This document shows, in pieces, positions 1 through 64,000 of a stretch of DNA of 64,000 nucleotides. The notes below the pieces were generated by a model. That model was not told the origin of the DNA and did not search any database. It worked only from the letters and a program-made list of their open reading frames with translations. The position numbers and the translations under genes are program-made. Each line of letters opens with the position of its first letter. Positions within the stretch are counted from its first letter, which is position 1. Source of the DNA: Alphaproteobacteria bacterium (GTDB taxonomy: Bacteria; Pseudomonadota; Alphaproteobacteria; CAAHEQ01; UBA3637); the NCBI GenBank assembly GCA_017466695.1, contig JAFTTR010000002.1, forward strand, positions 70,837-134,836. The letters run 5' to 3'.

Positions 1-146
1 TCTGTCAATTCATCTAAAGGGAGTGTTATACTTTTTCCTTTAAAATAGGAGTTTTGTAAATCACTAAATGAAATAGAATTTTTATTTTCAGTTGCTTCTT
101 TAATTTCTCGAATAGAAGTCAAATTTATAATTTCTTCAAAATTCAT
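1..146 (-). CDS. Partial CDS (N-terminus only; continues beyond the window start), hypothetical protein
   Basis: ATG at 146-144 on the minus strand, open frame to the window edge (MNFEEIINLTSIREIKEATENKNS...). A G7 tract lies 3 nt upstream of the ATG. No recognisable motif. Confidence 0.3.
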   Translation of the reverse strand, partial: MNFEEIINLTSIREIKEATENKNSISFSDLQNSYFKGKSITLPLDELT

Positions 147-406
147 TTTCCCCCCCACTATGTAATTTAATAAAGAACTATAGGATATCGTACATTGTAT
201 CATATATTTCAAAATTAATCAATTTTTTATTAAAGTATAGACTAAAACTATTCTGGCGACTTATCTGTTTTGGCTGGGGTGGCTGGATTGTAAATTGCAA
301 GGCAATTTATCCTGCGCTTTCGCTTAGGACCGTCCTATCGGACGTCGTTCGCCTTCGACTCACCGAACCAACTCATCCGTTGGTCAAATCCCCTCACCTA
401 GCCAAT

Positions 407-430
407 AAAAAAACGCCCCTTTCGGAGCGC
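407..430 (-). terminator. Rho-independent terminator (minus-strand reading CGCUCC-GAAA-GGGGCG followed by U7)
   Basis: On the minus strand this forms a 6-bp stem with one U.G pair and a GAAA tetraloop, followed by a U7 run (plus-strand aaaaaaa at 407-413). Same structure as the terminator at 575-598. Confidence 0.6.
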
Positions 431-574
431 TTTTTTAAACGCTAGAGGTGGCTGGATTGTAAATTGCAAGGCAATTTATCCTGCGCTTTCGCTTGGACCG
501 TCCTATCGGACGTCGTTCGCCTTCGGCTCACCGAACCAACTCATCCGTTGGTCAAATCCCCTCACCCAGCCATT

Positions 575-598
575 AAAAAAACGCCCCTTTCGGAGCGC
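575..598 (-). terminator. Rho-independent terminator immediately downstream of tRNA-Gln
   Basis: Minus-strand hairpin CGCUCC-GAAA-GGGGCG followed by UUUUUUU, directly 3' of the tRNA CCA end. Confidence 0.65.
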
Positions 599-606
599 TT
601 TTTTAT

Positions 607-681
607 TGGCTGGGGTGGCTGGATTCGAACCAACGGATGGCGGAATCAGAATCCGCTGCCTTACCACTTGGCGACACCCCA
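607..681 (-). tRNA. tRNA-Gln (anticodon CUG), CCA encoded
   Basis: Minus-strand read: UGGGGUGUCGCCAAGUGGUAAGGCAGCGGAUUCUGAUUCCGCCAUCCGUUGGUUCGAAUCCAGCCACCCCAGCCA. Cloverleaf folds with a 7-bp acceptor stem (U1-A72); anticodon loop UUCUGAU; T-loop UUCGAAU. Confidence 0.9.
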
Positions 682-731
682 AAACATATTTACTCATACA
701 TTGTTCTATGCAAAAATGCAAGAACTTTTTT

Positions 732-1004
732 TTAATCTTCACCAAACCGATTGTTAATAAGTGTTTTCAACGCATCAAGAGCTTCTTCAGCATCCACCCC
801 AACTGCTTTTATAACAATCTCATCCCCTAAAGGGACACCTAACATTAAAATACCCATAATGGACTTGCCAGACACTTCTAGTCCATCTTTATTTTTTACA
901 AAAATATCAGATTTAAACTGCTCAGATGTCTTAACAAAAGTGGCTGTTGCCCTCGCATGTAATCCCTTTAAATTTTGTATGGCTATTTTAAGTTCTTTTT
1001 CCAT
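732..1004 (-). CDS. ptsH: Phosphocarrier protein HPr/NPr (PTS)
   Basis: KGLHARATATFV contains the active-site His region (GLHARPA-like). Size ~90 aa. Start trimmed to MEKELK (ATG 1 nt after the EIIA stop). Context hprK-EIIA-HPr. Confidence 0.8.
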   Translation of the reverse strand: MEKELKIAIQNLKGLHARATATFVKTSEQFKSDIFVKNKDGLEVSGKSIMGILMLGVPLGDEIVIKAVGVDAEEALDALKTLINNRFGED

Positions 1005-1005
1005 C

Positions 1006-1407
1006 TTATGAATCAAGTTTTAATAAATGTGATGCAATATTAATGTATTTTCGGCCTGCGTCTTGTGCATCCACAACAGCATCAGCAATTGTTTCATTCC
1101 GTTCTCGAACTAATTTAACCAATAATGGGATATTCATTCCTGAAATAACTTCAATGTTGCGCTCTTCCATAATGGAAATTGCAAGATTAGAAGGCGTTCC
1201 CCCAAACATATCCGTCACAACAACAACGCCATCCCCTGTATCAGCAAGAGAGGTTTTTTCTAAAATCTCATGGCGTTTTTTTTCCATATCATCTGTAATT
1301 TGAATACCGACACATTCAATCCCTTCTTGCTTGCCCACAACATGCTCTACAACTTGGAGCATTTCTTGAGCTAAATTGCAATGTGCAACGAGTACGATAC
1401 CAATCAT
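1006..1407 (-). CDS. PTS EIIA component, mannose-type (ManX-like), 133 aa
   Basis: N-terminus MIGIVLVAHCNLAQEM is typical of EIIA-Man (the His in VAHCN). Sits between the short HprK and HPr, as in the alphaproteobacterial PTS-Ntr module. Confidence 0.75.
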   Translation of the reverse strand: MIGIVLVAHCNLAQEMLQVVEHVVGKQEGIECVGIQITDDMEKKRHEILEKTSLADTGDGVVVVTDMFGGTPSNLAISIMEERNIEVISGMNIPLLVKLVRERNETIADAVVDAQDAGRKYINIASHLLKLDS

Positions 1408-1416
1408 TCTTATCTC

Positions 1417-1857
1417 CTAAAGTTCAATAAAGTTCCATTCTTTTTTAAGGAGCTTTATAACGGCTTTTATTTTGTTTGTCAAGGCAAAATCATAGCTCAT
1501 AAACTCAAAAAAAGGAATCTCTATCCCTGATATTAAAATAGTCTTTTGATTCAAAGAGATATCATCATTTTCACCCATATGGATAACTGCTTTTATCTCT
1601 GTTAAATCCTTCTCATAAGGGACGGATATCATCCCAATTTCCCTAATAAAAAGTGCCCCTGATAACTTTTCAGCCGGCTTTGCATATATCCTTTGATTTT
1701 GAAGTGTTAAAAACGTGATATCTTCACTGATAAGACGTCCCCCTTCTTCTATCAAAGATAATGCTAAAGAGGATTTGCCACTCTTTGGTTTCCCCTCTAT
1801 CAAAATAGCAATACCATCTATTGAAACACTGGTTGCGTTATAATAAAGGTCTGACAT
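1417..1857 (-). CDS. hprK: HPr kinase/phosphorylase, short C-terminal-domain-only form
   Basis: Walker A GKPKSGKSS; 146 aa, the N-terminal-domain-less HprK form typical of Alphaproteobacteria; gene context. Confidence 0.75.
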   Translation of the reverse strand: MSDLYYNATSVSIDGIAILIEGKPKSGKSSLALSLIEEGGRLISEDITFLTLQNQRIYAKPAEKLSGALFIREIGMISVPYEKDLTEIKAVIHMGENDDISLNQKTILISGIEIPFFEFMSYDFALTNKIKAVIKLLKKEWNFIEL

Positions 1858-1873
1858 AATTCCTCTTTAGCAA

Positions 1874-1950
1874 TGGCGTTCTCGGCGGGATTCGAACCCA
1901 CGGCCCCAGGATTAGGAATCCTGTGCTCTATCCTACTGAGCTACGAGAAC
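1874..1950 (-). tRNA. tRNA-Arg (anticodon CCU), CCA encoded
   Basis: Minus-strand read: GUUCUCGUAGCUCAGUAGGAUAGAGCACAGGAUUCCUAAUCCUGGGGCCGUGGGUUCGAAUCCCGCCGAGAACGCCA; anticodon loop UUCCUAA; canonical D- and T-arms. Confidence 0.88.
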
Positions 1951-1956
1951 AAGCCC

Positions 1957-2211
1957 TTATTTTCCGTGTGATTGTAAAAATTCACAAAACATACGGAATA
2001 ATACAAACTCAACAACAACAGCAATAACTGTTAAAATAGCTGCTGCGAAGTTTGAGAACAATGTTACAACTGCACCTAAAAGTGAAATTGCCAAAATGAC
2101 CAAACCGATTAAATAAATAATCTTTGCATATGGTGCCAATTTTGGTGCATATTTTTCTGTAAAAATTGGTTCCCCTAATTCAAGATATTTTTTAAGTTCT
2201 TCTTTATTCAT
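1957..2211 (-). CDS. Small membrane protein (two predicted TM helices), hypothetical
   Basis: AAGGAG RBS 9 nt upstream of the ATG; hydrophobic stretches LIGLVILAISLLGAVVTLF and AAAILTVIAVVVEFVLF. Confidence 0.5.
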   Translation of the reverse strand: MNKEELKKYLELGEPIFTEKYAPKLAPYAKIIYLIGLVILAISLLGAVVTLFSNFAAAILTVIAVVVEFVLFRMFCEFLQSHGK

Positions 2212-2302
2212 TTTTATCTCCTTTTTTATGTATAAATTTTATACCCACTCATCAACAATACTGATTAAAAAATAAAATAGCAAGTTTTTTAAAACTTAAT
2301 TC

Positions 2303-3781
2303 TTATTTTTTTCGCATTGTTGGGAAGGCAATAATATCTCTGATTGATAAATTAGATGTTAAAACCATAATTAAACGGTCAATGCCAACCCCTAACCCAC
2401 CAGTTGGTGGCATACCATGTTCCAAAGCTGTAACAAAATCTTCATCCATCATGTCAGCTTCATCATCACCAGCATCACGGGCCTTGACTTGCTCTTCAAA
2501 ACGTTCTCTTTGGTCAATTGGGTTTGTCAATTCTGAATAAGCATTGCACATTTCCCATGTGTTCACAAATGTTTCAAATCTCTCAACAAGGCGAGGATCA
2601 TCACGATGTTCTTTTGTCAATGGAGAGATTGATTTTGGATGATCAATCACGTGTGTTGGTTGGATAAGATGTTGTTCACACTTTTCTTCAAATACGGCAA
2701 CCATACAATGCCCCCAATCTGCATTATCATCCACAGAAACACCTAATTTATCACAAGCAGCTCTTGCTTCTTCATCTGATTGAATAGCCAAGAAATCAAC
2801 TCCTGTATGCTCTTCAACCAAACTGGCCATTGTGCGACGTTGGAAAGGCCCCTTAAGACTAATCTTTTTCCCATCAATTTCAACATCAGTTGTCCCATTG
2901 ACTTTCAATGCAGCTGTTTCAAAAATTTGTTCAACCAATGTCATCATATCCGTATAGTCATTGTATTGACGATAAATTTCCATCATTGTGAATTCTGGGT
3001 TATGGCGCGTATCAATTCCCTCATTTCTGAAGTTACGACCAATTTCAAACACACCTTCCATACCACCAACAATCAGACGCTTTAAATAAAGCTCTGGAGC
3101 CACACGCAAGAACAAATCCATATCTAATGCATTGTGATGGGTAATAAATGGTTTTGCAGTTGCACCCCCTTTAATTACATGAAGCAATGGTGTTTCAACT
3201 TCCAATAACCCTTGATCTAATAATAACGTTCTAATCGCTGTTATAATTTGAGATCTTTTAATCAATGTCTCAGTTGTTTCAGGATTTGTAATCATATCCA
3301 AATAACGTTGACGATATTTTGTATCCGTATCTGTCAAACCATGGAATTTTTCAGGCAAAGGCAATAAGGCTTTTGCAAGCATTGTAATTTTAATTGAACT
3401 AACAGAAAGTTCCCCTCGTTTGGTCCGTTTAACCGTTCCTTCAACACCGATAATATCACCAATATCTAATAAATCCAACATATCCAAGAGTTCTTGTGAA
3501 CTTTCATTCTTGGAGGTATAAATTTGAACCTTGCCTGTTGAATCATAAATATCAATGAACATTCCTGAGTTTCTGATTGCTCTGATACGACCTGCCACTT
3601 TAACAACATCTTCAGTTACAGTGTCATTTGGCAATTCAGCATATTTTTCAGCCAATGATTTTGAGTTTTCAGTTGGTCTATAAATTTGAGGATAAGCATT
3701 AATCCCCTGCTCTTCTAAACGTTTTAACTTCGCCACACGTACTTGACGTTGTTCATGTCCTAAATTTTGACTTTCTGTCAT
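2303..3781 (-). CDS. lysS: Lysyl-tRNA synthetase, class II
   Basis: Class II motifs (FRNEGIDTRHNPEFT; GGLGVGIDRLIMVL); ~490 aa. Start trimmed to MTESQ, which has an AAGGA RBS (the ORF-track start at 3844 is 21 codons upstream). Confidence 0.9.
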   Translation of the reverse strand: MTESQNLGHEQRQVRVAKLKRLEEQGINAYPQIYRPTENSKSLAEKYAELPNDTVTEDVVKVAGRIRAIRNSGMFIDIYDSTGKVQIYTSKNESSQELLDMLDLLDIGDIIGVEGTVKRTKRGELSVSSIKITMLAKALLPLPEKFHGLTDTDTKYRQRYLDMITNPETTETLIKRSQIITAIRTLLLDQGLLEVETPLLHVIKGGATAKPFITHHNALDMDLFLRVAPELYLKRLIVGGMEGVFEIGRNFRNEGIDTRHNPEFTMMEIYRQYNDYTDMMTLVEQIFETAALKVNGTTDVEIDGKKISLKGPFQRRTMASLVEEHTGVDFLAIQSDEEARAACDKLGVSVDDNADWGHCMVAVFEEKCEQHLIQPTHVIDHPKSISPLTKEHRDDPRLVERFETFVNTWEMCNAYSELTNPIDQRERFEEQVKARDAGDDEADMMDEDFVTALEHGMPPTGGLGVGIDRLIMVLTSNLSIRDIIAFPTMRKK

Positions 3782-3889
3782 ATGAATCCTTCTTTCTTTG
3801 AATTTATCTTCAAACCTTGCATAATTTATCTTTTTTTTGTGCACAAGTCAATGAATTTTATTGACTTTAAGCAAGAAAAATGATACAAA

Positions 3890-4906
3890 TTGAAAAACAA
3901 TCAATTATCAAAGTGTTATCAAATGAATACACCAACTTGTCCTTATGCTTCAAAATGTGGTGGCTGTTTATATTTAAACATGCCGTTTGAAGAATACATA
4001 CAAAAGAAAAAGAATTTTATTATCAATTCGTTTTCTCATGCAGGCATTCAAATTCAGTTAGCTGATTTTATCATCATTCCTTTTGGGAAAAGACGCAGAG
4101 CCACATTTGCTTTTAAAAAAGGCATAGTTGGTTTCAACGAAAACAAAAGTCATCAAATTATCTCTATGGATAAATGCCCTAGCCTAACTGAAAATTTATC
4201 TTCACTCCTACCAAAATTAAAAGAACTCACTTTTTTGATTGGGAAGAAGGGGGATATTTCTCTTTTAGAAACACCTCAAGGTGTGGATATTCATATTAAA
4301 ACTGGCAAAGAGCAACCTTCTCTTGATTTAAGAATGGAGTTAGCCACGTTTGCAAGTGATGAAAAAATTATACGTTTAAGTTATAATTTTGAACCTATCT
4401 TGCAAAAAATACCTTTATCTCTTCCCATTGATGCTTTTTTACAACCTTCTTTTGAAGGAGAGCAAACCCTTGTAAATTTAGTTTTATCCAACTTAAAAGA
4501 TGAAAAAAAAGTTGCAGACCTTTTTTGTGGAGCCGGCACATTCACAACGCCTTTAATCAAGTCTGGTTTTGATGCTACGGGTTTTGACCTCGCAAAGGAA
4601 AGCGTAAAACTACTTGGGAGCAAAGGTGTTTTTCGTGATTTGTTTCGCAATCCACTCACAACACAAGAACTGAATGAATTTGATTGTGTCGTTATGGACC
4701 CTGCTAGAGCTGGCGCAAAAGAACAATCAAAAGAACTAGCAAAAAGCCAAGTTCAAAAAGTTATTATGATTTCTTGCAACCCTATTACAGCAGCAAGAGA
4801 CAGCCTCATTTTGCTTGAAGGGGGATTTAAATTAACAAAAACCATTGGTGTTGATCAATTTATTTACACCAATCATTGTGAAGTTTTTTGTCTTTTCGAA
4901 AGATAA
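3890..4906 (+). CDS. SAM-dependent RNA (uracil-5)-methyltransferase, RumA/TrmA family (RlmC-like, no TRAM domain)
   Basis: N-terminal 4-Cys cluster CPYASKCGGC; SAM motif DLFCGAGTFT; DPARAG; nucleophile motif MISCNP. Confidence 0.7.
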   Translation: MKNNQLSKCYQMNTPTCPYASKCGGCLYLNMPFEEYIQKKKNFIINSFSHAGIQIQLADFIIIPFGKRRRATFAFKKGIVGFNENKSHQIISMDKCPSLTENLSSLLPKLKELTFLIGKKGDISLLETPQGVDIHIKTGKEQPSLDLRMELATFASDEKIIRLSYNFEPILQKIPLSLPIDAFLQPSFEGEQTLVNLVLSNLKDEKKVADLFCGAGTFTTPLIKSGFDATGFDLAKESVKLLGSKGVFRDLFRNPLTTQELNEFDCVVMDPARAGAKEQSKELAKSQVQKVIMISCNPITAARDSLILLEGGFKLTKTIGVDQFIYTNHCEVFCLFER

Positions 4907-5035
4907 TTTAAAATCATAAAAAAAATCAAACAGTTCTTATCTTCACCTCTTTATTTATATTTTTTATAAAAAAGATAAAAAAACACTTGCAATTTTATAA
5001 AAAAACCGTTATCATATTGCACAAATGAAAGTGAG

Positions 5036-5251
5036 GTGAGTACCATAGTTACAATCGTTGTCCATGACAATAACGTTGAACAAGCATTACGTGTGTTGAA
5101 AAAGAAAATGCAACGTGAAGGTAGTTTTCGTGAAATGAAATTACGTCGTTACTACGAAAAACCATCTGAAAAAAAAGCTCGTAAAGCAACTGAATGCATT
5201 CGTCGTTCTCGTAAGATGAAAAGAAAACGTTTCAGCGTTGAAGGGTACTAA
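5036..5251 (+). CDS. rpsU: 30S ribosomal protein S21
   Basis: [43 protein letters not shown] is close to S21. GTG start, which overlaps the AGGTGA Shine-Dalgarno, so the exact start is uncertain. Confidence 0.85.
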
Positions 5252-5287
5252 TCCTTAATAGGTATTATTTACCATAGAGTTAAAAAA

Positions 5288-5316
5288 TCCCCGTAGCGAT
5301 CGCGCGGGGTTTTTTT
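5288..5316 (+). terminator. Rho-independent terminator after rpsU
   Basis: ccccgtagcgatcgcgcgggg stem-loop followed by ttttttt. Confidence 0.7.
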
Positions 5317-5549
5317 GATAAAAAAATAAGAGCCCTGCTCTTTTTATGAATTGATATTAAATATCAAAGAAATACTCTTATTTAAAAACGTCAAGTCAAA
5401 AAACACAAAAAACAAAACAAATCTGTTTTGATTTCATCTATAAAAAAAATAAAACCCAATTATTTAAGCATTACAACCAGATGTGCACAAAGAAGTGTCG
5501 TTCTGAAATTTATCATCTTCATATGACAGGAGTTTGCCTGAACACATTC

Positions 5550-6767
5550 CTATTGAAATCTTAATGCATCAATTGGATCCAATTTCATAGCTTTTATTGC
5601 CGGCATTAAACCAGATACAACACCCACAACCACAGCAACTGTTACAGAAATAACAACAGACCAAAGAGATATTGGAACCTGTTTTTCAAAAACAACTCCG
5701 GCTACTTGTGATCCCAGCACACCAACCACCATACCAACAAAACTCCCCATAAATGAAATCATCACAGATTCGGTTAAAAATTGAAGCATAATCCATTTAT
5801 TTGAAGCCCCCAAAGCCTTCCTTGTGCCAATTTCTCTTGTTCTCTCCGTTACAGAAACAAGCATCATATTCATAATCCCAATACTACCCACCAGCAAAGA
5901 AATTGAGGCAATCGACGCTAACAAAACAGACAAAGCAAAACCAACACTCCTAACTTTTTCAACCATATCTGTCATTAGCCTAACTGAAAAGTCATTAGCA
6001 ACCCCATCTTTTAAGTGATGTCTTGCTCTCAGTTGATATTCAATTCGATTAGCAACAGCCTCCATTTTATCTTCACTCACAGTTTTAACAAACGCTACAT
6101 TCGTATATTGTGGCCGAAACCCAGAGTGAATCCGTTGACGAAAAGTCGTTGCAGGCATCATCACAATATTATCTTGGTCATCCCCCATAAGGCCATCCCC
6201 TTTTTCTTTAAGCGTTCCAATAACAGTAAAAGGGCGACTTTTTAAACGAATAACCTTACCAATAGGATCTTGCAGACCGAACAATTCCTCAACAATTGTT
6301 TGTCCAATAACAACATAAGGACGCCCTGTTTTTAAATCTTTTTCACTAAACATAGAACCTTTATCAATTTCCCAATTACCAATTTCAAGATATTCAGGGG
6401 TAGTACCTGCCACACTCACCCCATAGTTGTTGGAACCATAAACAGCTTGTACAGCAAAGTTAACCAGATACGAAGCTGTCTTCACATCTTTTAAATTTTT
6501 TAAAGACTCAACATCATCAAAACTTACACTGGGCCTACCTCTACCACCTCGAACGCCTCCACTAACTGTTTCCCCAGGACCAATAATAATTAAATTTGTA
6601 CCCATAGAGTCAAATGTTTTTGTAATTTCATTTTGCACCGTTTGACCTGCTGCCACCATCATCACAACAGCTGCCACCCCAATTAAAATCCCCAGCATTG
6701 TCAAAAAAGTACGTAATTTGTAGGCACTAATTGAAATCCAAGACTCTTTTAATATCTGGTAAATCAT
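5550..6767 (-). CDS. ABC efflux permease, FtsX/MacB family (periplasmic core domain plus 4 TM)
   Basis: N-terminal TM, large periplasmic domain, C-terminal FtsX-like TM bundle; operon context with ABC ATPase, HlyD and TolC. Confidence 0.8.
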   Translation of the reverse strand: MIYQILKESWISISAYKLRTFLTMLGILIGVAAVVMMVAAGQTVQNEITKTFDSMGTNLIIIGPGETVSGGVRGGRGRPSVSFDDVESLKNLKDVKTASYLVNFAVQAVYGSNNYGVSVAGTTPEYLEIGNWEIDKGSMFSEKDLKTGRPYVVIGQTIVEELFGLQDPIGKVIRLKSRPFTVIGTLKEKGDGLMGDDQDNIVMMPATTFRQRIHSGFRPQYTNVAFVKTVSEDKMEAVANRIEYQLRARHHLKDGVANDFSVRLMTDMVEKVRSVGFALSVLLASIASISLLVGSIGIMNMMLVSVTERTREIGTRKALGASNKWIMLQFLTESVMISFMGSFVGMVVGVLGSQVAGVVFEKQVPISLWSVVISVTVAVVVGVVSGLMPAIKAMKLDPIDALRFQ

Positions 6768-7492
6768 TGTCCCTCCTTATTCAAATAGGCTGAACGAAGA
6801 CCATCATATTCTTTTCGCCCATCGTGAATTTTAATCATACGGTGCGCATAATCTGCCACATCATCCTCATGTGTTACCAAAACAATTGTAATACCTGCCT
6901 GATTGAGTTTTGAAAAAAGCGCCATAATTTCATCAGAAGTTTTGGTATCTAAATTCCCAGTTGGCTCATCTGCAAAAATAATAGCAGGATTGTTCACCAA
7001 AGCTCTTGCAATGGCAACACGTTGTTGCATACCCCCTGAAATTTGAGTTGGAAGTCTATCTTCATACCCTTTCAACCCCACAATTTTAAGCATTTCGACA
7101 GCTCTTTTATACCTTTCCTTTTCACCAACACCCTGATAAATCAAGGGTAAAGAAACATTATCAGCTATTGTTCGTTTCATCAAAAGGTTAAAGTTTTGAA
7201 ATACAAACCCTATTTCATGCCCTCTGATAAAAGCAAGCTCATTGTCCGTTTTTTGAGAAACAAGCTTCCCTGTTAAATAATACGCCCCTTTTGTGGGTCG
7301 ATCCAAACAACCCAAAATATTCATCAAAGTTGACTTACCAGAGCCAGAATGACCCATAATAGCTACAAACTCCCCTTTTTCAATTTTAAAAGAAACATTC
7401 TTGAGAACGGACTGGCTCATTCCACCAGCCATAAAATATGTCTTACATAAATCTTTCACCTCAATAACGGTTTCTTTTTGTTGTTTTGCCAT
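6764..7492 (-). CDS. ABC transporter ATP-binding protein (MacB/LolD-like ATPase)
   Basis: Walker [10 protein letters not shown]; signature [15 protein letters not shown]; Walker [13 protein letters not shown]. Confidence 0.9.
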
Positions 7493-8604
7493 TATTTTCG
7501 CCCACCTTTTTGAATGTATTCTGTAATGAATTGGTCGCCTTCTTTAAGTCCATCAACAACTTCAACATAAGAGGCATCCATAATTCCACGAGTAAAGACA
7601 AGAGGCACCACTTTGCCATCAATCAGTTGGTAGATAACCCCTTGATTAGCCTCTAAATCAAGTGTCACTTTGGGAACATATTTTCTAACCAATGCATTGG
7701 GTTTATATTGCAAAGCAGCCGTAGGAATACGAAGAACGCCTTCTTTATCATGAATAACAATTTGAACAAAAGCTGTCATCCCTGGCAATAACTTACGTGA
7801 AGAATTATCCACCTCAATCACAACCGTATACATCACAACATTTGACTCTTCGGTTGGGGATAATCTAATTTGTTTAACAACCCCGGAAAAAGCATCATTT
7901 GGGTAAGCATCCACCGTGAAAGAAGCTTTCATCCCAGATTGAATTGCTCCAATATCTGCTTCAGCAATACTCGCTTCAATTTGCATTTTGGACAAATCCT
8001 CAGCAATGGTAAATAACGTTGGTGTTTGAAGAGAGGCTGCTACTGTTTGACCTTGTTCCACTTCTTTGGAAATCACCGTTCCTGAAACAGGCGAAGTAAT
8101 TTTAGCATAGCCAAAATTACGTTCAGCCTTATTAAAATCAGCCGTTGCTGTTAAAACATCAGCTTCAGCTATGGCTAAATTAACCTCTGCTTCTTCCAAA
8201 GAGGCTTTGGCAATCAATTTATCTTTATAAAGTTTTTCATATCTTTTAAAGTTTAAATCAGCCACCTTCTTTTTCGCATAAGCTAAATCTAATCTAGCTT
8301 TGGCATCATTTTTATTCTCCGTTAAAACAGCCGTATCCAGCTCAGCTAAAAGTTGCCCTTCTTTGACTTCATCATTATAATCAACCAATACTCTTTCAAC
8401 AATTCCAGAAACTTGCGTTCCCACACTGACCGTATTAACTGGTTGAATTTTACCTGATGCCGTTACCTCTTCAACAATTCGACCCTTTTCAACTTTCATA
8501 ATTTCAAAATCTTGCTTTGTAAGGGCTTTTTCTTTTCCCCCTGAAAAAGCATATATCCCACCCCCAATTAATAGCACAATAATTAAAACGACCCACTTTT
8601 TCAT
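7492..8604 (-). CDS. Periplasmic adaptor (membrane fusion protein), HlyD/MacA family
   Basis: N-terminal anchor, coiled-coil segment, beta-barrel/lipoyl-like regions; overlaps neighbouring genes by 1 nt (operon). Confidence 0.8.
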   Translation of the reverse strand: MKKWVVLIIVLLIGGGIYAFSGGKEKALTKQDFEIMKVEKGRIVEEVTASGKIQPVNTVSVGTQVSGIVERVLVDYNDEVKEGQLLAELDTAVLTENKNDAKARLDLAYAKKKVADLNFKRYEKLYKDKLIAKASLEEAEVNLAIAEADVLTATADFNKAERNFGYAKITSPVSGTVISKEVEQGQTVAASLQTPTLFTIAEDLSKMQIEASIAEADIGAIQSGMKASFTVDAYPNDAFSGVVKQIRLSPTEESNVVMYTVVIEVDNSSRKLLPGMTAFVQIVIHDKEGVLRIPTAALQYKPNALVRKYVPKVTLDLEANQGVIYQLIDGKVVPLVFTRGIMDASYVEVVDGLKEGDQFITEYIQKGGRK

Positions 8605-9947
8605 TAAAACCTCCCTATGGCACGATACAAACTTGCCTTACTTGTTAACACGGCATAATAAGCTACAATAACTTCCTTTCTCGCATTAGATAGCTGTGAA
8701 CCGGCTGTCAATAAATTCAAAATATCCCCTTTACCAACTTGATATGAAGCAAAAGCCACTCGTTCATTTTCAACAGCACTTTCCAGCGCTTTTTTGCTAA
8801 TTTCATAAGAAGAAACAGCCGTTTTATAATTGTGATAAGAAGTCCAAACCTCATTTTTAACCATTTCAATCATTTCTTCTTTTTGTAAAAGAGCTTTTTC
8901 CTTTTGCGCCTCAGCCTCTTTCACATTATATGTTACTGAAAAGCCAGAAAAAAGAGGAACAGAAACATTCAACCCAATACTTGAGGAATAATCAAAATTA
9001 TTCCTTTCTTTAAAATCATCCCCATAACCGGAAGATGCTGTTAAAGAAATGGTTGGCATATGCATTGATTTCAAGGCTTTTACATTTTCAGTAGCTGCTA
9101 AAATATCTTTGTCAGCTTTTTGAATTTCAGGTCTGAGCCCTATCGCTGTTTCAATCATTTTATCAACACTCATCCCTTGCATGGAAAGTTTTGTCAAATC
9201 CCTATCATTTTTAGGTTTTAATAGGTTAAAATCAGTCGTTGGGGAAACATTTAATAAAACAGCTAATTTACCTTGATTTGTTTTAACCTGATTTTCAGCT
9301 TGAACAACATCTAATCTTGATTCTTCATAACTTGTTTTAGCAAGCAATTTATCACTTAAAGAAACAAGACCTAACTCATAACGTCTTGAAGATTCCTCAT
9401 ACGATTTTTTAAAACTTGCTTCACTTGTTTTGGCGCTTTTTAAAACCTCTTGGGCACTGAGTAAATCAAAATAAGCCTTATTAATTTCTAAAAAAGTATC
9501 TTTGATTTGAGCATTGTATTCAAACCCTGAAGATAACATATAATTTTCAGCCCTCTTCACACGAGCAGAACGGCCCCCAAAATCATAGAGCATCCACGAA
9601 AGAGCCGCATTCAAACGATAAGGATTAGCGGCATTCGAATTAAAATCTTCCACCTTATTATATGTATCTTCCATTGCACCTTTTAAAGTAACACTTGGCA
9701 AATACTCTGCTTTAGAGGCACCCAAAGAAGCCTCTTTTGCCTTCACTTCCATATACCCTCTATTTAAAGTCGGATTATTACAAAGCCCAATTTCTAACAA
9801 TTCAGGCAATCCCATAGGGCCTTTTAAAATATCTTTATCCACACAATTTTCTGGTGCTTTTTGTTCAAAAACATGAAAGGGATCCATGGCCTGCGCCACC
9901 CCTGAAAAACAAATTATACCCATACCTAATAAGAAAATTTTGCGCAT
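8604..9947 (-). CDS. Outer membrane efflux protein, TolC family
   Basis: Signal peptide MRKIFLLGMGIICFSGVAQA; two repeated OEP-like halves; first gene of the operon. Confidence 0.8.
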   Translation of the reverse strand: MRKIFLLGMGIICFSGVAQAMDPFHVFEQKAPENCVDKDILKGPMGLPELLEIGLCNNPTLNRGYMEVKAKEASLGASKAEYLPSVTLKGAMEDTYNKVEDFNSNAANPYRLNAALSWMLYDFGGRSARVKRAENYMLSSGFEYNAQIKDTFLEINKAYFDLLSAQEVLKSAKTSEASFKKSYEESSRRYELGLVSLSDKLLAKTSYEESRLDVVQAENQVKTNQGKLAVLLNVSPTTDFNLLKPKNDRDLTKLSMQGMSVDKMIETAIGLRPEIQKADKDILAATENVKALKSMHMPTISLTASSGYGDDFKERNNFDYSSSIGLNVSVPLFSGFSVTYNVKEAEAQKEKALLQKEEMIEMVKNEVWTSYHNYKTAVSSYEISKKALESAVENERVAFASYQVGKGDILNLLTAGSQLSNARKEVIVAYYAVLTSKASLYRAIGRF

Positions 9948-10120
9948 TTTTAACTCCTCACATGAAGGTTAACGAATATCCCCACCTAAATGTTCAAAAA
10001 AACTCTCTCGATAGTAGTACACCTTCCAAATCAAGTCAATATTTTTTTGATTTTTAATAAAAACACTTGTATTTAAAAATAAGTTCCTATAAACTATTAT
10101 TCTTGAAAAGGAGATATGAT

Positions 10121-10507
10121 ATGATTGGTGAAATTACAAAGAAAGTGGAAGCTTTAAATAAACTTAAAGAAACGGCAAATAATCCAAAAATTTTATGGGA
10201 AGAAATGCAAATTGTTGCTGACAAATCTTTTCAACTACAAGAAGATATATTAGCCCTTATTCAGCAAGCTGAAGAAACAGAAAAGAACATTGCTGCACTT
10301 CAATCGCTTTTTGAAACAAGAGAAATGGTTTGGGATATCATTGATGAAATTGCTGCGCTTGAAATAAAATCAAAAGAAAAAGCTCATAAAAAACAATCAA
10401 AATGTGCCTCAAAAAAAAGTTGTCCTGACAAAAAATGTGATTGCCATCATTCCTCTCATGAAGCCCAAGAAGAATGTCATAGCTCCTGTTGCTGCCACAA
10501 ACATTAA
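10121..10507 (+). CDS. Small coiled-coil protein with Cys/His-rich C-terminal tail (putative metal-binding), hypothetical
   Basis: AAGGAG RBS 7 nt upstream of ATG 10121 (the ORF-track start at 10067 is less likely). Tail KCASKKSCPDKKCDCHHSSHEAQEECHSSCCCHKH. Confidence 0.5.
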   Translation: MIGEITKKVEALNKLKETANNPKILWEEMQIVADKSFQLQEDILALIQQAEETEKNIAALQSLFETREMVWDIIDEIAALEIKSKEKAHKKQSKCASKKSCPDKKCDCHHSSHEAQEECHSSCCCHKH

Positions 10508-10522
10508 AGGAGAAGAACTTAT

Positions 10523-10771
10523 ATGACAAATAGTTTAGAAAATCTCTCTTTTGAAGAAGCCATGCAAGAACTAGAACAAGTTGTTCGCCAACTTGAAACA
10601 GGCAAAGTGAAGTTGGAAGATGCTGTATCAGCTTATGAAAAAGGGGTCGCACTTAAAAATATTTGCGAAGAAAAATTAAAAAATGCTAAATCAAAAATTG
10701 ACTTATTGGTAATTGGTGATAACAACACTCCTATTGCAACGGAAGATTTTGATGACAACATTAACAAATAG
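10523..10771 (+). CDS. xseB: Exodeoxyribonuclease VII small subunit
   Basis: LSFEEAMQELEQVVRQLETGKVKLEDAVSAYEKGVAL is typical of XseB; ~80 aa. Confidence 0.85.
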   Translation: MTNSLENLSFEEAMQELEQVVRQLETGKVKLEDAVSAYEKGVALKNICEEKLKNAKSKIDLLVIGDNNTPIATEDFDDNINK

Positions 10772-11642
10772 TTTGAGAAATGTTAGAAGCGAACTAGATA
10801 CTTATTTTAAAAACCATTTTCAAAATGAAATGGGGCTTCCCTCTGAAGTTCTTAAAGCCATGAGTTATTCCTTTATTGGAAAAGGAAAGGCATTAAGACC
10901 TTTTTTGGTTTTAACAGTTGCTGATATTTTAAATTTAGATAAACAATCAGCGTTGCAAATTGCACTTGCCATTGAAATGGTACACACCTACTCTCTTATT
11001 CATGATGATCTACCAGCTATGGATAATGATACCTTGCGAAGAGGGCAACCAACTTGTCATATTCAATTTTCTGAATCCACTGCCATTTTGGCTGGAGATG
11101 CTCTTTTAACACATGCATTTGAGGTTTTAGCTGATGAAAAAACACATCCCAATGCCCTTGTTCGTTGCCAATTAATTGCTTATCTTGCCAAAAGTGCTGG
11201 GGTTGAAGGGATGATTGGAGGGCAAGTCATGGACCTTCAAGGTGAAAAAATCCCCTTGATGGAAAATGAGATTTACAAAATGCAATCTATGAAAACCGGC
11301 GCTTTATTAAAATTTTCTTGCATTGCCCCTGCTATAGCAGCTCAAAAAAATCAAGAAACGATTGAAGCTTTAACCTCTTATGCCAACGCTATTGGTCTTT
11401 TGTTTCAAATAACAGACGATTTATTAGATGAAATAGGCTCAGAACAAGAAGTTGGTAAGACGCTCAAAAAAGACAAAAAAGCTGGTAAATCAACATTTTT
11501 AAATCTCTATGGTATTCAAAAAACAAGAGAACTTGCTCTTGAGATGCATCAAAAAGCCTTACAAGCGTTAAATACGCCTATTTTAAAGGAATGTACTTTA
11601 CTCAAAGAGTTAGCCAACTTCATTTTAACAAGGACCTATTAA
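10752..11642 (+). CDS. ispA: Farnesyl diphosphate synthase (geranyltranstransferase)
   Basis: FARM LIHDDLPAMDNDTLRRG and SARM FQITDDLLD motifs. Start taken at MTTLTN, a 20-nt overlap with xseB. Confidence 0.88.
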   Translation: MTTLTNSLRNVRSELDTYFKNHFQNEMGLPSEVLKAMSYSFIGKGKALRPFLVLTVADILNLDKQSALQIALAIEMVHTYSLIHDDLPAMDNDTLRRGQPTCHIQFSESTAILAGDALLTHAFEVLADEKTHPNALVRCQLIAYLAKSAGVEGMIGGQVMDLQGEKIPLMENEIYKMQSMKTGALLKFSCIAPAIAAQKNQETIEALTSYANAIGLLFQITDDLLDEIGSEQEVGKTLKKDKKAGKSTFLNLYGIQKTRELALEMHQKALQALNTPILKECTLLKELANFILTRTY

Positions 11643-12287
11643 ATGGCATTGATGAAAAAGAATGAACTGAAACTTTTTTTAGACAAACTGTTTGAAGTCT
11701 ATCCCAATCCACGCTGTGAATTAAACTATATCAATCACTTCACTTTACTTGTTGCTATTATTTTATCGGCCCAAAGCACGGATAAAGGGGTTAACAAGGT
11801 AACTGAAAAGCTTTTTCCTGTCGCCTCAACACCTGAAGAGATGCTTTTGCTTGGGGAAGAAAGATTAAAACAATATATCCGTTCGATTAACTACTTTAAT
11901 AATAAGGCAAAATCCATTATTAAATTAGCTCATCAACTCATTGAGAACTTCAATGGGCAAATCCCCACTGATTTTGAAACACTCAAAACTTTAAGTGGTG
12001 TTGGGCAAAAAACAGCTAGTGTTTTTTTAAATGTTGCCTATCATGCTCCCTTTATTGGCGTTGATACCCACGTTTTTCGCCTGTGTCATCGGCTTAATAT
12101 TTGTAAGGGGAAAGATCCAAGCGCTGTTCAAGAAAAATTACAAAAAATCATTCCAGCAAGCTATCAACCAGATGTTGCTTTGGCGCTTGTCTTTCATGGG
12201 AGATATGTTTGCACAGCAAAACGACCAAAATGCGCAACATGCCCTTTAAAGGATGTCTGCACTGCAATTGAAAATAAGGAGATATAA
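11643..12287 (+). CDS. nth: Endonuclease III
   Basis: HhH-GPD LSGVGQKTASV; C-terminal 4Fe-4S loop CTAKRPKCATCPLKDVC. Confidence 0.9.
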   Translation: MALMKKNELKLFLDKLFEVYPNPRCELNYINHFTLLVAIILSAQSTDKGVNKVTEKLFPVASTPEEMLLLGEERLKQYIRSINYFNNKAKSIIKLAHQLIENFNGQIPTDFETLKTLSGVGQKTASVFLNVAYHAPFIGVDTHVFRLCHRLNICKGKDPSAVQEKLQKIIPASYQPDVALALVFHGRYVCTAKRPKCATCPLKDVCTAIENKEI

Positions 12288-13858
12288 TGCGTTTATCTAT
12301 CTTTTTAACACTCATCAGTATAAGTCTTCTTTCAAATCACAGTTTTGCAACAAATATTGAAACGTTGTTTAACTTGAAAGACCCAAACTATTATAAAGAG
12401 ACAGTTTCAAAAACATATACAAACACCCCTATTATTAAAATTGAAGGACCTGCTCCTATTGTTGAAGGGGAAAAAGACATTGAACGCCCCACACTTAAAC
12501 CCTCAAGCATTGATGAACTTAAGGCTTTAACGCCTCAAATTAATCAAACATATACCCTTAAAACTCCTTTTGGACAAAATACAACAGCTGACAATTTAGA
12601 ACACACGACTGATTTTAACGTACAAATTCAAATTATTGACAATAAAACGGTTTCTGTTCAAGAATATATTCAGTTCATCTCCCACCAGAAAAAGAAACTT
12701 TCAAGACACATTCCCTTACAACTTCAAAAAGGCTTAGCCCCTTTAAACATTGAAATGAATACTTTTGAAAAAAATGGTAAAAAAGTCAGTTATGACATTC
12801 AAAAAAGCAATGATGAATTTGTCATTACCAGCACAAAAGAATATCCTGCCGGCGTTCATATGATTCATTTAAACTATATTGCTCATAATGCTATTCAAGA
12901 ACAAAATGGCATGACTCAACTTTTTTTAAGCTTAACAGGAAAACACTGGCCATATCCTGTCAATAGATTTAAAGCTATTGTTCTTTATCCATATATACCA
13001 GTCTCTTATCAAAAAAATTTGCTTGCAGGCACAAACAACATCAATCTTACACAAGGAGTTGACATTGTAACAGATATTAAGGGAAATTCAATTTATACCC
13101 TAAAACAAATTTTACCAGCTTTTGGTGATGTAAGAATTTTTGAAACCTTTGATGGGAAAAACTTACCCCAAAATTTCAGCGAGTTATTCTTTCAAAAATA
13201 TAAAAAATTGTTCTTTTCTTTATTCTCGTGTTTAGCTATTTTCTTATATCTTGGACTTTCAACACTTTATATAAAAAAAATAGAAAAAAGACATGAAAAT
13301 GTTTTAAAACGTGTAAATCGCCTCTCATTTACAACATTATTGTTATTACAGAAGAAAAAAATCAAAAAAGATGTTGTTTCTACATTAATCAAAATAAAAA
13401 AAATAACAAAGAAATCTTCTTTTATTCTTAAAGCACTTGCTTTTTTAATGAAAACAAAAATAACACAATCTATCACAAAAAGAGTTCTTAAATTCTTAAC
13501 TCTTTTTGTGGCCTTATTTAAACATTTATTTGTTGTAAGTGTTATTTTAGGAGTTACCACATTCCCTTTCATTCAAAAGGCCGGAGGATCAGATATTGTC
13601 TTTTTAATACCTCTTTTCTTTGCTATCATAGCTGTGAAGTTTTTTTATCAAAAAGTTCTTATTCCTGAACTTAAAAATGATTTGAAACTTTTTAAAGAAA
13701 AATTACTCAGTCCTCATATTTGTTTTGGACTAAAAGACAGCACAATTTTAGCTTTTTATTTAAGATATTTACAAACAGCCTATTTACTTAATATTGATGA
13801 TAAGTTAGCATCTATTATCACCACTCAAAATCCTGATATTCAATTACCTTCTATTTAA
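12287..13858 (+). CDS. Hypothetical secreted/membrane protein: signal peptide, ~300-aa extracytoplasmic domain, C-terminal multi-TM region with Lys-rich loops (DUF2207-like architecture)
   Basis: Signal peptide MRLSIFLTLISISLLSNHSFA; C-terminal hydrophobic segments (FFSLFSCLAIFLYLGL; LTLFVALFKHLFVVSVILGV; IVFLIPLFFAIIAV). AAGGAG RBS; ATG overlaps the nth stop. No catalytic motif recognised. Confidence 0.5.
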   Translation: MRLSIFLTLISISLLSNHSFATNIETLFNLKDPNYYKETVSKTYTNTPIIKIEGPAPIVEGEKDIERPTLKPSSIDELKALTPQINQTYTLKTPFGQNTTADNLEHTTDFNVQIQIIDNKTVSVQEYIQFISHQKKKLSRHIPLQLQKGLAPLNIEMNTFEKNGKKVSYDIQKSNDEFVITSTKEYPAGVHMIHLNYIAHNAIQEQNGMTQLFLSLTGKHWPYPVNRFKAIVLYPYIPVSYQKNLLAGTNNINLTQGVDIVTDIKGNSIYTLKQILPAFGDVRIFETFDGKNLPQNFSELFFQKYKKLFFSLFSCLAIFLYLGLSTLYIKKIEKRHENVLKRVNRLSFTTLLLLQKKKIKKDVVSTLIKIKKITKKSSFILKALAFLMKTKITQSITKRVLKFLTLFVALFKHLFVVSVILGVTTFPFIQKAGGSDIVFLIPLFFAIIAVKFFYQKVLIPELKNDLKLFKEKLLSPHICFGLKDSTILAFYLRYLQTAYLLNIDDKLASIITTQNPDIQLPSI

Positions 13859-13873
13859 AAAAAAGGACTAACC

Positions 13874-14989
13874 ATGAAAACAACATTATTTCTTTTTTTA
13901 ATATTAGCGACAACTTCTTTTACAGCAAGAGCAACTTTGCAGGATTTAGCAAGCGAATATTCACCCATTCAACCGATTAAAGAAATTGCTCAAAAAACAA
14001 TTGAGTTATCTGGTGCACTTTCTGGAACACTTGAAAAAAGCCCTACAGCCATTCTGCAAGAACAGCTAAATGAGGCTTTTGATGATGATAAAATGCTGGC
14101 TTTTTATTTATCCACGCCAAAAGAAAAACGCCAATATCTTTTTCCAATGATACATATAGCGCCTTTTATTTCACATAAAATTAAATCCCATCCAGAAATT
14201 TTGTTTTATAAAAATAAACAACCAACCATTATTGCCCCTAGGTTGCAAGAATTTGCAAAAAAACATTTGAACGACCTTTCCCCTTACTATTACAATTATT
14301 TAGATCCTGAGTTTTGGCAAAAAACACCTCAAGAAGAACTTTGCAATCCTGAAATGGTACAACAAGAAAGAGCCCCAGCTTTGAAAGAAAAAGGACCAGA
14401 TTATGTCTATCCAACAATTAGGGAAATCTTTAATCTCGCTGGAAAAGATGCAAAAGATTATTTTAAAACCAGTCTCACAAGTGATGATTTAGCAAAATTT
14501 TCATCTGTTATTGCTGACTTAGAATCTTTCACCCCTGTTCATTTTGAAAAAGATAACCTGATTGTTTTTGTTTCCAAATACTCAAAGAATCAACCCTTTA
14601 GGTATATCGGTGATCCTTTCTTAATGTATCTTTTTACACTTGAAAAATTAGATGAAAGAGAAAATTTTGACGCCTTTGTTCAAAAACATGGGTTCAAAGA
14701 TGGGCAAGATTTTGCCTTAAAAGCTGATAAGATTGTTAAGGCTTATAATGCCTTGACGCTTCATTTGTTAATTGCCTCTTACATCACCCAACATAAAGAA
14801 GGCAAATCCATTAAACAACCTACCAGAGAGGACTTTGGGGCACCAGATATTCACGTAATGGATATGTATACCAGAATGAATTCATCCACACCTGGAGATG
14901 TTTATTTTGTGAAAAAATATAAAGATCAAATTAAACCAATTTTAAAAACAAACTTTATCCAATATGGTATTATGTTTTATATTGACTAA
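13874..14989 (+). CDS. Hypothetical secreted protein (371 aa)
   Basis: Signal peptide MKTTLFLFLILATTSFTARA; no recognisable domain; very AT-rich. Confidence 0.45.
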   Translation: MKTTLFLFLILATTSFTARATLQDLASEYSPIQPIKEIAQKTIELSGALSGTLEKSPTAILQEQLNEAFDDDKMLAFYLSTPKEKRQYLFPMIHIAPFISHKIKSHPEILFYKNKQPTIIAPRLQEFAKKHLNDLSPYYYNYLDPEFWQKTPQEELCNPEMVQQERAPALKEKGPDYVYPTIREIFNLAGKDAKDYFKTSLTSDDLAKFSSVIADLESFTPVHFEKDNLIVFVSKYSKNQPFRYIGDPFLMYLFTLEKLDERENFDAFVQKHGFKDGQDFALKADKIVKAYNALTLHLLIASYITQHKEGKSIKQPTREDFGAPDIHVMDMYTRMNSSTPGDVYFVKKYKDQIKPILKTNFIQYGIMFYID

Positions 14990-15037
14990 ATCGAAAAGAA
15001 ACGCTATACTCTCAAGAAATTAGAAGGAGTTTTACAA

Positions 15038-15664
15038 ATGGCTTGGACTGCAGAAAAGATTAAACAACTTAAAAAATTATGGCTCAAAGGTAAAAGTACA
15101 ATTGAAATTGGAAAAGAACTTGGCATTTCAAAAAATGCTGTGGTTGGAAAAGTTCACCGGTTAGAACTTGCCGCTCGTCCTTCTCCAATTAAACGGGTAC
15201 AAAAACCTACTACAGCTACAAAACAAAAGGTTGTTAAAAAAGAAATTAAACCTAAAAAAATGACTTTAATGGATTTAAAACTCACTTCTTGCAGATGGCC
15301 AATTGGTGACCCTAAGGATGAAGATTTTCACTTTTGTGGGGCCGATACAGTCACGGGAAAACCTTATTGCGCTGAACACTGCAAAGTTGCCTATACTTCA
15401 TTAAAAGAACTCACTCTTCAAAATGCAAAAGCAAAAAAAGAAAAAGAAGAACAAGAATTGTTAGAAAAGCAAGCTGATGCTCTTTTAAAAGAAGCTGATG
15501 AAAAAGAATCTAAAAAAACAAAAGCAACTTCAAAGAAAAAACTTTCATTAGAAGAACAACAATCTTTATGGGAACAACAAGCTGATGCGTTGCTCGCTGC
15601 TGCTGACGAAGCTGAAGCACCAAAAAAAAGAGCTAGCTCGAAGAAAAAAGAAACAGCAATCTAA
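15038..15664 (+). CDS. gcrA: Cell-cycle transcriptional regulator GcrA
   Basis: N-terminus MAWTAEKIKQLKKLWLKGKSTIEIGKELGISKNAVVGKVHRL and the C-terminal CRWPIGDP...CAEHC motif are characteristic of GcrA. Confidence 0.88.
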   Translation: MAWTAEKIKQLKKLWLKGKSTIEIGKELGISKNAVVGKVHRLELAARPSPIKRVQKPTTATKQKVVKKEIKPKKMTLMDLKLTSCRWPIGDPKDEDFHFCGADTVTGKPYCAEHCKVAYTSLKELTLQNAKAKKEKEEQELLEKQADALLKEADEKESKKTKATSKKKLSLEEQQSLWEQQADALLAAADEAEAPKKRASSKKKETAI

Positions 15665-15710
15665 AAAGTTTTTAATCATCTTTTAAGAATAAAATATGGG
15701 GAGTGAAACA

Positions 15711-18599
15711 ATGCAACAAGTTAACGTGTCGCATCTAAGAGAAGTTGACTTAGAAAATGATAAGACAAAAAGCATTTGTCTTGTTGATGGCTCTGGATAC
15801 ATTTTTAGAGCATTCTATGCCCTACCCCTTATGACACGAGAAGACGGTACACCAGTAAATGCTGTTTACGGTTTTATGAATATGTTGATGAACCTAGTAA
15901 GCGAAAATGGGTGTTCTCATATTTTGGTTGTTTTTGATGCTAAGCGTAAAAATTATCGAAATGATATTTATAAAGCTTATAAAGAAAATAGAAAAGAAAC
16001 CCCACCAGAACTTGTACCTCAGTTTCCCCTTATTCGAGAAGCTAGTGACGTTTTAAACATTCCATGGATTGAAATGGAAGGGTTTGAAGCTGATGACTTA
16101 ATTGCGTCCTATGCAAAAATTGCAACTGAAAAAGGATGGCATACCACAGTTGTTTCTGCCGATAAAGACTTGATGCAATTAATGAATGATCATGTTTCTC
16201 TTTATGATCCAATGAAAAAAAAGATCATCACAAATGAAGATGTCATTAACAAATTTGGTGTTTTGCCAGACAAAGTAACAGATGTTCAATCATTAATGGG
16301 CGATAGTACCGATAATATTCCAGGAGCCACTGGCATTGGTCCCAAAACAGCGGCCAGTTTAATCAATGAATTCGGCTCACTTGATACATTACTGAATAAT
16401 TTATCCCAAGTAAAAAATGAAAAAAGGCGCGCAATTTTAGAAAGAGATAAAGAGCAAATTCTCATTTCTCAAAAACTTGTCACTTTGTGTGACACAGCAC
16501 CTGTGAACGAGGATTTATCTTTGTATAGAGCTAAAGCACCCGATATTGAAAAGATGAAGCAATTTTTGGTTCAAAATCGCTTTAAAAGTTTGTTAGCAAA
16601 AGTTTCTTCTTGGTCAGATGACAGAGTTAAAAATATTCATCTTTTAAATGAAAGCCCTTCCATTTCTTCAAGCGAAAACCTTGTTAAAGATAAGGTTGAA
16701 TCTATTCCAGTACAGCCCATTGAAAAGAAAGCTATTCTATTTTCTCCCAGAAAATATGAGCTTATTCAAGAAGTAAAAGATCTCGAGCGTTGGATTGAAA
16801 AATTAAAAACCGCCTCTGAGTTCGCCATTGATACGGAAACCACCTCTTTAAATATTTTGGAGGCAAAGCTGGTGGGTATTTCTCTTGCTGTTGATGATAA
16901 AGCTTGTTATATTCCTGTGCGCCATGGTGGGGAGGAAGAGGAAAATACGGTTGATTTATTCTCTTTTACCTCAGTTGAAAAAAAAGAAAGAGAAAAACAA
17001 ATTCCTTTAAAAGTTGTTTTAAAAGAACTCCTCCCTTTGTTAAAAGATAAAAACATTAAAAAGATTGGGCATAATTTAAAATATGACCTTCACATTTTGG
17101 CAAAAGAAATTGGACCAGCGTTTGATATTATCTCTTATGAAGACACAATGGTTTTGAGTTATGTTTTAAATGGTGTTACCCATGGACATGGAATGGACGA
17201 GCTGTCCACGCTTTATTTAAACCATACAACAATTAAATATGAAGAGGTTTGTGGTTCGGGAAAAGAAAAAATAACCTTTGATCAAGTACCACTTGAAAAA
17301 GCTTTACTCTATGCAGCTGAAGATGCAGATATTACCTTGGAATTGTATCACCATTTCAAAGAAAAGCTCACAGATGAAAGTCTTAAAAACATCTATTATC
17401 ATATTGACTTACCTTTGGTTAAAATCTTATTTAGGATGGAAGAAAAAGGCATTCAAATTGACACCTTGCAGTTAAATAATTTGAAGCATTATTTCACACA
17501 AGAACTTGCCAACTTAACTCAAAAAATTTATGACCTTGCTGGTGAAGAATTCAACATCAATTCACCTATGCAACTGGGGCAAATCTTGTTTGAAAAAATG
17601 GGTCTTCCTGGTGGAAAGAAAGGCACAAAAGGTGGATTTAGTACAGATGTCAAAGTGTTAGAGGCTTTGGCTAGCGAAGGACATGAGATTGCAAAAACAG
17701 CTTTAGAATATCGCTCATTTGCTAAGCTTAAAAGCACATATGTAGATGCTTTACTCACTTTAACAGATAAAGAAAATCGAGTTCACACTTCTTATATGCA
17801 AACTGTAACAAGCACTGGACGCCTTTCTTCAACAGACCCTAATTTGCAAAATATCCCCATTAAAACAGAGGCAGGAAAAGAAATTAGAAAAGCCTTTGTT
17901 GCCAAAAAGGGATATAAGATTATGGCCGCCGACTATTCTCAAATTGAATTAAGATTAATGGCTGACGTTGCTAATATTAAAAATTTAAAAACTTCTTTTA
18001 TGAATAATGAAGATATTCACGCAAGAACAGCCTCTCAAATTTTCAATGTACCACTAGAAGAAGTCTCAAAAGATTTAAGACGTAACGCTAAAGCGATTAA
18101 CTTTGGGATTATTTATGGAATGAGCGCCTTCGGCCTTTCGGCTCAATTAGGTATTTCAAGACAAGAGGCTAGTAATTATATCAATGCTTATTTCAAAGAA
18201 TATCCTGAAATTAAAACGTATATGGAAGAAACCACTCAATTTGCAACCACAAATGGGTACGTCCTCACACCAATGGGACGCAGATGTTACATCCGAGGGA
18301 TTATGGACCCTAAAATGCGTGGGATTGCTTCACGAGCAGCCATCAATGCTCCCATCCAAGGTGGTGCTGCAGATATCATCAAAATTGCCATGCAAAAAGT
18401 AGTTGACCGATTGGCAAAAGAAGATGTGGATGCTTCTTTATTACTCCAAGTTCATGATGAATTGGTGTTAGAAGTCAAAGAGAGTGATACCCAAAAAGTT
18501 GCTGAACTTTTAAAAGAAACAATGGAAAATGCTGTTACTCTTTCTGTGCCACTTATTGTTGAAGTTGACACAGCCGATAATTGGAAAGATGCTCATTAA
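15711..18599 (+). CDS. polA: DNA polymerase I
   Basis: 5'-3' exo N-terminus (LVDGSGYIFRAFYA), 3'-5' exo and pol domains (RRNAKAINFGIIYG; QVHDELVLE). Start taken at MQQVN, with a GGGGAG RBS (the ORF-track start is 5 codons upstream). Confidence 0.92.
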   Translation: MQQVNVSHLREVDLENDKTKSICLVDGSGYIFRAFYALPLMTREDGTPVNAVYGFMNMLMNLVSENGCSHILVVFDAKRKNYRNDIYKAYKENRKETPPELVPQFPLIREASDVLNIPWIEMEGFEADDLIASYAKIATEKGWHTTVVSADKDLMQLMNDHVSLYDPMKKKIITNEDVINKFGVLPDKVTDVQSLMGDSTDNIPGATGIGPKTAASLINEFGSLDTLLNNLSQVKNEKRRAILERDKEQILISQKLVTLCDTAPVNEDLSLYRAKAPDIEKMKQFLVQNRFKSLLAKVSSWSDDRVKNIHLLNESPSISSSENLVKDKVESIPVQPIEKKAILFSPRKYELIQEVKDLERWIEKLKTASEFAIDTETTSLNILEAKLVGISLAVDDKACYIPVRHGGEEEENTVDLFSFTSVEKKEREKQIPLKVVLKELLPLLKDKNIKKIGHNLKYDLHILAKEIGPAFDIISYEDTMVLSYVLNGVTHGHGMDELSTLYLNHTTIKYEEVCGSGKEKITFDQVPLEKALLYAAEDADITLELYHHFKEKLTDESLKNIYYHIDLPLVKILFRMEEKGIQIDTLQLNNLKHYFTQELANLTQKIYDLAGEEFNINSPMQLGQILFEKMGLPGGKKGTKGGFSTDVKVLEALASEGHEIAKTALEYRSFAKLKSTYVDALLTLTDKENRVHTSYMQTVTSTGRLSSTDPNLQNIPIKTEAGKEIRKAFVAKKGYKIMAADYSQIELRLMADVANIKNLKTSFMNNEDIHARTASQIFNVPLEEVSKDLRRNAKAINFGIIYGMSAFGLSAQLGISRQEASNYINAYFKEYPEIKTYMEETTQFATTNGYVLTPMGRRCYIRGIMDPKMRGIASRAAINAPIQGGAADIIKIAMQKVVDRLAKEDVDASLLLQVHDELVLEVKESDTQKVAELLKETMENAVTLSVPLIVEVDTADNWKDAH

Positions 18600-18742
18600 C
18601 AAATAAAAACTCTTTATTCTCTTTTTTTTACTATAAAGAGAAAGATAATGGCTAACCAGCTGGTTTCTGATTACAAAAAAAAGCAACATAATTTCAATGT
18701 TGCTTTTTTATGATAATGCTAAAAGTATGAGCAAATTGTTAT

Positions 18743-19444
18743 TTAATAATCATCATTTGGAACAATTGCTTTTTTGGCCTTTTTAAGTGCCCGTTTTGGA
18801 CGGCGAGCCATAATATCAGGCACGGCATCTGTGATAATATCATGAACATCTTTTAAATTTTTGGAATAAACGTGATCCCCTTCAGGCACAACACGATATT
18901 CGACATGTAAATATCTGTGATTTGAAAGCTGTTCAGCCAACATGGCAACAGATGGTTCAGAAATCAAACTATCCTTTGCCCCTTGAATAATCAACCCTGA
19001 GGATGGACATGGAGTTAAGAAATCAAATTGATAGGCATTCGTTGGAGGAGAAACAAAAACAAAACCCTTAATTTCTGGTCTGCGCATCAATAATTGCGCA
19101 GCAATCCACGCCCCAAAAGAATACCCTGCAATCCAACAAACATTTGATTCAGAATCAATATTTTGCAACCAGTCTAATGCAATAATTGCATCAGCAAGTT
19201 CACCAACCCCTGTTCCATCAACGACACCTTGAGAATTTCCAACACCACGATAATTAAAACGAAGAACGGAAAAACCCATGTTCACAAAGGCTTGAAACAT
19301 CGCATATGTCACTCGATTGTTCATTGTTCCCCCTTGAGATGGGTGTGGGTGTAAAACTAAAACAAGTGGTGCTCTTGGATTTTCAGATTTATGAAAACGA
19401 CCTTCTAATCTTCCTGCTGCACCATTAAAAAATACTTCTGCCAT
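18743..19444 (-). CDS. Alpha/beta-fold hydrolase (esterase/thioesterase-like)
   Basis: GxSxG nucleophile motif GYSFGAW; ~230 aa; HPHP...GG oxyanion-region motif. Confidence 0.65.
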   Translation of the reverse strand: MAEVFFNGAAGRLEGRFHKSENPRAPLVLVLHPHPSQGGTMNNRVTYAMFQAFVNMGFSVLRFNYRGVGNSQGVVDGTGVGELADAIIALDWLQNIDSESNVCWIAGYSFGAWIAAQLLMRRPEIKGFVFVSPPTNAYQFDFLTPCPSSGLIIQGAKDSLISEPSVAMLAEQLSNHRYLHVEYRVVPEGDHVYSKNLKDVHDIITDAVPDIMARRPKRALKKAKKAIVPNDDY

Positions 19445-19592
19445 AAGAAACCCCCAATTGGATGTGTTAATATTCGTTTATTTTTGAATATATTATAACA
19501 AATTTTAATAAAAAGCAATATTTTTTCATTTTTTTTAATATTTTTTATTGACATTTATATTTTTTGAGGCTATAAGTATTTTATCAACGATG

Positions 19593-19667
19593 GCGGAATA
19601 GCTCAGATGGTAGAGCGGTGGAATCATAATCCATGTGTCGGGGGTTCGATCCCCTCTTCCGCTACCA
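19593..19667 (+). tRNA. tRNA-Met (anticodon CAU; elongator-type; could alternatively be tRNA-Ile2/lysidine)
   Basis: GGCGGAAUAGCUCAGAUGGUAGAGCGGUGGAAUCAUAAUCCAUGUGUCGGGGGUUCGAUCCCCUCUUCCGCUACCA; anticodon loop AUCAUAA; no initiator signature (no GGG/CCC anticodon stem). Confidence 0.88.
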
Positions 19668-19670
19668 GTT

Positions 19671-19704
19671 AAAAGACCTTGTAGAAATGCAAGGTCTTTT
19701 TTTT
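19671..19704 (+). terminator. Rho-independent terminator after tRNA-Met
   Basis: aagaccttg-tagaaatg-caaggtctt hairpin followed by tttttttt. Confidence 0.75.
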
Positions 19705-19715
19705 ATGCATATGAG

Positions 19716-20114
19716 AATAACCATAGAGGTAGAGGGTGGCATCATAATTCCAAGTGCCCAAGGGTTCTAACCCCTCTTGTGCTACCAGTTAGAAAGGGCC
19801 TCGTAGAAATACGAGGTCTTTTTTTTGCTTTTATCCCGTATCAAAGGACAAAATAGCTATAGAGGTAGAGCGGTGGAATCTCAATTCCACCATCTTTTCA
19901 ACTTCGGCTCACCGCCTTGTTTCAAAGTGGTTCATTGCTTTACGCAGAAAAACAGTTCCCCAAACTGTTTTTCTTTACGCAGTCAAGTGCCCAAGGATTC
20001 TAACCCCTCTTGTGCTACCAGTTAGAAAGGGCCTTGTAGAAATACGAGGTCTTTTTTTTATATGTAAGAGAACACCTATAGAGATAGAGGGTAAAATCAT
20101 AATTCCATGTTGAT
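19716..20114 (+). repeat. Array of degenerate or partial tRNA-Met copies with associated hairpin terminators. Components: a near-full-length pseudo-tRNA at 19724-19787 plus terminator at 19792-19827; a 5' fragment at 19858-19890; a ~90-bp insert at 19891-19981; a 3' fragment at 19982-20020 plus terminator at 20025-20059; a 5' fragment at 20077-20114.
   Basis: Direct reading: atagaggtagag(c/g)g(g)tgg(c/a)atc(a/t)(t/c)aattcca... and ...agtgcccaag(g/a)(g/a)ttctaacccctcttgtgctaccagttagaaagggcc(t/c)(c/t)gtagaaatacgaggtcttttttt recur with mutations. The D-arm and T-arm are disrupted, so these are non-functional copies. Confidence 0.8.
19724..19787 (+). pseudogene. tRNA-Met pseudogene (degenerate copy; CAU anticodon loop retained, D- and T-arms mutated)
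   Basis: atagaggtagagggtggcatcataattccaagtgcccaagggttctaacccctcttgtgctacca compared with the intact tRNA at 19593-19667. Confidence 0.7.
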
Positions 20115-20131
20115 AAAGTGAATTTTTCTTA

Positions 20132-21001
20132 CTATCTTTCTAATTTTAAATGATAATAAGGAGAATTTTTAAGCAAAGGACGAATATGCGTGTTGAATAG
20201 CACTTTTTCTTCCACAGATAAAAACAAAATTTCACTTTCCTTTGCCTCGTCATTATTTTTAATCACTCCATTGCCTTTTAATGTTTTCATAAAATGAAAC
20301 CAAACAGGCTGCGAATGGATATTATTTTTCATTTTTTTATTAAAAACAACATATTCAAAATATTTTTTTTGTTGAAAATGAGAGAAATTTTTTCTTTGAA
20401 TAGCGTAACTATCCCCATTCTCACCGTTAAATGGTCCTAATTTATATTTCACAAGAACACCATTATGTGAAAATGTGTTGTATCCCTTTAAAGAAAAATG
20501 CTTATTATCATTTTCCGCTTTTTTCATCATCTCGACAAATTCTTTTAACCTATTTGTTAAATAAACCTGATCAGCATCAATTTTCACAACCCATTCGTTT
20601 GGTTTAAAAAATTGCAATCCAAATTGATTATACGCTGCTAATGTATTCTCATAAGGAACAGATCCTTTATATCTCTTATCATGAGAAGGAATAACAGCAT
20701 GAGGATATTCATGAATTTCACAACTGGGCCTTTTTTCACACCACGCATTCATAAAAGCAACAGAGCCATCATCTTTTTCATTTGAATGAATAATAACAAT
20801 CCTATCAAAAACGCCGTCAATTGAATTTAAACAGGCCTCAATGGTGTTTATTTCATTCTTAACACGTAAATAGGCTGATGCAGGAAATGCTTCTGTTCCC
20901 TGCGCATTTATAGAGTTAAAAAATATATAAATTACAACAAATAATAACAACTTCTTAAAGTTTTGCTTTAACACAAAATACCCCCACACTTTTTTAGACA
21001 A
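20132..21001 (-). CDS. Putative glycosyltransferase (GT-A-like, DxD motif) with N-terminal membrane anchor/signal
   Basis: Hydrophobic N-terminus LLLFVVIYIFFNSINAQG; beta-strand-like RIVIIHSNEKDDGS followed by VVKIDADQVY (DxD). Very AT-rich; lies directly next to the tRNA-Met pseudo-copy array. Confidence 0.45.
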   Translation of the reverse strand: MSKKVWGYFVLKQNFKKLLLFVVIYIFFNSINAQGTEAFPASAYLRVKNEINTIEACLNSIDGVFDRIVIIHSNEKDDGSVAFMNAWCEKRPSCEIHEYPHAVIPSHDKRYKGSVPYENTLAAYNQFGLQFFKPNEWVVKIDADQVYLTNRLKEFVEMMKKAENDNKHFSLKGYNTFSHNGVLVKYKLGPFNGENGDSYAIQRKNFSHFQQKKYFEYVVFNKKMKNNIHSQPVWFHFMKTLKGNGVIKNNDEAKESEILFLSVEEKVLFNTHIRPLLKNSPYYHLKLER

Positions 21002-21021
21002 AACGTTTTGTCCACCTTATT

Positions 21022-21714
21022 TTATGCCGTATATAACCCCTCTTTAATCAACCCCTCTTCGACACGAATTTGCTTATCCATCTGCAATGCTAAATCAGGG
21101 TTATGTGTTGCAATCAATGCCGATAATTTTGTTTCTTTCACTAAATTTAAAAGCGTTTGAAACACACCACTTGCCGTACTAGGGTCCAAATTTCCAGTTG
21201 GCTCATCTGCTAATAAAATAGCTGGGTTGTTTGCCAATGCTCTTGCAATGGCAACACGTTGTTGCTCACCCCCTGAAAGTTGCCCTGAGCGATGTTTTAA
21301 TCGGTGTTTTAATCCCACTAACTCCAGCAATTCTTCAGCTCTTTTTCTAGCAAGTTTTGGCTTTTTCCCTTCAATTAGTTGGGGAAGCATCACATTTTCA
21401 AGCGCATTAAAATCTGGCAATAACAAATGGGATTGATAAACAAAACCAATGGCCTTTCGTCTCAAAAGAGTGCGTTCTTTATCTAAGGCATGAGATACAT
21501 CAACGCCATTTACAAAAATTTCACCACCCGTAGGCGTATCCAACAGCCCTGCAATATGAAGGAGTGTTGATTTTCCAGAACCAGAAGGACCAACAAGAGC
21601 CACAATTTCCCCTTTTTGAAGTGTAAAGTTAATATCTTTTAAAACCTCAAGTTTCGTTTCTTTATCGCCATAAAAACGGCTCACATGTTTTAATTCTAAA
21701 CAAGGATTATTCAT
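21022..21714 (-). CDS. lolD: Lipoprotein-releasing system ATP-binding protein
   Basis: [18 protein letters not shown]; [32 protein letters not shown]; paired and overlapping with the LolC/E permease gene. Confidence 0.85.
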
Positions 21715-22951
21715 ATCTTAATGCCTCCACAGGGTCAGTTTTGCTTGCTTTATAAGAAGGATAAAGTGTTGCAAGTAAGGATAAAGCTAAACTCATCACA
21801 ACAACAAGTGTCACTTCTGTCATATCCACTTTTGCTGGTAGGTGGGAAAGGAAATAAATTTCAGCCGAAAAAAGCTCTCTTCCTGATAATCCTTCTAAAA
21901 ACGTTTTTATCGCATCAATATTTTCACAAAACAACAAACCAAGAGCAAAACCTGCGAATGTTCCAACAACACCAACGGTTAATCCAGACATTAAGAAAAT
22001 CCGTTGAATAGCACCACGGCTCATCCCCATTGTACGTAAAACTGCAATATCTTTTGTCTTATCTTGCACAAGCATAATCAGCCCTGAAATCATATTAAAA
22101 GCAGCCACAATAATAATGAGCGTTAAAATTAAAAACATAACATTTCGCTCAACTTCAATGGCATTAAAAAAGGCTTGATTTGTATATCTCCAATCATGGA
22201 TTGTAGCATCTCTTCCAATTTTTGAAAATGCATTTTCTGCAATTTTTTCATAATCGGCGCCTTTGTTTGTAAATACTTCAAGATGAGAAACTTTATCCCC
22301 TGTCATGAAGAATTTTTTCGCCTCGTCAAGGGGCATGAAAAGAAAATTGCCGTCATATTCACTCATACCACTATCAAAAGTTCCTAAAACCGTATATGCC
22401 TTCATTTTAGGAATTGTGCCAAATGCTGTTATATTTCCTTTAGGTGAAACCAATGATACTTGATCTCCAGCTCTTACCCCTAACCTTCTGGCCAAACGAT
22501 AACCTAAAATAATTTGGCTATCTAAAAACTCATTGATATCTATGCCTTTATATTTTCCACCTAATAAAGGCCTTTTTTTAAAATCCTCAAGACTCATCCC
22601 TCTAACCATAACCCCAGCTGAGGCCATATCAGAGGAAAGCATAACCTGCCCATCCACCACAGGTACAACATGGGTAATATCTTTAATGGATTGCATTGTT
22701 TTAGCCTTTTCTTCGCCATCAGACAAATATGGACCATAAGAGGGATAAACTCCTAATTGCCCATTAATACCAAGAACACGACTTAAAAGCTCTTCTTTAA
22801 ACCCATTCATCACACTCATTACAATAATAAGCGTTGCAACACCTAACATAATCCCTAAAAATGAAAACCCTGCAATAACAGAGACAAAGCCGGTTCTTTT
22901 TCTAGACTTTAAGTAGCGAAAAGATAACATTCTTTCTGTTTTTGAAAACAT
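21707..22951 (-). CDS. lolC: Lipoprotein-releasing system permease LolC/LolE (FtsX family)
   Basis: 414 aa; N-terminal TM, periplasmic domain, C-terminal FtsX TM bundle; upstream of lolD with an 8-nt overlap. Confidence 0.8.
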   Translation of the reverse strand: MFSKTERMLSFRYLKSRKRTGFVSVIAGFSFLGIMLGVATLIIVMSVMNGFKEELLSRVLGINGQLGVYPSYGPYLSDGEEKAKTMQSIKDITHVVPVVDGQVMLSSDMASAGVMVRGMSLEDFKKRPLLGGKYKGIDINEFLDSQIILGYRLARRLGVRAGDQVSLVSPKGNITAFGTIPKMKAYTVLGTFDSGMSEYDGNFLFMPLDEAKKFFMTGDKVSHLEVFTNKGADYEKIAENAFSKIGRDATIHDWRYTNQAFFNAIEVERNVMFLILTLIIIVAAFNMISGLIMLVQDKTKDIAVLRTMGMSRGAIQRIFLMSGLTVGVVGTFAGFALGLLFCENIDAIKTFLEGLSGRELFSAEIYFLSHLPAKVDMTEVTLVVVMSLALSLLATLYPSYKASKTDPVEALRYE

Positions 22952-23019
22952 ATTTTAACCCCTTTAAAAAAAACTAAGTTAGAAAGTACAAAACTTTTTC
23001 TTAAAAATCAAGTTTTAAA

Positions 23020-23595
23020 TTAATCTCTTAAATGTGTTCTCAAATCTGTATACAAACGTAACACTTTATTTTCTGGAACATGGGACACCCTCTTTTGTGG
23101 AGTACAACTTTCAATCAAAAAACGCCATGTATTAATCTTTAAATCTGCTAACAAATAATCTAAACGTTCCTTCATCATCCCCCCTTCTCTTATAATATAT
23201 CCCCTTAACATGTCACTTTGTGTATCAGATAGATATTTTTTAATCTGCTCATCACTCGCATAAGGATAAGGTCGATTTAAGATTTTTTTTTGCTTTTGAG
23301 GAAAATATTCTTGCCATTCGATTGGAAAATCAACATGTCGGTATTCTTTTAAAAAATCAGTCAGTGTACGTGTCAGAAAATAATGCAACCTTAAAACTTC
23401 AGGTTTTTGCGCAAAAACAGAGGGCCTTAAAGCTCCTTCAGCACGGGCCGGATATGCGTATAAAAATGTCATTTTAACATTATAGACACGCTTATCTTTA
23501 CAAACCATATCGAATAAAAAAGGCAATTTAAGTTGATAATATTCAACTTTATGTATTCGTTTTGGCACACCGACCTCCTTTAGGATATATATCAC
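23020..23595 (-). CDS. Hypothetical protein (191 aa)
   Basis: No motif recognised; basic, AT-rich; divergent from the transglutaminase-like gene. Confidence 0.4.
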   Translation of the reverse strand: MIYILKEVGVPKRIHKVEYYQLKLPFLFDMVCKDKRVYNVKMTFLYAYPARAEGALRPSVFAQKPEVLRLHYFLTRTLTDFLKEYRHVDFPIEWQEYFPQKQKKILNRPYPYASDEQIKKYLSDTQSDMLRGYIIREGGMMKERLDYLLADLKINTWRFLIESCTPQKRVSHVPENKVLRLYTDLRTHLRD

Positions 23596-23656
23596 ATTTT
23601 CAGCACACTCTCAATAAAAAGTTTACTTTTTTTTGACTTATGTGATATAATAAAGT

Positions 23657-24346
23657 ATGCGTTATATATTGTTATTTATTTGTATCATCTTCTTTGGAAC
23701 AACCCCTGCTTTTTCAAAAGCATCTTATGGGAGAGCTGATAGCCGTGCTTATCGTGTCCCAACACAATACAATGATAATTTAGATGAACTTGTAGTCTAT
23801 TTGATTAAACCCTTCGAAAAAAACGAAGAACTCAAAGCAAGAGTTCTTTTTGCATGGATTGTTTATCACATCCAATATGATGATTACGAATTTAAAACAC
23901 AGTATGAATGGTCAAGGGATAAAAAAGACATCACATGTAAAAAGGGTCTTTGTATGCGTCAAACACCTCAAGATACATTTAAAATCAGAAGTGGTGTCTG
24001 CAGACACTTTGCAGATCTTTTTCATTACATGGCCTCCAAAGCAGGCTTAAAGTCTGAAATTATTTTAGGCATCTCACAAGGGCAAGGCCACGCTTGGAAT
24101 GCTGTTTTCGTTAATAAAAAATGGCATCTTTTGGATACCACATGGGCTGCGCAATCGAAAAATGCTTTCATTGGAATAAAAAACGACAGAGCTTATAAAA
24201 GAGCAAAAGAAATCAGAGAAAGAAAAGCAAAATCCAATCGAATTAAAGGATCAAAAAAAATTAATGAACAATGGTTTTTCCCAAATCCCAAAAAATTCTA
24301 TCAAACACATAAGCCTCATGATGAAAAATGGTCTCTTATAAAATAA
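23657..24346 (+). CDS. Secreted transglutaminase-like cysteine peptidase superfamily protein
   Basis: Signal peptide MRYILLFICIIFFGTTPAFS; Cys-His-Asp triad context GVCRHFADLF ... GHAWNAVF ... HLLDTTW (Transglut_core-like). Confidence 0.6.
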   Translation: MRYILLFICIIFFGTTPAFSKASYGRADSRAYRVPTQYNDNLDELVVYLIKPFEKNEELKARVLFAWIVYHIQYDDYEFKTQYEWSRDKKDITCKKGLCMRQTPQDTFKIRSGVCRHFADLFHYMASKAGLKSEIILGISQGQGHAWNAVFVNKKWHLLDTTWAAQSKNAFIGIKNDRAYKRAKEIRERKAKSNRIKGSKKINEQWFFPNPKKFYQTHKPHDEKWSLIK

Positions 24347-24490
24347 AAGACTGCCTCTCTTTTTTGTTAACTATATACACCATATAGACTTTGAAACATA
24401 ATTGTCATAAAAAAAAGGGAAGTTTTTTCTTGACAGGCAAAATATTTTCATTTAAAATCTTGTTAGTTTTTTTAATGAAAGGACAAAAAA

Positions 24491-24772
24491 ATGATTAAAT
24501 CTGAACTCGTTACAAAATTAGCAGAACAAACAAACTTAACAAAAACAGATGCTGAAAACATCGTCACAACTGTTTTTAGAGAAATCACAAAAGCTCTTGT
24601 TAAAGGCAATCGTGTTGAATTGCGTGGCTTTGGTGTTTTATCTGTTAGAGAACGTAAACCTCGTGTTGGTCGCAACCCAAAAACAGGTGAAAAAGTTGAT
24701 GTTGCTTCAAAGAAAGTTCCTTTCTTCAAAGCAGGTAAATCAATTAACGAAGCTCTTAATAAAAAGAAATAG
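24491..24772 (+). CDS. ihfB: Integration host factor beta subunit (HU/IHF family)
   Basis: MIKSELVTKLAEQ...RVELRGFGVLSVRERKPRVGRNPKTGEKV; the GRNPKTGE arm is typical of IHF-beta; 93 aa. Confidence 0.85.
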   Translation: MIKSELVTKLAEQTNLTKTDAENIVTTVFREITKALVKGNRVELRGFGVLSVRERKPRVGRNPKTGEKVDVASKKVPFFKAGKSINEALNKKK

Positions 24773-24779
24773 GATTTAA

Positions 24780-25628
24780 ATGAACTGGCTCAGTCGTCTT
24801 ACACGTCCAACTGTTAAAAAAGCAGCTACGCAAAAAGATATTCCAAACAATTATTGGGATCGTTGTCCTGATTGTGGGGCCATGCTCTTTCATGCTGAAA
24901 TTGAAAAGGCTGATTTTGTATGTCCTTATTGCGATCATCACTTTCGTTTACCAATCTTAAAACGTCTTGAAATGCTTTTTGACAGAGGCGAATATACGCT
25001 GATTCAACTGCCCAAAGTGAAAGAGGACCCACTTAAATTTGCAGATCTTGAAAAATACACAGATAGACTAAAAAAAGCCAGAAAAAAAACAAAGCATGAA
25101 GATGCTATCGTTGTTGCACATGGGCACATTGGTGGGCACGCTAGTGTTGTTGGTGTTTTTGACTTCTCTTTCATGGGTGGTTCGATGGGAACTGCTGTGG
25201 GGGAAGCTATTATTACAGCATCCCAACTTGCATTATTACAAGAAGCAGCACTCATTCTTGTTCCTGCTTCTGGTGGTGCTCGTATGCAAGAAGGAATGCT
25301 TTCTTTGATGCAAATGGCCAGAACAACAATCGCTGTTAAAAAGTTAAAGGCAAAACGTCTTCCTTACATTACCATTTTATCCGATCCAACAATGGGTGGG
25401 GTAACAGCCTCTTTTGCAATGTTGGGGGACGTTGCCTTTGCTGAACCAGGGGCAGCCATTGGTTTTGCTGGCAAACGTGTGATTGAGCAAATTGTTCGTG
25501 AAAAGTTACCTTCAAACTTTCAACAAGCCAGCTACTTGTTAGAGCATGGCATGATTGATCAAGTCGTGCACAGAAAAGAGCTTAAAAATGCAATTTCAAA
25601 TATCCTAAATTTGTTGCACAAACATTAA
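24780..25628 (+). CDS. accD: Acetyl-CoA carboxylase carboxyltransferase beta subunit
   Basis: N-terminal zinc ribbon CPDCGAMLF...CPYCDHHFRL; CoA-carboxylase fold motifs (FSFMGGSMG; PYITILSDPTMGG). Confidence 0.9.
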   Translation: MNWLSRLTRPTVKKAATQKDIPNNYWDRCPDCGAMLFHAEIEKADFVCPYCDHHFRLPILKRLEMLFDRGEYTLIQLPKVKEDPLKFADLEKYTDRLKKARKKTKHEDAIVVAHGHIGGHASVVGVFDFSFMGGSMGTAVGEAIITASQLALLQEAALILVPASGGARMQEGMLSLMQMARTTIAVKKLKAKRLPYITILSDPTMGGVTASFAMLGDVAFAEPGAAIGFAGKRVIEQIVREKLPSNFQQASYLLEHGMIDQVVHRKELKNAISNILNLLHKH

Positions 25629-25693
25629 AAATCATATTGACCCATTAAAAAAGAACACTTATATTACTCTTATCACAAAAAAAAGGAGTTTAT

Positions 25694-26707
25694 ATGAAAA
25701 AAGTGCTATTTTTTAATGGGGATAATATTTTATTAGATTATCTACATACACATCCCTCCCCTCATTTTGAACCAGTTGTTTTTAAAGAATCTTTAAACCA
25801 TATTCCTCTATCGTTATTAGAAGAATATAAAGATATTGAAGCTCTTTCAATCTTTGTGCATTCTGAATCCTTAAGTACCGAACGATTAGATTATTTTAAA
25901 AATTTAAAAATCATTGCAACCAGATCAACAGGATTTAACCACATTGATTTAAAATATTGCAAAAAAAGGAATATCAGCGTTGTCAATGTCCCAAGATATG
26001 GCGAATCCACCGTTGCCGAATTTGCCTTTGGAATGTTATTAAACTTAACAAGACACATTATTCAAGGTAGAAATGGCATGGCACACAACCATGTGGACAT
26101 TCCAAGTTATATGGGCTTTGATTTAATGGGCAAAACATTAGGCGTGGTAGGAACGGGCTCCATTGGTCAGCATATGATACAAATCGCAAAAGGGTTTCAA
26201 ATGAATGTGGTTGCTTTTGATTTATACCCCAAAAAAGAATTAAAAGACCTTTATGTTAAAACCTTGGATGAATTGTATAAAAAAAGTGATATCATCTCTT
26301 TGCACGTTCCTTCAACAAAAGAAAATTATCATTTATTAGATGAAAAGGCCTTTAAGAAAATGAAAAAAGGCGTTATCATTATCAACACAGCAAGAGGAGA
26401 CTTAATTGATACACAAGCTCTTTATGGAGCTTTAAAAACAGATCAAGTAGGAGGTGCCGGACTGGATGTGCTTGAAAATGAAGATTTCCTCATTCATGAT
26501 GATATTGAAACGAGTAACCTATTTAAAGATAAGGACTTTTTGTTAGATTCAGCCTTAAATTTAAAGCTCTTACAATTTAAAAATGTGATTGCAACACCCC
26601 ACATTGCGTTTAATTCTATTGACGCTGTTAATCGAATTAACCAAACAACGTGTGAAAATATGGTTGCCTTTTTTGAGGGTTCACCTCAAAATCTGGTTTC
26701 AAAATAA
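25694..26707 (+). CDS. D-isomer-specific 2-hydroxyacid dehydrogenase family protein (NAD-binding)
   Basis: Rossmann GVVGTGSIGQ; catalytic region ...NTARGDLID...TPHIAFNS. Confidence 0.75.
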   Translation: MKKVLFFNGDNILLDYLHTHPSPHFEPVVFKESLNHIPLSLLEEYKDIEALSIFVHSESLSTERLDYFKNLKIIATRSTGFNHIDLKYCKKRNISVVNVPRYGESTVAEFAFGMLLNLTRHIIQGRNGMAHNHVDIPSYMGFDLMGKTLGVVGTGSIGQHMIQIAKGFQMNVVAFDLYPKKELKDLYVKTLDELYKKSDIISLHVPSTKENYHLLDEKAFKKMKKGVIIINTARGDLIDTQALYGALKTDQVGGAGLDVLENEDFLIHDDIETSNLFKDKDFLLDSALNLKLLQFKNVIATPHIAFNSIDAVNRINQTTCENMVAFFEGSPQNLVSK

Positions 26708-26806
26708 TCTAAAATATCGCCCCTTTCATTGGAGAGGGGCTTTTTAAATTTATTTTATACTTACTGACGTTAAGAAGATTGGATATTTTGTATCCTTAGA
26801 TTGTAT

Positions 26807-27025
26807 TTATTCTCTTGATTTTAAAAGATTTTTAATTTTTTCAAATAAAAGTGTTGCTAAATATCCAAATAAAACAGATAAAACAACAGCAAAAACAACC
26901 ATCACATCTCCCTTTTCGTTCAAAGGCGCATAAAGTGTAATCAATTTTCTGGCTAAAAGAAGAGCCATAGCAGATAAAAGATACGCATTTAAAAGATATT
27001 TTTTCCCCATTGAAATAAAATGCAA
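26807..27025 (-). CDS. Small hypothetical membrane protein (72 aa)
   Basis: Two hydrophobic segments; no homology recognised. Confidence 0.3.
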   Translation of the reverse strand: MHFISMGKKYLLNAYLLSAMALLLARKLITLYAPLNEKGDVMVVFAVVLSVLFGYLATLLFEKIKNLLKSRE

Positions 27026-27152
27026 AAAAGCCCTTTTTCTTGATGATATTTTTTTTACATAAAAAAATGATTCAATGGTCTTTTAACTGGTTTTCTAGTT
27101 ATAAAAAAACACCCTTGCTGATTAAGCAAGGGTGTCTTTTTAATCAAGTTTT

Positions 27153-27953
27153 TTAAGAATTAATCAAATCTAAGAAGGTTTGCTTTAATGGCATATTGCA
27201 AGTAATCATTTCTTGCGCATTCACAATATCCATTAATTCACGTTCACCTTTGAAGTTAGAAATATACCCCCCAGCTTCTTTGATTAACAAAGAACCAACG
27301 GCAATATCCCACAATTTAAACCGTGTTGCAATATCAGCATCAAATTGCCCAGCAGCAACACTTGCCAAAGCCATGGTTGTGCTTCCATTATAACGCACAG
27401 AAGCCACTTCTTTAATCACTTTGTCAATAACTTGACGATTTCTTGTCGAGTTATACCCATTACTACCAATCAATGAGCAACTCAAATCGTTACGCCCAGA
27501 CACACGCAAACGCACATTGCCTGTTGGTGTCATTAAAAAGCTACCACGACCCTTTTCAGCATAATACAATTCATTTGTAACTGGATTGAATGAAACGCCT
27601 GCTAAAACATCATCACCTTCCATCACTGCAACTGAAATTGAAAAACAAGGAAGCGCATGTAAAAAGTTTGTTGTCCCATCAATTGGATCAATAATCCAAT
27701 AATAAGAACACCCATTTTTAGGTTCAATCCGTTCACTTTCTTCCGTAATAAAACCAAAATCTGGCTTATCAGTGCTTAACTGCTCAATCAATGTTTTTTC
27801 GGCCATCATATCAGCGTTGGAAACAAAATCCCCAGGACCTTTACGGGAAACTTGTAAACTTGAAACTTCACCAAAGTCACGGAGCATTCTGCGCCCTGCT
27901 TTTCTGACAGCACGTACCATAATTGTCATCAAAGGTGACAAAGAATCAAGCAT
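27153..27953 (-). CDS. suhB: Inositol monophosphatase family protein (SuhB-like)
   Basis: WIIDPIDGTTNFLHALP and WDIAVG motifs. Start trimmed to MLDSLSPLM, because the ORF-track start (28037) would overlap the efp stop. Confidence 0.8.
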   Translation of the reverse strand: MLDSLSPLMTIMVRAVRKAGRRMLRDFGEVSSLQVSRKGPGDFVSNADMMAEKTLIEQLSTDKPDFGFITEESERIEPKNGCSYYWIIDPIDGTTNFLHALPCFSISVAVMEGDDVLAGVSFNPVTNELYYAEKGRGSFLMTPTGNVRLRVSGRNDLSCSLIGSNGYNSTRNRQVIDKVIKEVASVRYNGSTTMALASVAAGQFDADIATRFKLWDIAVGSLLIKEAGGYISNFKGERELMDIVNAQEMITCNMPLKQTFLDLINS

Positions 27954-28036
27954 AATTTCTTCCCTTGTTTTGGGGCGTTCTCTGCGTTCTGCCTGCTTAC
28001 GTGGTGTGATACGTCTTTTTTCAGTAATGGTTGCCA

Positions 28037-28600
28037 TTATTTTGCCCTTTCAACATAGGAACAATCAGCTGTTGCAACAACAATCTTTTCCCCTGTTGTA
28101 ACAAAAGGTGGAATGCTTGTTCTTAATCCATTATCTAAAATAGCTGGCTTATAAGAAGTTGTAACTGTTTGGCCTTTCAAATAAGGTTCTGTTTCAACAA
28201 CTTCACAAACAACGTGTAAAGGCAATTCAATACCCACAACTTTACCTTCAATTGTGTTAGCCACAACTTCCATATTATCTTGCAAGAAAGCAACGCCCTC
28301 ACCCATCAAATCGGCTGGGATTTCAATTTGATCATATGTTTCTTTATTCATAAAATAAAGGGTATCTCCTTCACGATAAAGGTATTGGCAATCAATATTT
28401 TCGGATGTTAATTTTTCAATGGTGTCTTCCGTTCTGAAACGTTCATTTGTTTTGTTCCCACTGGCTAAGTCACGCATTTCAACTTGCATGAAAGCACCAC
28501 CTTTACCAGGCTTTGTTACTTGTGTTTTCATCACTGTCCATTGTTTTCCATTATGTTCAATAATCCAACCGGGTCTAATATTGTTTGCTTGTGTTTTCAT
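28037..28600 (-). CDS. efp: Elongation factor P
   Basis: MKTQANNIRPGWIIEHNGKQWTVMKTQVTKPGKGGAFMQVEMRDLASG (the KPGKGGA loop containing the modified Lys); 187 aa. Confidence 0.9.
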   Translation of the reverse strand: MKTQANNIRPGWIIEHNGKQWTVMKTQVTKPGKGGAFMQVEMRDLASGNKTNERFRTEDTIEKLTSENIDCQYLYREGDTLYFMNKETYDQIEIPADLMGEGVAFLQDNMEVVANTIEGKVVGIELPLHVVCEVVETEPYLKGQTVTTSYKPAILDNGLRTSIPPFVTTGEKIVVATADCSYVERAK

Positions 28601-28692
28601 GCATTTTCCTTTTCACTATGTTAAAAATCTCATTCACCAAATGTGAATTTCGTTTATTTTACAAAAAAAAAGTTTATTTTTCAAGTAAAAAA

Positions 28693-29565
28693 TCATTTCC
28701 CCTCAAAAGAAAAAACCAAGACCCGAATAATACCAGCCAAATCCTTACGTTCTTCAAGTAAAGTATAGCCTTTATCTTTCATCAATGCGATAACTGATTT
28801 TTCTTGTCCTTTCCCAATTTCAAAAAAAATCTTCCCCCCTGGTGTTAATAAATGTTTTAAGCTATGAGCTAAACTTCTATAAGCATCTAATCCGTCTATT
28901 CCACCATCCAAAGCAAGCAAGGGGTCATAATAACGCACATTTTCTTCTAAATTTTCAATCTCTTTTGTTGGGATATAAGGTGGATTGGATACAATCACAT
29001 CAAACACAGGCAAATCATTGATAAAATCTTTTGAAAATAGGTCCTTTTTAAAAAAAGAGGCATTATAATCTAAACCATTTTCTTTAGCAATCTGAAGAGC
29101 TTTATCTGAAATATCAACCCCAATCCCTTTGGCATTTTTGTATTCGTATAACAAAGAAATCAATAAACACCCAGACCCTGTACCAATATCCAAAATTGAA
29201 AGAGGCGCTTCTTTATCTTTAAAATAAGAAAGCACACTTTCAATAATCGTTTCAGAATCAGATCGTGGATCTAAAACATCTTTTGTAACCTTAAAATCCA
29301 AAGCCCAAAAGCCTCGTTCTCCTACAATTTTTGACACAGGCTCCTTCTTTTGAATGCGTTTAACAAAATCGTCCACATCACAAGAGGTGATTTCTTTTTG
29401 TTGCCTTTCATAGGCCTCAACAAAAAATAAAGCATCAAGATAAGGGGTTGTTGATATCCCTTGTAAACGAGCTTCAATCTCTTTAACAAGTTTATTCAAT
29501 TTCTGCCAACCTTGCCATTTGATCTTCAAAAACAAGTGCTTCAATAAATTCATCCAATCCAGCAC
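28693..29565 (-). CDS. prmC: Release factor glutamine N5-methyltransferase
   Basis: [18 protein letters not shown] motif; IVSNPPYIP (NPPY). Sits downstream of and overlapping prfA. Confidence 0.85.
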
Positions 29566-30562
29566 CTGAGATAACTTCAGTTAATTGGTAAGACGTCTTA
29601 TTGATACGGTGATCTGTAACACGTCCTTGTGGATAGTTATACGTTCTGATACGTTCAGACCGATCCCCAGACCCTACTTGGGTTTTTCTGTTTTGAGAGC
29701 GTTCCTTATCCAAGGCCTGGCGTTGCATATCATAAAGCGCTGTTCTCAAACGCATCATAGCTTTGTCTTTATTCTTAAATTGAGAGCGTTCTTCCTGACA
29801 TTCAACAGCAATCCCTGTTGGTTTATGCACAATACGAATGGCACTATCTGTCTTATTAACGTGTTGTCCACCAGCACCAGAGGCACGACAAGTGGTAATT
29901 TCTAAATCAGCTTCATTAATTTCAACATCAACCTCTTGCGCTTCTGGCAATACAGCAACCGTTGCAGCCGAAGTATGCACACGCCCCCCTGATTCTGTTT
30001 CAGGAACACGTTGCACACGGTGTGCCCCTGATTCAAATTTAAGACGGGCAAACACAGCGTTACCAGAAATTTGGGCAACAGCTTCCTTATAACCACCAAG
30101 ACCTGTTTCATTTAATGAAAGCACCTCAAAACGCCACCCTTTCATAGAGGCATAGCGCTCATACATACGGAACAATTCAGCCCCAAAAAGGGCTGCTTCT
30201 TCCCCACCGGTACCAGCTCTAACTTCTAAAATAACGTTCCTGTCATCAGCTTCATCTTTTGGCAATAAGAGAATCTGAATTTGCTTTTCTAGTTCACTAA
30301 TCCCTTCTTTTAAAGCATAAAATTCCTCATTTGCCATTTCCTTCATTTCTACATCCAAACTTTCATCTTGAAGCATCATTTCTGCATCAAGAAGGTCTTG
30401 CTTCATCTTTTTATATTGAAGCCCTGCTTTGTTCACTTCTTCCAAAGAGCTTAATTCTTTCGAAAGTTTCACAAATTCGTCACTTGAAAGCTCTTGTGAT
30501 AAAAGGGCTGTAACTTCTTCATATCTTGAAATAATTGGATCTAATTTTTGTTCAAAATTCAT
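29492..30562 (-). CDS. prfA: Peptide chain release factor 1
   Basis: GGQ motif [18 protein letters not shown]; RF1-type tripeptide region VQRVPETES. Start trimmed to MNFEQ, which has a GGAGA RBS. Confidence 0.9.
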
Positions 30563-30627
30563 CTTTTTCTCCATATAAAAAAGCACTCTACTTTATTAAA
30601 AGTAAAGAGTGCTTTTTTGTTCTTTTG

Positions 30628-31647
30628 CTAATTTTCATAAGCGTCAACTGTTAACTCAACATCTTTTAAAATATGGCCTTTTCGACCTAAAACTTTTTTA
30701 AACTCTCCATCAATATAAACAGATAAAGCCCCTGCGTTACCTGTACGTAAGCGATAATCTTGCGCATCTAACGGTGGGTTATAACTATCTCCTTCTTGCA
30801 ACACTTTACTTAGCAACACTTTATCTAATTGCTTCACCTCAACCCAAACTTTGCTCGTTGCTTTAATGGAAAGACGAGCCCCCTCTTTTAAACCATAAAC
30901 GGTTGGAGCAGGCTTTTCTTCTGCTATAGTTTGCTTTTCTTTTACCTCTTGAGAAGGTGTTCCCGTTGGAATTAAGGCTTTTAATTCTTTTGAAAGAGCT
31001 TTTGTATCCACCTGAGAAGGCTTTATTTCTTGAACCAAGCTATCACTCATCACTGGAGCAGATAAAACCTTTTCTTCTTTTGTTGAAAGACTTTTTGTTT
31101 CTTCCTGCGCTACTTCATTTTGTGTTTTTTCTTCTGGAGTTGTTTGAGAAGTTAACGTACTGTCCTTTTGTTCACTCACAGCTGATTTTAAAGTTTCATC
31201 AACTTCTTTATTTGAACAAAAGTAGCTTCCAAATCCAAACAAAAAAACAACCACAATCAAAGACAATAAAAACCTTTTTGTCGGAACAACATTTTTATCC
31301 GAAACGGTCAACGGTTCAGCTTGACTTTCTTTTAAATGAGAGGTTTCATGATGGAATTTTTTTGTCATTAAATTGGCATCTAACCCCAAATAAGAGGCAT
31401 AGCTTCTTAAAAATCCAGCCCCATAAACAAGCGCTGGGAAAGAAGCATAATCCCCTTCTTCAAGGGCTTGTAAAAAACTTTCTCTAATACAAAGTGTTTG
31501 CGCAATTTCTGAAAGTTCCAAACCCTTTTCTTCTCTTGTGTTCTTAAGCACATCCCCCAAAGGCAAATCAAGCGCTAAAACAGTTTGAACAGGGAAAACT
31601 TCTTCTTCAATTTCAGAAGTTTCAATCTCTTCATTTTCTTTCATCAT
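30628..31647 (-). CDS. rodZ: RodZ-like cytoskeleton protein (N-terminal HTH, single TM, C-terminal DUF4115-like domain)
   Basis: HTH region LGDVLKNTREEKGLELSEIAQTLCIRESFLQALEEGDYASFPALVYGAGFLRSYASYLGLD; TM LLSLIVVVFLFGFGSYF; C-terminal VWVEVKQLDKVLLSKVLQEGDSY...LRTGNAGALSVYIDGE. Confidence 0.55.
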   Translation of the reverse strand: MMKENEEIETSEIEEEVFPVQTVLALDLPLGDVLKNTREEKGLELSEIAQTLCIRESFLQALEEGDYASFPALVYGAGFLRSYASYLGLDANLMTKKFHHETSHLKESQAEPLTVSDKNVVPTKRFLLSLIVVVFLFGFGSYFCSNKEVDETLKSAVSEQKDSTLTSQTTPEEKTQNEVAQEETKSLSTKEEKVLSAPVMSDSLVQEIKPSQVDTKALSKELKALIPTGTPSQEVKEKQTIAEEKPAPTVYGLKEGARLSIKATSKVWVEVKQLDKVLLSKVLQEGDSYNPPLDAQDYRLRTGNAGALSVYIDGEFKKVLGRKGHILKDVELTVDAYEN

Positions 31648-31708
31648 TTAATTCCTTTATAAAATAAGTATGGTTATTTATACCTGTTTTTTTTAAAAAT
31701 GTCTACTA

Positions 31709-32398
31709 CTATTTCAAATGGAGCCATATAAAAACAAGAATGGCCGCACTTCCAAGGGCTGGGCCAAAGGGCCCCACCTTTCGTTTATATAAAATAGCTT
31801 CAATCAAAAAGAATACAAAAGAAAGCACAAGCGTTATACTTAGACCAATCAGACCAAACCACGCTCCAAGTGCTGTGAGCATCTTAGCATCCCCTGCCCC
31901 AAACTCTGCTTTTTTTACCGTACTAAGCATTACAACGGATATAATTGAGACAAAATATCCGTACCAAGCCCCAATTAAACTTTCCACCATTGAAAGAGGC
32001 GTATTTAGGCAATAAACATACGTAAACCCCAGCACCAATAAGGGAATAGTAAAAAAGTCTGGCAATAAGTAGTACATCCGATCTACACTCATCAGCAATA
32101 AGACCATATATATGAAAGCACAGGCTAAATAAAATGAAGCCCCTCCCAACAAATAATGACAAATCACATATAAAAAAGCAGTTGAAAGACCAAAAAAGAA
32201 TGAAACTTTAAAAAATTTTTTCCAAAGCGCTTTTAAACGCTGATTCTTTGCTTCATCCTTACTTTTTGTCACACAAGGTTTATGCCACATTTGAACCAAA
32301 ACAAGCCCAGGATCTGCTGGTAAAATCTTCCCAAATCGGCTTGCAATAGCAGGGATAAAACACCCCATCAAAAACCCAATCATCCCAGATAAAAACAT
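31709..32398 (-). CDS. A24-family aspartic peptidase (prepilin peptidase-like, CpaA/TadV-type)
   Basis: Polytopic membrane protein; FGAGDAKMLTALGAWFG matches the prepilin-peptidase second-Asp motif (GGGDVKLLAA-like). Confidence 0.55.
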   Translation of the reverse strand: MFLSGMIGFLMGCFIPAIASRFGKILPADPGLVLVQMWHKPCVTKSKDEAKNQRLKALWKKFFKVSFFFGLSTAFLYVICHYLLGGASFYLACAFIYMVLLLMSVDRMYYLLPDFFTIPLLVLGFTYVYCLNTPLSMVESLIGAWYGYFVSIISVVMLSTVKKAEFGAGDAKMLTALGAWFGLIGLSITLVLSFVFFLIEAILYKRKVGPFGPALGSAAILVFIWLHLK

Positions 32399-32532
32399 AA
32401 AAAAACTCCCCTTATAAATTCTTTTTCTTAGAAAATATGCGTCAAAATAAAAAAATAATCAATCATTTTTTATTGATAAAATCTTTTTTTCATATTAGAA
32501 TAAACAAACAACTTAACATAAGGAGAAGAATA

Positions 32533-32991
32533 ATGATTAGAGATGATTTAAAAAAAGCATTGGTTGAAGCTTTAAAAGCAAAAGATGAAACAAAAGTTGC
32601 AACCATTCGGTTGATTAACGCAGCTATCAAAGATAAAGACATTGAAGCACGCCCCAAAGGAAACTTGGACGGCATTGATGACACAGCTATTTTAAACCTG
32701 CTCATGAGTATGGTCAAACAACGCAATGAAAGCATCAGCATGTATCAAAAAGGTGGTCGCAGCGATTTGGCTCAAAAAGAACAAGCTGAAATTGACATCA
32801 TCAGTCTTTTTCTTCCAAAACAAATGTCTACAGAAGAAGTAAGTGCTGCTATTGATACTCTTATTCAAGAAACAGGTGCAACAAGCATTAAAGACATGGG
32901 CAAAGTCATGGGCGCTTTAAAGGCAAAATACGCTGGAAAAATGGATTTTGCAGCAGCCTCAGCTTTAATCAAATCAAAACTTGGCGCTTAA
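32533..32991 (+). CDS. GatB/YqeY domain-containing protein
   Basis: MIRDDLKKALVEALKAKDETKVATIRLINAAIKDKDIE is typical of YqeY. AAGGAG RBS at ATG 32533 (the ORF-track start is further upstream). Immediately upstream of dnaG. Confidence 0.75.
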   Translation: MIRDDLKKALVEALKAKDETKVATIRLINAAIKDKDIEARPKGNLDGIDDTAILNLLMSMVKQRNESISMYQKGGRSDLAQKEQAEIDIISLFLPKQMSTEEVSAAIDTLIQETGATSIKDMGKVMGALKAKYAGKMDFAAASALIKSKLGA

Positions 32992-33007
32992 AAAAAGGTA
33001 ACAGGGT

Positions 33008-34750
33008 ATGAGCTTTCCACCAGCGTTTTTAGATGAAATAAAAGAGCGTGTAAGTGTTTCATCTATTATCGGACGCAAAATAAAACTCACCAAAAAGGGA
33101 CGTGAGTTTTTAGGCTTGTGCCCTTTTCATCATGAAAAAACCCCCTCTTTCACCATCAATGATGAAAAAGGTTTTTATCATTGTTTTGGTTGTGGGGCAC
33201 ATGGGAATGTGATTAACTTTTTAACCGATTGTGAAAAGATGCCCTTTTTAGAAGCTGTTGAGCATTTAGCCAACTTAGCTGGACTTAAAATGCCCGATCA
33301 AAAGCCTCAAAATCAAGCACAAGAAAATCGCTTTAATACCTTGATTGAAATTATGGAAAAGGCGTGTCTTTTTTTTCAAAAAAACTTATTTTCTCCAGCC
33401 GGCGAACAAGCCAGAGAGTACTTAAAAAACAGAGGTATAACTGGAGAAATTGCAAAACAGTTTCGTTTAGGCTACGCACCCAGTGGCTCTCAGCTCACCC
33501 CTTTATTAAAGGAGACAAATGTTTCTTTTGCCTTAGCGCAAGAACTGGGGCTGATTGCTAAAAACCAAGGCAGAGAGGGGTATCACGATTATTTTTACGA
33601 CAGAGTTATGTTCCCTATTTTAGATAGACGTAAGCGTGTGATTGGTTTTGGCGGGCGTCTCATGCGAAAAGGCGAACCAAAATATCTTAACTCACCAGAT
33701 ACAGCTCTTTTTCATAAAGGAGAGCAACTTTATGCCCTTCCAAACGCACTTGAAACAATTAGAAAATCAAACAATGCCATTATTGTAGAAGGGTATATGG
33801 ATGTTATTTCCCTTCATAGCGCCGGCTTTACAAACGCTGTTGCGCCTTTGGGAACAGCATTTACCGAAAACCAACTTCAATTACTTTGGAAAGAGTGTGA
33901 CGAGCCTATTATCTGTTTTGACGGAGATAAGGCTGGTAGGAAAGCCTCTTCAAGAGCATTGCTTCGAGCCCTACCCTTATTAAAAGCTGGCAAATCACTT
34001 CAATTTGTGTTTCTTCCAGACCCTTTTGATCCAGACGATATGATTCGGAAAAAATCGCCTGAAGCTTTTAAAAATATGTTGGACCACCCCAAAAGTCTTT
34101 TTTACGCTCTTTGGAATATGTTACTTGAAAACAGGTCGGTTGACACCCCTGAGCGTATGGCAAAACTTGAAAAAGAAGCCCTTGAATTAATTGAAAAAAT
34201 ACAAGATGAGCGCATTCAAGTTTACTATACAAAAGAAGTGAAAAAACAGCTTTGGCAATTGGGAAGAGAAAAGAAAAAATCTCCCCTTTCTTTTAACGAG
34301 GCACAAAGCATTTTAAAACCACAGAAAAACACCATTGAAGGACGAATGCTTCTTGCCTATTTGATTTGTTATCCTAAAATTGCTCAAAATTTCATTGAAG
34401 AAATTGCCTCCATTAATTTGCATGAAAATATGCTTCAAAATATAAAAGAAAAGGTTTTAGAAAAACTCTTTGAAAACCCAGAAATTAGCTCTAATGAATT
34501 ACAATCATTTGTTTTTGAAGACTTTGAAGGAATTAAATTATCCGAAATGGAAATGCTTCAAAAAGCCTCAAAAGCTCCTGATGAAGTCATTAAAGATATT
34601 GAGCATTGGTTACACATCTATCAAGTACGATCTTTGGAAGAAGAATGCCAACGAAAAGTTATGGAATTTAATGAAACCGGTAACGAATCGCTTTGGGCTG
34701 AAATTCAGTCGATTAAAAATGAACTTTCTCTTCTTTTAAATCCTGAATAA
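33008..34750 (+). CDS. dnaG: DNA primase
   Basis: CHC2 zinc finger CPFHHEKTPSFTINDEKGFYHCFGCGAHGNVINFL; TOPRIM IIVEGYMDVISLH ... DGDKAGRKA. Confidence 0.92.
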   Translation: MSFPPAFLDEIKERVSVSSIIGRKIKLTKKGREFLGLCPFHHEKTPSFTINDEKGFYHCFGCGAHGNVINFLTDCEKMPFLEAVEHLANLAGLKMPDQKPQNQAQENRFNTLIEIMEKACLFFQKNLFSPAGEQAREYLKNRGITGEIAKQFRLGYAPSGSQLTPLLKETNVSFALAQELGLIAKNQGREGYHDYFYDRVMFPILDRRKRVIGFGGRLMRKGEPKYLNSPDTALFHKGEQLYALPNALETIRKSNNAIIVEGYMDVISLHSAGFTNAVAPLGTAFTENQLQLLWKECDEPIICFDGDKAGRKASSRALLRALPLLKAGKSLQFVFLPDPFDPDDMIRKKSPEAFKNMLDHPKSLFYALWNMLLENRSVDTPERMAKLEKEALELIEKIQDERIQVYYTKEVKKQLWQLGREKKKSPLSFNEAQSILKPQKNTIEGRMLLAYLICYPKIAQNFIEEIASINLHENMLQNIKEKVLEKLFENPEISSNELQSFVFEDFEGIKLSEMEMLQKASKAPDEVIKDIEHWLHIYQVRSLEEECQRKVMEFNETGNESLWAEIQSIKNELSLLLNPE

Positions 34751-34886
34751 ATCTCTTTGTTTTTCAAAGAAAAAAATAAAAAAAATAAAAATCTTCTTTT
34801 AAAGATAAAAATAGTTGACAGGGGCATAAAAAAATCGTATATTAGCCCCAAATTATTTTCAATATTTTTTATTATGGTGTTGCCTT

Positions 34887-37010
34887 ATGACCTCTCTTTC
34901 AGATAATCAACAATTATCCAAAAGCCGTTCAGCCACAACTCAAGAGTCCAAAGCTTCAATGAAAAAATTAATTGAAAAAGGGAAAGAACGTGGCTTTGTC
35001 TCACTCAATGAATTGAAAAAATGTATCCCTGCTGATGCCCATAATGAAGAATCAATGGAATTGATTATTTCTTCTTTCACCGATATGGGGATTAACATTA
35101 TCGATGGAACTGAAGATTTAACCGATTTAACTGAAAGCTTAACGGAACAAAAATCTTTAACTCCTTCTCAATCAGATGAGGATGCCCCTGCTGAGGTGGA
35201 TACTGGCAATCGCGTAAATGACCCTGTTCGCCTTTATTTAAGAGAAATGGGGGCTGTTGAACTCCTCTCTCGTGAAGGGGAAATTGCTATTGCAAAGCGA
35301 ATCGCAGCCGGTATTGATGTGATGATGACCGGTCTAAGTGAAAGTTCCTTAACAATGCGAGCTCTTTCTACTTGGCATCAAAAATTAAATGATGGCACCA
35401 TGTTCTTGCGTGAAATTATTGATTTGGAATCTTCCATTGAATCAACAAAAGATGGCGTCCAAAAAGAAGAAGATTTGCACCTTGAATTATCAAAGATTGA
35501 AAAAACAGAAGCTCTTTTGCAAAGTGAAAAAGCAAAAGCTGCCTCTGTTAAAGTTGCACCAGTTCCTCAAAAATTAGAGGACGAGGAAGAAGAGGACTTT
35601 GATGATGAGCCTGTTCAAGATGATTATGAAGAAGATAAAGACGATTTAACAGAAGACGAACCTCTTATTGATGAACCAGAAGAAAAACGCACCTCTTCTT
35701 TAGACGAAGACGAAGATGATGAGGACTACGCTGACGGCGCAATGAGTATTGGACAGATGGAAGAGTCCTTATTACCTCAAACAATTGAAACTTTAACAGC
35801 AATTGAAGAACTCAACATTGAGTTTGAAAAAGTTAAACAAGAAAAAATGGCCGCCTTCATTGCGAATAAACCATTACCTCGTGCTGTTGAAAAGCGTTAT
35901 ATTGAGCTCAGACGTGAAATTACAACAAAATTAAAAAGTATTTGTTTAAATCCTTTGCGCATTGAAGAATTAATCAACGAACTCAATGACTTCAACCAAC
36001 GCTTATTAATGTTAGAAGGTCGTTTGTTACGCTTAGCCACTTCTTCAAAAATTGAACGTGAAGAATTTTTAGACGCCTATCAAAACAGTGAAGTTGATCC
36101 AAAATGGGTGAACAAGGCAGAACGTAAACAATCCAAAAACTGGCAAATGTTTATCGAAAGATATAAACCTGAAATTATTGATATTCGTTCAGCTATTCAA
36201 GACGTTGTTGAAGAAGTCTGTATGCCAATTTCTGAATATCGTAGAATTGTCTCAACTGTTAAAAAAGGCCGTCAAGAAACAAATAAAGCAAAACAAGAAA
36301 TGATCGAAGCAAACCTTCGTTTGGTGATTTCAATTTCTAAAAAATACACTAATAGAGGACTTCAATTCCTTGATTTAATTCAAGAAGGAAACATTGGTTT
36401 GATGAAGGCAGTTGATAAATTTGAATATCAACGAGGCTATAAATTTTCAACCTATGCCACTTGGTGGATTCGTCAATCCATTACACGGGCCATTGCCGAC
36501 CAAGCAAGAACCATTCGTATCCCTGTCCATATGATTGAAACCATCAATAAAATGCTCAAAACGGGTCGTCAAATGATGCTTGAAACTGGTCACGAACCAA
36601 CACCTGAAGAATTGGCACCTCGCATTAACTTATCCGTTGAAAAGATTAAAAAAGTTCTTAAAATTGCAAAAGAACCTATTTCGCTTGAAACACCAGTTGG
36701 TGATGAAGAAGATTCACATTTAGGCGATTTCATTGAAGATAAAAACACAATCCAACCATTGGAAGCGGCAATTCAAACGAACTTGCGTCAATCTTGCACA
36801 GCTGTGTTATCAACACTCTCCCCTCGTGAAGAACGTGTCCTTCGTATGCGTTTTGGTATTGGGATGAATTCTGATCACACATTGGAAGAAGTTGGTCTTC
36901 AATTTGCTGTGACCCGTGAACGTATTCGTCAAATTGAAGCAAAAGCCTTGCGTAAACTCAAACACCCAAGTCGTTCAAGAAAATTACGCAGCTTCTTAGA
37001 AGAAGGATAA
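34887..37010 (+). CDS. rpoD: RNA polymerase sigma factor RpoD (sigma-70) with acidic non-conserved region
   Basis: Region 2 [35 protein letters not shown]; region 4 [26 protein letters not shown]; acidic insert [12 protein letters not shown]... Confidence 0.95.
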
Positions 37011-37042
37011 GTTTTTAATCATTAACATTCATAAAGACAAAG

Positions 37043-37070
37043 AACCCATCTTTTTAGATGGGTTTTCTTA
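37043..37070 (+). terminator. Rho-independent terminator after rpoD
   Basis: aacccatct-ttttag-agatgggtt hairpin followed by a T-rich tract. Confidence 0.65.
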
Positions 37071-37115
37071 TTGCAAAAGCAAAACAAGTGTGAGAACGTT
37101 GCACACAGATATAAA

Positions 37116-37210
37116 CCGGCGCAAGGGTCTGAGCTGGCGCATGGTGTGTGAGCTGGCGTGTGGGGGTGAGCTGGCGCATGGTGTGTGAGTTGGCGTGTAG
37201 GTCTGAGCTA
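37116..37210. repeat. GC-rich tandem repeat, ~18-19-bp units alternating two variants (tgagctggcgcatggtgtg / tgagctggcgtgtggggg), about 4.5 units
   Basis: Direct reading of gtctgagctggcgcatggtgtgtgagctggcgtgtgggggtgagctggcgcatggtgtgtgagttggcgtgtaggtctgagcta, within a 410-bp convergent intergenic region. Confidence 0.75.
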
Positions 37211-37420
37211 TATCAAAAACATAAAATCCACGCAGTGGCTACTGTCTTTTAAAGCAAAATGTCAAAAAGAAAAAGGGGTAAATAAAAAAATGCTTACAAA
37301 AAAAAGAGAGGTTACCCCCCTCTTTTTTATATATGCTCTAACCTTTTCACAAACTGATTGCTTTTTAGCGTTATTTAAAAGCAATCGTTTTTAAGAAAAG
37401 TGAAACCTTTTTAGGCTCTG

Positions 37421-37762
37421 TTATTTACGGATCCGTTCAAAATCACTTAAACATTTTTGCCACTCATACAGTGTTTTTTGCATCCCAAGTTTTTTAGCAT
37501 TATAGGCTTGCCCCACAAGTTGAGAAGAACTCGACATCCCAGAAACATACCCAACATATTCAGCATCTTGCTTGTTTGCATCCGTGCTAATTAAATAAAA
37601 AGCTTTTGTTTGATATTTATTTTCAACAACCTGCATATCAATAACCGTCCCAAGCGTGTTATCACCCTCTACAAATGATGCATGTGAGGGAATAATATCA
37701 TCCTTACACCCAGATAGAATCAGCCCTGAAAAAGCACATAACGCCATTAATTCATTTTTCAT
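37421..37762 (-). CDS. Small lipoprotein, hypothetical
   Basis: GGAGGA RBS; lipobox LILSGC (MKNELMALCAFSGLILSGCKDD). Confidence 0.6.
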   Translation of the reverse strand: MKNELMALCAFSGLILSGCKDDIIPSHASFVEGDNTLGTVIDMQVVENKYQTKAFYLISTDANKQDAEYVGYVSGMSSSSQLVGQAYNAKKLGMQKTLYEWQKCLSDFERIRK

Positions 37763-37845
37763 ACATATCCTCCATTATAAATGGTAAAAAAATATATCAT
37801 AAAACAAAATAATTGTCAATTTTTTTAAAAAAACACAGAATAAAA

Positions 37846-37878
37846 CAAAAAAGGGAAAGAAAATAAAACTTCTTTCCC
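37846..37878 (-). terminator. Rho-independent terminator downstream of aspS
   Basis: Minus-strand hairpin GGGAAAGAA-GUUUUAUUU-UCUUUCCC followed by UUUUUU. Confidence 0.6.
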
Positions 37879-37900
37879 TTTCAAATAATATAAAAAAGAA

Positions 37901-39667
37901 CTATCTAATTTTGATATGTAATTCTCTTAATTGCTTTTCAGTTACCTCGGCAGGCGCTTTCATCAACAAATCAAGCCCTTGTTGTGTGAGTGGGAAGGCA
38001 ATCACTTCTCTGATATAATCTTCATCTGTCAACAACATAACCAAACGGTCAATACCAAAAGCACACCCACCGTGTGGAGGAGCGCCAAATTTAAAGGCAT
38101 TGAGAAGACCGGAAAACTTTTGTTCCACCACTTCTGGACCATAACCTGCAATTTCAAATGCTTTGTACATCACATCTGGTCTGTGGTTACGAATAGCACC
38201 TGACAAAATTTCATACCCATTACAAACCATATCAAATTGATAAGCCATAATTTCAAGTGGGTCTTTGCTGGTCAAAGAATCCATTTCCCCTTGAGGCATT
38301 GAGAATGGGTTGTGTGAAAATTCAGGAGCGCCTGTTTCTTCATTCAACTCATACATTGGGAAATCAACAATCCAACAGAATTTGAATGCATCTTTTTCAA
38401 TCAAATCCAACTCTGTGCCCAATTTTGTACGAACAGCACCAGTAAATTTGACAACCTTGTCCCCTTTACCAGAAACAAAAAAGACGCTATCTCCCACAGT
38501 TGCACCTGTGATGTCTTTTAACATTTGAATACGATCATCATCTAAATTCTTGGCGATTGGGCCTTTATTCCCATCTTCAGCAAATGAAATATAACCAAGT
38601 CCACCAAAGCCCTCAGCTCTTGCATATTCGTTTAATTTATCAAACCAAGAGCGTGGGCGCATAGCTGTATTAGGTGTTTTTATCGCTCTGACAAAGCCAC
38701 CATTTGCAACTTGCCCAGCAAATAACCCAAAACTTGAACCATCAAATACTTTTGAAACATCTTTAATCAAAAGAGGGTTGCGTAAATCTGGCTTATCCGT
38801 CCCATATGTAAGCATAGATTCTAAATATGGAATATGCACAAAAGGAGCTGGTGTGATTTTTGCATTTGGCGCAAATTCATCAAATAAGCCATGAATAATT
38901 GGTTCAACAGTTGCAAAAATTTCATCTTGTGTAACAAAAGACATTTCAATATCTAATTGATAAAATTCCCCTGGGGATCTGTCAGCTCTTGCATCTTCAT
39001 CTCTAAAACAAGGAGCTACTTGGAAGTATCTATCAAAACCTGACACCATGAGTAATTGTTTGAATTGTTGTGGTGCTTGAGGCAAAGCGTAAAACTTGCC
39101 ATGATGCAAACGAGAAGGAACCAAAAAGTCACGAGCGCCTTCTGGGGAGGACGCTGTCAAAATAGGTGTTTGAAATTCACTAAATCCAGCTTTCCACATC
39201 CTTTCACGAATAGAGCGCACAAAAGCATTGCGAAGCAAAATATTTGCATGTGGTTTTTCACGTCTTAAATCTAAAAAGCGATAAGTGAGACGTTGTTCTT
39301 CTGACAAATCAGAAGTATCTGCCACAACCTGCATTGGAAGGACTTCAGCTTCTGATAAAACTTCAACTGCTTGAACTTGAACTTCGATTTCCCCTGTTGG
39401 CATTTTAGGGTTGACTGTTTCCTTAGCACGTAACACCACTTTCCCATCAATTTTGACAACAGATTCAGGGCGCACCTTTTCCAACACTTTAAAACAATCG
39501 CTAGATGTATCAAGAACACATTGTGTAATCCCATAATTATCACGTAAATCCACAAACAATAAATTACCGTGATCCCGTTTACGATGGACCCAACCTGACA
39601 ATCTAACTGTTTGAGCTTCATGCTCAGCTCTCAAAGCGCCGCATGTATGTGTTCTATATTGATGCAT
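37901..39667 (-). CDS. aspS: Aspartyl-tRNA synthetase (bacterial type, class II)
   Basis: 588 aa; motif 2 [30 protein letters not shown]; motif 3 [14 protein letters not shown]; N-terminal OB fold. Confidence 0.92.
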
Positions 39668-39777
39668 ATTCTTCTCCTTAAATCAAATATCAATAAACCT
39701 GATAAAAATACAAAATTTTATAAAAAAAAGCAAGAAGTATTCTTCTTTAAGTACATATTTTTAACGAAATAGCTTTG

Positions 39778-40473
39778 TTATGAAAAAAGTGGCCCAGCAA
39801 TCTGCATTGTTTTATGCATTAAAAGGGTGAAATAGGCTTCAACCCCTGCCCAGCCTTTGATGGAATAACAAAACACCATACCATATTTTAAAAAGAGAAT
39901 CCCTGGTAAAAAACAGATAGTAAAAATATATCCTGCAACCCTAAAATCTGTTTGCTTAGGGTGAATGGACAAACAACTCACAATGAAGTTATACCCTAAG
40001 AAAATCCCCAACATAGAGAGGTAAAATTCAGGCACTTTCCCAGCAAAGGCAACATAAAGGGGCGTCAAAAGAACCAAAACAAACCAAAATGTTGGGAAAA
40101 AATAAGGCGCAAGAGCGATCATCCAATTCCCCTTCCCTTCAAAAGAAAAAGACCCCCCTACATCTTGATTTACATCTAACCCTCTTGGTTTATGAAATGT
40201 CAAAACGGCAAAAAGCATATGCGTTAATTCATGTTCCATAATCGCAAAAAAGGACCCTGCCAATGCCGGAATAAACAAAAATAACACACAGGTTGCTAAA
40301 AAAGGCAAAAAGAACTGTAAAATCACATCCATATTCGTCAATTTTTCAATCACGTAAATATCTGCATACAATGCTGGAACGGCTATTAACACCATCAAAA
40401 TACCAATCGGCCATTTTAATTTATCAATTATCCAATTTAAACAATGATTTATTTTTTTCATCTTCCCCACCAT
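39778..40473 (-). CDS. Polytopic membrane protein with HExxH motif (putative zinc metallopeptidase, DUF3267-like)
   Basis: MEHELTHMLFAVLTFHKP within a membrane-embedded context; about 6 hydrophobic segments. Confidence 0.4.
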   Translation of the reverse strand: MVGKMKKINHCLNWIIDKLKWPIGILMVLIAVPALYADIYVIEKLTNMDVILQFFLPFLATCVLFLFIPALAGSFFAIMEHELTHMLFAVLTFHKPRGLDVNQDVGGSFSFEGKGNWMIALAPYFFPTFWFVLVLLTPLYVAFAGKVPEFYLSMLGIFLGYNFIVSCLSIHPKQTDFRVAGYIFTICFLPGILFLKYGMVFCYSIKGWAGVEAYFTLLMHKTMQIAGPLFS

Positions 40474-40547
40474 AAAAAAAGGATTGTAATTTTAAGTTGT
40501 TTTGTTACACTATATCTAAATTAACTTAAACTTGTAAAGGATTTTTT

Positions 40548-41735
40548 ATGTCACCAGAGCTTTTTCTTCTTATTGCCGGCGCTGTGAGCGTTGTTTTAAT
40601 TATTGTAATTACCAGTCTTATTTTCAAGGTATTAGGTCAAAATAAGCCCTCTCAACCCCCTCTTCTTTCTTCAGAATTGGAGCGCCTTGAGCGTATCACA
40701 AAAGAAGATGCAAGAGCGCTTAGAGAGGAACTTGCAAAATCTTTATTAAACTTTAATGATTCCATTCGAAAAACGGTTGAAGAACGGCTGGATAAAATGA
40801 ATTTTGACAACAAACAAAAGTTGGATGAAATGCGTACAACGGTTGATGAAAAGCTCCATGTTACACTTGAAAAAAGATTGGGAGAATCTTTTTCACAAGT
40901 TTCCGAACGACTTGAAAAAGTTCATCAAGGCTTGGGAGAAATGCAACTTTTAGCCTCAGATGTAGGAGGTTTAAAACGTGTTCTATCCAATGTTAAAACA
41001 AGAGGAACTTGGGGCGAAGTGCAATTAGGTGCCTTGTTAGAACAAATGCTAACACCTGAGCAATATATTAAAAATGCACATATTGACCCTGCCTCTCAAG
41101 AGGTGGTGGAATATGCGATTAAACTGCCAGAGGGAGAGGTTCTCATTCCAATTGATTCTAAATTTCCCATTGAGGCTTATGAACGCTTGATTGATGCTGC
41201 TGAAAAAGCAGATACGTCCTTAATTGACAGCGCATCAGTAGAGCTGGAACGTCAAATCAGATTGGAAGCCAAACGTATTGCAAGCAAATATGTTTGTCCT
41301 CCAAAAACGACCGATTTTGCCATTATGTTTTTGCCAACGGAAGGACTTTATGCTGAGGTAATGAAAAAAGCCGGTCTTGCTGGAGAAATTCAAGCGAAAC
41401 ACCGTGTTTCAATTGCAGGGCCATCCACATTGGGTGCGTTTTTAAACTCCCTTCAAATGGGTTTTCGCTCCGTTTTGATTCAAAAGCGCTCTGGCGAGGT
41501 ATGGCAAACATTAAACGAGGTTAAAACCGAGTTTGAAAAATACATCTCTTGGGTTGAAAAAGTCAAACGCAACATTGAACTAACTTCCAAAACACTTGAT
41601 GAAGCAGATACAAGAACAAGAGCTATGGCAAGGCGCTTACGTCATGTTAGTGAATCTTCAACTAAAGAAACATTAAGGGATGAATTAGATATGCAATCTC
41701 TTCCCAGTAATGTGGCACAACTTCCCCTTGAATAA
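40548..41735 (+). CDS. rmuC: DNA recombination protein RmuC
   Basis: N-terminal TM followed by a long coiled coil; RmuC-core KTRGTWGEVQLGALLEQ; ~400 aa. Confidence 0.75.
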   Translation: MSPELFLLIAGAVSVVLIIVITSLIFKVLGQNKPSQPPLLSSELERLERITKEDARALREELAKSLLNFNDSIRKTVEERLDKMNFDNKQKLDEMRTTVDEKLHVTLEKRLGESFSQVSERLEKVHQGLGEMQLLASDVGGLKRVLSNVKTRGTWGEVQLGALLEQMLTPEQYIKNAHIDPASQEVVEYAIKLPEGEVLIPIDSKFPIEAYERLIDAAEKADTSLIDSASVELERQIRLEAKRIASKYVCPPKTTDFAIMFLPTEGLYAEVMKKAGLAGEIQAKHRVSIAGPSTLGAFLNSLQMGFRSVLIQKRSGEVWQTLNEVKTEFEKYISWVEKVKRNIELTSKTLDEADTRTRAMARRLRHVSESSTKETLRDELDMQSLPSNVAQLPLE

Positions 41736-41751
41736 CTTTTTAGGGCAAAGT

Positions 41752-44700
41752 CTAGCTTTCTTTTTGACCTGCAATTTCAGCCAGTTTCACTAGCATTTTG
41801 TGAACACCTTCTAATCTTGCCTTTGCCTCACCCCAAGGACGCATGACAACGAGTTTTTGATCAGGCTTAATTTGAATGGTACCCATTTGCGATTGAATAT
41901 ATTGAATAAGACCAGCAGGATTAGGAAAAATGTTTTGATAAAAAGAGATAACGGCACCTTTAGGTCCCACGTCCAGACGTTCAATGTTTGCTTTTTTTGC
42001 CAATACTTTAAGCTTTAAGGTGGCAAACAAATTTTCAACCTCCACTGGATAGGCTCCAAATCTATCCATTATTTCAGCTGAAAAAGAGTCAATTTCATCC
42101 AAATCTTCAATTAAAGAAGCTCTGTGATAAAGTTCCATCCTTAAATCTAATTCTGCCACATAATTTTGAGGGATAATAACCGGGAAACCCATTGAAATTT
42201 GAGGAGAAAAATCCTCTTCCATCACTTCTTTTTTGTTCTCTTTTAAGTTTTGAATGGCTTCATAAAGCATTTTTTGATAAAGGGCAATACCAACTTCTTT
42301 GATGTGTCCTGATTGCTCATCCCCCAACAAATTGCCAGCGCCTCTGATATCCAAATCATGGCTTGCTAAAGTAAATCCTGCTCCCAAGCTATCTAAATTT
42401 TGCATAACGGTTAAACGTTTTTCAGCCATAGCAGAAAGTTTTTTAAAAGCTGAAGTAACCAAGTAAGCATAAGCTCTAAGTTTTCCCCTACCAACACGCC
42501 CTCGCATTTGGTACAAGGCTGCTAGACCAAACATATCTGCTTTATGAATAATAATCGTATTGACAGCCTTGATATCTAACCCAGATTCGACAATGCTGGT
42601 TGCAAGGAGAACATCATATTTATGCGCTGCGAAGTCAGACATAATCTTCTCCAGCTCTTTCGCTGGCATTTGTCCATGGGCTTTAACAATTTTAATTTCA
42701 GGGAGTAACTTGCTTAAAGTTTGATAAATTTCAGGCATATCTGAAATTCTAGGGCACACATAAAAGACCTGCCCACCTCTAAAATATTCCCTTAAAATTG
42801 CCTCTTTAATAATAACACCATCAAAAGGGGTAACAAATGTTTTAACAGCCAGTCTATCCACCGGTGGCGTTGCAATCACAGATAAGGAGCGAACTCCTGA
42901 TAAAGATAATTGTAACGTTCTTGGAATAGGCGTTGCTGTCAGTGTTAACACATGAACACCTTTTTTAAGCTCCTTGAGCCTTTCCTTGTGGGTGACGCCA
43001 AAGTGCTGTTCTTCATCCACAATCACAAGCCCCAAGTTTTTGAACTTTTGCCCTTTAGACAACAAAGCATGCGTACCAATAACGATATCTAAAACACCTG
43101 TTTCAAGCTCTTTATGAACTTGTTTTGCCTTTTGTCCTGTCACCAAACGAGACAAAGTTCCAACCCTGATTGGGAACCCTTTAAACCGTTCTTGAAAGGT
43201 ATTAAAATGTTGCAATGCAAGCAATGTTGTTGGCACAATCAGTGCCACTTGCTTGCCAGCCATAGCGCACAAAAAGGCTGCTCTTAAAGCCACTTCTGTT
43301 TTACCAAAGCCAACATCCCCACACACCAATCTATCCATAGGCTTACCACTTGCCAAATCGGCTTCAATTTCTTGAATAGTTCTTGTTTGATCTTCTGTTT
43401 CAACGTAGGGAAATCTGGCACAAAATTCTTGATAAGCACCATGAGGGGCTAAAATCTTTTCTTGGCTATCCAGTTCTCTTAGAGAGGCTGTTGCAATAAG
43501 TTTTTCAGCCATCACAAGTAAATCTTTTTTTACCTTATTTTTACGGGTAATAAAACTTTGCGATCCCAAATGATCCAAAGCCACCCCTTCTGAGCCGTAT
43601 TTTGAAAGTGTTTCTAAATTCTCAACAGGGATGAACAGCTTGTCCCCTCCTTCATAAAGAAGCTCTAAACAATCGTGTACAACGTTGTTGACGTTCAAAG
43701 CCTTCAACCCTTCAAACCGGCCTACCCCATGTTTTTGGTGAACAACTAAATCGCCCACATTTAACGCACTAATATCGGTGATAAAGTTCGCCTGCTTTTG
43801 TTTTTTGGGTTTTCTGATAATCCTTTCCCCTAAAATATCTGTTTCCGTTAGGAGTAAAAAATCCTTCGCTTCAAATCCATTTTCAAATGGAGCCACCAAA
43901 ATAGAGGGCGCTTTTTTAAGCGCATCTTTGAAATTTTCAGCTTCATAAAGATGAATCCCCTTGTCCCTTAACAAACCACTTAATCGCTGAGCAGAACCAA
44001 AGCTAGAGGCTGTAAAAATCACATTTTTTTGCGCTTTTTTAACAAATTCAGCCACTTCATCAAAAACATGAGCTGGGTCTTTTAACCGAACATCAACAAA
44101 CGTTTTCCCTCTTTTTGATTTTAAATCCTCAGCATTTGGAACCATAAAAGGAGAAAAAAGTGAAAATCTTGATTTTAAAAGAGCCTCTTCAACTTCTTCT
44201 TTGGTTAAAAACATCTCTTCCTTTGGAATGGGATTATACGCTCTTTCTTGAAAAGTAAGAGGCATTTTTAACGCTTCAAGACGGGCCTCATAGTATTCGT
44301 CAATTTGTTCTAGCTTACTTTGAAAAGCCTTTTGTGTTTGAAAATCAAAAGAAAAATCAAACCCTCTTAAATATTCAAAAATCGATGTCAATTCTTGATG
44401 AAACAGGGGTAAATAATGCTCCAACCCTTCCACAAAAACACCATTAGAGACACTTTCATACAAAAAATCTGATTGTACATTTTCAAACAAGGTTCTATAC
44501 TTTGTACGAAACAAGGCAATACTTTCTTTTGTCAAAGCAAATTCGGCCATCGGTTTTAAAAGAATGAGGTTTGTTTTTTTAAGCGTTCTTTGCGTCATTT
44601 CATCAAAGAACTTAATTTCATCCACCTCATTGCCAAAAAAATCAATACGCACCGGATGATCAAATCCAGCAGGAAAAATATCCACCAATCCCCCTCGAAT

Positions 44701-45189
44701 GGCATATTCCCCTGTGTTAATCACTGTGTTCACAGATTTATAACTGTTTTTTTGTAAAAAAAGTTTCAACACATCAAAATCAATTTCTTGACCTTCTTTA
44801 AGTTCCAGCAATCGTTCTTTGAAAAACGCCTGTTGGGGCACTTTTTGAATAAGTCCTGCAGGTGTTGTCAGCACAAGAAGAGGTACATCCTTATTTTCTT
44901 GATTAGCTAAGGAACAAAGTGCTTCAATACGCTCTCCTTCAATATCAGATTTGGGAGAAACCCTGTCATAAGGGACTGTATCCCACTCTGGCAAGGTCAG
45001 AACATTCACATCTGGTGCAACAAGAGAAAGAACTTCTTTTAGAAAGGCTAAATGCACATCTGTTGGTACCACGTGACAATGCTTTTTGTTTTGTCTTAAG
45101 CACTTTTTAAGTACAAAGGCTTGATAACCCTCTTGGATGTTTGATAAGTATTTTGCTTTTTTTTCAAGCATTCCTTGTTCTTCCTTCAC
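41752..45189 (-). CDS. mfd: Transcription-repair coupling factor
   Basis: 1145 aa; UvrB-homology N-terminus; superfamily-2 helicase motifs (GDVGFGKTEVALRAAF; DEEQHFGV); TRG and C-terminal D7-like region. Confidence 0.95.
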   Translation of the reverse strand: MKEEQGMLEKKAKYLSNIQEGYQAFVLKKCLRQNKKHCHVVPTDVHLAFLKEVLSLVAPDVNVLTLPEWDTVPYDRVSPKSDIEGERIEALCSLANQENKDVPLLVLTTPAGLIQKVPQQAFFKERLLELKEGQEIDFDVLKLFLQKNSYKSVNTVINTGEYAIRGGLVDIFPAGFDHPVRIDFFGNEVDEIKFFDEMTQRTLKKTNLILLKPMAEFALTKESIALFRTKYRTLFENVQSDFLYESVSNGVFVEGLEHYLPLFHQELTSIFEYLRGFDFSFDFQTQKAFQSKLEQIDEYYEARLEALKMPLTFQERAYNPIPKEEMFLTKEEVEEALLKSRFSLFSPFMVPNAEDLKSKRGKTFVDVRLKDPAHVFDEVAEFVKKAQKNVIFTASSFGSAQRLSGLLRDKGIHLYEAENFKDALKKAPSILVAPFENGFEAKDFLLLTETDILGERIIRKPKKQKQANFITDISALNVGDLVVHQKHGVGRFEGLKALNVNNVVHDCLELLYEGGDKLFIPVENLETLSKYGSEGVALDHLGSQSFITRKNKVKKDLLVMAEKLIATASLRELDSQEKILAPHGAYQEFCARFPYVETEDQTRTIQEIEADLASGKPMDRLVCGDVGFGKTEVALRAAFLCAMAGKQVALIVPTTLLALQHFNTFQERFKGFPIRVGTLSRLVTGQKAKQVHKELETGVLDIVIGTHALLSKGQKFKNLGLVIVDEEQHFGVTHKERLKELKKGVHVLTLTATPIPRTLQLSLSGVRSLSVIATPPVDRLAVKTFVTPFDGVIIKEAILREYFRGGQVFYVCPRISDMPEIYQTLSKLLPEIKIVKAHGQMPAKELEKIMSDFAAHKYDVLLATSIVESGLDIKAVNTIIIHKADMFGLAALYQMRGRVGRGKLRAYAYLVTSAFKKLSAMAEKRLTVMQNLDSLGAGFTLASHDLDIRGAGNLLGDEQSGHIKEVGIALYQKMLYEAIQNLKENKKEVMEEDFSPQISMGFPVIIPQNYVAELDLRMELYHRASLIEDLDEIDSFSAEIMDRFGAYPVEVENLFATLKLKVLAKKANIERLDVGPKGAVISFYQNIFPNPAGLIQYIQSQMGTIQIKPDQKLVVMRPWGEAKARLEGVHKMLVKLAEIAGQKES

Positions 45190-45198
45190 TCAAACATA

Positions 45199-46566
45199 TT
45201 AAAAAAATGAAAACCCAACGGTGAACAAATTTTCAGCCTCTTTGACGTGCCCTTTTTCAACAAAAAGAAGGACGCTATCACCTGCTTTGATTTGAAAATG
45301 CTTATCTGGCAAAACAAAAATCCCTTCTCTGATAACACCAGCTAAAACAATACCTTCTGGGATTTTTAATTTTCCAATCTCTTTACTCGTGATTTTAGCT
45401 GTTTCCATCGCTTCAGCTTCAATAATTTCACCCACAACAGAACTGATGAAATAATCGTTTTTAACCCTACCTTTGCGAATGTGCTGCAAGATGGCTGAAA
45501 TTAAAACAGCATTAGGGTCAATGGCTGCATCAATACCCATTTCAAAGGTTAAATCTGAATAAAGCTGATTGTGAATAAGCGCTGTTGTTTTATCAATTTG
45601 GTTTCTTTTAGACACCAAAGAAAGTAAAATATTACTTTCATCACTTTGAGTGGTAGCAATAGCTATTTGATAATTTTTCAAATTTAAATCATCCATCAAA
45701 GCATCATCCAACCCATCCCCATGAATAACAACGGATTTATCCAATTTTTCAGCCAAATAAACGGCTCTTTCCTCTTCTTTTTCCACAACAGTTAAGTTTT
45801 TATATTTTGGCAATTGCTCCATTTGGCGCATTAATTGATACCCAACTTTTCCACCACCAAAAACAATCACACCATTTGGATCAATTTTTTGATACGCTAA
45901 GATATCTAATAATTGTTGAAAGTCATCTTTTGCCACCACAAAATAAACATCATCCAAATATCTGATTAATGCTTTTTGTAAAGGCACAAGGCGATGCCGT
46001 CTTCGAATAGCAATAACCTTCGCCCTTAACCCCTCTAACAACTGAGTAACTTCTTTTACTGTTTTTGAAAACATGGGGGAAGATTTTTTACACCTCAGAC
46101 CTATCACACGGGCTTGATCTTCAGCTAATTTGAACAAATCCACAGCTGATGATATGGTTAAACTATCCAACAAGTGCCTAGCTGTTTCCACCTCTGGGGA
46201 CAAAACCACATCTAAATTTTGAGATTTTAAATACTCCTTATATTTTGTGCTCAAATATTCATGAGAAGTAATACGTACAATGCGTTGAGGAATGTTAAAA
46301 AGTGTATGTGCCACCCCACAAGCTACAATATTTGTTTCATCATTACCAGTAACAGCCAAAAGAATATCAGCTTGTCCTGCTCCTGCTTTTTCAAGCACAG
46401 AGGGAAGTGCTGAAGAGCCTTCAATGGTTTGAATGTCTAACTGTTCACTTAAATTGCCAAGACGGTTCACATTATTATCAATTAAAACAATATCATGTTT
46501 TTCAGCTCTTAAATATTTTGCCAATCCAATACCAACTTGTCCTGCCCCTGCAATAATAATTCGCAT
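45199..46566 (-). CDS. trkA: Trk potassium uptake system NAD-binding protein TrkA (tandem RCK domains)
   Basis: MRIIIAGAGQVGIGLAKYL Rossmann fold; second RCK-N with VIVFGGGKVGYQLMRQM; 455 aa. Confidence 0.88.
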   Translation of the reverse strand: MRIIIAGAGQVGIGLAKYLRAEKHDIVLIDNNVNRLGNLSEQLDIQTIEGSSALPSVLEKAGAGQADILLAVTGNDETNIVACGVAHTLFNIPQRIVRITSHEYLSTKYKEYLKSQNLDVVLSPEVETARHLLDSLTISSAVDLFKLAEDQARVIGLRCKKSSPMFSKTVKEVTQLLEGLRAKVIAIRRRHRLVPLQKALIRYLDDVYFVVAKDDFQQLLDILAYQKIDPNGVIVFGGGKVGYQLMRQMEQLPKYKNLTVVEKEEERAVYLAEKLDKSVVIHGDGLDDALMDDLNLKNYQIAIATTQSDESNILLSLVSKRNQIDKTTALIHNQLYSDLTFEMGIDAAIDPNAVLISAILQHIRKGRVKNDYFISSVVGEIIEAEAMETAKITSKEIGKLKIPEGIVLAGVIREGIFVLPDKHFQIKAGDSVLLFVEKGHVKEAENLFTVGFSFF

Positions 46567-46579
46567 ATTGTCTCCTTTT

Positions 46580-47500
46580 TTATTTTAATTGAGAGAAAAA
46601 ATCTTTTATCATTTTTTGAACTTTGTCAACACTCTTTTCTTGATAAATCTGATTTAAAAACAAGGCTCGCTCTTCAAAACCTGACGCATACCAAGCCAGG
46701 TGTTTTCTGGCAACCAATAACCCATGCATTCCATAGTACGAAAGCATCAAATCCAAGTGCTCCAAAATCAAGTCAGATAACTGAAATTTAGGAACACTCA
46801 ACCCGTCAATTTCAGCCATAATCCAAGGTTTGCCTAGCAACCCTCTACCTATCATAATGCCATCAGCTTGTGTGATTTTTAGCATTTCTTCAGCCGTTTT
46901 TTGATCCACAACATCTCCATTTGCAATCACAGGGATTGAAAGAGCTTGTTTCACAGCTTTAATGGCATCTTTATTCACAGGACCACTGTATCCTGCGTGT
47001 TTTGTCCTTCCATGAATGGTCACTCGATCAGCTCCAGCTCTTTCAAGCGCTTTGGCAAAAGACACAACATTGATATTATCTTCATCCCAGCCGATACGTG
47101 TTTTAACCGAAACAGGTACATCTCCAGCATTTTTTTTGACCACTTCAACCAAATGACAAGCCTCTTTTTCATCTTTCATCAAAGAAGCCCCTGACCCATT
47201 GGTAATAAGCTTTTTAACAGGACAACCCATGTTAATATCAATCCCCTTTGCCCCATAAAAAAGCGCCTCTTTCGTAGCATGCACCATATATTTTTCTTCA
47301 ATCCCCACCAACTGCACAATGATATTCTTTTCATCTGAAATATGAAGCATTTTGCGTGTCACATGGTGGTTGTGGAATAACGTTGAAATACCAATCATCT
47401 CCGTGTACAAGGGTCTTGAAGTGAACTTTCTTAAAATCAAGCGAAATGGTTTATCCGAAATGCCAGCCATAGGGGCTGAAAAGAGAAGTTTATCTTTCAT
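46580..47500 (-). CDS. dusB: tRNA-dihydrouridine synthase (Dus family; DusB/NifR3-like)
   Basis: MAGISDKPFRLI; NMGCPVKK catalytic Cys loop; TIM-barrel size ~306 aa. Confidence 0.85.
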   Translation of the reverse strand: MKDKLLFSAPMAGISDKPFRLILRKFTSRPLYTEMIGISTLFHNHHVTRKMLHISDEKNIIVQLVGIEEKYMVHATKEALFYGAKGIDINMGCPVKKLITNGSGASLMKDEKEACHLVEVVKKNAGDVPVSVKTRIGWDEDNINVVSFAKALERAGADRVTIHGRTKHAGYSGPVNKDAIKAVKQALSIPVIANGDVVDQKTAEEMLKITQADGIMIGRGLLGKPWIMAEIDGLSVPKFQLSDLILEHLDLMLSYYGMHGLLVARKHLAWYASGFEERALFLNQIYQEKSVDKVQKMIKDFFSQLK

Positions 47501-48181
47501 TTAGGCTCCTTCATAACTTTCATTTGTTATTTTGACAGCCTTTTGAACTTTAACCTTTTCAGCCAAACGCTTTAAATCTGGTGAGCGTTCTTGTAAATTT
47601 TTTTCATTTGGGAACATTTGTTTCATTGCTTTTAAAAACCAGTCATAGGCTTTTTGATATTCTTCATTAGCCTCATACAAAAAAGCAACTTTCATCTGAG
47701 CAGGAGCATATGAGCTTTTCGCCGCTTTTAAATAATAATACATTGCCTTTTCATCATCTTTTTGAATCCACTTATTTTCCTCATAAATTTCTGCCAATCG
47801 CATAGCTGATTCAATATGCCCCTTTTCAGCTGCTTTTTTATAAAAAGCAACAGCTTTTTGTGGATTTACAGACGTATATTCCCCTTTTTCATAAGCTTGT
47901 GCAATGATGTATTGGCTATCCCTATCGCCATAATCGGCCAATCTTGCATGAAATGCCATATCCCAATACCCCTCATCTTTTACCCCCACAAGATCAGAGT
48001 ACTGTTCTTGATAATCTTTTAAAAAGCGTCTTTTTTCCAACTGTTTTTTGTTATGCGCTTGCAAGGCTTGAATTTCAGCCTCTTCCACCTTTGTCAATGA
48101 GCCTGCTTGTACAGGAGTTTTTCCCCCACTTATAAGAAAAAAACAAGCTAAGATTAAATAAAAAAGTTTCTTTTTCATCAT
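47501..48181 (-). CDS. Secreted Sel1-repeat (TPR-like) protein
   Basis: Signal peptide MMKKKLFYLILACFFLISGGKTPVQA; Sel1-like repeats (AVAFYKKAAEKGHIESAMRLAEIYE; AMYYYLKAAKSSYAPAQMKVAFLYE). Confidence 0.6.
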   Translation of the reverse strand: MMKKKLFYLILACFFLISGGKTPVQAGSLTKVEEAEIQALQAHNKKQLEKRRFLKDYQEQYSDLVGVKDEGYWDMAFHARLADYGDRDSQYIIAQAYEKGEYTSVNPQKAVAFYKKAAEKGHIESAMRLAEIYEENKWIQKDDEKAMYYYLKAAKSSYAPAQMKVAFLYEANEEYQKAYDWFLKAMKQMFPNEKNLQERSPDLKRLAEKVKVQKAVKITNESYEGA

Positions 48182-48260
48182 TTTTATGGTATTTATAGAA
48201 TAAAAATTAATTTATCAACTGTACTATAGCAGAAGAATTAGAAAAAGGAAACAAAAAAGA

Positions 48261-49592
48261 ATGAAAAAAGTTTTAATCGTTGGGGCTGGATTGGCTGGGA
48301 GTGAAGCTGCTTGGCAGTTATTAAACAAAGGCTTTGCTGTCAAAATGGTTGAAATGCGCCCTAAAAAAACAACACCAGCACACAAATCCAAACTCTTTGG
48401 TGAACTTGTTTGCTCCAATTCACTTAGAAGTGATGATCATGAAATTAACGCTGTAGGCTTGATGCATGATGAAATGCGCAAAATGGGCTCTTTGATTATG
48501 CAAGCAGCTGATGCAACGAGAGTGCCTGCTGGGGCAGCTTTGGCTGTTAATCGAGAGGAATTTGCCACCTTTATTACTGAAAAATTAAAATCACATCCTC
48601 TTTTTGAGCTTGAAGAAAAAGAAATGTCTTTTGAAGAACTTCCAACTGATATGCCTGTTATTTTGGCAACAGGGCCTTTAACAAGTTCAAAAATGGCTCA
48701 AGGGCTTCAAGCATTCACTCAAAAAGAATCTTTGCATTTTTTTGATGCTATTGCCCCTATTGTTTATCGTGATAGCGTGGATATGACAAAAGCGTGGTAT
48801 CAATCTCGTTATGACAAAGGAGATGGGACGGATTATTTGAACTGCGCCCTTTCTAAAGAAGAATACAATGCTTTTATTGATGCTCTCCTCAATGGTGAAA
48901 AAGTTGCTTTTAAGGATTTTGAAAAAGATACACCTTATTTTGAAGGGTGTCTTCCTGTTGAAGTGATGGCTGAACGAGGCAGACAGACCCTTCTTTTTGG
49001 CCCAATGAAGCCAGTCGGCCTTTCAAATCCACATGAAAATGGGCGCCGTCCTTTTGCTGTTGTTCAATTAAGAAAAGAAAACAAACAAGGCACGTTATTT
49101 AATTTGGTTGGATTTCAAACAAAGTTAACGTACAAGGCGCAAAATGAGGTGTTTCGTTTAATCCCTGCCCTCAAAGATGCTGTCTTTGCAAGGTTTGGTG
49201 GTATTCATCGAAACACTTTTGTTTGTGGCCCACAAGTTTTGGATGAGCGTCTATCCTTAAAAGGAAGAGAAAATATTAAGCTCGCTGGGCAACTTTCTGG
49301 CTGTGAAGGGTATATTGAAAGTGCTGCTATGGGTTTATTGGCAGGTCTTTTAACAAGTGATAATCAACTCCCTCTCCCCCCACAAGAAACAGCTTTGGGC
49401 GCTATGCTCTGTCATATCACAAAAGAAGCTGAAAAATCAACTTTTCAACCCATGAATATCAATTTTGGGCTGTTCCCTGAAGTTGAAATCCCTGAAGGGA
49501 AAAAGAAGCTCAAAGGTCATGATCGAAAAAAAGCATACACCGAACGGGCAAAAAAGGCTTTTGATGCGTGGTATCATAATATAACAGCTTAA
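48261..49592 (+). CDS. trmFO: Methylenetetrahydrofolate--tRNA-(uracil-5-)-methyltransferase TrmFO
   Basis: FAD-binding VLIVGAGLAGSEAAWQL; LFGELVCSNSLRSDD; ~443 aa, typical of TrmFO/Gid. Confidence 0.9.
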   Translation: MKKVLIVGAGLAGSEAAWQLLNKGFAVKMVEMRPKKTTPAHKSKLFGELVCSNSLRSDDHEINAVGLMHDEMRKMGSLIMQAADATRVPAGAALAVNREEFATFITEKLKSHPLFELEEKEMSFEELPTDMPVILATGPLTSSKMAQGLQAFTQKESLHFFDAIAPIVYRDSVDMTKAWYQSRYDKGDGTDYLNCALSKEEYNAFIDALLNGEKVAFKDFEKDTPYFEGCLPVEVMAERGRQTLLFGPMKPVGLSNPHENGRRPFAVVQLRKENKQGTLFNLVGFQTKLTYKAQNEVFRLIPALKDAVFARFGGIHRNTFVCGPQVLDERLSLKGRENIKLAGQLSGCEGYIESAAMGLLAGLLTSDNQLPLPPQETALGAMLCHITKEAEKSTFQPMNINFGLFPEVEIPEGKKKLKGHDRKKAYTERAKKAFDAWYHNITA

Positions 49593-49607
49593 TAACAAAT
49601 TGTTGTG

Positions 49608-51392
49608 TTATGATGCCTTTGAAGTGGCATATAAAATTCCTTGGGCCATTCCATCCCCTTCTTTTCGAAGCTGTATCTCTTCTTTTGTTTGAATTGAAAA
49701 CCCTGTTTTCAACAGCAAATGAGTAACAAAAGGTTCTTTATATACAAACCGTGCATTTTCAAGCAAGGCTTCGTCTAATTGACTATCCCCAAGTTCAATG
49801 GTGAACAAAAAAGTTCCCTCTTTTGTTAGGTGTTCATACACTCTTTTTAAAAACAGTTCCATATTTGAAAAATAACCGGTTACATCACTTGCAACAATTA
49901 AATCATAACAATCATCATCTGCTTCCAAAAAAGAGAGAATATCTTGATGAACAAGACGTGTATAAGCTTCTTTTTCCCCAGCTATAAGCAACATGTTTTT
50001 TGAAATATCCACCCCTGTTAAAGAGTTCGCCTTTTCTAAATAAGAAACCAAATTACCAGTCCCACAGCCAAGGTCTAAAACGTTTTCAAAAGTCTTTTGG
50101 TGCAAAAATTCTTCCATTTTTTTAAGAACCCCGGCCTCCAGTTTTTGCATTTTCGCATCATACGATAAAGCAAAGGCATCATACAAAACTTCAGCATATT
50201 TTTTGGAAAGTTCAGGCGTTACTTTTTCACCTGTAAGTGAGGCATGTGTATAAACAGCAACGACACTCTCTGGGAAATTTTTAACCCACCCTTTAGCAAA
50301 AGAAAGGGCTTGTTTTTTATCTTTTTTATCCCCTTTTGCCAAAAAAGTTAATGTATTTTGAATACGAAAATTTAAATCTGGAATCTCTTTATTTTGACTC
50401 AACAAATTAAAATAAAGGCCAGCTGCTTCTGAATAATCCCCAGTTTCTTCCAAAATAATAGCTAAATTATAAAGCGAAGAAGTATGGTTTGGCGCTAAAA
50501 TAATCACACTTCTTAAATGCTCTAAAGCTTCGGTCAAGCGATTTTCTTCATGAAGCACAAGCGCCAAATTATGATGGGCGTTTAAAAAGTCTTTATCCAC
50601 TCCTAATGCTCTTTTATAAGAATCTTCAGCTTTTTTAAAGTTTTTTTCTTTTAAATAAATGTTCCCAAGGTTAAAATAAGCATCTGCTAAATAAGCATTT
50701 TTTGAAAGAGCTGTTTCATAAGAAATCTTCGCACTTTGCATCAATCCTTCTGCTTCTTCAATCAAGCCCTTTTCATTATAAAATGAGGCAACTTCCTCCA
50801 TTTTTAGTGCATTTTCAATCGCTTGTTTGGCAGGTTTTAATTTCCCTGTCAAGCGATAGGCCATTGCTAATTGGTAATAAAGCTCGGCACTTTGGCCTTG
50901 ATTGAGACCCTCTTGCAATAAGTCTAAAGATTCTTGAAGCGCTCCTTGACGCCTTAAAATAAGAGCTTTTCCGATATAGGCTGTGAGCACAGCGCTGTTT
51001 AAAAAGAGACTTTTATCAAAAGCACTTTTGGCAAAGTCTGGTTGTCCTTTTTGAAGATAAATAAATCCAATTTCTGCCAAAACAAAAGCATCCTCTTTAT
51101 AAGCCTCATAAAAGGAAAGCGCTTCATCCAAACGACCTTGTTTTTCAAGGATAAAACCTAAACTCAGTTTATATTGCTTGTTATCAGGATAGAGTTGAAC
51201 AGCTTGATATAAAAGTTTTTCAGCCGGCTCATAAGCCCCCATTTTTGAAGCAATCAACCCCAATAAATAAAGCCCATCTCCTTGAGCTGGGGCAATGGTC
51301 AAAACCTGTCTTGCCAAGTCTTCAGCTGAATCATAGTCTTTTTGATTGTAAGCCCAAAAGGCCTGATCTAACATCTCATCAAGCGTTGACAT
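49608..51392 (-). CDS. TPR-repeat protein fused to C-terminal class I SAM-dependent methyltransferase domain
   Basis: Multiple TPR units (AYFNLGNIYLKEKNFKKAEDSYKRAL, etc.); methyltransferase motif I VLDLGCGTGNL in the C-terminal ~200 aa. Confidence 0.7.
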   Translation of the reverse strand: MSTLDEMLDQAFWAYNQKDYDSAEDLARQVLTIAPAQGDGLYLLGLIASKMGAYEPAEKLLYQAVQLYPDNKQYKLSLGFILEKQGRLDEALSFYEAYKEDAFVLAEIGFIYLQKGQPDFAKSAFDKSLFLNSAVLTAYIGKALILRRQGALQESLDLLQEGLNQGQSAELYYQLAMAYRLTGKLKPAKQAIENALKMEEVASFYNEKGLIEEAEGLMQSAKISYETALSKNAYLADAYFNLGNIYLKEKNFKKAEDSYKRALGVDKDFLNAHHNLALVLHEENRLTEALEHLRSVIILAPNHTSSLYNLAIILEETGDYSEAAGLYFNLLSQNKEIPDLNFRIQNTLTFLAKGDKKDKKQALSFAKGWVKNFPESVVAVYTHASLTGEKVTPELSKKYAEVLYDAFALSYDAKMQKLEAGVLKKMEEFLHQKTFENVLDLGCGTGNLVSYLEKANSLTGVDISKNMLLIAGEKEAYTRLVHQDILSFLEADDDCYDLIVASDVTGYFSNMELFLKRVYEHLTKEGTFLFTIELGDSQLDEALLENARFVYKEPFVTHLLLKTGFSIQTKEEIQLRKEGDGMAQGILYATSKAS

Positions 51393-51400
51393 TTCCCCTC

Positions 51401-52564
51401 CTAGTCATCATCAATGGAACCATTACGTCCAATAACCATCTCTTTATTAATATAAACAGCTTCAACCAACCCAAAGCCAAAAAAGAGCGTCATCATAGCC
51501 GTTCCACCATAGGAAACCAATGGCAATGGCACACCAACCACAGGGAGCAAGCCCGACACCATTCCAATATTGATAAACACATAGAGTGCAAAGTTAACTC
51601 CCAGTCCTGTAGCCAACACTTTCCCAAAGTAATTGTTTGAAATCACACCGATATAAAAGCAATAAATAATAATGCTTAAAAACAATAAAATCAACACGGT
51701 AGAGCCCAAAAATCCAAATTCCTCAGCAATGAGTGTAAAAATAAAATCCGTTTGCTTTTCAGGTAAAAAGTTCAATCGGCTTTGTGTACTTTCCATAAAG
51801 CCCTTTCCAAGTAATCCCCCTGAGCCTAAAGCAATTTTTGATTGCATAATATGGTAACCACTCCCCAAAGGATCACTTTCAGGGTTTAAAAAGGTCATCA
51901 CCCTCTTTTTTTGATATTCATGCAAACAGGTCCACAAAATGGGAATAGCTGTTAAAACACCTGTTCCAACAAGCGCAAATTTCCACCATTCAACCCCAAC
52001 TAAAAAGAAAATAGCAGCTGTGGCAAACACAAGCATCAAGGCTGTACCCAAATCTGGTTGCTCTAAAATCAAAGAGACAGGTAAAATCATCATCAAGGCT
52101 GGTGGAATAATCGAACGAATGGAACGAATATCATTGAGCGTTACGCTGTGGAAATACCGTGCCAAAGCAAGTACCAAAGCAATTTTCATCAATTCAGATG
52201 GTTGCAAACGCATAAAACCCAAATTCAGCCAGCGTTGCGCTCCCATACCCACATGCCCAAACAAGGTCACACCAATAAGCAATAAAAAACTAATTCCATA
52301 AATCCAATAAGCATACTTCATCCACAAGCGCAAATTCACCATGGACACACAAATAAGCACTGATAAGCTCAACAAAAAGCGCATAAATTGTTTATCTGCC
52401 CAAGGATCTAAATTACCATTAGCAGCAGAATAAAGTGTCCCAATCCCAATAAAAACAGTCAAACAAACAAGCGCTAACAATTTGTAATTAAATGCTTTTA
52501 TCTTATCTGTCAAAGATAAGTTGTAATTTTTAAGATAACAGTTCCTATCTTTAAAAAAGGGCAT
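51401..52564 (-). CDS. rodA: Rod shape-determining protein RodA (SEDS family)
   Basis: FtsW/RodA/SpoVE polytopic protein; immediately downstream of PBP2; ~387 aa. Confidence 0.85.
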   Translation of the reverse strand: MPFFKDRNCYLKNYNLSLTDKIKAFNYKLLALVCLTVFIGIGTLYSAANGNLDPWADKQFMRFLLSLSVLICVSMVNLRLWMKYAYWIYGISFLLLIGVTLFGHVGMGAQRWLNLGFMRLQPSELMKIALVLALARYFHSVTLNDIRSIRSIIPPALMMILPVSLILEQPDLGTALMLVFATAAIFFLVGVEWWKFALVGTGVLTAIPILWTCLHEYQKKRVMTFLNPESDPLGSGYHIMQSKIALGSGGLLGKGFMESTQSRLNFLPEKQTDFIFTLIAEEFGFLGSTVLILLFLSIIIYCFYIGVISNNYFGKVLATGLGVNFALYVFINIGMVSGLLPVVGVPLPLVSYGGTAMMTLFFGFGLVEAVYINKEMVIGRNGSIDDD

Positions 52565-52565
52565 T

Positions 52566-54578
52566 TTAAATCCTTTCTAACTTGTTAGGGGTTTGATTTT
52601 CGCTTTTCTTCTTTACCAAGCTCTCTTGGGTGTTTTGTTCACTTTTAAGCAAAAGGGGCATTGGCTGAGGCGCAAGAGAGGTCGGTTGGGCGTTTTTAAG
52701 GTGCTGACTTTGCCGTGGCTCTGTTTTTAAAGGAATGTTAGATTCTTTTTCCTCTTTTTTTTCAGCTGGGAAAAGTCTTAAAGCTTCCTTTAAAATCTGA
52801 CTTGCAACAGGGGCAGCAGCCGAGGCACCCCCTCCTCCATGTTCCACCATTACAACAACGGCTAAACGAGGCTTATCCAAAGGAGCATAAGCGCCAAAAA
52901 TAGCATGATCTCGATATTTCCAAGGCAGTTTATCTTGCGAAATCACACCTTTTTCACGTTCTTTTTTGCTAATACGGCGCACTTGTGTACTTGCCGTTTT
53001 CCCAGCCATCCGTTCCCCTTTTTGTACAAATCTTGACCTATAAGCAGTGCCTTTTTCATTGTTCACAACCATATTCATCCCAGATTTAACCAATCTTAAA
53101 TGCCATGCATTGAGATTTAAAGAAGGAGGATTTAAAAGTTCTTGCCCTTGAATAATATGTGGTTTAACCTTGTAACCTCCATTAGCAATTTGGCTGATTA
53201 AATAAACAAGCTGTAATGGCGTTGTTGTGATAAACCCTTGCCCAATGCTTAAGTTAATCGTATCACCTGTACGCCACTCATCTTTAAAACGGCTCTTTTT
53301 CCACGCACTAGAAGGAACAAGCCCCTCTTTTTCGCCTTTAATGCCAATATCAAGCGCTGAGCCTAACCCGAAGCGCCTTGCCATAGCAAGGATTTTTTCA
53401 GCACCAATTTGCTCAGCAATTTGATAAAAATACACATCACAAGAATGCATCAAGGCTTCTTCTAAATTCACAAAACCATGCCCACCTCGTTTCCAACAGT
53501 GAAAATCATGATTACCGACTGTATGCTTGCCATTACAATAAATTTTCTTTTGCTGATAAGTGGCCTTTTCTTCCAAAGCAGCCAAACTTACCACCAATTT
53601 AAAAATTGACCCTGGAGAATAAGTCCCTGTCAATGCTTTATTTTGCAAAGGGCGCCGTTCATTGTTAATCAAGCTCTTCCAAACCTTTGTGGAAACTGGC
53701 ATTGTGAAAATGTTGCTGTCAAACGAAGGAGAAGAAACCAATGCCAAAATAGCCCCTGTGTTTACATCCATTACAACAGCACTCGCTGACTCCCCATTCA
53801 ATGCTTCTAATGCCACTTTTTGCAACCTTGAATCAATGGTTAGATTTAAGTTTTCACCTTTTTCAGCATCTTTTTCTTCCAACACCCTGACCAAATGACC
53901 ATAAGCATTGACCTCACGTTTACGCATCCCAGGTGAGCCTTTTAAAACAGATTCAAAGGAATGTTCAACTCCTGTCCTTCCAATTCTGTACCCCGGCAAA
54001 TCAGCCAAAGGACTATCTGGATTATTTTCTAAATCCCTTTCGTTTAATAAGGAAACATAGCCGATTAAATGGGCATTTTGATCTTTAAAGGGATAAAATC
54101 TTGTCAACTCCTCCTCGATTTGAAGCCCTATTAAATCCGGCGCATTCAAATGCAATTTAGCAATATCAGAAAAGGAAAGCCCATCTTTAATCAACACCGG
54201 CATATAAGCTCTCTTTTTTTTCAAATCCTTTTGAATACGTGTGATTTCATCTTCTTCCAAAGGAATAATTTTTGAAAAATTTTCAATCACTAAATCAACA
54301 TTTTGCGCTTCATCCTTAATTAAGATTGCTTGAAATGTCTTCTTGTTTTCAGCTAATTTGACCCCATTCCTATCAAAAATATTACCTCTGCTAGGCATGG
54401 TTAAACGAATAGAGGTACGATTTTTATCTGCTAAAAACTTGTATCTCTCTCCTTGCAAAATTTGCAAATAAAAAACTCTTGAAATTAAAACAGCAATCAA
54501 TAAAAGAAAAAAGCCGAGCAACACCAAAATGCGCTTTGAAAAAACACGATCTTTTTCATATTTCCAAGGGGCACTCAT
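52566..54578 (-). CDS. mrdA: Penicillin-binding protein 2 (elongasome transpeptidase)
   Basis: SxxK SPGSIFK; SxN region; KTGT-like KTAST. Membrane anchor plus dimerisation domain; position in mreBCD-mrdA-rodA. Confidence 0.88.
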   Translation of the reverse strand: MSAPWKYEKDRVFSKRILVLLGFFLLLIAVLISRVFYLQILQGERYKFLADKNRTSIRLTMPSRGNIFDRNGVKLAENKKTFQAILIKDEAQNVDLVIENFSKIIPLEEDEITRIQKDLKKKRAYMPVLIKDGLSFSDIAKLHLNAPDLIGLQIEEELTRFYPFKDQNAHLIGYVSLLNERDLENNPDSPLADLPGYRIGRTGVEHSFESVLKGSPGMRKREVNAYGHLVRVLEEKDAEKGENLNLTIDSRLQKVALEALNGESASAVVMDVNTGAILALVSSPSFDSNIFTMPVSTKVWKSLINNERRPLQNKALTGTYSPGSIFKLVVSLAALEEKATYQQKKIYCNGKHTVGNHDFHCWKRGGHGFVNLEEALMHSCDVYFYQIAEQIGAEKILAMARRFGLGSALDIGIKGEKEGLVPSSAWKKSRFKDEWRTGDTINLSIGQGFITTTPLQLVYLISQIANGGYKVKPHIIQGQELLNPPSLNLNAWHLRLVKSGMNMVVNNEKGTAYRSRFVQKGERMAGKTASTQVRRISKKEREKGVISQDKLPWKYRDHAIFGAYAPLDKPRLAVVVMVEHGGGGASAAAPVASQILKEALRLFPAEKKEEKESNIPLKTEPRQSQHLKNAQPTSLAPQPMPLLLKSEQNTQESLVKKKSENQTPNKLERI

Positions 54579-55082
54579 TTACACCACCCCTGTTTTTTGA
54601 TTAATAAAAGCTGATAAAGCAGCGCAAAAAGGATACATCACTCCCACGAATATAAAACCTGTCAAAAAACTTGAAAAAGGAATTGTCCTATCCAAAAAAA
54701 CACGTAATAATAATAAGTTAAGTACTAAAACACCCAACAATGTTACTAAAAAAACAGCCCATTGTTTTTGAAAAGATAACTGTATGACCACACGTCGGTT
54801 AAACCCAGCTAAAAAAGCACCCATTAACAAAGCAAATGATTGAAAACCCAAAGGATAGGCCATAAAAAAATCAGAAGCAATCCCAAGCAAAAACACAAAA
54901 ATCAAATTCAATTTTTGAGGATTAAAAATGCTGAAATAAAAAACAAAACAAAATAAAAGAGAAACAAGAGGATAAGGCAATCCAAATTGAAACAAAAAGG
55001 CACTTTCCAAAAAAGAAAACAGCATCAACACCAAAAAAGGCATCAGCAAAGCCACATATTTTTGAGCCAAAACCTTTTGCAT
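54579..55082 (-). CDS. mreD: Rod shape-determining protein MreD
   Basis: 167-aa polytopic membrane protein directly after mreC. Confidence 0.7.
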   Translation of the reverse strand: MQKVLAQKYVALLMPFLVLMLFSFLESAFLFQFGLPYPLVSLLFCFVFYFSIFNPQKLNLIFVFLLGIASDFFMAYPLGFQSFALLMGAFLAGFNRRVVIQLSFQKQWAVFLVTLLGVLVLNLLLLRVFLDRTIPFSSFLTGFIFVGVMYPFCAALSAFINQKTGVV

Positions 55083-55948
55083 CAGCGTTCCTCTTTTACC
55101 TGTTTTAAGGGTGTTTCAATCAATCCCCCCAAATCAAAATGAACCACTTGAACAAAGCTGTTATTAGAGGATGTTTCCATCAAAGAAACTTGAAAAACCC
55201 CCTCTTGAATCTTCACACTCCCAATCATCAACCCTTCTGGGTAGACACCAGCCACACCAGAAGTTATCACCTTATCCCCCTCTTTGATAAAATGCTCCTC
55301 CGGAAGTGCTGTTAAAAGAGGCATAGCCGTGTTATCACCCACCAAAATAGCTGGGGTTTTCCTCTCACCCACAAAAACTGGAACTCTTGAATAATAGTCG
55401 GTCAATTTAAGCGCTCTAGAAGTTTTTAAATTCACCTCGATCACACGCCCAAACAAAGCATTATGATGCATCAAGACATCTCCTTTATAAATCCCTGTTT
55501 GAGAGCCACCTTCCAACACAATGGAATGTGAAAAAGGAGAGTTATATTCCCCTAAAATACGCACCAGTTTCGTCTGAGCCTCAAACACAGGTTTATAATT
55601 TAAAATGTCCAACAATTCTTTTTGTTCCAACGCTAATTTATAAGCTGTATGTTGCCAACCTTTTAAACGCTCATTTTCAGCCCTGAGACGCTCATTTTCA
55701 TCATACACATTTACATAATTTTTAATAAAGGAAACTTGATGAATAGCCGTTTCAAATGGGGAAGAAACCATATGCATCAAAGGCATAAATGAATCATAAA
55801 TCGCACGTCTTGCTTCATAAATCAAAGGATGAGATGTATAACTTAAATAGACAAACAACACCAATGAAACAAACGCCATTGGCAAGGCAACAAAACGTTT
55901 GAGCTGCTGTTTAATGCGTTGCAGTCGAAAAAACTTATTGCTTGCCAT
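55082..55948 (-). CDS. mreC: Rod shape-determining protein MreC
   Basis: N-terminal anchor, coiled coil (ENERLRAENERLKGW), C-terminal beta-rich domain; between mreB and mreD. Confidence 0.8.
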   Translation of the reverse strand: MASNKFFRLQRIKQQLKRFVALPMAFVSLVLFVYLSYTSHPLIYEARRAIYDSFMPLMHMVSSPFETAIHQVSFIKNYVNVYDENERLRAENERLKGWQHTAYKLALEQKELLDILNYKPVFEAQTKLVRILGEYNSPFSHSIVLEGGSQTGIYKGDVLMHHNALFGRVIEVNLKTSRALKLTDYYSRVPVFVGERKTPAILVGDNTAMPLLTALPEEHFIKEGDKVITSGVAGVYPEGLMIGSVKIQEGVFQVSLMETSSNNSFVQVVHFDLGGLIETPLKQVKEER

Positions 55949-56007
55949 AAAAGTCTCTTCTTCAAATTAAAGTGCCTTTAAACTTGTTCGCTCAAAGGCA
56001 CAAATTG

Positions 56008-57099
<1,092 letters not shown>

Positions 57100-57182
57100 T
57101 TAACTGTTTTACACGAAATTGATTAAAAAAACAAGTCTTTTTTTAATGGAATGACCCCTCTTTTTAAAAGTCATTTTTTAAT

Positions 57183-57214
57183 AAAAAAAAGAGCCGACAC
57201 TTATTTGTCAGCTC
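57183..57214 (-). terminator. Rho-independent terminator downstream of the autotransporter gene
   Basis: Minus-strand GAGCUGACA-AAUAAG-UGUCGGCUC hairpin (one U.G pair) followed by a U-run. Confidence 0.6.
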
Positions 57215-57235
57215 TTTTTATCCTTCTTATATTGA

Positions 57236-60200
57236 TTAGAAATGATATTTCACGTTAGCAACACCCGTGTGGTTGGTGTAATCGCCTTTGAAAAGACCTT
57301 CATACTCCAATCCAATTTCGGTACGCTTGTCAATTTCAAGACCCATTTTAACGCCAATTTCAACACCAAAACGATCCATTTCTTCCGTTTCATAGGTATA
57401 GCTTGCACCATTTAACAGAACAACGTTTGTATCCATTGTTGGCGTGATGAAATCATATGTTAAAGCAGCTCTGAGCTCTGGATACATCCACATAGAAGGT
57501 GATAATCTGTACCCAAGTGTGTATTTGGCTCCCAAAACACCCGTTAAAGTATGGCTATCTGTTCCTTCAACAGTTTGACCCAATGTATCTGTGTATTCTT
57601 TTTGTTTAGCATAGACATATCTAAACCCAGCTTCTGGTGAAATCACACCACTAACCCAATTGCCAAAAACAACTGGACCAAGCTTGTACCCGGCAATGGC
57701 TTGCGCTGCGATAATGTTCACGTCAAATTCTGATTCAACCTTCTTAGAAAAGACTGATCTTTCTTCCTTAACCTTTGAGGAACCGTACAACGCAAATGCA
57801 TTGGCATAAAAACGGCTGGGGCTGTATTCAGCATAAACGGCACCAGCTGTGGTTTCAATTTCAGTATCACGGCTAGAAGTACTACCATCACCTGTTGTAT
57901 AGGCAATCATTGCCCCAACTTTCAAGGTTTTTGTTAATTTCGCTTCAATACCAGCTGCCACACCCATGGTGTCCATATCCCACTTGTTTTTGCCAGAATA
58001 TTCTGATTGTCCATAAATGCCGTCCACCCAAACATTAGATGTTTGACGAGGGGCTTTATAATGAACTTTACCATTATAAACATAGTGTGAACGTTCAATA
58101 GAGGAATAAAAACGTTTGCTAATCGCATTCGATATTTGACGTGTTACCTCATTCGCATGTGCTGTGATTAAGGTTGAGGTGTCAGGTGTAATCTGATTCA
58201 TAGCGTCTTGATAATCTTGAGAATCAAGACCTTTTTCTTGAGCTAAAGCATGCAACTGTGTACGAACAAATTGAGCCTCTTCATTTTCTTCAATCACACC
58301 ACCATCAATCCAAGCATCAGAGGCTTCTTTGTTATAATTATCACAATTGCCAGAAGGACAATGTGGATTTGTTGGTTTTACAACAGGGTTGCTCGTACTC
58401 CCACTGCCGTTTTGGTTTGAAGAAGAGCCAGACCCCGTCCCTCTTTCAACAATATAAACACCCTTTTCACCTTCTTTTTCAGTGATGGTATATAAATAGT
58501 TTTCAGCAATATTTGAAAAAGCCCCACTAATACCTGTTGATGAAGTCGTCGTTCCTTCACCTGTAGTTGATGGCGTATTGGCATCTGGTTCCACTTTAAA
58601 GAGTTGATATTCTTTTGATTCCCCTTTTTGAAGTTCATCAATATCCACAATCACTTGCAAGGAAGTACCTTGTCCCGAAATGTTAATATTGCTTCCTGCA
58701 ACAACTTGACCATTCACATTTTCACCCACGTGTGCAATCACTTTTGAGTTATTGTTCACGTTGAAAATATCTGTATAAATTGTGTTCAACCCCAAATCAA
58801 CAATTGAATCTGTGATTGAAATAGTCCCAATTGTTTTATCCGTCGTTTGTTTGGTATTAATCCCCACTAAATGCAGATTACTTCTGTTAATATTGAGGGT
58901 CCCAGCGTTATAAATATCACCTGACTGGTCCAAAAGCGTATGCGCATTAGAAGGATATGGCGTGTTCGTATATGGTTCATATTCGATTGCCATGGTATCT
59001 TCAACCCCTTGAATGTTCACCGTTCCAAGGTTATAAATATTGCTTCCCAACTCGGCTATGTTATTTTTAAAAGCAACATTAGAGCCCGAAATTGTCATCA
59101 ATGCACCTGCGTCATTATAAATGGCACCACCCAATTGTGCTTTGTTGCCAGTAAGGGTTGTCTTGCCCCCTAATTCCATAACACCTTTGTTAAAGATAGC
59201 ACCACCCCCTGTGGTTGCTTCATTGTTTTTAAAGGTTGTGGTTCCATAAAAATTCACACGCCCTGTGTCATTGGCAAAAACCTCATTATAAACAGCCCCA
59301 CCATAACCCTTAGCCTTTTCACTCAATGCTTTGTTGCCTTCAAAAGTAACGTCTGTACCTGTGCCAAAAGTCGTGTTCCCTTCAGCGTTATAAAGCGCAC
59401 CCCCACGGCCTTGAATAAAGTGAATATTATTTTGAAGCAATTCTTCATTTGAGTAGTCATTTTCTGCTATCATATTTTTAACAGAGTTACCTTTAAATTG
59501 GATGGTTGAATTCCCTTCAAAATTCGTTGTACCATAGTTTACAAGAGCACCACCCACAGCATAAGAGGAAGCCACAACAGAGTTGCCCTCAAATGAAGCA
59601 TCATTTTTAAATGTTGCAACAGCAGTGGTACCCAGCACTTGCATAGCACCCCCTTCCCCATAAGAAAGGCCTGGCGTAAGAGTACCATCAGTTTCTTTTA
59701 TATTCGCTTGAGCATCAATACTATTCCCAGCAAAAACAGCACCACCATTAAAGTTAATTATCCCATCTGAAAGATAAACCCCAGCACCATTACCAGAAGA
59801 CTGAGCATCATAACTTTTAACTTTGTTGTTCAAAAAATAAGTCGTACCATTGAATGTGGCTGAAGATTCTCTTCCCAAGTTATAAAGACCGGCACCTGCT
59901 ACAACCAATCCCTCCTCCTCATCTTCAAGAATAGCCTCATTGGCACTAAATGTTGTTATTCCATCAAAAACAATGTGACCTTTCATATTGGCAATACCAC
60001 CACCATAGGCATAAAAATCCTTTGTTGTGGCAATATTTTGAGCAAATGAAGCATTCCCTTTAAAATGAATAGTTGGAATAACTGGCTCTGTTGATCCCAG
60101 CTGTCCTGTTACATTGTAATTATCAACACCAGCATTATAAATAGCGCCCCCACGACTTGACGTTCCATTTTCAGCTCTATTTCCAACGAATGTTACTGAT

Positions 60201-61132
60201 TTTGAAAAGACGATATCTTTTTCATTATAAATTGCCCCACCATCACTTAACGACCAAGCATCATACGTTGTTTCACCTTTTTTAGAATCATAATAACGCC
60301 CTGTATGTATCCATTTTTGTGTAACAATATTATTTGAAAAAGAGCTTTCTCCTTCAAAATTAGCCAAGCCCTTATTAAAAAGAGCACCACCTTGCGCAGC
60401 AGCATTTGCGAAGTGGTTCGTTTCACCACCCGTTTTTGTTGTCCCTGCAATTACAATATTAGAATCAAATGCAGCCCTTGTATCTGATGACACCGTCAAT
60501 ACACCAGAGTTATAAACTGCTGCACCTTGAGAAAAAGTATCAAGGGCGTGTTCTGCCTCTTTCCAATGAGTTGCCGAATCAATTTTATTATTTTTAAAAG
60601 AAATACTTGTCCCTGTAAAAGAAGTATTCGCCCCATTATGCAAAGCACCACCATAAAATGCGGTTACATAATTTTCTTTAGGAGCCTCCCAAATAGTTCC
60701 ACCAGCATAACCTTCTAACGAAAGTATAAGTTCACCGTTTTCATCTACAATAACCCACGGATCTGTTGCTAACTCAGTCGTACCCCTTTGAATAAAGTGT
60801 GCATTTTGAAACGCCACTTCACCCATAAAATCCAAATCAACACTATTTGTTTTAAGCCATGTTTTATGATGTTTACCTTTTTTGATAAATTCCTGTCCTG
60901 GGTTAGGAATACTAAAACCAGAAGTAGAACTTTCAGCTCCTTCTGCACCCAACTCATGCATCCAAGTCCCGTCTAAAAGAGCTGTTCGAAGATCGGTACC
61001 ATCATTAATACCAATATTATTGGCTAAAACTTCACTTGGAAAACACACGGAACTTAATAAAAGGCTGGCAAATGCAAACCGTACAACAACCCCACTCAAT
61101 CCTAAACAAACGTTAGAACGATTATCCCCCAT
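57236..61132 (-). CDS. Large autotransporter (type Va) outer-membrane protein with Pmp-type GGA[ILV]/FxxN repeats in the passenger
   Basis: Signal peptide; repeated GGAIYN / GGALYN / GGAVYNE / GGAIFNKG and FKGN / FEGN / FSNN / FKNN motifs; Gly/Ser/Thr-rich linker; C-terminal ~280-aa beta-barrel ending ...NVKYHF. Confidence 0.8.
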   Translation of the reverse strand: MGDNRSNVCLGLSGVVVRFAFASLLLSSVCFPSEVLANNIGINDGTDLRTALLDGTWMHELGAEGAESSTSGFSIPNPGQEFIKKGKHHKTWLKTNSVDLDFMGEVAFQNAHFIQRGTTELATDPWVIVDENGELILSLEGYAGGTIWEAPKENYVTAFYGGALHNGANTSFTGTSISFKNNKIDSATHWKEAEHALDTFSQGAAVYNSGVLTVSSDTRAAFDSNIVIAGTTKTGGETNHFANAAAQGGALFNKGLANFEGESSFSNNIVTQKWIHTGRYYDSKKGETTYDAWSLSDGGAIYNEKDIVFSKSVTFVGNRAENGTSSRGGAIYNAGVDNYNVTGQLGSTEPVIPTIHFKGNASFAQNIATTKDFYAYGGGIANMKGHIVFDGITTFSANEAILEDEEEGLVVAGAGLYNLGRESSATFNGTTYFLNNKVKSYDAQSSGNGAGVYLSDGIINFNGGAVFAGNSIDAQANIKETDGTLTPGLSYGEGGAMQVLGTTAVATFKNDASFEGNSVVASSYAVGGALVNYGTTNFEGNSTIQFKGNSVKNMIAENDYSNEELLQNNIHFIQGRGGALYNAEGNTTFGTGTDVTFEGNKALSEKAKGYGGAVYNEVFANDTGRVNFYGTTTFKNNEATTGGGAIFNKGVMELGGKTTLTGNKAQLGGAIYNDAGALMTISGSNVAFKNNIAELGSNIYNLGTVNIQGVEDTMAIEYEPYTNTPYPSNAHTLLDQSGDIYNAGTLNINRSNLHLVGINTKQTTDKTIGTISITDSIVDLGLNTIYTDIFNVNNNSKVIAHVGENVNGQVVAGSNINISGQGTSLQVIVDIDELQKGESKEYQLFKVEPDANTPSTTGEGTTTSSTGISGAFSNIAENYLYTITEKEGEKGVYIVERGTGSGSSSNQNGSGSTSNPVVKPTNPHCPSGNCDNYNKEASDAWIDGGVIEENEEAQFVRTQLHALAQEKGLDSQDYQDAMNQITPDTSTLITAHANEVTRQISNAISKRFYSSIERSHYVYNGKVHYKAPRQTSNVWVDGIYGQSEYSGKNKWDMDTMGVAAGIEAKLTKTLKVGAMIAYTTGDGSTSSRDTEIETTAGAVYAEYSPSRFYANAFALYGSSKVKEERSVFSKKVESEFDVNIIAAQAIAGYKLGPVVFGNWVSGVISPEAGFRYVYAKQKEYTDTLGQTVEGTDSHTLTGVLGAKYTLGYRLSPSMWMYPELRAALTYDFITPTMDTNVVLLNGASYTYETEEMDRFGVEIGVKMGLEIDKRTEIGLEYEGLFKGDYTNHTGVANVKYHF

Positions 61133-61378
61133 AAATAGCCTCCTACATGCATATTTATCATAAAGTATACTTTTATACTTTTAGTATTATGAAAAGATAA
61201 AATAAATTGCAAGCGCTTTTTTTAATTTTTTTTATCTATTGAATCAAAAAAAAATCCTTATACGTATTCAACTTAAATAACCTATTCATATTATTATATT
61301 ATTTTAAATTAAAAAAAAGTCCTTTACATCAAAAAATAAACAAGCTAACATATCAAAAACAAACAAAGGAGTTAACAA

Positions 61379-61936
61379 ATGGTTAAAATTGCTATCTGGT
61401 GTCGTCATCAAGAAACTTCCATTATTGGAATGGGGCCCAATATCCCTTGGCATATTTCAAGTGATTTTAAAAGATTTAAACGTATCACACAAAATAAAGC
61501 CCTTCTCGTGGGGCAAACAACTTATGAAAGTTTCCCCAATCGAACACTCCCTAACCGTAAAATATATATCCTTTCTTTTGACAAGGATTATAAGGTTTCT
61601 GATCCTCAAAATCACATGCTTATTCCACTTGAAAGTGTCGCTGATATTCAAGAGGAACTTTATATCTCAGGAGGAGCTTCTATTTATAAACTCATGATGG
61701 ATAAAAGCATGCCAGATTTTATTGTAGATAGCGCTTATATGGGACAAATTGACCCCTCATTTAAAGGGGAACCTGTTACCATCTCAAGAAGCATTGAACT
61801 GATGCATCAAAATTATCAAAAAATCACGGATGATTTTATCCTCGATAACATCAACACCACCATTTGGGCAAAAAAGGGGCACCCCGTTGATGAAAAAATT
61901 CTTGAACATTTAAAGAATGCGATTTATAACTTCTAA
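61379..61936 (+). CDS. folA: Dihydrofolate reductase
   Basis: [34 protein letters not shown] (PWH...DxxxFK); [11 protein letters not shown]; [10 protein letters not shown]; [18 protein letters not shown]; upstream of thyA. Confidence 0.75.
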
Positions 61937-61974
61937 GACTAAATAACACTATATATTATAAAAGGGAAAATATT

Positions 61975-62760
61975 ATGAAACAATATCTTGATTTATTAGA
62001 CCATGTGATGAAAACAGGCGTTGATAAGCCAAATCGTACTGGGATTGATACACGATCAATCTTTGGCGCTCAAATGCGTTTTGACTTATCCAAAGGCTTT
62101 CCCCTTGTAACGACAAAAAAAGTTCATTTAAAATCTATTATTCATGAACTTATTTGGTTGCTTTCTGGGAACACAAACATCAAATATTTGCAAGATAACA
62201 ATGTGCGTATTTGGAATGAATGGGCTGATGAAAATGGTAATCTAGGACCTGTCTATGGTGCACAATGGCGTAATTTTAATGGCGAAGGTATTGACCAAAT
62301 TAAAGATGTTGTTAATCGGCTCAAAACAAATCCAAATGATAGACGCATGATTGTGAGCGCTTGGAATCCAGCTCAAATTGATAAAATGGCCCTCCCCCCT
62401 TGTCATGCTTTCTTTCAATTTTATACTGCTAATGGGAAGCTATCTTGCCAGCTGTATCAACGCAGCTGCGATTTGTTTTTAGGCGTTCCTTTTAATATTG
62501 CTTCCTACTCGCTTTTAACCATGATGATGGCGCAAGTGACTGGTTTTGAACCTGGGGAATTTGTTCACACACTGGGCGATGCACACATTTATCATAACCA
62601 CTTTGAACAAGTCAACGAACAACTTACAAGAACGCCTTATGCCTTACCTCAAATGAAAATTAACCCTGATGTAAAGGATATTGACGCTTTCAAATACGAA
62701 GATTTTGAACTCCATGGCTATCAATCTCATCCAACACTTAAAGGAGTTGTGGCTGTTTAA
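61975..62760 (+). CDS. thyA: Thymidylate synthase (ThyA-type)
   Basis: [31 protein letters not shown]; catalytic [10 protein letters not shown]; 261 aa. Confidence 0.95.
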
Positions 62761-62895
62761 AATAAGTTTTTCTTAAGCTCTACCCTGAGTGTTTTTTTTA
62801 AGCAGTTTATTCTAAAATTTTTAGGGCAATTTTGACTTAAACAAAAACTTTAATTTCAAGGAGCAACCCATTTAAAACAAAAAAGGATTTAATAA

Positions 62896-63093
62896 ATGTT
62901 AAGACATATTCTTCTGGCTGTTCTTATTTTAATGATTGTAAAGGGTTTTATGTATTTTTTCTTGGCAGATCACATCAAATATCTGGCACAAAAAATGGCA
63001 GATATCGACCCTTTGCAATATAAAATTTTTGGGTTGCTCCTCTTTTTTATGAGTTTTATTCTTTGGGTCGGTTGGTTAAGATATATGTTTTGA
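62896..63093 (+). CDS. Small hypothetical membrane protein (65 aa, two TM)
   Basis: Hydrophobic segments ILLAVLILMIV and FGLLLFFMSFILWVGW; no homology recognised. Confidence 0.3.
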   Translation: MLRHILLAVLILMIVKGFMYFFLADHIKYLAQKMADIDPLQYKIFGLLLFFMSFILWVGWLRYMF

Positions 63094-63159
63094 TTAAGAC
63101 CAACTGAAAATGCATTCAAACAAGGTTTTAACACTTCGCATGAATTGATGAGTCTTAAT

Positions 63160-63906
63160 TCACCGGAAGTTTGATCTTAAAAAATCCAATCCAACATTTA
63201 TATGTTTAATCAATCTCCCTTTTTGAATGAGTTTAAAATTTTTCATATGAGAGCTTGGTTTATCAACTTTTTCAATAGCCTGTAGCAACACACTTCTTAA
63301 AGCCTCTTTTTGAGCTAACTCCAAACGAGGGCCTGCTCCTCGCTCTTTTAACACACTCAAACATCTGGCTGCTGAAAGAATGGCTTTGGGCGAGCTTGTT
63401 TTATCAAGTATCTTCTCAAGCAACAAATCTCCAGCTGTTTTATCCTCATTGTTGCGATACCCCAGCATAACACCCTCACAAATAATGTAAGCTGCCACGT
63501 CAAAATGATTGTTTTTTATTGCCACATGAAGGGGTAGCTCTGGCATAGGCCGTGGCATATCGGAAAGAGCACCTCTCCTTGCCAAATACATCACAACGTT
63601 TAAGTGTCCATTTTTTGCAGCATGGTATAAAGGCGTTTGCCTTGAATAATTCATATCATCACGCCACTCATACTGCGTCTGATCAAAAGCTCTTAGCACG
63701 TCTACCTTCCCTGCTTCAGCTGCTTTTGAAAAAGGCGTATCCCCGGCAAAATTGGTTAACCCTGCTCTTGCATTATTTTTAAGCAAATCCTTCACCAGCT
63801 CAACATCTCCAGCTTCGGCTGCCCAATGGAGCAATGTATTTCCTTTCAAATCTTGACGATCCACATCAGCAATTCGAAATGTTCCATTCTTTTTTTCTTC
63901 TTTCAT
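63160..63906 (-). CDS. Ankyrin-repeat protein
   Basis: At least 4 ankyrin units (GNTLLHWAAEAGDVELVKDLLKNNA; DTPFSKAAEAGKVDVL; QTPLYHAAKNGHLNVVMYLARRGA; LPLHVAIKNNHFDVAAYII). Confidence 0.75.
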   Translation of the reverse strand: MKEEKKNGTFRIADVDRQDLKGNTLLHWAAEAGDVELVKDLLKNNARAGLTNFAGDTPFSKAAEAGKVDVLRAFDQTQYEWRDDMNYSRQTPLYHAAKNGHLNVVMYLARRGALSDMPRPMPELPLHVAIKNNHFDVAAYIICEGVMLGYRNNEDKTAGDLLLEKILDKTSSPKAILSAARCLSVLKERGAGPRLELAQKEALRSVLLQAIEKVDKPSSHMKNFKLIQKGRLIKHINVGLDFLRSNFR

Positions 63907-64000
63907 ATAACCTCTCTTATTCCATCGTTCTAACTTTTGTTGTTCCTATTAAGACCTCATCAGTCAAAAACATATTTTTTTTGTTTAATACAATCTTGGG

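What the first reader, a model, noticed from the sequence alone, without database searches (positions are those of the whole stretch)
240..690. tRNA-Gln followed by two tandem ~175-bp repeats that each re-use the tRNA 3' end and carry their own GAAA-tetraloop terminator
Seen directly: the last ~20 nt of tRNA-Gln (plus-strand ggctggggtggctggatt) recur at 271 and 447 in phase with the real tRNA at 608. Each repeat body is ~115 bp of nearly identical, GC-richer sequence containing a near-palindromic core (ggaccgtcc...ggacgtcg; exact secondary structure not derived). Each body ends in the same CGCUCC-GAAA-GGGGCG-U7 terminator used by the tRNA itself. Duplicated tRNA 3' ends are the classic footprint of site-specific integration at a tRNA gene (attL/attR scars). 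Two identical scars in tandem with no integrase or cargo is unusual. The alternative is a small structured RNA family that is tRNA-primed or tRNA-terminated and co-transcribed with tRNA-Gln.
Basis: seen in the sequence. Interest (0 to 1): 0.6.

Follow-up and report, generated by a model that had tools for sequence, protein, structure and literature searches.

The report
Hairpin cassettes stacked behind tRNA-Gln
The two ~168-bp repeats behind tRNA-Gln are copies of an apparently undescribed, protein-less, hairpin-rich cassette that sits at the 3' end of tRNA genes in a group of uncultured gut Alphaproteobacteria, carries a terminator plus inverted and direct copies of the tRNA's tail, and varies in number and type between near-identical strains.

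Summary
tRNA-Gln(CUG) lies at 607-681 on the minus strand. It is followed by two units that are 95% identical, with a period of 168 bp.

Read in the tRNA direction, each unit has five parts:
- an A-run, a GAAA-loop terminator and a T-run;
- an inverted copy of the tRNA's last ~30 nt;
- a 4-6-nt loop;
- a direct copy of the T-arm 5' half (GTTGGTTCG), then a 73-74-nt GC-rich module of four hairpins placed exactly at T-loop G57|A58;
- a direct copy of the last 19 nt. This copy is perfect at 271-289 and only 12 nt long at 447-458.

About 30 distinct units from more than 25 related metagenomic loci share this architecture. They occur behind tRNA-Gln, tRNA-Pro and tRNA-Asn, each with arms that match the local tRNA. 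Strains carry 0, 1, 2 or at least 3 units, and clean empty sites exist. Terminators, arms and modules reassort between units. Stems are conserved while loops vary. The units are 51% GC, against about 25% GC in the flanking spacers.

I found no Rfam family, no promoter-like site, no nearby integrase and no phage or plasmid match.

My best reading (confidence ~0.45) is a non-autonomous cassette that targets the tRNA 3' end, an att module moved in trans or by recombination. Rival readings are passive duplication in place and a structured RNA. I rate it a new variant of a known kind, with interest of about 0.6.

The parts
607..681 (-). tRNA-Gln(CUG), intact, with encoded CCA. Its last 19 nt (607-625, from T-loop A58 to CCA) form the repeated 'tail'.
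   Evidence: ARAGORN; Rfam tRNA 60.4 bits
573..606 (-). Unit 1 terminator block: ATAAAAAA, stem-loop GCGCTCC-GAAA-GGGGCG (582-598), then T7AA. It serves as the tRNA's terminator. Together with the tRNA tail and the arm it forms a palindrome of about 70 nt.
   Evidence: Sequence; coordinates; inverted repeat I1; fold
545..572 (-). Unit 1 arm: TGGCTGGGTGAGGGGATTTGACCAACGG, an inverted copy of tRNA positions ~47-76.
   Evidence: Alignment to the reverse complement of the tRNA tail: 0/2000 shuffles reach the score. A direct alignment to the tRNA is not significant.
532..553 (-). Unit 1 P2 hairpin, GACCAAC-GGATGA-GTTGGTT (534-553). It contains the direct copy of the T-arm 5' half, GTTGGTTCG (532-540).
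   Evidence: (7 pairs kept in 11/11 sequences)
459..531 (-). Unit 1 module (73 nt, 53% GC): S1 513-531, H2 499-512, H3 478-498 (GTCC...GGAT with an inner GC-GAAA-GC), H4 461-477, AC 459-460.
441..458 (-). Middle copy of the tRNA tail: 12 nt intact (447-458, AATCCAGCCACC), then TCTAGC(G), a version of CCCAGCC decayed by C-to-T changes.
405..440 (-). Unit 2 terminator block: TTTAAAAAA, the same stem-loop (414-430), then T7AT.
   Evidence: (D1)
377..404 (-). Unit 2 arm: TGGCTAGGTGAGGGGATTTGACCAACGG, the inverted tail copy with one G-to-A change relative to unit 1.
364..385 (-). Unit 2 P2 hairpin (366-385) with the direct GTTGGTTCG (364-372).
290..363 (-). Unit 2 module (74 nt): S1 345-363, H2 331-344, H3 309-330, H4 292-308, AC 290-291.
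271..289 (-). Distal perfect copy (19/19) of the tRNA tail, AATCCAGCCACCCCAGCCA.
248..270 (-). Original flank of tRNA-Gln: AAACAGATAAGTCGCCAGAATAG. This is the native terminator seen intact in relatives (GTCGCTAGAAATAGCGAC-T5). Here it has lost its 3' stem.
   Evidence: Comparison with L005, L006, L007, L027 and L048

Best explanation
The repeats are two copies of a small (150-185 bp), protein-less, hairpin-rich cassette specific for the 3' end of tRNA genes.

Relative to an empty site, one cassette is an insertion at T-loop position G57|A58. It begins with its own copy of the tRNA tail (A58 to CCA), which keeps the tRNA intact. It then supplies an intrinsic terminator. Next come an inverted copy of the tRNA's last ~30 nt, a short loop, a direct copy of the T-arm 5' half and a four-hairpin GC-rich module. 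The displaced original tail follows the cassette.

I infer that the cassette is a non-autonomous att module. It would be moved or exchanged by recombination at the shared tail or core sequences, catalysed in trans by an enzyme I did not identify, or by homologous recombination after DNA transfer. Tandem arrays would arise by repeated insertion or by unequal crossing-over between the 19-nt tails.

A single strand of one cassette, opened at the insertion point, folds into a closed chain of hairpins in which the inverted arm pairs with the two direct tail segments. This may be the form that is recognised.

Shown: the anatomy, the polymorphism, the occurrence at three tRNAs, and the conserved stems. 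Inferred: the mobility mechanism, the enzyme and the folded intermediate.
For: (1) The inverted arm matches the reverse complement of the local tRNA tail for Gln, Pro and Asn units. Zero to 2 of 2000 shuffles reach the score, and a direct alignment is not significant.

(2) The same architecture lies behind tRNA-Pro(UGG) in L012 and tRNA-Asn(GUU) in L014, which come from other alphaproteobacterial MAGs (metagenome-assembled genomes). Each ends in that tRNA's own tail. They also share sequence that is not tRNA-derived. AGTTGGTTCG is present even where tRNA-Pro itself has TTCA. The 15-mer AGTTGGTTCGGTGAG is shared by the Asn units and Gln type A units. The last hairpin is similar between the Asn unit and L033, with 4/300 shuffles reaching the score.

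(3) The insertion/deletion is precise. L007 equals the empty site L027 plus one unit flanked by the 19-nt repeat. A second empty site is L048.

(4) Copy number differs between near-identical strains. The window and L001 have 2 units. L010 is 99.99% identical and has at least 3. L004 is 98.3% identical and has 1. L025 has 2 and L027 has 0 at 99.6% identity.

(5) Terminator types, arm types and modules occur in nearly all combinations.

(6) A 1.5-kb islet in L030 is flanked by direct repeats of about 270 bp, each made of a unit plus the native terminator. Other islets also end in a unit.

(7) The hairpins look constrained. H2 has three fully complementary stem versions. The H4 stem is the same in 14 of 16 units despite 7 loop variants. 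Units are 51% GC versus 24-25% in the flanking spacers. The permuted unit folds with z = -7.

(8) In this genome the native tRNA-Gln terminator has decayed, so the cassette terminator now serves the tRNA.
Against: - No integrase, transposase or reverse transcriptase lies in the window or beside any array. The only recombinase seen, a large serine recombinase in L009, belongs to a different element and has a different junction.
- A 168-bp double-stranded circle is an implausible recombination substrate.
- Strain polymorphism and mosaicism could be produced by homologous recombination alone.
- Only three tRNA contexts were found, and the search pattern required the GTTGG T-arm core. Apparent target specificity is therefore partly built into the search.
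- Similarity of modules across tRNAs is modest (Asn 4/300) or not significant (Pro 26/300).
- The middle tail copy is more decayed than the distal one. That is not the order a simple model of serial insertion next to the tRNA predicts.
Confidence: 0.45

Rival explanations
1. Passive evolution in place. The tRNA tail plus terminator was duplicated by slippage or unequal crossing-over. The inverted arm arose by template switching at the terminator hairpin (palindrome extension or quasi-palindrome correction). Units then decay under AT-biased mutation. On this view there is no mobility and no function.
For: The two window units are 95% identical and exactly in tandem. Decayed tail and arm variants differ from the tRNA sequence mostly by C-to-T and G-to-A changes (TCTAGC/TTTAGC from CCCAGC; AGAGTAA from GGGGTGG). 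The variant tail TCTAGCG is followed by an arm carrying the matching A (GGCTAGG), as palindrome correction predicts. Mosaics break at the longest conserved block, as homologous recombination would give. No recombinase was found.
Against: The same multi-part architecture, including non-templated shared sequence, occurs behind tRNA-Pro and tRNA-Asn in other lineages. Stems are conserved while loops vary freely. The 51% GC is maintained in a 36% GC genome with ~25% GC spacers. Units also lie at the far ends of islets. A random template switch would not repeatedly stop at tRNA position 47 and then place a module exactly at G57|A58.
Confidence: 0.2
2. Each unit is a gene for a structured small RNA. 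It would be made by read-through from the tRNA-Gln promoter and trimmed to a tRNA-like CCA end. The RNA contains a 30-nt antisense to the tRNA's 3' third and a chain of hairpins, and the RNA itself has a function, such as regulation or decoy action on tRNA-processing or tRNA-targeting factors. This reading is compatible with the element also being mobile.
For: Single-strand folds are far more stable than shuffles (z -3.9 to -4.8; -7). The tRNA-sense strand folds better than the antisense strand in 25 of 26 modules, by 4.5 kcal/mol on average. The inner loop of H3 varies among the GNRA tetraloops GAAA, GCAA and GAGA, and H2 stems covary (TGCC/GGCA versus CGCC/GGCG). Terminator stems use G-U pairs that exist only on the sense strand.
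Against: There is no sigma-70-like promoter in or before the units. Every unit lies behind a strong intrinsic terminator. Strains with zero units exist, so the units are dispensable. No Rfam family matches and ARAGORN finds no tmRNA. The sequences in the strand test are related, so 25/26 is not 25 independent trials. GCGAAAGC and GCGAAGC are also known as very stable DNA mini-hairpins (from my own knowledge).
Confidence: 0.2
3. Classical attL/attR scars. Two genomic islands with tyrosine integrases once integrated at tRNA-Gln, and their interiors were later deleted. Only the att-proximal DNA remains.
For: The identity block runs from the T-loop to CCA. The site is a hot spot for variable islets and for a prophage-like element. 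Empty sites exist.
Against: There is no integrase remnant in any of more than 25 loci. The unit has constant size and architecture across lineages and tRNAs. The inverted arm and the split T-arm copy are not features of known attP arms. Different unit types sit in tandem with nothing between them.
Confidence: 0.1

Closest known systems
Integrative elements that target tRNA genes at the T-loop sublocation (tyrosine-integrase phages, islands and ICEs; Williams 2002 classification, from my own knowledge)
   Same: The insertion regenerates the tRNA from an element-borne copy of the segment from the T-loop to CCA and displaces the original tail. Direct repeats of the tail flank the insert. Empty sites exist in relatives. 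The tRNA is a hot spot.
   Different: No integrase and no cargo. The whole element is about 168 bp. It carries an inverted copy of the last ~30 nt and a T-arm copy split by a hairpin module. Several different units stand directly in tandem.
CIMEs, the cis-mobilizable, integrase-less elements bounded by att sites (described in Streptococcus; from my own knowledge; review PMC5704250 was listed but not read)
   Same: Non-autonomous DNA bounded by att repeats at a tRNA or gene 3' end, found in tandem ('accretion') and presumed to be moved in trans.
   Different: CIMEs are kilobases long and derive from a recognisable ICE whose integrase is known. Here no cognate autonomous element was found.
Folded single-strand recombination sites: integron attC sites and the CTX-phi attP(+) hairpin used by XerCD (from my own knowledge)
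   Same: Structure is conserved while sequence varies. The length is about 60-150 nt. An imperfect inverted repeat recreates a duplex resembling the target. There is no element-borne recombinase (CTX-phi). Arrays occur. The P2 arms GACCAAC/GTTGGTT match the attC consensus RYYYAAC/GTTRRRY at 6 of 7 positions each.
   Different: No intI gene and no dif-like sequence. The target is a tRNA gene. Folding is only predicted. The attC resemblance is recalled from memory, not tested.
Bacterial mosaic palindromic repeats: REP/BIME/REPIN, Rickettsia palindromic elements and other MITEs (miniature inverted-repeat transposable elements)
   Same: Short, non-coding, hairpin-forming, mosaic elements in intergenic DNA. 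Some act as terminators.
   Different: Those families have tens to hundreds of dispersed copies and element-specific ends. These units occur at one to a few loci per genome, always at a tRNA tail or an islet end, with ends copied from the local tRNA.
tRNA-linked or tRNA-like RNAs: 3' external transcribed spacer sRNAs, tmRNA, YrlA/Y-RNA-like RNAs
   Same: Located directly downstream of a tRNA, with a CCA-ending tRNA-like 3' segment and a highly structured sequence.
   Different: No Rfam or ARAGORN match. A terminator separates the units from the tRNA. In the predicted fold the CCA end is base-paired.

Membership tests
tRNA-targeting integrative element (attL/attR) | Direct repeat identical to the tRNA 3' segment on both sides of the insert, starting in the T-loop or the anticodon loop | tested here: met
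   19/19 repeat at 607-625 and 271-289, starting at T-loop A58. A 20-nt repeat flanks the tRNA-Pro unit in L012.
tRNA-targeting integrative element (attL/attR) | Integrase gene inside or next to the insert | tested here: not met
   No recombinase Pfam domain appears among called genes around any array or in the window. The units contain no conserved ORF.
tRNA-targeting integrative element (attL/attR) | Empty site in related genomes with the same flanks | tested here: met
   L027 and L048 have the tRNA followed directly by the native terminator. L007 and L005 equal that site plus one unit.
CIME / non-autonomous integrative element | A cognate autonomous element using the same att site in related strains | tested here: inconclusive
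   L009 has a serine-recombinase element abutting the same tRNA, but its junction sequence is unrelated to the units. No tyrosine integrase was seen. Only about 10 kb around each locus could be read.
MITE | Element-specific terminal inverted repeats and many dispersed copies | tested here: not met
   The inverted repeat is a copy of the local tRNA tail, not an element end. nhmmer finds only the two units in the 64-kb window, and 1-3 loci per MAG in the genome scan.
Known RNA families (Rfam 15), tmRNA | Covariance-model or ARAGORN match | tested here: not met
   Only tRNA hits. The best other hit is Atu_C8 at 23 bits against a 50-bit threshold, driven by the terminator.
Independent sRNA gene | Own promoter and a discrete transcript | tested here: inconclusive
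   No sigma-70-like site within 271-606. Transcripts cannot be tested with these tools.
Folded single-strand att site (attC / CTX-phi type) | Conserved hairpin architecture with variable sequence | tested here: met
   The result rests on prediction only.
Folded single-strand att site (attC / CTX-phi type) | Cognate recombinase (IntI or XerCD) and its core-site consensus | not testable with these tools
   No intI nearby. The whole genome cannot be scanned. The attC-like 6/7 matches come from memory.

The most novel reading that the evidence does not exclude
The cassette could be a self-contained mobile att site. As a single strand (DNA or RNA), its inverted arm pairs with its two direct tail segments and rebuilds a duplex image of the tRNA gene's last 30 bp, with the hairpin module branching off at the T-loop. 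A host recombinase would then recombine this folded form with the real tRNA gene, as XerCD does for CTX-phi or IntI for attC. That would be the first folded-hairpin, recombinase-less element that targets tRNA genes and retargets itself by copying the tail of its host tRNA.
Probability: 0.15. Interest if true: 0.85.

Novelty: new variant of a known kind. Interest (0 to 1): 0.6.

Why it matters
tRNA tails are the classic landing pads for genomic islands, but the known players all bring an integrase.

Here a 168-bp element with no protein repairs the tRNA and replaces its terminator. In this genome the native terminator has decayed. The element copies the tRNA tail in both orientations. It also varies between strains that are otherwise 99.99% identical.

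If the element is mobile, it defines a minimal tRNA-targeting module and a handle for finding the enzyme that moves it. If it is an RNA, it is a new tRNA-linked structured RNA family in uncultured gut Alphaproteobacteria. Either way it marks a fast-evolving hot spot that is useful for strain typing, and it shows how terminators can be exchanged as cassettes.

Tried and rejected
- **Known RNA family or tmRNA.** A GCGAACGACG stretch looked like the start of a tmRNA tag. ARAGORN and Rfam gave nothing, so I dropped it.
- **Direct pseudo-tRNA-Gln.** Aligning the arm directly to tRNA positions 1-48 is not significant (312-1004 of 2000 shuffles reach the score), whereas the inverted alignment gives 0/2000.
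- **Classical MITE with terminal inverted repeats.** Rejected because the 'repeats' change with the host tRNA.
- **Recombination core.** The palindrome GAACCAAC-N6-GTTGGTTC looked like a recombinase core site. It turned out to be the junction of the inverted and direct T-arm copies, so it is not independent evidence.
- **Phage or plasmid origin.** No blastn match and no hit in the viral contig scan.
- **Metagenome scan.** It returned only chance hits inside genes, plus a duplicate of L014.
- **RNAalifold on a MAFFT alignment.** It recovered only P2 and H4, because MAFFT misaligns stems of different length. I counted the hairpins by anchoring on conserved flanks instead.
- **More distant relatives.** Those with HPr (phosphocarrier protein) 64-73% identical to the window's copy have other synteny and no units.
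- **Literature.** Four full-text searches found nothing that describes this element.

Full report
**Observation**

The window carries tRNA-Gln(CUG) at 607-681 on the minus strand. Tandem Repeats Finder reports a 168-bp period with 2.1 copies at 94% identity over 273-625. A global alignment of the two units gives 144/151 identical positions.

The tRNA's last 19 nt (AATCCAGCCACCCCAGCCA, 607-625) recur perfectly at 271-289. At the middle position only the first 12 nt survive (447-458), followed by TCTAGCG. The GCGCTCC-GAAA-GGGGCG-T7 stem-loop occurs at 582-598 and 414-430.

The window is 100% identical over 11.4 kb to an independently fetched contig (L001, ENA ERZ28018926, 376 kb). The arrangement is therefore not an assembly accident. 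The period is 168 bp. The middle tail copy is partial. Body 2 is followed not by the GAAA terminator but by the remains of the original one.

**Anatomy**

Read in the tRNA direction, each unit consists of the following parts.
- (i) An A-run, a terminator hairpin and a T-run.
- (ii) The arm TGGCT(G/A)GGTGAGGGGATTTGACCAACGG.
- (iii) A four-base loop.
- (iv) GTTGGTTCG.
- (v) A 73-74-nt module.
- (vi) The tail copy.

The arm is an inverted copy of the tRNA's last ~30 nt. The reverse complement of the tRNA tail is TGGCTGGGGTGGCTGGATTCGAACCAACGG. None of 2000 shuffles reaches the alignment score, while a direct alignment of the arm to the tRNA's 5' two-thirds is not significant.

GTTGGTTCG is a direct copy of the T-stem 5' strand plus the first four T-loop bases. 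The tail copy starts with the next base, A58. The unit therefore contains a direct copy of tRNA positions 49-76, interrupted exactly at G57|A58 by the module.

The module consists of four adjacent hairpins (S1, H2, H3, H4).

If a unit is written starting at A58 of the preceding tail, it folds into an unbroken chain of hairpins. The first is a 71-nt hairpin made of tail, terminator and arm. P2, S1, H2, H3 and H4 follow. The energy is -72.9 kcal/mol against -41 for shuffles (z = -7.2).

**Context**

The window is core chromosome of an uncultured, AT-rich (36% GC) alphaproteobacterium. It carries HprK-C/EIIA-Man/HPr (the phosphotransferase-related genes beside tRNA-Gln), LysS, GcrA, PolA, RpoD, DnaG and Mfd. 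No integrase, transposase or reverse transcriptase is present. The units are 51% GC, while the neighbouring spacers are 24-25% GC.

**Related sequences**

I used the neighbouring EIIA and HPr proteins as handles and fetched more than 25 related loci. I extracted about 30 distinct units from them.

The number of units behind tRNA-Gln varies:
- 0 in L027, L048 and L009;
- 1 in L004, L005, L007 and L029-L035;
- 2 in the window/L001, L002, L003, L006, L008 and L025;
- at least 3 in L010.

L010 is 99.99% identical to the window over 11 kb. L004 is 98.3% identical. L025 and L027 are 99.6% identical upstream yet carry 2 and 0 units.

In the empty sites the tRNA is followed directly by the native terminator, AGTCAGATAAGTCGCTAGAAATAGCGAC-T5. 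L007 and L005 equal that site plus exactly one unit bounded by the tail repeat.

In the window's lineage the native terminator has lost its 3' stem (248-270). The unit's terminator is therefore now the only terminator behind the tRNA.

**Modularity**

Units come with at least four terminator hairpins of unrelated sequence, three arm types and three main module types (A, as in the window; B; C), plus hybrids. Nearly every combination is seen.

Breakpoints cluster at the longest conserved block, CCAACGG-loop-AGTTGGTTCG. That pattern fits recombination between units, but it does not tell site-specific from homologous exchange.

Decayed tails (TCTAGC, TTTAGC, TTAAGC) and arms (AGAGTAA for GGGGTGG) differ from the tRNA-derived sequence mainly by C-to-T and G-to-A changes.

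**Other tRNAs**

I made one exact-pattern scan of 185,579 species-representative genomes with ACCAACGGNNNAGTTGGTTCG. It returned four real hits, all in uncultured Alphaproteobacteria MAGs, plus four chance hits inside genes.

Two of the real hits lie behind other tRNAs: tRNA-Pro(UGG) in L012 and tRNA-Asn(GUU) in L014. Both show the same order of parts: AATAAAA, terminator, TTTTTTATTG, inverted copy of that tRNA's own tail, loop, AGTTGGTTCG, hairpin module, copy of that tRNA's tail. The tail copy is 20 nt and perfect for Pro. For Asn it is 8-9 nt.

All three host tRNAs share the T-arm CGTTGGTTCRAATCC. The units also share sequence that the local tRNA cannot have templated:
- TTCG where tRNA-Pro has TTCA;
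- GTGAG after the core in both the Asn units and the Gln type A units;
- a similar last hairpin in the Asn unit and L033, with 4/300 shuffles reaching the score.

The Pro module's similarity is not significant (26/300). Because the search pattern required this core, units at tRNAs with other T-arms would have been missed.

The metagenome and viral scans added nothing. Neither did blastn against phages and plasmids.

**Constraint on structure**

H2 exists in three fully complementary versions (CGTCC/GGACG, TGCC/GGCA, CGCC/GGCG) with six different loops. The closing pairs of H3 change U-A to C-G together, and its inner loop varies among GAAA, GCAA and GAGA. The H4 stem is the same in 14 of 16 units while its loop has seven variants.

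The tRNA-sense strand of the module folds more stably than the antisense strand in 25 of 26 units, by 4.5 kcal/mol on average. These sequences are related, so this is not 25 independent trials.

Together with the high GC content, this argues that the hairpins are maintained, either as RNA or as single-stranded DNA of the sense strand.

**Expression**

There is no sigma-70-like site in or before the units. Each unit lies behind a strong terminator, and some strains have no unit. No Rfam family or tmRNA matches.

**Islets**

tRNA-Gln is a hot spot. Downstream gene content differs between lineages. L009 has a serine-recombinase element abutting the CCA.

Further units lie 1-3.5 kb downstream at the far end of small islets, at L001:14343, L005:11776, L007:11973, L018 and L030:4957. 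In L030 a 1.5-kb islet is flanked by direct repeats of about 270 bp. Each repeat is a unit plus the native terminator, and the two units are of different mosaic type. This looks like a Campbell-type insertion through a unit.

**Interpretation**

The tail duplication, the precise empty sites, the spread to three tRNAs with matched ends, the strain-level copy-number changes and the units at islet borders fit a non-autonomous, tRNA-tail-specific cassette that acts as an att module (confidence ~0.45).

How it moves is inferred, not shown. No enzyme was found. A 168-bp duplex circle is unlikely. Homologous recombination could explain much of the polymorphism.

The inverted arm may be part of a folded recognition form, or it may be a product of palindrome correction at the terminator. 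There are three rivals:
- passive duplication and decay in place (0.2);
- a structured RNA made by read-through (0.2), which is not exclusive of mobility;
- ordinary scars of integrase-bearing islands (0.1).

**Comparison and verdict**

The element works like the att region of a T-loop-targeting integrative element, and like an integrase-less CIME. It fails the membership test for an integrase and for a cognate autonomous element. It is not a MITE, not a REP-type repeat, and not a known RNA family. Its conserved-structure, variable-sequence character and its recreated target duplex resemble integron attC sites and the CTX-phi attP hairpin. That resemblance is a lead only.

I rate it a new variant of a known kind, with interest of about 0.6. 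The most novel reading not excluded is a folded, self-retargeting att element without a recombinase of its own, to which I give about 15%.

Noticed in passing
window 19592-20110 (+): tRNA-Met(CAU) at 19592-19667 is followed by three copies of a terminator (19671-19700, 19791-19824, 20024-20057). Between them lie direct, 5'-truncated pseudo-tRNA-Met copies that clearly align to the tRNA: psi1 19722-19787, psi2 19852-19891 plus 19983-20020, and a partial psi3 20076-20109. There is no inverted arm, so this tRNA-linked array has a different architecture from the Gln units.
   Followed up: partly
window 19892-19982 (+): A 91-nt insertion splits pseudo-tRNA-Met copy 2 between the anticodon arm and the T-arm. 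It contains CTTCGGCTCACCG, the reverse complement of the S1 motif of the Gln units (3 matches in the window versus 0.01 expected). It also contains a 'ttacgcag-hairpin-ttacgcag' element, which also occurs next to tRNA-Gln arrays in L005, L007, L025 and L032.
   Followed up: partly
L002, L003, L005, L007, L025, L027, L029, L048 (about 25 nt after the native tRNA-Gln terminator): A conserved inverted-repeat element of about 50 nt, GTCCGTGTACAG...CTACACGGAC. The far ends of the islets carry a related sequence, (G/C)TCCGTGTATTACCAGnnnnCTCCAGCCA, followed by another unit. These may be the borders of the islets.
   Followed up: no
L009 6809-8554: A large serine recombinase (Resolvase plus Recombinase domains), with dUTPase and RtcB genes behind it, abuts the CCA of tRNA-Gln. 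This locus has no units, and the element brings its own terminator-like hairpin.
   Followed up: no
window 248-270: The native tRNA-Gln terminator, intact in relatives, has lost its 3' stem in this lineage (window, L001, L004). Termination now depends on the cassette terminators.
   Followed up: partly
window 37118-37191: A GC-rich 37-nt tandem duplicate (84% identity) lies in the spacer downstream of rpoD (family D17).
   Followed up: no
L043 3161-3290: tRNA-Val(CAC) in a more distant relative is followed by ATAAATA, a terminator, TTTTTATGGT and a weakly arm-like and T-arm-like sequence. It may be a decayed unit at a tRNA with a different T-arm, but the similarity is marginal.
   Followed up: no

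What the first reader, a model, noticed from the sequence alone, without database searches (positions are those of the whole stretch)
10067..10507. Small coiled-coil protein with an extremely Cys/His-rich C-terminal tail upstream of xseB-ispA
There is a 129-aa ORF with a proper AAGGAG RBS. Its N-terminal ~95 aa are predicted alpha-helical and coiled coil (heptad-like EALNKLKE...ILALIQQAEETEKNIAALQSLFE). Its C-terminus is KCASKKSCPDKKCDCHHSSHEAQEECHSSCCCHKH, which is 9 Cys and 6 His in 35 residues. Such tails are typical of metallochaperone or metal-storage tails, zinc-ribbon-like anti-sigma or anti-adaptor proteins, or redox sensors. It is not part of any canonical xseB operon that I know. It could be a metal-sensing regulator or a nickel/zinc-binding protein.
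Basis: seen in the sequence. Interest (0 to 1): 0.5.

Follow-up and report, generated by a model that had tools for sequence, protein, structure and literature searches.

The report
Metal-tail small protein paired with xseB
This is a real, conserved but unnamed 128-residue protein of uncultured gut Alphaproteobacteria: a compact three-helix bundle followed by a floppy cysteine/histidine-rich tail that looks like a metal-binding tail. Its gene always sits directly in front of the DNA-repair gene xseB, and its function is still untested.

Summary
The ORF is real. The CDS is ATG 10121 to TAA 10507 (128 aa), with a conserved GAAAAGGAG ribosome-binding site and a promoter-like site. The tail has 8 Cys, not 9, plus 6 His in the last 35 residues.

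The first 90 residues are under strong purifying selection (dN/dS 0.08-0.20). With a 34-sequence alignment, AlphaFold2 gives a confident three-helix bundle (pLDDT 97-98), not a long coiled coil. The tail is disordered.

An exhaustive profile search of 1.84 billion representative proteins finds only 36 related clusters. Those with a source name are called hypothetical protein. There is no Pfam, NCBIfam or PDB match.

The bundle carries invariant R67, E68 and W71. The tails vary from 0 to 96 residues. In 28 of 34 members they are about 16% Cys and 14% His, rich in CC, CCC and CxC and almost free of CxxC. That is metallothionein-, Hpn- or HspA-like, not a zinc finger.

In 11 of 11 sampled members, including two without a tail, xseB starts within 29 nt either side of the stop codon, while other neighbours vary.

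Best reading: a cytoplasmic bundle protein with a metal-binding (Zn, Ni or Cu) tail, co-expressed with xseB and nth. The metal role rests on analogy only. The reason for the xseB link is unexplained.

The parts
10067..10095 (+). Promoter-like site: -35 TTGTAT (10067-10072), 17-nt spacer, -10 TAAACT (10090-10095)
   Evidence: This block is conserved in the upstream regions of four orthologous loci (ACTTGTATTT...TATAAAC/AT). The hexamers and spacing were read directly from the sequence. The consensus scan reported other hexamer pairs here, TTTAAA/TTAAAA-N16-17-TATTAT, and found no more promoter-like sites in the region than in shuffles. This promoter is inferred, not shown.
10105..10113 (+). Ribosome-binding site GAAAAGGAG, 7 nt before the ATG
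   Evidence: Identical in the window, L007, L008 and L009.
10121..10507 (+). CDS of the 128-aa protein (the stop codon TAA 10505-10507 is included)
   Evidence: Translation. The exact protein is on 13 contigs and equals NCBI MBQ8250372.1, 'hypothetical protein'. The family has 36 representative clusters.
10121..10399 (+). N-terminal domain (residues 1-93): acidic, Cys-free three-helix bundle with the motifs NPKILWEEM and R67-E68-x-x-W71-D72
   Evidence: AlphaFold2 with 34 sequences gives pLDDT 97-98 and helices 2-19, 26-53 and 57-99. R67, E68 and W71 are invariant. dN/dS is 0.08-0.20. In the 34-sequence family alignment, the domain up to the KEK motif (window residues 1-87) has mean net charge -6.
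10400..10504 (+). C-terminal tail (residues 94-128): 8 Cys, 6 His and 6 Lys in 35 residues, ending in CCCHKH
   Evidence: Residue counts. In the 34-sequence AlphaFold2 model, helix 3 runs to residue 99 (block 91-100 has pLDDT 72). Residues 101-128 have block means of about 50, and 113-119 fall below 50. In the 11-sequence model, residues 94-128 were all below 50. Positions are variable but composition is conserved across the family.
10523..10771 (+). xseB (exonuclease VII small subunit), starting 15 nt after the stop codon
   Evidence: PF02609 at 1.9e-18 and NCBIfam equivalog models. It lies immediately downstream in 11 of 11 family contexts.
10752..11642 (+). ispA-like polyprenyl (farnesyl) diphosphate synthase. 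The start is approximate.
   Evidence: PF00348 at 4.9e-54. Gene calls in L001. This gene is absent between xseB and nth in L022.
11643..12287 (+). nth-like HhH-GPD DNA glycosylase (endonuclease III type), in the same gene string
   Evidence: Precomputed Pfam HhH-GPD and HHH hits on the orthologous genes.

Best explanation
The gene encodes a small cytoplasmic protein made of two modules.

**Module 1, residues 1 to about 93.** This is a strongly conserved, acidic, cysteine-free three-helix bundle. It is the constant core of a small family found so far only in metagenomes and MAGs, most of them labelled uncultured Alphaproteobacteria. The window is about 36% G+C.

**Module 2, residues 94-128.** This is an intrinsically disordered tail rich in Cys, His and Lys. 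Across the family it varies freely in length and sequence but keeps about 16% Cys and 14% His, arranged as CC, CCC, CxC and HH clusters.

**Most likely mechanism.** In the reducing cytoplasm, the thiolates and imidazoles of the tail chelate several soft or borderline metal ions (Zn(II), Ni(II), Co(II) or Cu(I)). The protein would then act as a metal buffer, store or donor, in the manner of metallothioneins, Helicobacter Hpn and HspA domain B, the SlyD tail or CooJ. The bundle would provide solubility, possible oligomerisation and a docking surface for a partner.

The gene has its own promoter-like site and ribosome-binding site, and it heads a conserved string: orf, xseB, (ispA), nth.

**Shown here**
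- The gene is real and under purifying selection.
- The fold prediction for the bundle, and the composition and disorder of the tail.
- The limits of the family.
- Invariant adjacency to xseB.

**Inferred, not tested**
- Metal binding, and which metal.
- Cytoplasmic location, inferred from a hydrophilic N-terminus with no signal peptide.
- Co-transcription with xseB.
- Any partner of the bundle.
For: **The gene is real**
- The exact protein is on 13 contigs, with homologues at 60-91% identity.
- dN/dS is 0.08-0.20 in the N-domain, and the ribosome-binding site is conserved.

**Architecture**
- AlphaFold2 on alignment A3 gives pLDDT 97-98 for residues 1-90 and pTM 0.69, with three helices. The tail scores about 50.
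- The hydrophobic profile has a polar break at residues 48-56, which fits three helices.

**The tail**
- 8 Cys and 6 His in 35 residues, against a background of 0.8% and 1.9% (P about 3e-10 and 4e-5).
- 28 of 34 family members have tails with at least 2 Cys. Pooled, these tails are 16.2% Cys, 14.2% His and 16.5% Lys+Arg.
- Motif counts in the pooled tails are CC 91, CCC 31, CxC 75 and CxxC only 7.
- Positions do not align between members, while the N-domain has almost no Cys.

**Experimentally studied analogues**
- HspA domain B has 4 Cys and 8 His, binds 2 Ni per monomer, ends in HDHKKH, and functions in Ni storage and detoxification (PMC5116745).
- CooJ is a 12.6-kDa protein with 16 His in its C-terminal domain and binds 4 Ni per monomer (PMC6006190).
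- TrxA of Runella is a folded domain fused to a metallothionein domain. It binds heavy metals and raises metal tolerance (PMC13578184).
- Tails of more distant members, for example ...HHCCCGGHAHDGECCGSHAHNEECCGGH..., resemble the EEGCC motifs of Hpn and the SlyD tail. This comparison is from my own memory of those sequences.
Against: - No metal-handling gene was found near the gene, among the 42 window ORFs scanned against Pfam or in the gene calls of the fetched loci. This covers hyp, ure, coo, znu, nik, cop and czc genes and the regulators Zur, NikR and CsoR.
- No conserved operator-like palindrome lies at the promoter. The palindrome at 10065-10084 is broken in L008 and L009.
- Six of 34 members have no Cys in the tail. 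Two of these were checked in context and still keep the bundle and the xseB linkage. The family's core function therefore cannot depend on the metal tail.
- The one constant neighbour is a DNA-repair gene, which a pure metal-buffer role does not explain.
- Tails also carry many Lys residues, so binding of polyanions is an alternative.
- All evidence for metal binding is compositional analogy.
Confidence: 0.45

Rival explanations
1. The protein is a lineage-specific accessory factor of exonuclease VII or XseB. The three-helix bundle would bind XseB, or the assembled XseA-XseB complex, as a holder, assembly factor or regulator. The Cys/His/Lys tail would be a secondary add-on: a metal or redox switch, or a contact with DNA. 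This can be true alongside a metal-binding tail.
For: - xseB lies immediately downstream in 11 of 11 sampled members spanning 25-91% identity, from a 29-nt overlap to a 29-nt gap. This includes the tail-less P0040 and P0042.
- Meanwhile the upstream neighbours change (macAB-tolC, a PLD-like gene, a response regulator, RNHCP, an HTH gene), and ispA can be missing.
- In Firmicutes, the slot before xseB is held by xseA (established knowledge, from memory).
- XseB is a helical hairpin that grips helices of very different sequence through a few hydrophobic positions (PMC10835039).
- nth follows in the same string, and polA is nearby.
Against: - There is no sequence or profile similarity to XseB (hhalign probability 0.5%) or to E. 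coli XseA.
- The N-domain is predicted as a closed bundle, not a free helix for XseB to wrap.
- Both the N-domain (mean net charge -6) and this clade's XseB (-4 to -8) are acidic. In E. coli, the XseA-XseB interface has complementary charges.
- The family is a narrow clade, so part of the 11 of 11 may be inherited synteny.
- No interaction test was possible.
Confidence: 0.2
2. The protein binds nucleic acid or another polyanion. An acidic bundle carries a basic Lys/His-rich tail that contacts DNA or RNA, and may shield DNA from metal-catalysed damage. This would fit its place in a DNA-repair gene string.
For: - Pooled tails are 16.5% Lys+Arg. Cys-free members keep short basic tails such as PPKRKGKK and KSLKSKGKTDESK.
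- The neighbours are xseB and nth, with polA nearby.
Against: - Mean tail net charge is only +1.6, ranging from -7 to +8.
- P0040 and P0042 have essentially no tail, 5 and 3 residues.
Confidence: 0.08
3. The protein is a RiPP precursor. A long conserved leader (residues 1 to about 90) would be followed by a hypervariable Cys-rich core peptide, which is modified and then exported by the divergently transcribed MacAB-TolC-type pump.
For: - The pattern of a conserved N-terminal part and a hypervariable Cys-rich C-terminal part is the one seen in Nif11- or NHLP-type precursors (the comparison is from memory).
- An ABC exporter with an outer-membrane factor is divergently adjacent in most loci.
Against: - No radical-SAM, LanM, cyclodehydratase, MNIO or C39-peptidase gene appears in any of the loci.
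- No GG or GA cleavage motif is present.
- Tail-less members exist, and the 'leader' folds as a stable bundle.
- The pump is absent from several contexts, while xseB never is.
- The cores are highly charged (Lys, Glu, Asp, His), which is unlike known RiPPs.
Confidence: 0.03
4. The protein is a structured zinc-finger, anti-sigma (ZAS), DksA/TraR-like or redox-sensing regulator.
For: Only the high Cys and His content.
Against: - Cys spacing is not conserved even among orthologues at 60-90% identity.
- CxxC is nearly absent, and no HxxxCxxC or paired CxxC motif was seen.
- The tail is predicted to be disordered.
- No sigma factor or regulator is an immediate neighbour.
- No Pfam or NCBIfam hit was found.
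Confidence: 0.03

Closest known systems
Helicobacter pylori HspA (GroES) domain B and Hpn/Hpn-like nickel-storage proteins
   Same: Both have a short, flexible C-terminal Cys/His-rich segment appended to, or standing beside, a folded protein. HspA domain B has 4 Cys and 8 His, binds 2 Ni per monomer and ends in ...HDHKKH. The window protein ends in ...CCCHKH (PMC5116745). Family tails with ECCG and HHH runs recall the EEGCC motifs of Hpn (from memory).
   Different: The folded part is unrelated: a three-helix bundle rather than GroES. The tail is richer in Cys than His and has CCC runs. No urease, hydrogenase or NikR context is present. No metal-binding data exist.
CooJ (Rhodospirillum rubrum CODH nickel accessory protein)
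   Same: Both are small proteins of about 12-14 kDa with a helical N-terminal domain and a metal-rich, disordered C-terminal tail. CooJ has 16 His in its tail and binds 4 Ni per monomer (PMC6006190). The helical, coiled-coil nature of the CooJ N-domain is from my memory of the 2019 structure paper.
   Different: Profile searches against PDB sequences returned no CooJ, or any other significant match. No cooS, cooC or cooT context is present. The tail is dominated by Cys rather than His.
Metallothionein-type fusions (e.g. the Runella TrxA thioredoxin-metallothionein chimera) and the E. coli SlyD C-terminal tail
   Same: Both are a folded domain plus a Cys-rich, low-complexity extension that binds several metal ions (PMC13578184; SlyD from memory).
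   Different: The folded domain is different. This is not a canonical SmtA/BmtA-type bacterial metallothionein fold. The fixed pairing with xseB has no counterpart.
PhoU domain (PF01895) three-helix bundles
Exonuclease VII subunits XseA and XseB
   Same: Both are small helical proteins. The gene occupies the position directly upstream of xseB, which xseA holds in Firmicutes operons (from memory). XseB forms three-helix bundles with a partner helix (PMC10835039).
   Different: No detectable homology to either subunit. The protein is predicted to form its own three-helix bundle.

Membership tests
Cys/His-rich metal-binding tails (metallothionein-like; Hpn, HspA domain B, SlyD tail) | A very high density of Cys and His in a short, low-complexity, disordered segment | tested here: met
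   8 Cys and 6 His in 35 residues, against a background of 0.8% and 1.9%. Tail pLDDT is about 50 or lower.
Cys/His-rich metal-binding tails (metallothionein-like; Hpn, HspA domain B, SlyD tail) | Composition, not position, is conserved among relatives; CC and CxC clusters rather than CxxC knuckles | tested here: met
   28 of 34 members have Cys-rich tails. Motif counts are CC 91, CCC 31, CxC 75 and CxxC 7. The tails cannot be aligned between members.
Cys/His-rich metal-binding tails (metallothionein-like; Hpn, HspA domain B, SlyD tail) | Demonstrated binding of several metal ions per chain | not testable with these tools
   This needs ICP-MS or ITC on recombinant protein.
Cys/His-rich metal-binding tails (metallothionein-like; Hpn, HspA domain B, SlyD tail) | Genomic or regulatory link to metal enzymes, transporters or metal regulators | tested here: not met
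   No such gene was found near the gene, among the 42 window ORFs scanned against Pfam or in the gene calls of the fetched loci. No conserved operator was found.
CooJ | Sequence homology to CooJ and a location in a cooS/cooC/cooT cluster | tested here: not met
   Profile searches against all PDB chain sequences gave no significant hit. No coo genes are present in any context.
PhoU domain (PF01895) | Match to the family profile | tested here: not met
   None of the 34 members hit PhoU in Pfam at E up to 0.1. hhalign against an alignment of six PhoU sequences gave probability below 1%.
PhoU domain (PF01895) | A three-helix bundle with a conserved E(D)XXXD motif in the third helix | tested here: inconclusive
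   [not shown]
XseB (PF02609) | Match to the Exonuc_VII_S profile, or to this clade's own XseB | tested here: not met
   No Pfam or NCBIfam hit. No BLASTP alignment. hhalign probability is 0.5%.
XseA helical domain | Similarity to XseA | tested here: not met
   BLASTP and hhalign against E. coli XseA found nothing. XseA did not appear in the PDB profile searches. The clade's own XseA could not be retrieved.
Zinc-finger, ZAS anti-sigma or DksA/TraR-type regulators | Conserved HxxxCxxC or paired CxxC ligands, and a sigma-factor or RNA-polymerase context | tested here: not met
   No Cys positions are conserved except the terminal CCC among close orthologues. CxxC is rare. No sigma factor or regulator is adjacent; the housekeeping rpoD lies about 25 kb away.
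RiPP precursor | A neighbouring modification enzyme or leader peptidase | tested here: not met
   None was found in any fetched locus. Tail-less members exist.
CaaX-type lipidation signal | A Cys exactly four residues from the C-terminus | tested here: not met
   Between 0 and 11 residues follow the last Cys across the family.

The most novel reading that the evidence does not exclude
The three-helix-bundle protein is a previously unrecognised, lineage-specific third component of the exonuclease VII system. It would dock on XseB, or on the XseA-XseB complex, and its Cys/His tail would act as a metal- or redox-responsive switch, or as a DNA-proximal metal trap. This would couple ExoVII and EndoIII repair to metal or oxidative stress in anaerobic gut Alphaproteobacteria.
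Probability: 0.12. Interest if true: 0.7.

Novelty: new variant of a known kind. Interest (0 to 1): 0.38.

Why it matters
If the tail binds metal, this is a new small family of bacterial metal-buffering proteins, built on a fold family with no existing annotation. It occurs in a poorly known group of uncultured animal-gut Alphaproteobacteria.

The more interesting point is the unbroken pairing with xseB. Exonuclease VII has been regarded as a two-subunit enzyme. A conserved, co-translated partner of XseB would hint at lineage-specific regulation or assembly of that enzyme.

Neither role is established. As it stands, the finding is a well-defined, testable 'hypothetical protein' family, not a surprise.

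Tried and rejected
- **Family libraries.** Pfam, NCBIfam, PADLOC and PHROGs gave only noise.
- **PDB sequence profiles.** Searches with alignments A1 and A3 found nothing significant.
- **XseB paralogue idea.** Rejected: no BLASTP alignment and hhalign probability 0.5%.
- **XseA remnant idea.** No support from E. coli XseA.
- **PhoU homology.** The motif coincidence is there, but probability is below 1%.
- **Search for xseA.** None was found in the window or in the fetched loci.
- **JGI metagenome scan.** The NPKILWEEM DNA pattern gave 0 hits. The search for related loci with A3 failed because no block was conserved enough.
- **Metal-regulator operator.** The palindrome at 10065-10084 is not conserved in L008 or L009.
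- **RNHCP neighbour.** The Cys-rich RNHCP protein next to the tail-less P0042 looked like a possible split-off tail, but it is absent next to the tail-less P0040.
- **CaaX or host-lipidation idea.** Rejected, because the distance of the last Cys from the C-terminus varies.

Full report
**Observation**

The region holds a genuine ORF. The ORF listing starts it at TTG 10067, the finding's start. The biologically sensible start is ATG 10121, 7 nt after AAGGAG (10108-10113), with the stop at TAA 10505-10507, giving 128 aa.

Eighteen other proteins of the window average 0.8% Cys and 1.9% His. Such a tail therefore has binomial P of about 3e-10 for Cys and 4e-5 for His.

xseB follows 15 nt after the stop codon (10523-10771; PF02609 at 1.9e-18, NCBIfam equivalogs). 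Then come a polyprenyl synthase (ispA-like), an HhH-GPD glycosylase (nth-like) and a DUF2207 protein. A TolC-like gene and macA/macB-like genes are transcribed divergently upstream.

**Is it a gene?**

Yes, on four lines of evidence:
- The identical protein is on 13 public contigs. It equals NCBI MBQ8250372.1, 'hypothetical protein [Alphaproteobacteria bacterium]'.
- A word-indexed search found ten homologues at 60-91% identity.
- Three more loci came from species-representative genomes, all MAGs labelled Alphaproteobacteria.
- Across four orthologues, GAAAAGGAG is identical and an upstream block (ACTTGTATTT...TATAAAC) is conserved. I read this block as -35 TTGTAT, 17 nt, -10 TAAACT.

Nei-Gojobori dN/dS is 0.08-0.20 for codons 1-88. 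In the tail, dS is saturated and dN is higher.

The window is 36% G+C. GcrA downstream fits an alphaproteobacterium. The rest of the window is housekeeping: polA, dnaG, rpoD, aspS, mreB, PBP2, rodA, prfA, efp and others.

**Size and shape of the family**

An exhaustive hmmsearch with the profile against 1.84 billion representative proteins returned only 36 clusters at E up to 1e-3, of which 29 were at E up to 1e-10.

In a 34-sequence alignment (A3):
- The first 90 or so residues align throughout. R67, E68 and W71 are invariant. D72, L12, L15 and E51 are nearly invariant, and there is a frequent NPKILWEEM motif.
- After a KEKT(H) motif the sequences become unalignable.
- Tails run from 3 to 96 residues. 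28 of 34 have at least 2 Cys, and up to 22.
- Pooled, those tails are 16.2% Cys, 14.2% His and 16.5% Lys+Arg. Motif counts are CC 91, CCC 31, CxC 75, HH 49 and CxxC only 7.
- Six members have no Cys in the tail. Their tails are either very short or short and basic.
- The N-domain is essentially Cys-free and acidic, with mean net charge -6.

No member matches any Pfam family consistently. NCBIfam, PADLOC and PHROGs were searched with the window protein or a few members and gave only noise. Two profile searches of all PDB chain sequences found nothing significant.

**Structure**

With only 11 close sequences, AlphaFold2 drew one long helix. Fold searches with that model gave nothing, or generic coiled coils.

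With the 34-sequence alignment the prediction became confident and different. pLDDT is 97-98 over residues 1-90 and pTM is 0.69, with helices at 2-19, 26-53 and 57-99. This is a three-helix bundle. The tail scores about 50.

The column-wise hydrophobicity profile agrees. It shows three hydrophobic stretches separated by N20-K23 and by a polar stretch at 48-56.

**Context**

I looked up the encoding contigs for the window protein and ten increasingly distant members, down to 25% identity.
- In 11 of 11, xseB is the next gene. Its start ranges from a 29-nt overlap to a 29-nt gap relative to the stop codon. In one case (P0038) I identified it by translating the cut-off downstream ORF.
- This holds for two tail-less members, P0040 and P0042.
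- The upstream neighbour varies: macAB-tolC in most, but also a PLD-like gene, a response regulator, an RNHCP protein or an HTH protein.
- In one locus, ispA is missing between xseB and nth.

The constant association is therefore with xseB, and usually nth, not with ispA or the efflux pump. Part of this may be inherited synteny within one clade. Even so, persistence at 25-40% identity while the flanks rearrange suggests co-expression, and possibly a functional tie.

I found no homology to XseB or to E. coli XseA. No xseA lies in the window or in the fetched loci. Whether these genomes encode XseA could not be checked.

**Mechanism**

The tail's properties are those of metal-binding tails that have been studied experimentally. 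These properties are extreme Cys and His density, disorder, conserved composition with free positions, CC, CCC and CxC clusters, and a cytoplasmic location. The location is inferred from a hydrophilic N-terminus.

The studied examples are:
- H. pylori HspA domain B: 4 Cys and 8 His, 2 Ni per monomer, ends in HDHKKH, functions in nickel storage and detoxification (PMC5116745).
- CooJ: a 12.6-kDa protein with a His-rich C-terminal domain that binds 4 Ni per monomer (PMC6006190).
- A thioredoxin-metallothionein chimera that binds heavy metals and raises tolerance (PMC13578184).
- Hpn and SlyD, which I cite from memory.

I therefore commit to this reading: a three-helix-bundle protein with a multi-ion metal-binding tail, acting as a cytoplasmic metal buffer or donor. 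My confidence is about 0.45 for the statement as a whole, and about 0.6 for 'the tail binds metal'.

The weak points are these:
- No metal-related neighbours or operator were found.
- Lys is abundant in the tails.
- Tail-less members keep the bundle and the xseB link, so the family's core function lies in the bundle and is unknown.

**Rival readings**

The main rival, or complement, is that the bundle is an XseB or ExoVII accessory factor. XseB is a hairpin that grips helices of varied sequence to make three-helix bundles (PMC10835039). However, the bundle here is predicted to be closed, both proteins are acidic, and no interaction test could be run.

Readings as a zinc finger, an anti-sigma factor, a RiPP precursor or a CaaX lipidation target fail their defining features (and the context calls).

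**Novelty and verdict**

The protein is deposited only as 'hypothetical protein'. Its N-domain belongs to no described family, and the pairing with xseB has not, to my knowledge, been described. Two full-text searches found nothing relevant.

The tail is a familiar kind of feature. I rate this a new variant of a known kind: a folded domain plus a Cys/His-rich metal tail. Interest is moderate (0.38), and most of it comes from the unexplained and testable link to exonuclease VII.

Noticed in passing
L022 (JGI 3300042659 Ga0466733_127178; protein P0033 = NCBI MDR2902260.1): The contig is labelled 'Lactobacillales bacterium'. It nevertheless carries the same orf-xseB-nth-DUF2207-DUF4139 string as the alphaproteobacterial MAGs, so it is probably mis-binned.
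   Followed up: partly
window 13874-14989 (+): This 371-aa ORF has a hydrophobic, signal-peptide-like N-terminus and no Pfam match. Its gene follows the DUF2207 gene in the identical-protein loci L001-L004 and L006, and an ORF of similar size holds that position in L007-L009. More distant loci have a DUF4139 protein in that position.
   Followed up: no
window 21022-22951 (-): A second ABC ATPase plus a MacB_PCD/FtsX permease pair, possibly LolCDE-like, in addition to the macAB-tolC-like cluster at 5550-9947.
   Followed up: no
window 10065-10084: A 20-bp imperfect palindrome, ACTTGTATTTAAAAATAAGT, overlaps the putative -35 of the gene. Its right arm is changed in L008 and L009, so it is probably not a conserved operator.
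   Followed up: yes
window 10028-10053: A conserved block, GTCAATATTTTTTT, lies in the divergent intergenic region. On the minus strand it reads TTGACT, which the scan pairs with TACTAT as a promoter-like site for the tolC/macAB-like operon.
   Followed up: partly
L016 326-652 (+): Next to the tail-less family member P0042 sits a 108-aa Cys-rich RNHCP-domain protein. I considered it as a possible separately encoded 'tail'. It is absent next to the other tail-less member, P0040, so this is probably coincidence.
   Followed up: yes
[not shown]
   Followed up: partly

Follow-up and report, generated by a model that had tools for sequence, protein, structure and literature searches.

The window analysed here is a 64,000-nucleotide stretch of alphaproteobacterial DNA, and the locus of interest within it is an operon-like array of genes on the forward strand (Table 1). 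The array opens with a gene for a small protein, which has no match in Pfam or NCBIfam and keeps both its position and its tail unchanged in relatives L001, L003, L004, L015, L016 and L019. Three closely packed housekeeping genes, xseB, ispA and nth (10523..12287), then lie immediately 5' of ORF1 and ORF2, and gcrA follows. The two consecutive reading frames, with their lengths and their tight tandem arrangement, are as originally predicted: the nth stop codon TAA (12285-12287) and the ORF1 ATG (12287-12289) have one base in common, and 15 nt separate the ORF1 stop from the ORF2 start. ORF1 has the ribosome-binding site AAGGAG 5' of its ATG, and AAGGA lies upstream of ORF2. Across the whole operon, only one weak match to a terminator-like site was found on the + strand, inside ORF2. 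The array is one of packed or overlapping genes with ribosome-binding sites and without a convincing internal terminator. Because of this packing, and because the sole terminator-like site is weak, the co-transcription of ORF1 and ORF2 with ispA-nth that the original prediction had asserted can be considered plausible.

Table 1. Genes and features of the locus (positions within the window; aa, residues of the encoded protein)
Feature	Position	Strand	Description
Small protein, first gene of the operon-like array	10118..10507	+	Coiled-coil N-terminal part, Cys/His-rich tail ending CCCHKH; context only
xseB	10523-10771	+	Exonuc_VII_S match
ispA	10713-11642	+	polyprenyl_synt match
nth	11643-12287	+	TIGR01083, 248.6 bits
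ORF1	12287..13858	+	523 aa, DUF2207-family protein, probably inner-membrane
ORF1 leader peptide	12287..12352	+	aa 1-22, ...SFA/T (predicted)
DUF2207 N-terminal domain	12608..13102	+	aa 108-272, within predicted periplasmic region aa 23-305
ORF1 membrane part	13208..13654	+	Three predicted TM helices and cytoplasmic loop
ORF1 TM1	13208-13270	+	Hydrophobic segment aa 308-328
ORF1 Lys-rich cytoplasmic loop	13271-13489	+	aa 329-401, 22 K/R in 73 aa
ORF1 TM2	13490-13561	+	Hydrophobic segment aa 402-425
ORF1 TM3	13598-13654	+	Hydrophobic segment aa 438-456
ORF1 conserved cytoplasmic C-terminal tail	13655..13858	+	LLSPHICFGLK...FYLRY, no Gly/Ser-rich stretch
ORF2	13874..14989	+	371 aa, probably exported all-alpha protein, undescribed family
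ORF2 signal peptide	13874..13933	+	aa 1-20, ...ARA/T (predicted)
ORF2-family most conserved block	14105..14317	+	aa 78-148
gcrA promoter, sigma-70-type (predicted)	14982..15010	+	TTGACT (14982-14987), 17-nt spacer, TATACT (15005-15010)
gcrA ribosome-binding site	15024-15029	+	AAGGAG
gcrA	15038..15664	+	Cell-cycle sigma-70 cofactor; Pfam/NCBIfam matches; constant neighbour of ORF2 family

Signal peptides had been predicted for both proteins, and hydropathy heuristics agree: the N-termini, MRLSIFLTLISISLLSNHSFA/T in ORF1 and MKTTLFLFLILATTSFTARA/T in ORF2, each combine a positively charged n-region with a hydrophobic core and a site of the AxA type. ORF1 is judged to be a divergent DUF2207 protein, probably of the inner membrane. 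The DUF2207-like layout that the original prediction had noticed is now backed by a Pfam match to PF09972 above the gathering score (39.6 bits against a cut-off of 24.4, aa 108-272), and the same family was matched at E<=1 by 13/13 ORF1 orthologs scanned (best 2.1e-11), in which the hydrophobic N-terminus is also retained. Topology was assigned heuristically from hydropathy and charge counts, with orientation inferred via the positive-inside rule. On this basis a leader would be followed by an extracytoplasmic domain of about 280 aa, a TM helix, the Lys-rich cytoplasmic loop and two further TM helices, which is both the DUF2207 layout and the arrangement first described for ORF1. The YciQ-like C-terminal domain DUF2207_C (PF20990) gave no match to ORF1 at E<=1 and weak matches (E about 0.1) to 2/13 orthologs. 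Likewise, no Gly/Ser-rich stretch was found in the C-terminal 67 aa, and Gly makes up 3.4% of the whole protein.

ORF2 is probably a periplasmic or otherwise exported helical protein of a family undescribed in Pfam and NCBIfam, and its sequence points to a soluble protein, as had been suggested. No match to it was found in Pfam, NCBIfam, PADLOC or PHROGs; a PADLOC match to Cas8b (17 bits only) and a PHROGs match to an uncharacterised family (15 bits only) were taken as noise. Neither ORF matched a catalytic family in Pfam or NCBIfam, in line with the reported lack of recognisable catalytic motifs. The label "orphan" has to be dropped for both proteins, since ORF1 belongs to DUF2207 and the ORF2 family contains at least 93 clusters (93 cluster representatives at E<=1e-3 and 67 at E<=1e-10, from 1.84 billion proteins searched). 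A metagenome scan with a narrower family alignment gave 4 loci. The distant members come from MAGs or raw assemblies throughout, with no cultured carrier identified, and a Pfam scan of 57 members revealed no family common to more than two of them.

We define the ORF2 family by a leader, a conserved block and a C-terminal helical domain, with gcrA adjacency as a further criterion; the window ORF2, which served as the reference sequence of the family alignments, has all four. An N-terminal hydrophobic leader is present in 76/85 full-length members, and a lipobox-like motif in 3. The block carries the motif P-x-E-x-RQY-x-FP ... HP-x-I ... K-x-K-x-PT-x-IAP ... Y-x-x-L-x-P-E-x-W, in which Y88, P91, P117 and P145 are invariant across 57 family sequences, and the C-terminal domain carries FA-x-x-x-D-x-x-x-KAY. 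An AF2 model built from the 57-sequence alignment is all-alpha with a pLDDT of 85.7, and supersedes a poor earlier model from 11 sequences (pLDDT 51). The Foldseek search that had been proposed for this protein, run with the good model, gave no usable match in the PDB (best E 1.6) or among the viral structures of BFVD (best E 0.84), and PDB sequence-profile searches found nothing for either the ORF1 or the ORF2 family.

Is the pair an insertion between nth and gcrA, as the original prediction held? All the related MAGs of gut Alphaproteobacteria that were examined have the order xseB-ispA-nth-DUF2207-ORF2-gcrA-polA, and the locus keeps its place in every relative, even where ORF2 identity has fallen to about 20%. 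At the other extreme, assembly GCA_054276675.1 encodes ORF1 and ORF2 proteins that are 98-99% identical to those of the window. An empty site, with nth directly beside gcrA, was seen in no locus; the pair or an extended form of it is present in all. The arrangement is therefore ancestral, and the distribution is essentially that of a standard conserved pair, the very outcome that had been named in advance as counting against the original prediction. On this synteny, ORF1 and ORF2 are old, vertically inherited core genes of an uncultured, mostly gut-derived alphaproteobacterial lineage.

More distant relatives have a longer cluster at the same site, with the order DUF2207-(SPFH/Band7-NfeD)-DUF4139-ORF2 family-gcrA, in which the DUF4139 protein is MuiA-like and periplasmic. 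This extended cluster, recognized by DUF4139 or SPFH-NfeD, occurs in L014, L015, L016, L019, L021 and L022. In all of these except L021, whose sequence is cut within its DUF2207 gene, both flanks are present and the DUF4139 gene lies between the DUF2207 and ORF2-family genes; the SPFH-NfeD pair is nested in the cluster of one relative, L014. Overlaps of 4 nt (ATGA-type) link the DUF2207, DUF4139 and ORF2-family genes in L015, L016 and L019, pointing to translational coupling, as does the 1-nt overlap of nth with ORF1 in the window. In L017 and L018, DUF4139 lies directly 5' of the ORF2-family gene beside gcrA, with no adjacent DUF2207 gene. No DUF4139, SPFH, NfeD or LemA gene was found within the 64 kb of the window, including by tblastn with four DUF4139 proteins from relatives, and neither ORF1 nor ORF2 matched DUF4139 (PF13598, TIGR02231) in Pfam or NCBIfam. 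A LemA gene was found in one relative, L016, 5 kb off and on the other strand. Judged by gene order, the window pair is a shortened form of the larger cluster between nth and gcrA-polA.

The 3' border of the locus is constant. A gcrA gene adjoins the ORF2-family gene in every locus with flanking sequence, including L017, where the neighbourhood differs (gapR, bactofilin, M23 peptidase and DivIC are nearby), and L018, where gcrA is divergently oriented from the DUF4139-ORF2 family pair. Moreover, the predicted gcrA promoter sits within the last codons of ORF2, its -35 box overlapping the final codons and stop (ATT GAC TAA). Promoter-like matches across the whole region are no commoner than expected by chance, and the assignment rests on conservation: across 12 loci neither TTGAC nor AAGGAG varies. 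The original prediction contained neither the ORF2-gcrA linkage with its embedded promoter nor the shortening of the pair from a cluster with DUF4139 and SPFH/NfeD.

What might such a pair do? The most likely function is that of a membrane-anchored periplasmic complex for envelope maintenance, present here in reduced form. The DUF2207 protein would be the membrane anchor, and ORF2, joined by DUF4139 in those lineages that have it, would be the soluble periplasmic partner. The complex would be expressed constitutively along with xseB-ispA-nth and would serve in envelope maintenance or stress buffering, by analogy with the S. mutans DUF2207 protein and MuiA, while the embedded promoter would tie ORF2 and gcrA together through evolution. 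We give about an even chance to the account as a whole, in which a constrained core pair, left from a shortened cluster, forms this complex. The two proteins behind the proposed stress role are distant relatives from other phyla. Because the window clade has no DUF4139, SPFH, NfeD or LemA gene within the 64 kb, the complex would be incomplete unless its other components are encoded outside this region. The ORF2-family genes of L017 and L018, with no DUF2207 gene adjacent, count against the complex. ORF2 is accompanied most constantly by DUF4139 and gcrA rather than by ORF1.

Perhaps ORF1 and ORF2 are instead functionally unrelated passengers, with ORF1 an ordinary DUF2207 membrane protein and ORF2 held in place by the gcrA promoter and by a rarely rearranged block running from xseB to polA. 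If so, their adjacency would be uninformative on shared function. This explanation, which we consider possible though rather unlikely, would account for the invariant -35 box within ORF2, for the occurrence of ORF2-family genes apart from DUF2207, and for the synteny of the entire block, nth and polA included. It also fits L024, where a 141-aa N-terminal remnant of the ORF2 family is all that is left, directly upstream of gcrA. A promoter carrier, however, needs only its last 10 nt, whereas ORF2 is conserved over its full length with a dN/dS of about 0.1. The 4-nt overlaps among the DUF2207, DUF4139 and ORF2-family genes in several lineages also argue against simple passengers. Finally, the divergent orientation in L018 means that a promoter inside ORF2 would be unusable for gcrA, and yet the DUF4139-ORF2 family pair still lies beside it.

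The persistence of the gcrA linkage through such changes of orientation and neighbourhood is what would be expected if cell-cycle coordination, rather than promoter embedding alone, kept the genes together. The pair would then belong to a periplasmic apparatus that acts in the growth or division of the envelope, coordinated with gcrA and tied to GcrA/CcrM. Genomes with CcrM methylation are typically depleted in GANTC, and the window is strongly depleted (96 sites found against 177 +/- 14 expected). However, GANTC is absent from the gcrA promoter and from the sequences immediately upstream of the operon genes, the operon that contains the pair in the window is otherwise made up of housekeeping genes, and it shows no evident cell-cycle promoter. 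In addition, we know of no ORF2-family homolog beside gcrA in Caulobacter, Brucella or Sinorhizobium. Overall, a cell-cycle role of this kind seems doubtful. A bolder form of the idea, distinctly improbable in our judgement, is that DUF2207, DUF4139 and the ORF2 family make up an unrecognised periplasmic machine, coupled both genetically and functionally to GcrA in a deep, host-associated alphaproteobacterial lineage, for example as an envelope growth/division checkpoint. In that case the fold of the ORF2 family would be one absent from solved structures, and the window clade would have a minimal two-protein version.

Returning to the constrained core pair, the composition and evolution of the two genes bear on their origin. 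The very low GC reported for both holds for ORF1, which at 0.291 is the lowest of 46 long ORFs in the window (z -2.8; GC3 z -1.85), and fails for ORF2, whose value is ordinary (0.328, z -1.5). In ORF1 the GC-poor part is the Lys/Ile/Phe/Leu-rich membrane half (0.249), and the low value reflects amino-acid composition, not foreign origin. The dN/dS of ORF1 and ORF2, from the least saturated pairs, is about 0.10-0.15, indicating purifying selection, and both evolve faster than nth and gcrA. No mobility, integrase or secretion-system genes were found near the pair, the nearest tRNA is at 19592, and searches for flanking repeats gave A-rich chance matches only. A genomic island or horizontal insertion was rejected, there being no patchy presence and nothing atypical beyond the overall GC of ORF1. 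The host-interaction role first suggested, as a horizontally acquired secreted-effector or adhesin module, could draw on that low GC, on the export of both proteins from gut-associated organisms and on their faster evolution, but no evidence points that way and it is very improbable, being largely refuted by the synteny in all relatives, by a GC3 within 2 sd of the window mean, by the lack of insertion hallmarks and of anything in PADLOC or PHROGs, and by the three TM helices that would hold ORF1 in the membrane.

DUF2207 is a widespread bacterial membrane-protein family of no known function, and a lineage that keeps it fixed within a conserved operon, beside periplasmic partners, offers testable partner hypotheses. 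The ORF2 family, missing from Pfam and NCBIfam and with a confident all-alpha model that has no solved counterpart, could be proposed as a new entry in such databases. The -35 box inside the end of ORF2 would be a clear example of a promoter freezing gene order, and it predicts where transcription of gcrA begins in these uncultured gut Alphaproteobacteria, near 15017 in the window. Current understanding stays as it is unless a cell-cycle or envelope link is shown by experiment.

Among the closest known systems is the DUF2207 family itself, represented by E. coli YciQ and S. mutans SMU.243, which ORF1 resembles in the HMM score of its N-terminal domain and in its layout. Family members have a leader, a large extracytoplasmic domain, a TM helix, a cytoplasmic loop and two further TM helices, and SMU.243 and most other members also have a Gly/Ser-rich intracellular C-terminal stretch (PMC10457818). 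The S. mutans mutant is sensitive to acid and oxidants, and SMU.243 adjoins uppP (PMC10457818). A link to polyprenyl-lipid metabolism is therefore common to both systems, through uppP there and through ispA in the operon here. Unlike the known proteins, ORF1 has no detectable DUF2207_C and no Gly/Ser-rich tail, its cytoplasmic loop is extremely Lys-rich, it is shorter (523 aa vs about 630 aa), and its partner gene comes from another family. In the literature, E. coli yciQ turns up solely as a neutral site for integration; this suggests that it is dispensable in the laboratory and speaks against the proposed envelope role. A paper on a Wolbachia "DUF2207" effector was set aside, as the domain calls in it are weak and unrelated.

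DUF2207 genes usually occur in LemA-DUF2207 gene pairs, in which a DUF2207 membrane protein is likewise tightly paired with a smaller helical protein. One difference is that ORF2 has a predicted cleavable signal peptide, whereas LemA has an N-terminal anchor. ORF2 was rejected as a LemA (PF04011), with no Pfam match and an hhalign probability of 0.15% for the ORF2 family against true LemA. Another point of comparison is MuiA of P. aeruginosa, a periplasmic protein of the regulon through which sigma-SbrI responds to cell-envelope stress (PMC10418997). In the relatives, DUF4139 proteins match the MuiA-type DUF4139-DUF4140 family (TIGR02231) weakly, far below its cut-off, and they are encoded next to the ORF2-family gene in the relatives' clusters and not in that of the window or its close clade. 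A further comparison is with SPFH (Band 7)-NfeD membrane-scaffold operons, whose products have no sequence resemblance to ORF1 or ORF2. Such a pair is missing from the window, and its nesting within the L014 cluster suggests a common theme, that of membrane organisation or quality control.

The two ORFs predicted between nth and gcrA, of 523 and 371 aa, were confirmed in the window (see table). As the original prediction had it, the stop codon of nth and the start codon of ORF1 have one base in common (TAATG, with AAGGAG upstream), and the tight tandem is borne out by a gap of 15 nt between ORF1 and ORF2, with AAGGA before the latter. Because the sole terminator-like site on the + strand of the array is one weak match within ORF2, co-transcription of the array, ORF1 and ORF2 included, is plausible. 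The protein of the first array gene is coiled-coil-like in its N-terminal part, has a tail rich in Cys and His (15 Cys+His within the last 45 aa, ending CCCHKH) and may bind metal; it matches nothing in Pfam or NCBIfam, and its gene is found at the same position, with the same tail, in related loci L001, L003, L004, L015, L016 and L019. Divergent from the operon lies a TolC-like OEP gene, whose neighbourhood (about 5000-9947, - strand) is kept among close relatives; on the near-identical contig L020 the next genes are those for membrane-fusion, ABC ATPase and FtsX/MacB-type permease proteins.

Features of the ORF1-ORF2 region and other window features discussed
Feature	Position	Strand	Remark
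TolC-like OEP gene	8604-9947	-	
Small Cys/His-rich ORF	10118-10507	+	first gene of packed array
xseB	10523-10771	+	array gene
ispA	10713-11642	+	array gene
nth	11643-12287	+	array gene
ORF1	12287-13858	+	523 aa
ORF2	13874-14989	+	371 aa; closes array with ORF1
Candidate gcrA promoter, TTGACT	14982-14987		sigma-70-type; spacer 17 nt
Candidate gcrA promoter, TATACT	15005-15010		
gcrA ribosome-binding site, AAGGAG	15024-15029		
gcrA	15038-15664	+	
GcrA duplication repeats	15444-15480 / 15552-15588		
GcrA duplication repeats	15494-15541 / 15602-15649		
206-aa ORF	20132-20752	-	GC 0.296, z -2.6; second-lowest in window

Both N-termini carry the expected signal-peptide features: a short stretch of basic character, then a hydrophobic core, then an AxA-like site, which reads ...SFA/T in ORF1 and ...ARA/T in ORF2. 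In ORF1, about 283 residues of balanced charge follow the leader, and then come hydrophobic segments at aa 308-328, 402-425 and 438-456, the last two 12 residues apart; the 73-residue loop between the first and second contains 22 Lys/Arg versus 3 Asp/Glu, and 67 residues remain as a tail. By the positive-inside rule, the large N-terminal domain would be periplasmic, and the Lys-rich loop and tail cytoplasmic. The proposed DUF2207-like layout is supported by a match of aa 108-272 to the Pfam DUF2207 N-terminal domain (39.6 bits versus a gathering score of 24.4), a model also matched by 13 of 13 ORF1 orthologs scanned. While ORF1 has the defining domain and layout of the DUF2207 family, its membrane half is divergent: PF20990 (the YciQ-like C-terminal domain) is undetected in ORF1 and matched by 2 of the 13 orthologs (E about 0.1), and the Gly/Ser-rich tail reported for most DUF2207 members (PMC10457818) is absent. 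Searches of NCBIfam, PADLOC and PHROGs add nothing for ORF1, which is a divergent new member of a family that is known but uncharacterised. The very low GC ascribed to both genes holds for ORF1 (0.291, z -2.8, the lowest among the 46 long ORFs of the window), where the deficit sits in the Lys/Ile/Phe/Leu-rich membrane half (0.249) and GC3 is less than 2 sd from the mean, but not for ORF2, which is unremarkable among those ORFs.

ORF2 has no match in Pfam or NCBIfam. A word-indexed search of 5.8 billion proteins gave 11 clusters only. Searched exhaustively with a profile, 1.84 billion representatives yielded 93 homologs at E<=1e-3, 67 of which reach E<=1e-10, and most are 330-440 aa long; in a Pfam scan of 57 members of this ORF2 family (ORF2fam), no family was common to more than 2. 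A leader-like N-terminus is present in 76 of 85 full-length members, and of the other nine, most have their start within the conserved region, as if the gene calls had been truncated; a lipobox-like motif occurs in 3 of the 85. The family is recognised by a Pro/Tyr-rich block, P82-x-E-x-R-Q-Y88-x-F-P91 ... H-P107-x-I ... K-x-K-x-P117-T-x-I-A-P ... Y140-x-x-L-x-P145-E-x-W, followed C-terminally by a helical domain with P248 and D285-x-x-x-K-A-Y. Neither ORF2, as predicted, nor the family shows a recognisable catalytic motif. ORF2 founds an undescribed family without a solved structural relative. LemA, which we take to be the usual partner of DUF2207 genes, was ruled out as its identity (hhalign probability 0.15%).

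Genes in 24 fetched loci of relatives and in the window were classified using profiles built from those loci. Every named source genome is a MAG of an uncultured 'Alphaproteobacteria bacterium'; several were recovered from the rectum of sheep or yak or come from catalogues of species-level genome bins. These genomes may belong to RF32, a low-GC gut lineage. The order ispA-nth-DUF2207-ORF2-gcrA-polA is identical in the window and its clade (L001-L011 and L020; L002 stops at ORF2), with ORF2 identity falling from 99% to 40%. L012/L013, with ORF2 about 24% identical, have nth-DUF2207-ORF2fam-gcrA-polA, with ispA undetected. The order is DUF2207-DUF4139-ORF2fam-gcrA-polA in L015, L016, L019, L021 (cut within its DUF2207 gene) and L022, DUF2207-Band7-NfeD-DUF4140/4139-ORF2fam-gcrA-polA in L014, DUF4139-ORF2fam-gcrA in a different neighbourhood in L017, and DUF2207-ORF2fam in L023, a 1.9-kb contig whose ends cut both genes; in L018, gcrA is divergent from DUF4139-ORF2fam. 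In relatives, 4-nt overlaps link DUF2207 and ORF2fam to a MuiA-like DUF4139 gene; the 64-kb window contains no DUF4139, SPFH, NfeD or LemA gene. The SPFH/Band7-NfeD pair (L014, 4123-5571) is nested within the cluster in one relative, and L016 has a LemA gene (13459-14013, -) on the opposite strand, some 5 kb further downstream, beside an ankyrin-repeat protein. In metagenome contig L024, all that is left of ORF2fam is a 141-aa N-terminal version (980-1465) that keeps the leader and N-terminal conserved block, with a long gcrA directly 3'; the preceding ORF resembles, by eye, a phage lysozyme.

The pair had been described as inserted between nth and gcrA. Considering that an ORF2-family gene adjoins gcrA in all loci with flanking sequence, that nth is directly beside gcrA in none of the loci, and that no repeats, tRNA or mobility genes were found flanking the pair, the pair is instead ancestral and vertically inherited, a cut-down version of a longer cluster. 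The pair was found in all relatives, which by the original prediction's own reckoning lowers its interest; its observations stand, its interpretation only in part. New details are the DUF2207/DUF4139/ORF2fam-gcrA association and an embedded promoter, though the proteins in question are hypothetical and the bacteria uncultured.

How is the order of ORF2 and gcrA held fixed? The -35 box of the candidate gcrA promoter consists of ORF2's last sense codons and stop (ATT GAC TAA), and the gcrA ATG lies 28 nt downstream of the hexamers. Since this AT-rich region shows no enrichment of promoter-like matches as such, the case is built on conservation: a 12-locus alignment that takes in L016, L019, L012 and L014, whose ORF2 proteins share only 20-25% identity with that of the window, has invariant TTGAC and AAGGAG and a -10 region that is for the most part retained. 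In L019 the -35 box is entirely within coding sequence. The embedding explains why the family's C-terminal Asp is conserved, and supplies a mechanical cause for the constant order. ORF1 and ORF2 could then be unrelated passengers, kept together by promoter and slow rearrangement, which we consider rather unlikely; the embedded promoter cannot explain the linkage in L018, with its divergent gcrA. A genuine functional tie of the pair to the GcrA cell cycle seems more doubtful still. The CcrM methylation motif GANTC is far rarer in the whole window than expected (96 sites versus 176.8 +/- 14.4 from shuffles), a depletion consistent with a CcrM/GcrA system in the genome. GcrA is between 133 and about 376 aa long in related loci, and its C-terminal extension in the window contains a Lys/Glu/Ala-rich internal duplication with a spacing of 108 nt. 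A horizontally acquired module for host interaction, the role originally suggested, is largely refuted by the synteny and very improbable.

Both proteins are constrained yet faster-evolving: dN/dS in the least saturated comparisons is 0.13-0.15 for ORF1 and 0.10-0.13 for ORF2 (rough, with synonymous sites near saturation), and identity at the same divergence is 47-62%, versus 77-79% for nth and gcrA. Faster evolution is common among envelope-exposed proteins. ORF1, a DUF2207 membrane protein, and ORF2, an exported helical protein, are conserved as neighbours and under selection. They may form a membrane-anchored periplasmic complex, co-expressed with housekeeping genes, that would serve envelope maintenance or stress buffering; we hold the chances of this whole reading to be roughly even. 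Published work lends it little backing. MuiA is a member of the P. aeruginosa sigma-SbrI cell-envelope stress regulon (PMC10418997), and E. coli yciQ appeared in the literature search only as a neutral integration site. S. mutans without its DUF2207 protein has reduced acid tolerance, oxidative tolerance and biofilm formation, and its DUF2207 gene adjoins uppP (PMC10457818); that of the window shares its putative operon with ispA, which likewise belongs to polyprenyl-lipid metabolism.

What the first reader, a model, noticed from the sequence alone, without database searches (positions are those of the whole stretch)
19560..20131. tRNA-Met followed by an array of pseudo-tRNA-Met copies, each with its own terminator: serial integration scars or a tRNA-derived repeat family
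Downstream of an intact tRNA-Met (CAU) plus terminator there is a near-full-length degenerate copy that keeps the CAU loop but has lost the D-arm and T-arm, followed by a second hairpin terminator (cctcgta-gaaa-tacgagg). Then comes a 5' fragment, a ~90-bp insert, the matching 3' fragment with a third terminator, and another 5' fragment. The split copy looks like a pseudo-tRNA interrupted by a small insertion (19891-19981) carrying a hairpin (aaaaacagtt...aactgttttt) flanked by a ctttacgcag direct repeat. Repeated partial tRNA copies at the 3' side of a tRNA are what successive integrase-mediated insertions and excisions leave behind. The adjacent gene (20132-21001) is an AT-rich glycosyltransferase-like orphan, consistent with island cargo.
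Basis: seen in the sequence. Interest (0 to 1): 0.65.

Follow-up and report, generated by a model that had tools for sequence, protein, structure and literature searches.

The report
Unstable array of decayed tRNA-Met copies
Behind a working tRNA-Met gene of an uncultured gut alphaproteobacterium lies a short array of dead copies of that whole gene, terminators included; the array arose by tandem duplication and is reshuffled by recombination, so it is not a set of phage or island integration scars, and it borders an unusually variable sugar-transferase gene.

Summary
An intact tRNA-Met(CAU) at 19592-19667, with its terminator, is followed by three tRNA-Met-derived pseudo-copies. P1 is near full length. 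P2 is split by a 96-nt insert. P3t is a 5' fragment that abuts a glycosyltransferase (GT) gene. P1 and P2 each carry a terminator of their own.

The copies align specifically to tRNA-Met. They are not tRNAs by ARAGORN, by Rfam or by folding, and the cloverleaf shows no covariation.

The integrase-scar reading is not supported:
- Units repeat head to tail every 120-230 nt with no cargo between them.
- They include 5' halves, and in relatives also the leader and -10 region.
- No ORF of 150 aa or more in the 64-kb window matches an integrase, IS or phage family.
- No viral contig carries the tRNA 3' end.

The array sits at this one locus in every lineage of one clade, those whose hydrolase is at least 88% identical, except L003. 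Outgroups have a single tRNA-Met. Architecture differs within species, with hybrid units, 2 to 6 units and more diverged edge units. This fits tandem duplication, unequal crossing-over and gene conversion.

The flanking GT is always present (truncated in L001) but hypervariable: 78-100% within the species, against 98-100% for its neighbours.

One point is unexplained. A ~110-nt module (hairpin plus insert) is identical across species whose synonymous sites are saturated. Recent exchange is the likelier cause, but selection is not excluded.

The parts
19548..19576 (+). Promoter of the real tRNA-Met gene: TTGACA (19548-19553), 17-nt spacer, TATAAG (19571-19576)
   Evidence: Read directly from the sequence. 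The region is conserved in all clade members. The consensus scan missed it because it requires T at position 6 of the -10 hexamer.
19592..19667 (+). Intact tRNA-Met(CAU), here called R. It is not of initiator type.
   Evidence: ARAGORN. Rfam tRNA model, 63.1 bits. It folds as a cloverleaf. It is 76/76 identical in every clade member that has it and in many outgroups.
19671..19708 (+). Intrinsic terminator of R. An A-run precedes the stem and a T-run follows it, so it looks bidirectional.
   Evidence: Terminator scan.
19713..19787 (+). P1: near-full-length pseudo-tRNA-Met. It keeps the CAT, but the acceptor stem is broken and the T-loop has changed.
   Evidence: It is not called as a tRNA and does not fold as a cloverleaf.
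19791..19827 (+). Terminator of P1 (cctcgta-gaaa-tacgagg core)
19828..19850 (+). Spacer, a remnant of the tRNA leader. It is near-identical to the corresponding spacer in the L002 species.
   Evidence: exact match 19814-19852 with L002, L071 and L073.
19851..19889 (+). P2a: 5' half of a pseudo-tRNA. Its anticodon arm has been remodelled into a perfect 8-bp hairpin, GGTGGAAT-CTCA-ATTCCACC (19872-19891), followed by ATCTTTT.
19890..19985 (+). 96-nt insert that splits P2. It contains a 25-nt palindrome (19948-19972) flanked by the 10-nt direct repeat CTTTACGCAG.
   Evidence: Empty-site and filled-site copies lie side by side in L093. The insert is 93/93 identical in L001 and L093, 71/71 in L076, and 57/57 between the two L001 copies. 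The 35-nt hairpin-plus-repeat is absent from L001 copy 2 and from L064.
19986..20020 (+). P2b: 3' half of the split pseudo-tRNA
20024..20061 (+). Terminator of P2b
20066..20110 (+). P3t: terminal 5' fragment of a pseudo-tRNA. It is truncated near tRNA position 46-50, about 20 nt from the GT stop codon.
   Evidence: A similar terminal truncated 5' fragment is seen in L002, L004, L007, L008, L055/L057 and L071-74.
20132..21001 (-). CgtA-like glycosyltransferase gene, convergent with the array. It is AT-rich and hypervariable.
   Evidence: Pfam CgtA, E = 8.9e-13. GC 30.0%. Identity of 100%, 86% and 78% within the species and 48-74% between species.

Best explanation
The locus is a clade-specific, recombinationally unstable tandem array of decayed duplicates of the entire tRNA-Met transcription unit. 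In close relatives a unit comprises leader/-10 remnant, tRNA body and intrinsic terminator. In the window it comprises body and terminator.

Proposed history:
- An ancestor of this gut alphaproteobacterial clade duplicated the unit head to tail downstream of the functional gene.
- The extra copies lost tRNA function through a broken acceptor stem, an altered D-loop or T-loop, and in some copies an anticodon loop collapsed into a hairpin.
- One copy acquired a 96-nt insertion at the variable-loop position.
- Since then the array has been expanded, contracted and homogenised by unequal homologous crossing-over and gene conversion between units, together with small deletions. Segments have also been exchanged between related species along with alleles of the adjacent hypervariable GT gene.

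What is shown: the anatomy, the loss of tRNA character, the restriction to one clade and one locus, the within-species structural polymorphism including a hybrid crossover unit, the absence of integration machinery, and the mosaic identity between species.

What is inferred: the order of events, the view that the copies are functionless apart from supplying extra bidirectional terminators between the convergent tRNA and GT-lolDCE transcription units, and recent horizontal exchange as the reason for the identical insert module.
For: Unit structure:
- The real tRNA (R) and P1 repeat with a 120-nt period at 81% identity.
- In L004-L008 and L046, units of about 150-180 nt also copy the leader and -10 region, and the -10 is degraded from TATAAA to TCTAAA or TTTAAA.
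- Terminators are homogenised within each genome, while body features specific to the pseudo-copies are shared across genomes.

Not tRNAs:
- No tRNA call at Rfam E<=10 or with ARAGORN at 70% of its thresholds.
- No cloverleaf fold.
- Cloverleaf pairing is 78.8% against 77.9% in shuffles. Acceptor pairs 4-69 and 5-68 are broken in 9-10 of 15 sequences.

Distribution:
- Arrays are found where the flanking hydrolase is at least 88% identical. Of the sampled clade lineages only L003 lacks one. Relatives at 84% or less have a single tRNA-Met and different downstream genes.
- The pattern scan of the metagenome collection found only the orthologous locus.

Dynamics:
- Contigs that encode the identical hydrolase protein have intergenic regions of 688, 552 and 333 nt.
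- L052 carries a P1/P2 hybrid unit, exactly as expected from a crossover within ATAGAGGTAGAG. L055 and L057 keep only R and P3t.
- Other species show one to five pseudo-copies, mini-units with internal deletions, and an array of about 1 kb.
- Edge units are the most diverged.
- All four combinations of two variable insert segments occur.

No integration machinery: every ORF of 150 aa or more in the 64 kb either matches a housekeeping or other non-mobile family or matches nothing.

Precedent: the E. coli tyrT/tyrV locus has 178-bp tRNA-linked tandem repeats.
Against: - Synonymous (4-fold) sites between the window and L001 are only 39-57% identical, which is saturated. Yet the pseudo-copies remain 83-85% identical, and a ~110-nt module (19875-19985) is 100% identical. 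Purely neutral vertical decay cannot explain this. It requires gene conversion from the invariant real tRNA together with recent exchange between species, or else selection.
- The array persists in every sampled clade lineage except L003, although deletion variants are common. That could indicate a benefit.
- Part of the copy-number variation comes from short-read metagenome assemblies. L084, L085 and L092 contain N gaps inside the array, so exact copy numbers are uncertain.
- No expression data were available.
Confidence: 0.74

Rival explanations
1. Serial integrase-mediated integration and excision scars. Successive phages or islands integrated into the 3' end of tRNA-Met and left partial tRNA copies behind. 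The GT gene is leftover cargo.
For: [quoted passage not shown]
- The tRNA-Met 3' flank is a synteny breakpoint between this clade and its outgroups.
- The GT gene is AT-rich and variable.
Against: - The copies include 5' halves, leader and terminator. There are terminal 5' fragments, whereas an element targeting the 3' end would leave displaced 3' fragments.
- Units are 120-230 nt apart with no cargo between them.
- No ORF of 150 aa or more in the 64 kb matches an integrase, IS or phage family.
- No viral contig contains the last 20 or 28 nt of the tRNA.
- The GT gene is present in every clade member whose contig reaches that far.
- The pseudo-copies share derived changes that are absent from the invariant real tRNA. 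They therefore descend from one another and not from repeated att duplications.
Confidence: 0.03
2. The array, or at least the ~110-nt module made of the remodelled anticodon hairpin and the 96-nt insert, is a functional element kept by selection. It could be a tRNA-derived small RNA with its own terminator, a stack of bidirectional terminators that insulates the convergent tRNA and GT-lolDCE units, or a recombination signal.
For: - The module is 93/93 to 111/111 identical across species whose 4-fold sites are saturated. The longest exact inter-species match elsewhere in 18000-22951, outside the tRNA, is 50 nt.
- The module folds stably (z = -5.3).
- The array persists in all sampled clade lineages but L003.
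- A functional pseudo-tRNA has a precedent, B. cereus tRNA-Other (PMC3399842, abstract). RtT RNAs are released from tRNA operon transcripts (PMC4986893).
Against: - No promoter-like site precedes the pseudo-copies in the window.
- Diverged module copies break the predicted hairpin pairs without compensation (read directly).
- The 66-aa ORF across the module is destroyed by a 1-nt deletion in L001 and by the 35-nt indel.
- Identity extends beyond the module in a pair-specific way. Between the window and L076 it runs from 19817 to at least 19961, through leader and P2a. Between the window and L001 it covers only 19875-19985. That pattern fits recent exchange better than uniform constraint.
- Strains of the same species lack the module entirely: L055/L057, and L071-L075 in the L002 species.
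- There is no Rfam match.
Confidence: 0.13
3. The pseudo-copies are by-products of repeated replacement of the GT cassette by recombination. Incoming DNA from related strains is anchored in the perfectly conserved tRNA or in lolD and joined illegitimately on the tRNA side, stacking partial tRNA units. These would be serial acquisition scars made without an integrase.
For: - GT alleles turn over within species (100%, 86% and 78% identity, against 98-100% for PolA, the hydrolase, LolD and LolCE), and array architecture changes with the GT allele.
- GT allele types and terminal fragments are shared across species. L072 has a window-type terminal fragment and a GT 74% identical to the window's, against 60% for its conspecific L071.
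- Identity across species is mosaic.
- Breakpoints recur near tRNA position 46-54.
Against: - Every real tRNA copy in the clade is identical, yet the pseudo-copies share derived states. New units are therefore not freshly copied from a donor's real tRNA.
- Simple unequal crossing-over already explains the hybrid unit of L052.
- Illegitimate joints cannot be told apart from old deletions with the present data.
Confidence: 0.25

Closest known systems
E. coli tyrT/tyrV tRNA-linked 178-bp tandem repeats (rttR / rtT RNA, tpr)
   Same: Both are head-to-tail repeats that start immediately downstream of a tRNA gene, and each unit contains tRNA-derived sequence. I verified this in K-12: copies spaced 178 nt apart and 95% identical, with the repeat overlapping the last 19 nt of tyrV. 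In E. coli an RNA is released from the operon transcript (PMC4986893).
   Different: In E. coli only about 19 nt of the tRNA 3' end are repeated, and the units lie inside the operon transcript and encode RttR and Tpr. Here each unit is a near-complete tRNA body with its own terminator. There is no sequence or Rfam similarity to RtT. Expression is unknown.
tRNA gene fragments left by integrative elements (att scars; Islander-type islands)
   Same: Partial tRNA copies lie in direct orientation downstream of an intact tRNA gene (PMC9897764).
   Different: Defining features are missing: there is no integrase and no island between the repeats. The fragments include 5' halves and leaders, and the units are tandem at 120-230 nt.
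Tandem-repeat arrays evolving by unequal crossing-over and gene conversion (concerted evolution); tandem duplication with random loss of tRNA genes in organelle genomes; tandem duplication of tRNA genes in P. fluorescens SBW25
   Same: Shared features are copy-number polymorphism, hybrid units, homogenised internal units and diverged edge units. Tandem duplication is a documented route of tRNA gene copy change in bacteria (PMC7661048 and PMC10954465, abstracts).
   Different: The SBW25 duplications are large-scale and yield functional extra tRNA genes. Here the unit is about 0.12-0.23 kb and the extra copies are pseudogenes retained across species.
Functional pseudo-tRNA, B. cereus tRNA-Other
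   Same: A tRNA-like gene next to a variable region that does not function in translation (PMC3399842, abstract).
   Different: tRNA-Other is a single gene with a demonstrated phenotype. Here there is an array of variable, structurally broken copies with no evidence of expression or function.

Membership tests
Integrase att-site scars at a tRNA gene | A tyrosine or serine integrase gene next to the tRNA or a repeat | tested here: not met
   Pfam scans of all 47 ORFs of 150 aa or more in the 64-kb window gave only housekeeping or other non-mobile families, or no match. There was no integrase, transposase or phage family.
Integrase att-site scars at a tRNA gene | One complete and one partial tRNA copy (the part carried by attP, usually the 3' part) bounding a kb-scale element | tested here: not met
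   The copies include 5' halves, leader and terminator, and lie 120-230 nt apart with no genes between them. The defining feature is taken from PMC9897764.
Integrase att-site scars at a tRNA gene | An element, phage or island that carries the matching attP | tested here: not met
   Exact scans of IMG/VR for the last 28 nt and the last 20 nt of the tRNA, and for the insert core, gave 0 hits. The test is limited to exact matches in one collection.
Tandem duplication array evolving by unequal crossing-over | Head-to-tail units in one orientation with a regular period, copying flanking non-genic sequence as well | tested here: met
   TRF reports period 120. Units in relatives copy the leader/-10 region and the terminator.
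Tandem duplication array evolving by unequal crossing-over | Copy-number and architecture polymorphism among close relatives, with hybrid units at crossover points | tested here: met
   Within the window's species, L050 and L051 match the window, L052 has a P1/P2 hybrid, and L055 and L057 have two units. Other species show one to five pseudo-copies. Caveat: some scaffolds have N gaps inside the array.
Tandem duplication array evolving by unequal crossing-over | Concerted evolution: internal units homogenised, edge units more diverged | tested here: met
   Terminators are homogenised within each genome. The terminal units of L064 and L092 are the most degenerate.
Canonical tRNA | Cloverleaf detected by tRNA models, with an intact acceptor stem | tested here: not met
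   Only the real tRNA is detected. The pseudo-copies do not fold as cloverleaves. Acceptor pairs 4-69 and 5-68 are broken in 9-10 of 15 sequences and there is no covariation.
RtT / tRNA-linked repeat RNA (Rfam RtT) | Match to the RtT covariance model | tested here: not met
   No RtT hit at E<=10 in 19400-20300.
RtT / tRNA-linked repeat RNA (Rfam RtT) | Tandem repeats directly downstream of a tRNA gene that contain tRNA-derived sequence | tested here: met
   for the window. for E. coli K-12.
MITE or IS-derived miniature element (for the 96-nt insert) | Terminal inverted repeats, a target-site duplication and multiple dispersed copies | tested here: not met
   No terminal inverted repeats (read directly). 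Only a 2-nt CA ambiguity at the junctions. Copies occur only inside the arrays.
Functional tRNA-like small RNA | Own promoter, a discrete transcript, and structure conserved with covariation | tested here: inconclusive
   No promoter-like site precedes the pseudo-copies, and variant copies show no compensatory changes. However, the module is ultra-conserved between species. Expression cannot be tested with these tools.

The most novel reading that the evidence does not exclude
The ~110-nt module (remodelled anticodon hairpin plus 96-nt insert, window 19875-19985), and perhaps the whole pseudo-tRNA array, is a selected functional element. It could be a tRNA-derived small RNA, a terminator module, or a recombination-promoting landing pad that drives cassette exchange of the adjacent hypervariable surface-glycan GT gene. 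Under this reading its identity across species with saturated synonymous sites reflects purifying selection and not recent transfer.
Probability: 0.12. Interest if true: 0.65.

Novelty: new variant of a known kind. Interest (0 to 1): 0.35.

Why it matters
- It corrects a tempting misreading. Partial tRNA copies beside a tRNA gene are usually taken as integration footprints. Here they come from tandem duplication of the whole gene unit.
- It gives a bacterial example of a small array of non-coding gene units undergoing concerted evolution, polymorphic within species and retained across a clade. It sits exactly at the border of a hypervariable glycosyltransferase gene in uncultured gut Alphaproteobacteria.
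- For annotation, such arrays break short-read assemblies (several contigs end inside them) and can yield spurious tRNA or pseudogene calls.
- If the conserved module proves to be functional, it would be a new tRNA-derived element.

Tried and rejected
- Dispersed repeat family. Pseudo-copy patterns occur nowhere else in the 64-kb window. A degenerate pseudo-copy 3' pattern scanned over the metagenome collection hit only one true locus, the orthologous L046; the other four hits were chance.
- Phage attP. Three exact scans of the viral collection found nothing.
- Weak tRNA. ARAGORN at 90%, 80% and 70% of its thresholds gave only out-of-register junk, and there was no Rfam tRNA hit at E<=10.
- Structure conserved by covariation. 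The cloverleaf count equals the shuffles. The predicted hairpin in the insert is broken, without compensation, in variant copies.
- Small protein. The 66-aa ORF at 19825-20025, whose internal GTG is preceded by GAGG, is not conserved. L001 has a 1-nt deletion with an upstream stop, and the 35-nt indel shifts the frame.
- 'Captured downstream flank'. I first thought the insert was unique flank sequence captured by a duplication junction. I dropped this when the terminal unit of L064 proved to be a degenerate split copy and L093 showed an unsplit empty-site copy next to a filled one.
- Resemblance of the insert to parS, dif or integron attC sites was judged by eye only and dismissed. This is inference, not a test.
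- Bösl & Kersten 1991 could not be read, so I checked the E. coli repeats directly.
Full report
WHAT IS IN THE WINDOW

The window is core chromosome of an uncultured, low-GC (36.4%) alphaproteobacterium. Its genes include gcrA, polA, lolD, lolCE, accD, dnaG, rpoD, mreBC and others. The closest public sequences are Alphaproteobacteria MAGs, several named for ruminant gut samples.

At the locus a promoter (TTGACA, 17 nt, TATAAG, at 19548-19576, read directly) precedes the only detectable tRNA. This is tRNA-Met(CAT) at 19592-19667, scoring 63.1 bits against the Rfam tRNA model. It is followed by a terminator at 19671-19708.

Downstream lie:
- P1 (19713-19787), a near-full-length copy, with its own terminator (19791-19827);
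- a leader-like spacer;
- P2a (19851-19889), a 5' half;
- a 96-nt insert (19890-19985);
- P2b (19986-20020), the matching 3' half, with a third terminator (20024-20061);
- P3t (20066-20110), a 5' fragment that ends about 20 nt from the stop codon of a convergent CgtA-like glycosyltransferase (GT) gene (20132-21001, minus strand).

All of this is confirmed by the repeat finder, TRF (period 120, 81% matches) and the terminator scan (4 found against 0.9 expected). The array is identical in L051, an assembly of another sample, and in L050.

ARE THE COPIES tRNA-Met-DERIVED, AND ARE THEY tRNAs?

They align to tRNA-Met with local scores of 36, 35 and 19. The best shuffle scored 14, and the window's tRNA-Gln and tRNA-Arg scored 5-13.

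They are not tRNAs:
- There is no Rfam tRNA hit even at E<=10.
- ARAGORN finds no in-register call even at 70% of its thresholds, here or in eight related arrays.
- The real tRNA folds as a cloverleaf, and the pseudo-copies do not.
- On an alignment of the real tRNA and 14 pseudo-copies from 8 genomes, the cloverleaf is 78.8% paired against 77.9% in shuffles. Acceptor pairs 4-69 and 5-68 are broken in 9-10 of the 15 sequences, with no compensatory pattern.

COMPARATIVE PICTURE

I used the adjacent alpha/beta hydrolase (18743-19444) as an anchor. It retrieved 44 loci from species-representative genomes and about 45 further contigs by exact-protein look-up.

The tRNA-Met next to the hydrolase is conserved widely and is 76/76 identical in many genomes. 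Pseudo-copies occur where the hydrolase is at least 88% identical. This covers the window's species and those of L001/L064/L092-93, L002/L071-76, L091, L061, L004/L006/L081-90, L005/L046 and L007/L008. Among the clade lineages sampled, only L003 has none. Relatives at 84% or less have a single tRNA-Met followed by different genes. In the clade the order polA (in most) - hydrolase - [tRNA-Met array] - GT - lolD - lolCE is conserved.

In L004-L008 and L046 the unit (about 150-180 nt) also copies the tRNA leader and -10 region, and the -10 is degraded from TATAAA to TCTAAA or TTTAAA. The duplicated entity is therefore the whole transcription unit.

Terminators are nearly identical among units within a genome but differ between genomes. 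Body features specific to the pseudo-copies are shared across genomes and absent from the invariant real tRNA. Examples are GTGCC plus one extra base where the real tRNA has GTGTC, and altered acceptor 3' strands. The pseudo-copies therefore descend from one ancestral pseudo-copy and evolve in concert.

DYNAMICS

Contigs that encode the identical hydrolase protein differ in architecture:
- L050 and L051 are identical to the window (688-nt interval).
- L052 (552 nt) carries one hybrid unit that starts as P1 and continues as P2a. That is the product expected from an unequal crossover within ATAGAGGTAGAG.
- L055 and L057 (333 nt) retain only the real tRNA and P3t.

Other species show one to five pseudo-copies, mini-units in which a 5' fragment is fused directly to a terminator (L075), and an array of about 1 kb in L093.

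A terminal truncated 5' fragment next to the GT gene recurs in most lineages. Terminal units are the most degenerate (L064, L092). This is the classical edge effect of arrays that evolve by unequal crossing-over.

Caveat: several short-read contigs end inside the array, and three scaffolds carry N gaps there. Exact copy numbers need long reads.

THE INSERT

L093 contains, side by side, two units whose leaders and 5' halves differ at only two positions. One reads ...GGAATCTCAATTCCA|AGTGCCCAAGGG... and is unsplit. The other has the 96-nt insert at the marked point. The insert is therefore a discrete indel at the variable-loop position, with a 2-nt CA ambiguity at the junctions. It has no terminal inverted repeats and no copies outside the arrays.

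Inside the insert, the 25-nt palindrome plus one copy of the 10-nt repeat CTTTACGCAG is itself a 35-nt indel. It is absent from L001 copy 2 and from L064.

Every insert-bearing 5' half has the 'CTCA' form of the anticodon arm. This argues for one insertion followed by duplication of the unit, not repeated targeting of the same site.

THE UNEXPLAINED CONSERVATION

Between the window and L001, 4-fold degenerate sites are 39-57% identical, which is essentially saturated. Gene DNA identity is 79-88%. Despite this, the insert is 93/93 identical, and the exact match runs over 111 nt (19875-19985). With L076, from a third species, an exact match of 109 nt runs from 19853 to the contig end. A single mismatch separates it from a further 36 exact nt through the leader and the start of P2a. 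Elsewhere in 18000-22951, apart from the tRNA itself, the longest exact inter-species match is 50 nt.

Several observations point to recent exchange between species plus gene conversion within arrays, more than to uniform purifying selection:
- Identity extends into different flanks for different species pairs.
- All four combinations of two variable insert segments exist.
- Terminal copies differ at about 7-9 of the 57 core positions.
- Some conspecific strains lack the module altogether (L055/L057, L071-75).
- Variant copies break the predicted hairpin without compensation.

Selection on the module is nevertheless not excluded. I carry it forward as the novel reading.

THE NEIGHBOURING GT GENE

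The GT gene is not presence/absence cargo. A homologue sits at the same place in every clade member whose contig reaches that far. It is truncated in L001 and duplicated in L007 and L008. It is, however, the second most AT-rich of the 47 ORFs (30.0% GC) and is hypervariable:
- Within the window's species it is 100%, 86% and 78% identical, while PolA, the hydrolase, LolD and LolCE are 98-100%.
- Between species it is 48-74% identical, while LolCE is 87-95%.
- Allele types are shared across species. L072 has a window-type terminal fragment and a GT 74% identical to the window's, against 60% for its conspecific L071.

The array thus lies at the boundary of a recombination hot spot.

AGAINST THE INTEGRASE READING

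[quoted passage not shown] Here:
- Fragments include 5' halves and leaders.
- Units are 120-230 nt apart with nothing between them.
- No ORF of 150 aa or more in the 64 kb matches an integrase, transposase or phage family.
- No viral contig carries the tRNA 3' end or the insert.

CLOSEST KNOWN

The nearest precedent is the E. coli tyrT/tyrV locus. I verified three 178-bp tandem repeats at 95% identity, each overlapping the last 19 nt of the tRNA and covering rttR and tpr. RtT RNAs are released from such transcripts (PMC4986893). The present array differs in three ways: it repeats almost the whole tRNA body with a private terminator per unit, its units are pseudogenes, and it has no RtT model match.

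Tandem duplication is a documented route of change in bacterial tRNA gene copy number (PMC7661048, PMC10954465; abstracts). Those events are large and yield functional genes.

VERDICT

Its main mechanism, integrase scars, is wrong.

The most likely explanation (about 0.74) is a tandem-duplication-derived array of pseudo-tRNA units kept in flux by unequal crossing-over, gene conversion and exchange between species at the edge of a hypervariable GT gene. Its only probable 'function' is a stack of bidirectional terminators.

Novelty is modest: a new variant of tRNA-linked tandem repeats. Interest is 0.35. It is raised somewhat by the within-species polymorphism and by the unexplained ultra-conserved module.

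Noticed in passing
window 20132-21001 (minus strand); L052, L055, L057, L072 and others: The CgtA-like glycosyltransferase is hypervariable. Within the window's species it is 100%, 86% and 78% identical in amino acids, while PolA, the hydrolase, LolD and LolCE are 98-100%. Between species it is 48-74%. Its GC content is 30.0% against 36.4% for the window. It is duplicated in L007 and L008 and truncated to its N-terminal third in L001. This looks like a surface-glycan diversification hot spot with allele types shared across species.
   Followed up: partly
L003, upstream of the hydrolase match (reverse-complement coordinates about 6780-6840): In this species-representative MAG the tRNA-Met gene, part of its promoter and the whole array are missing. 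The hydrolase is followed almost directly by the GT gene. Either the tRNA-Met at this locus is dispensable there (another copy elsewhere) or the MAG contig is mis-assembled.
   Followed up: no
window 19946-19982; L001, L064, L092/L093: A 35-nt indel inside the insert consists of a perfect 25-nt palindrome (AAAAACAGTT-CCCCA-AACTGTTTTT) and one copy of the 10-nt direct repeat CTTTACGCAG. It is present in some insert copies and absent in others. It could be slippage between the repeats or a tiny insertion with a 10-nt duplication. The origin is unknown.
   Followed up: partly
L061, L063 and L075 versus L081-L090 versus the window (other side of the hydrolase gene): The gene on the far side of the hydrolase also differs between lineages. 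It is polA in the window and most relatives, a HIT/DcpS-like gene in L061, L063 and L075, and an HD-domain gene in L081-L090. The hydrolase-tRNA-Met pair is therefore a small conserved block between two rearrangement-prone flanks.
   Followed up: no
window 57236-61132, 63160-63906, 47501-48181: There is a 1298-aa autotransporter with Chlamydia-PMP-type repeats, an ankyrin-repeat protein and a Sel1-repeat protein. Proteins of these kinds are often linked to host association.
   Followed up: no
window 5550-9947 (minus strand) and 21022-22951 (minus strand): Two MacB/FtsX-type ABC systems are present. One is a MacAB-TolC-like four-gene efflux set (OEP, HlyD, ABC, MacB_PCD/FtsX). The other is lolD-lolCE next to the array.
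   Followed up: no
L084, L085, L092 (N runs); L053, L054, L056, L062, L063, L067, L068, L076 (contig ends): Short-read metagenome assemblies frequently break, or are scaffolded with N gaps, inside the pseudo-tRNA array. Copy numbers taken from such assemblies are lower bounds, and the locus is a systematic assembly breakpoint.
   Followed up: partly
L065/L066, reverse-complement coordinates about 3430-4250: In the nearest outgroup (hydrolase 84% identical) the single tRNA-Met is followed by about 0.8 kb of very AT-rich non-coding DNA before a dinB-like (IMS) gene. I did not examine this stretch.
   Followed up: no
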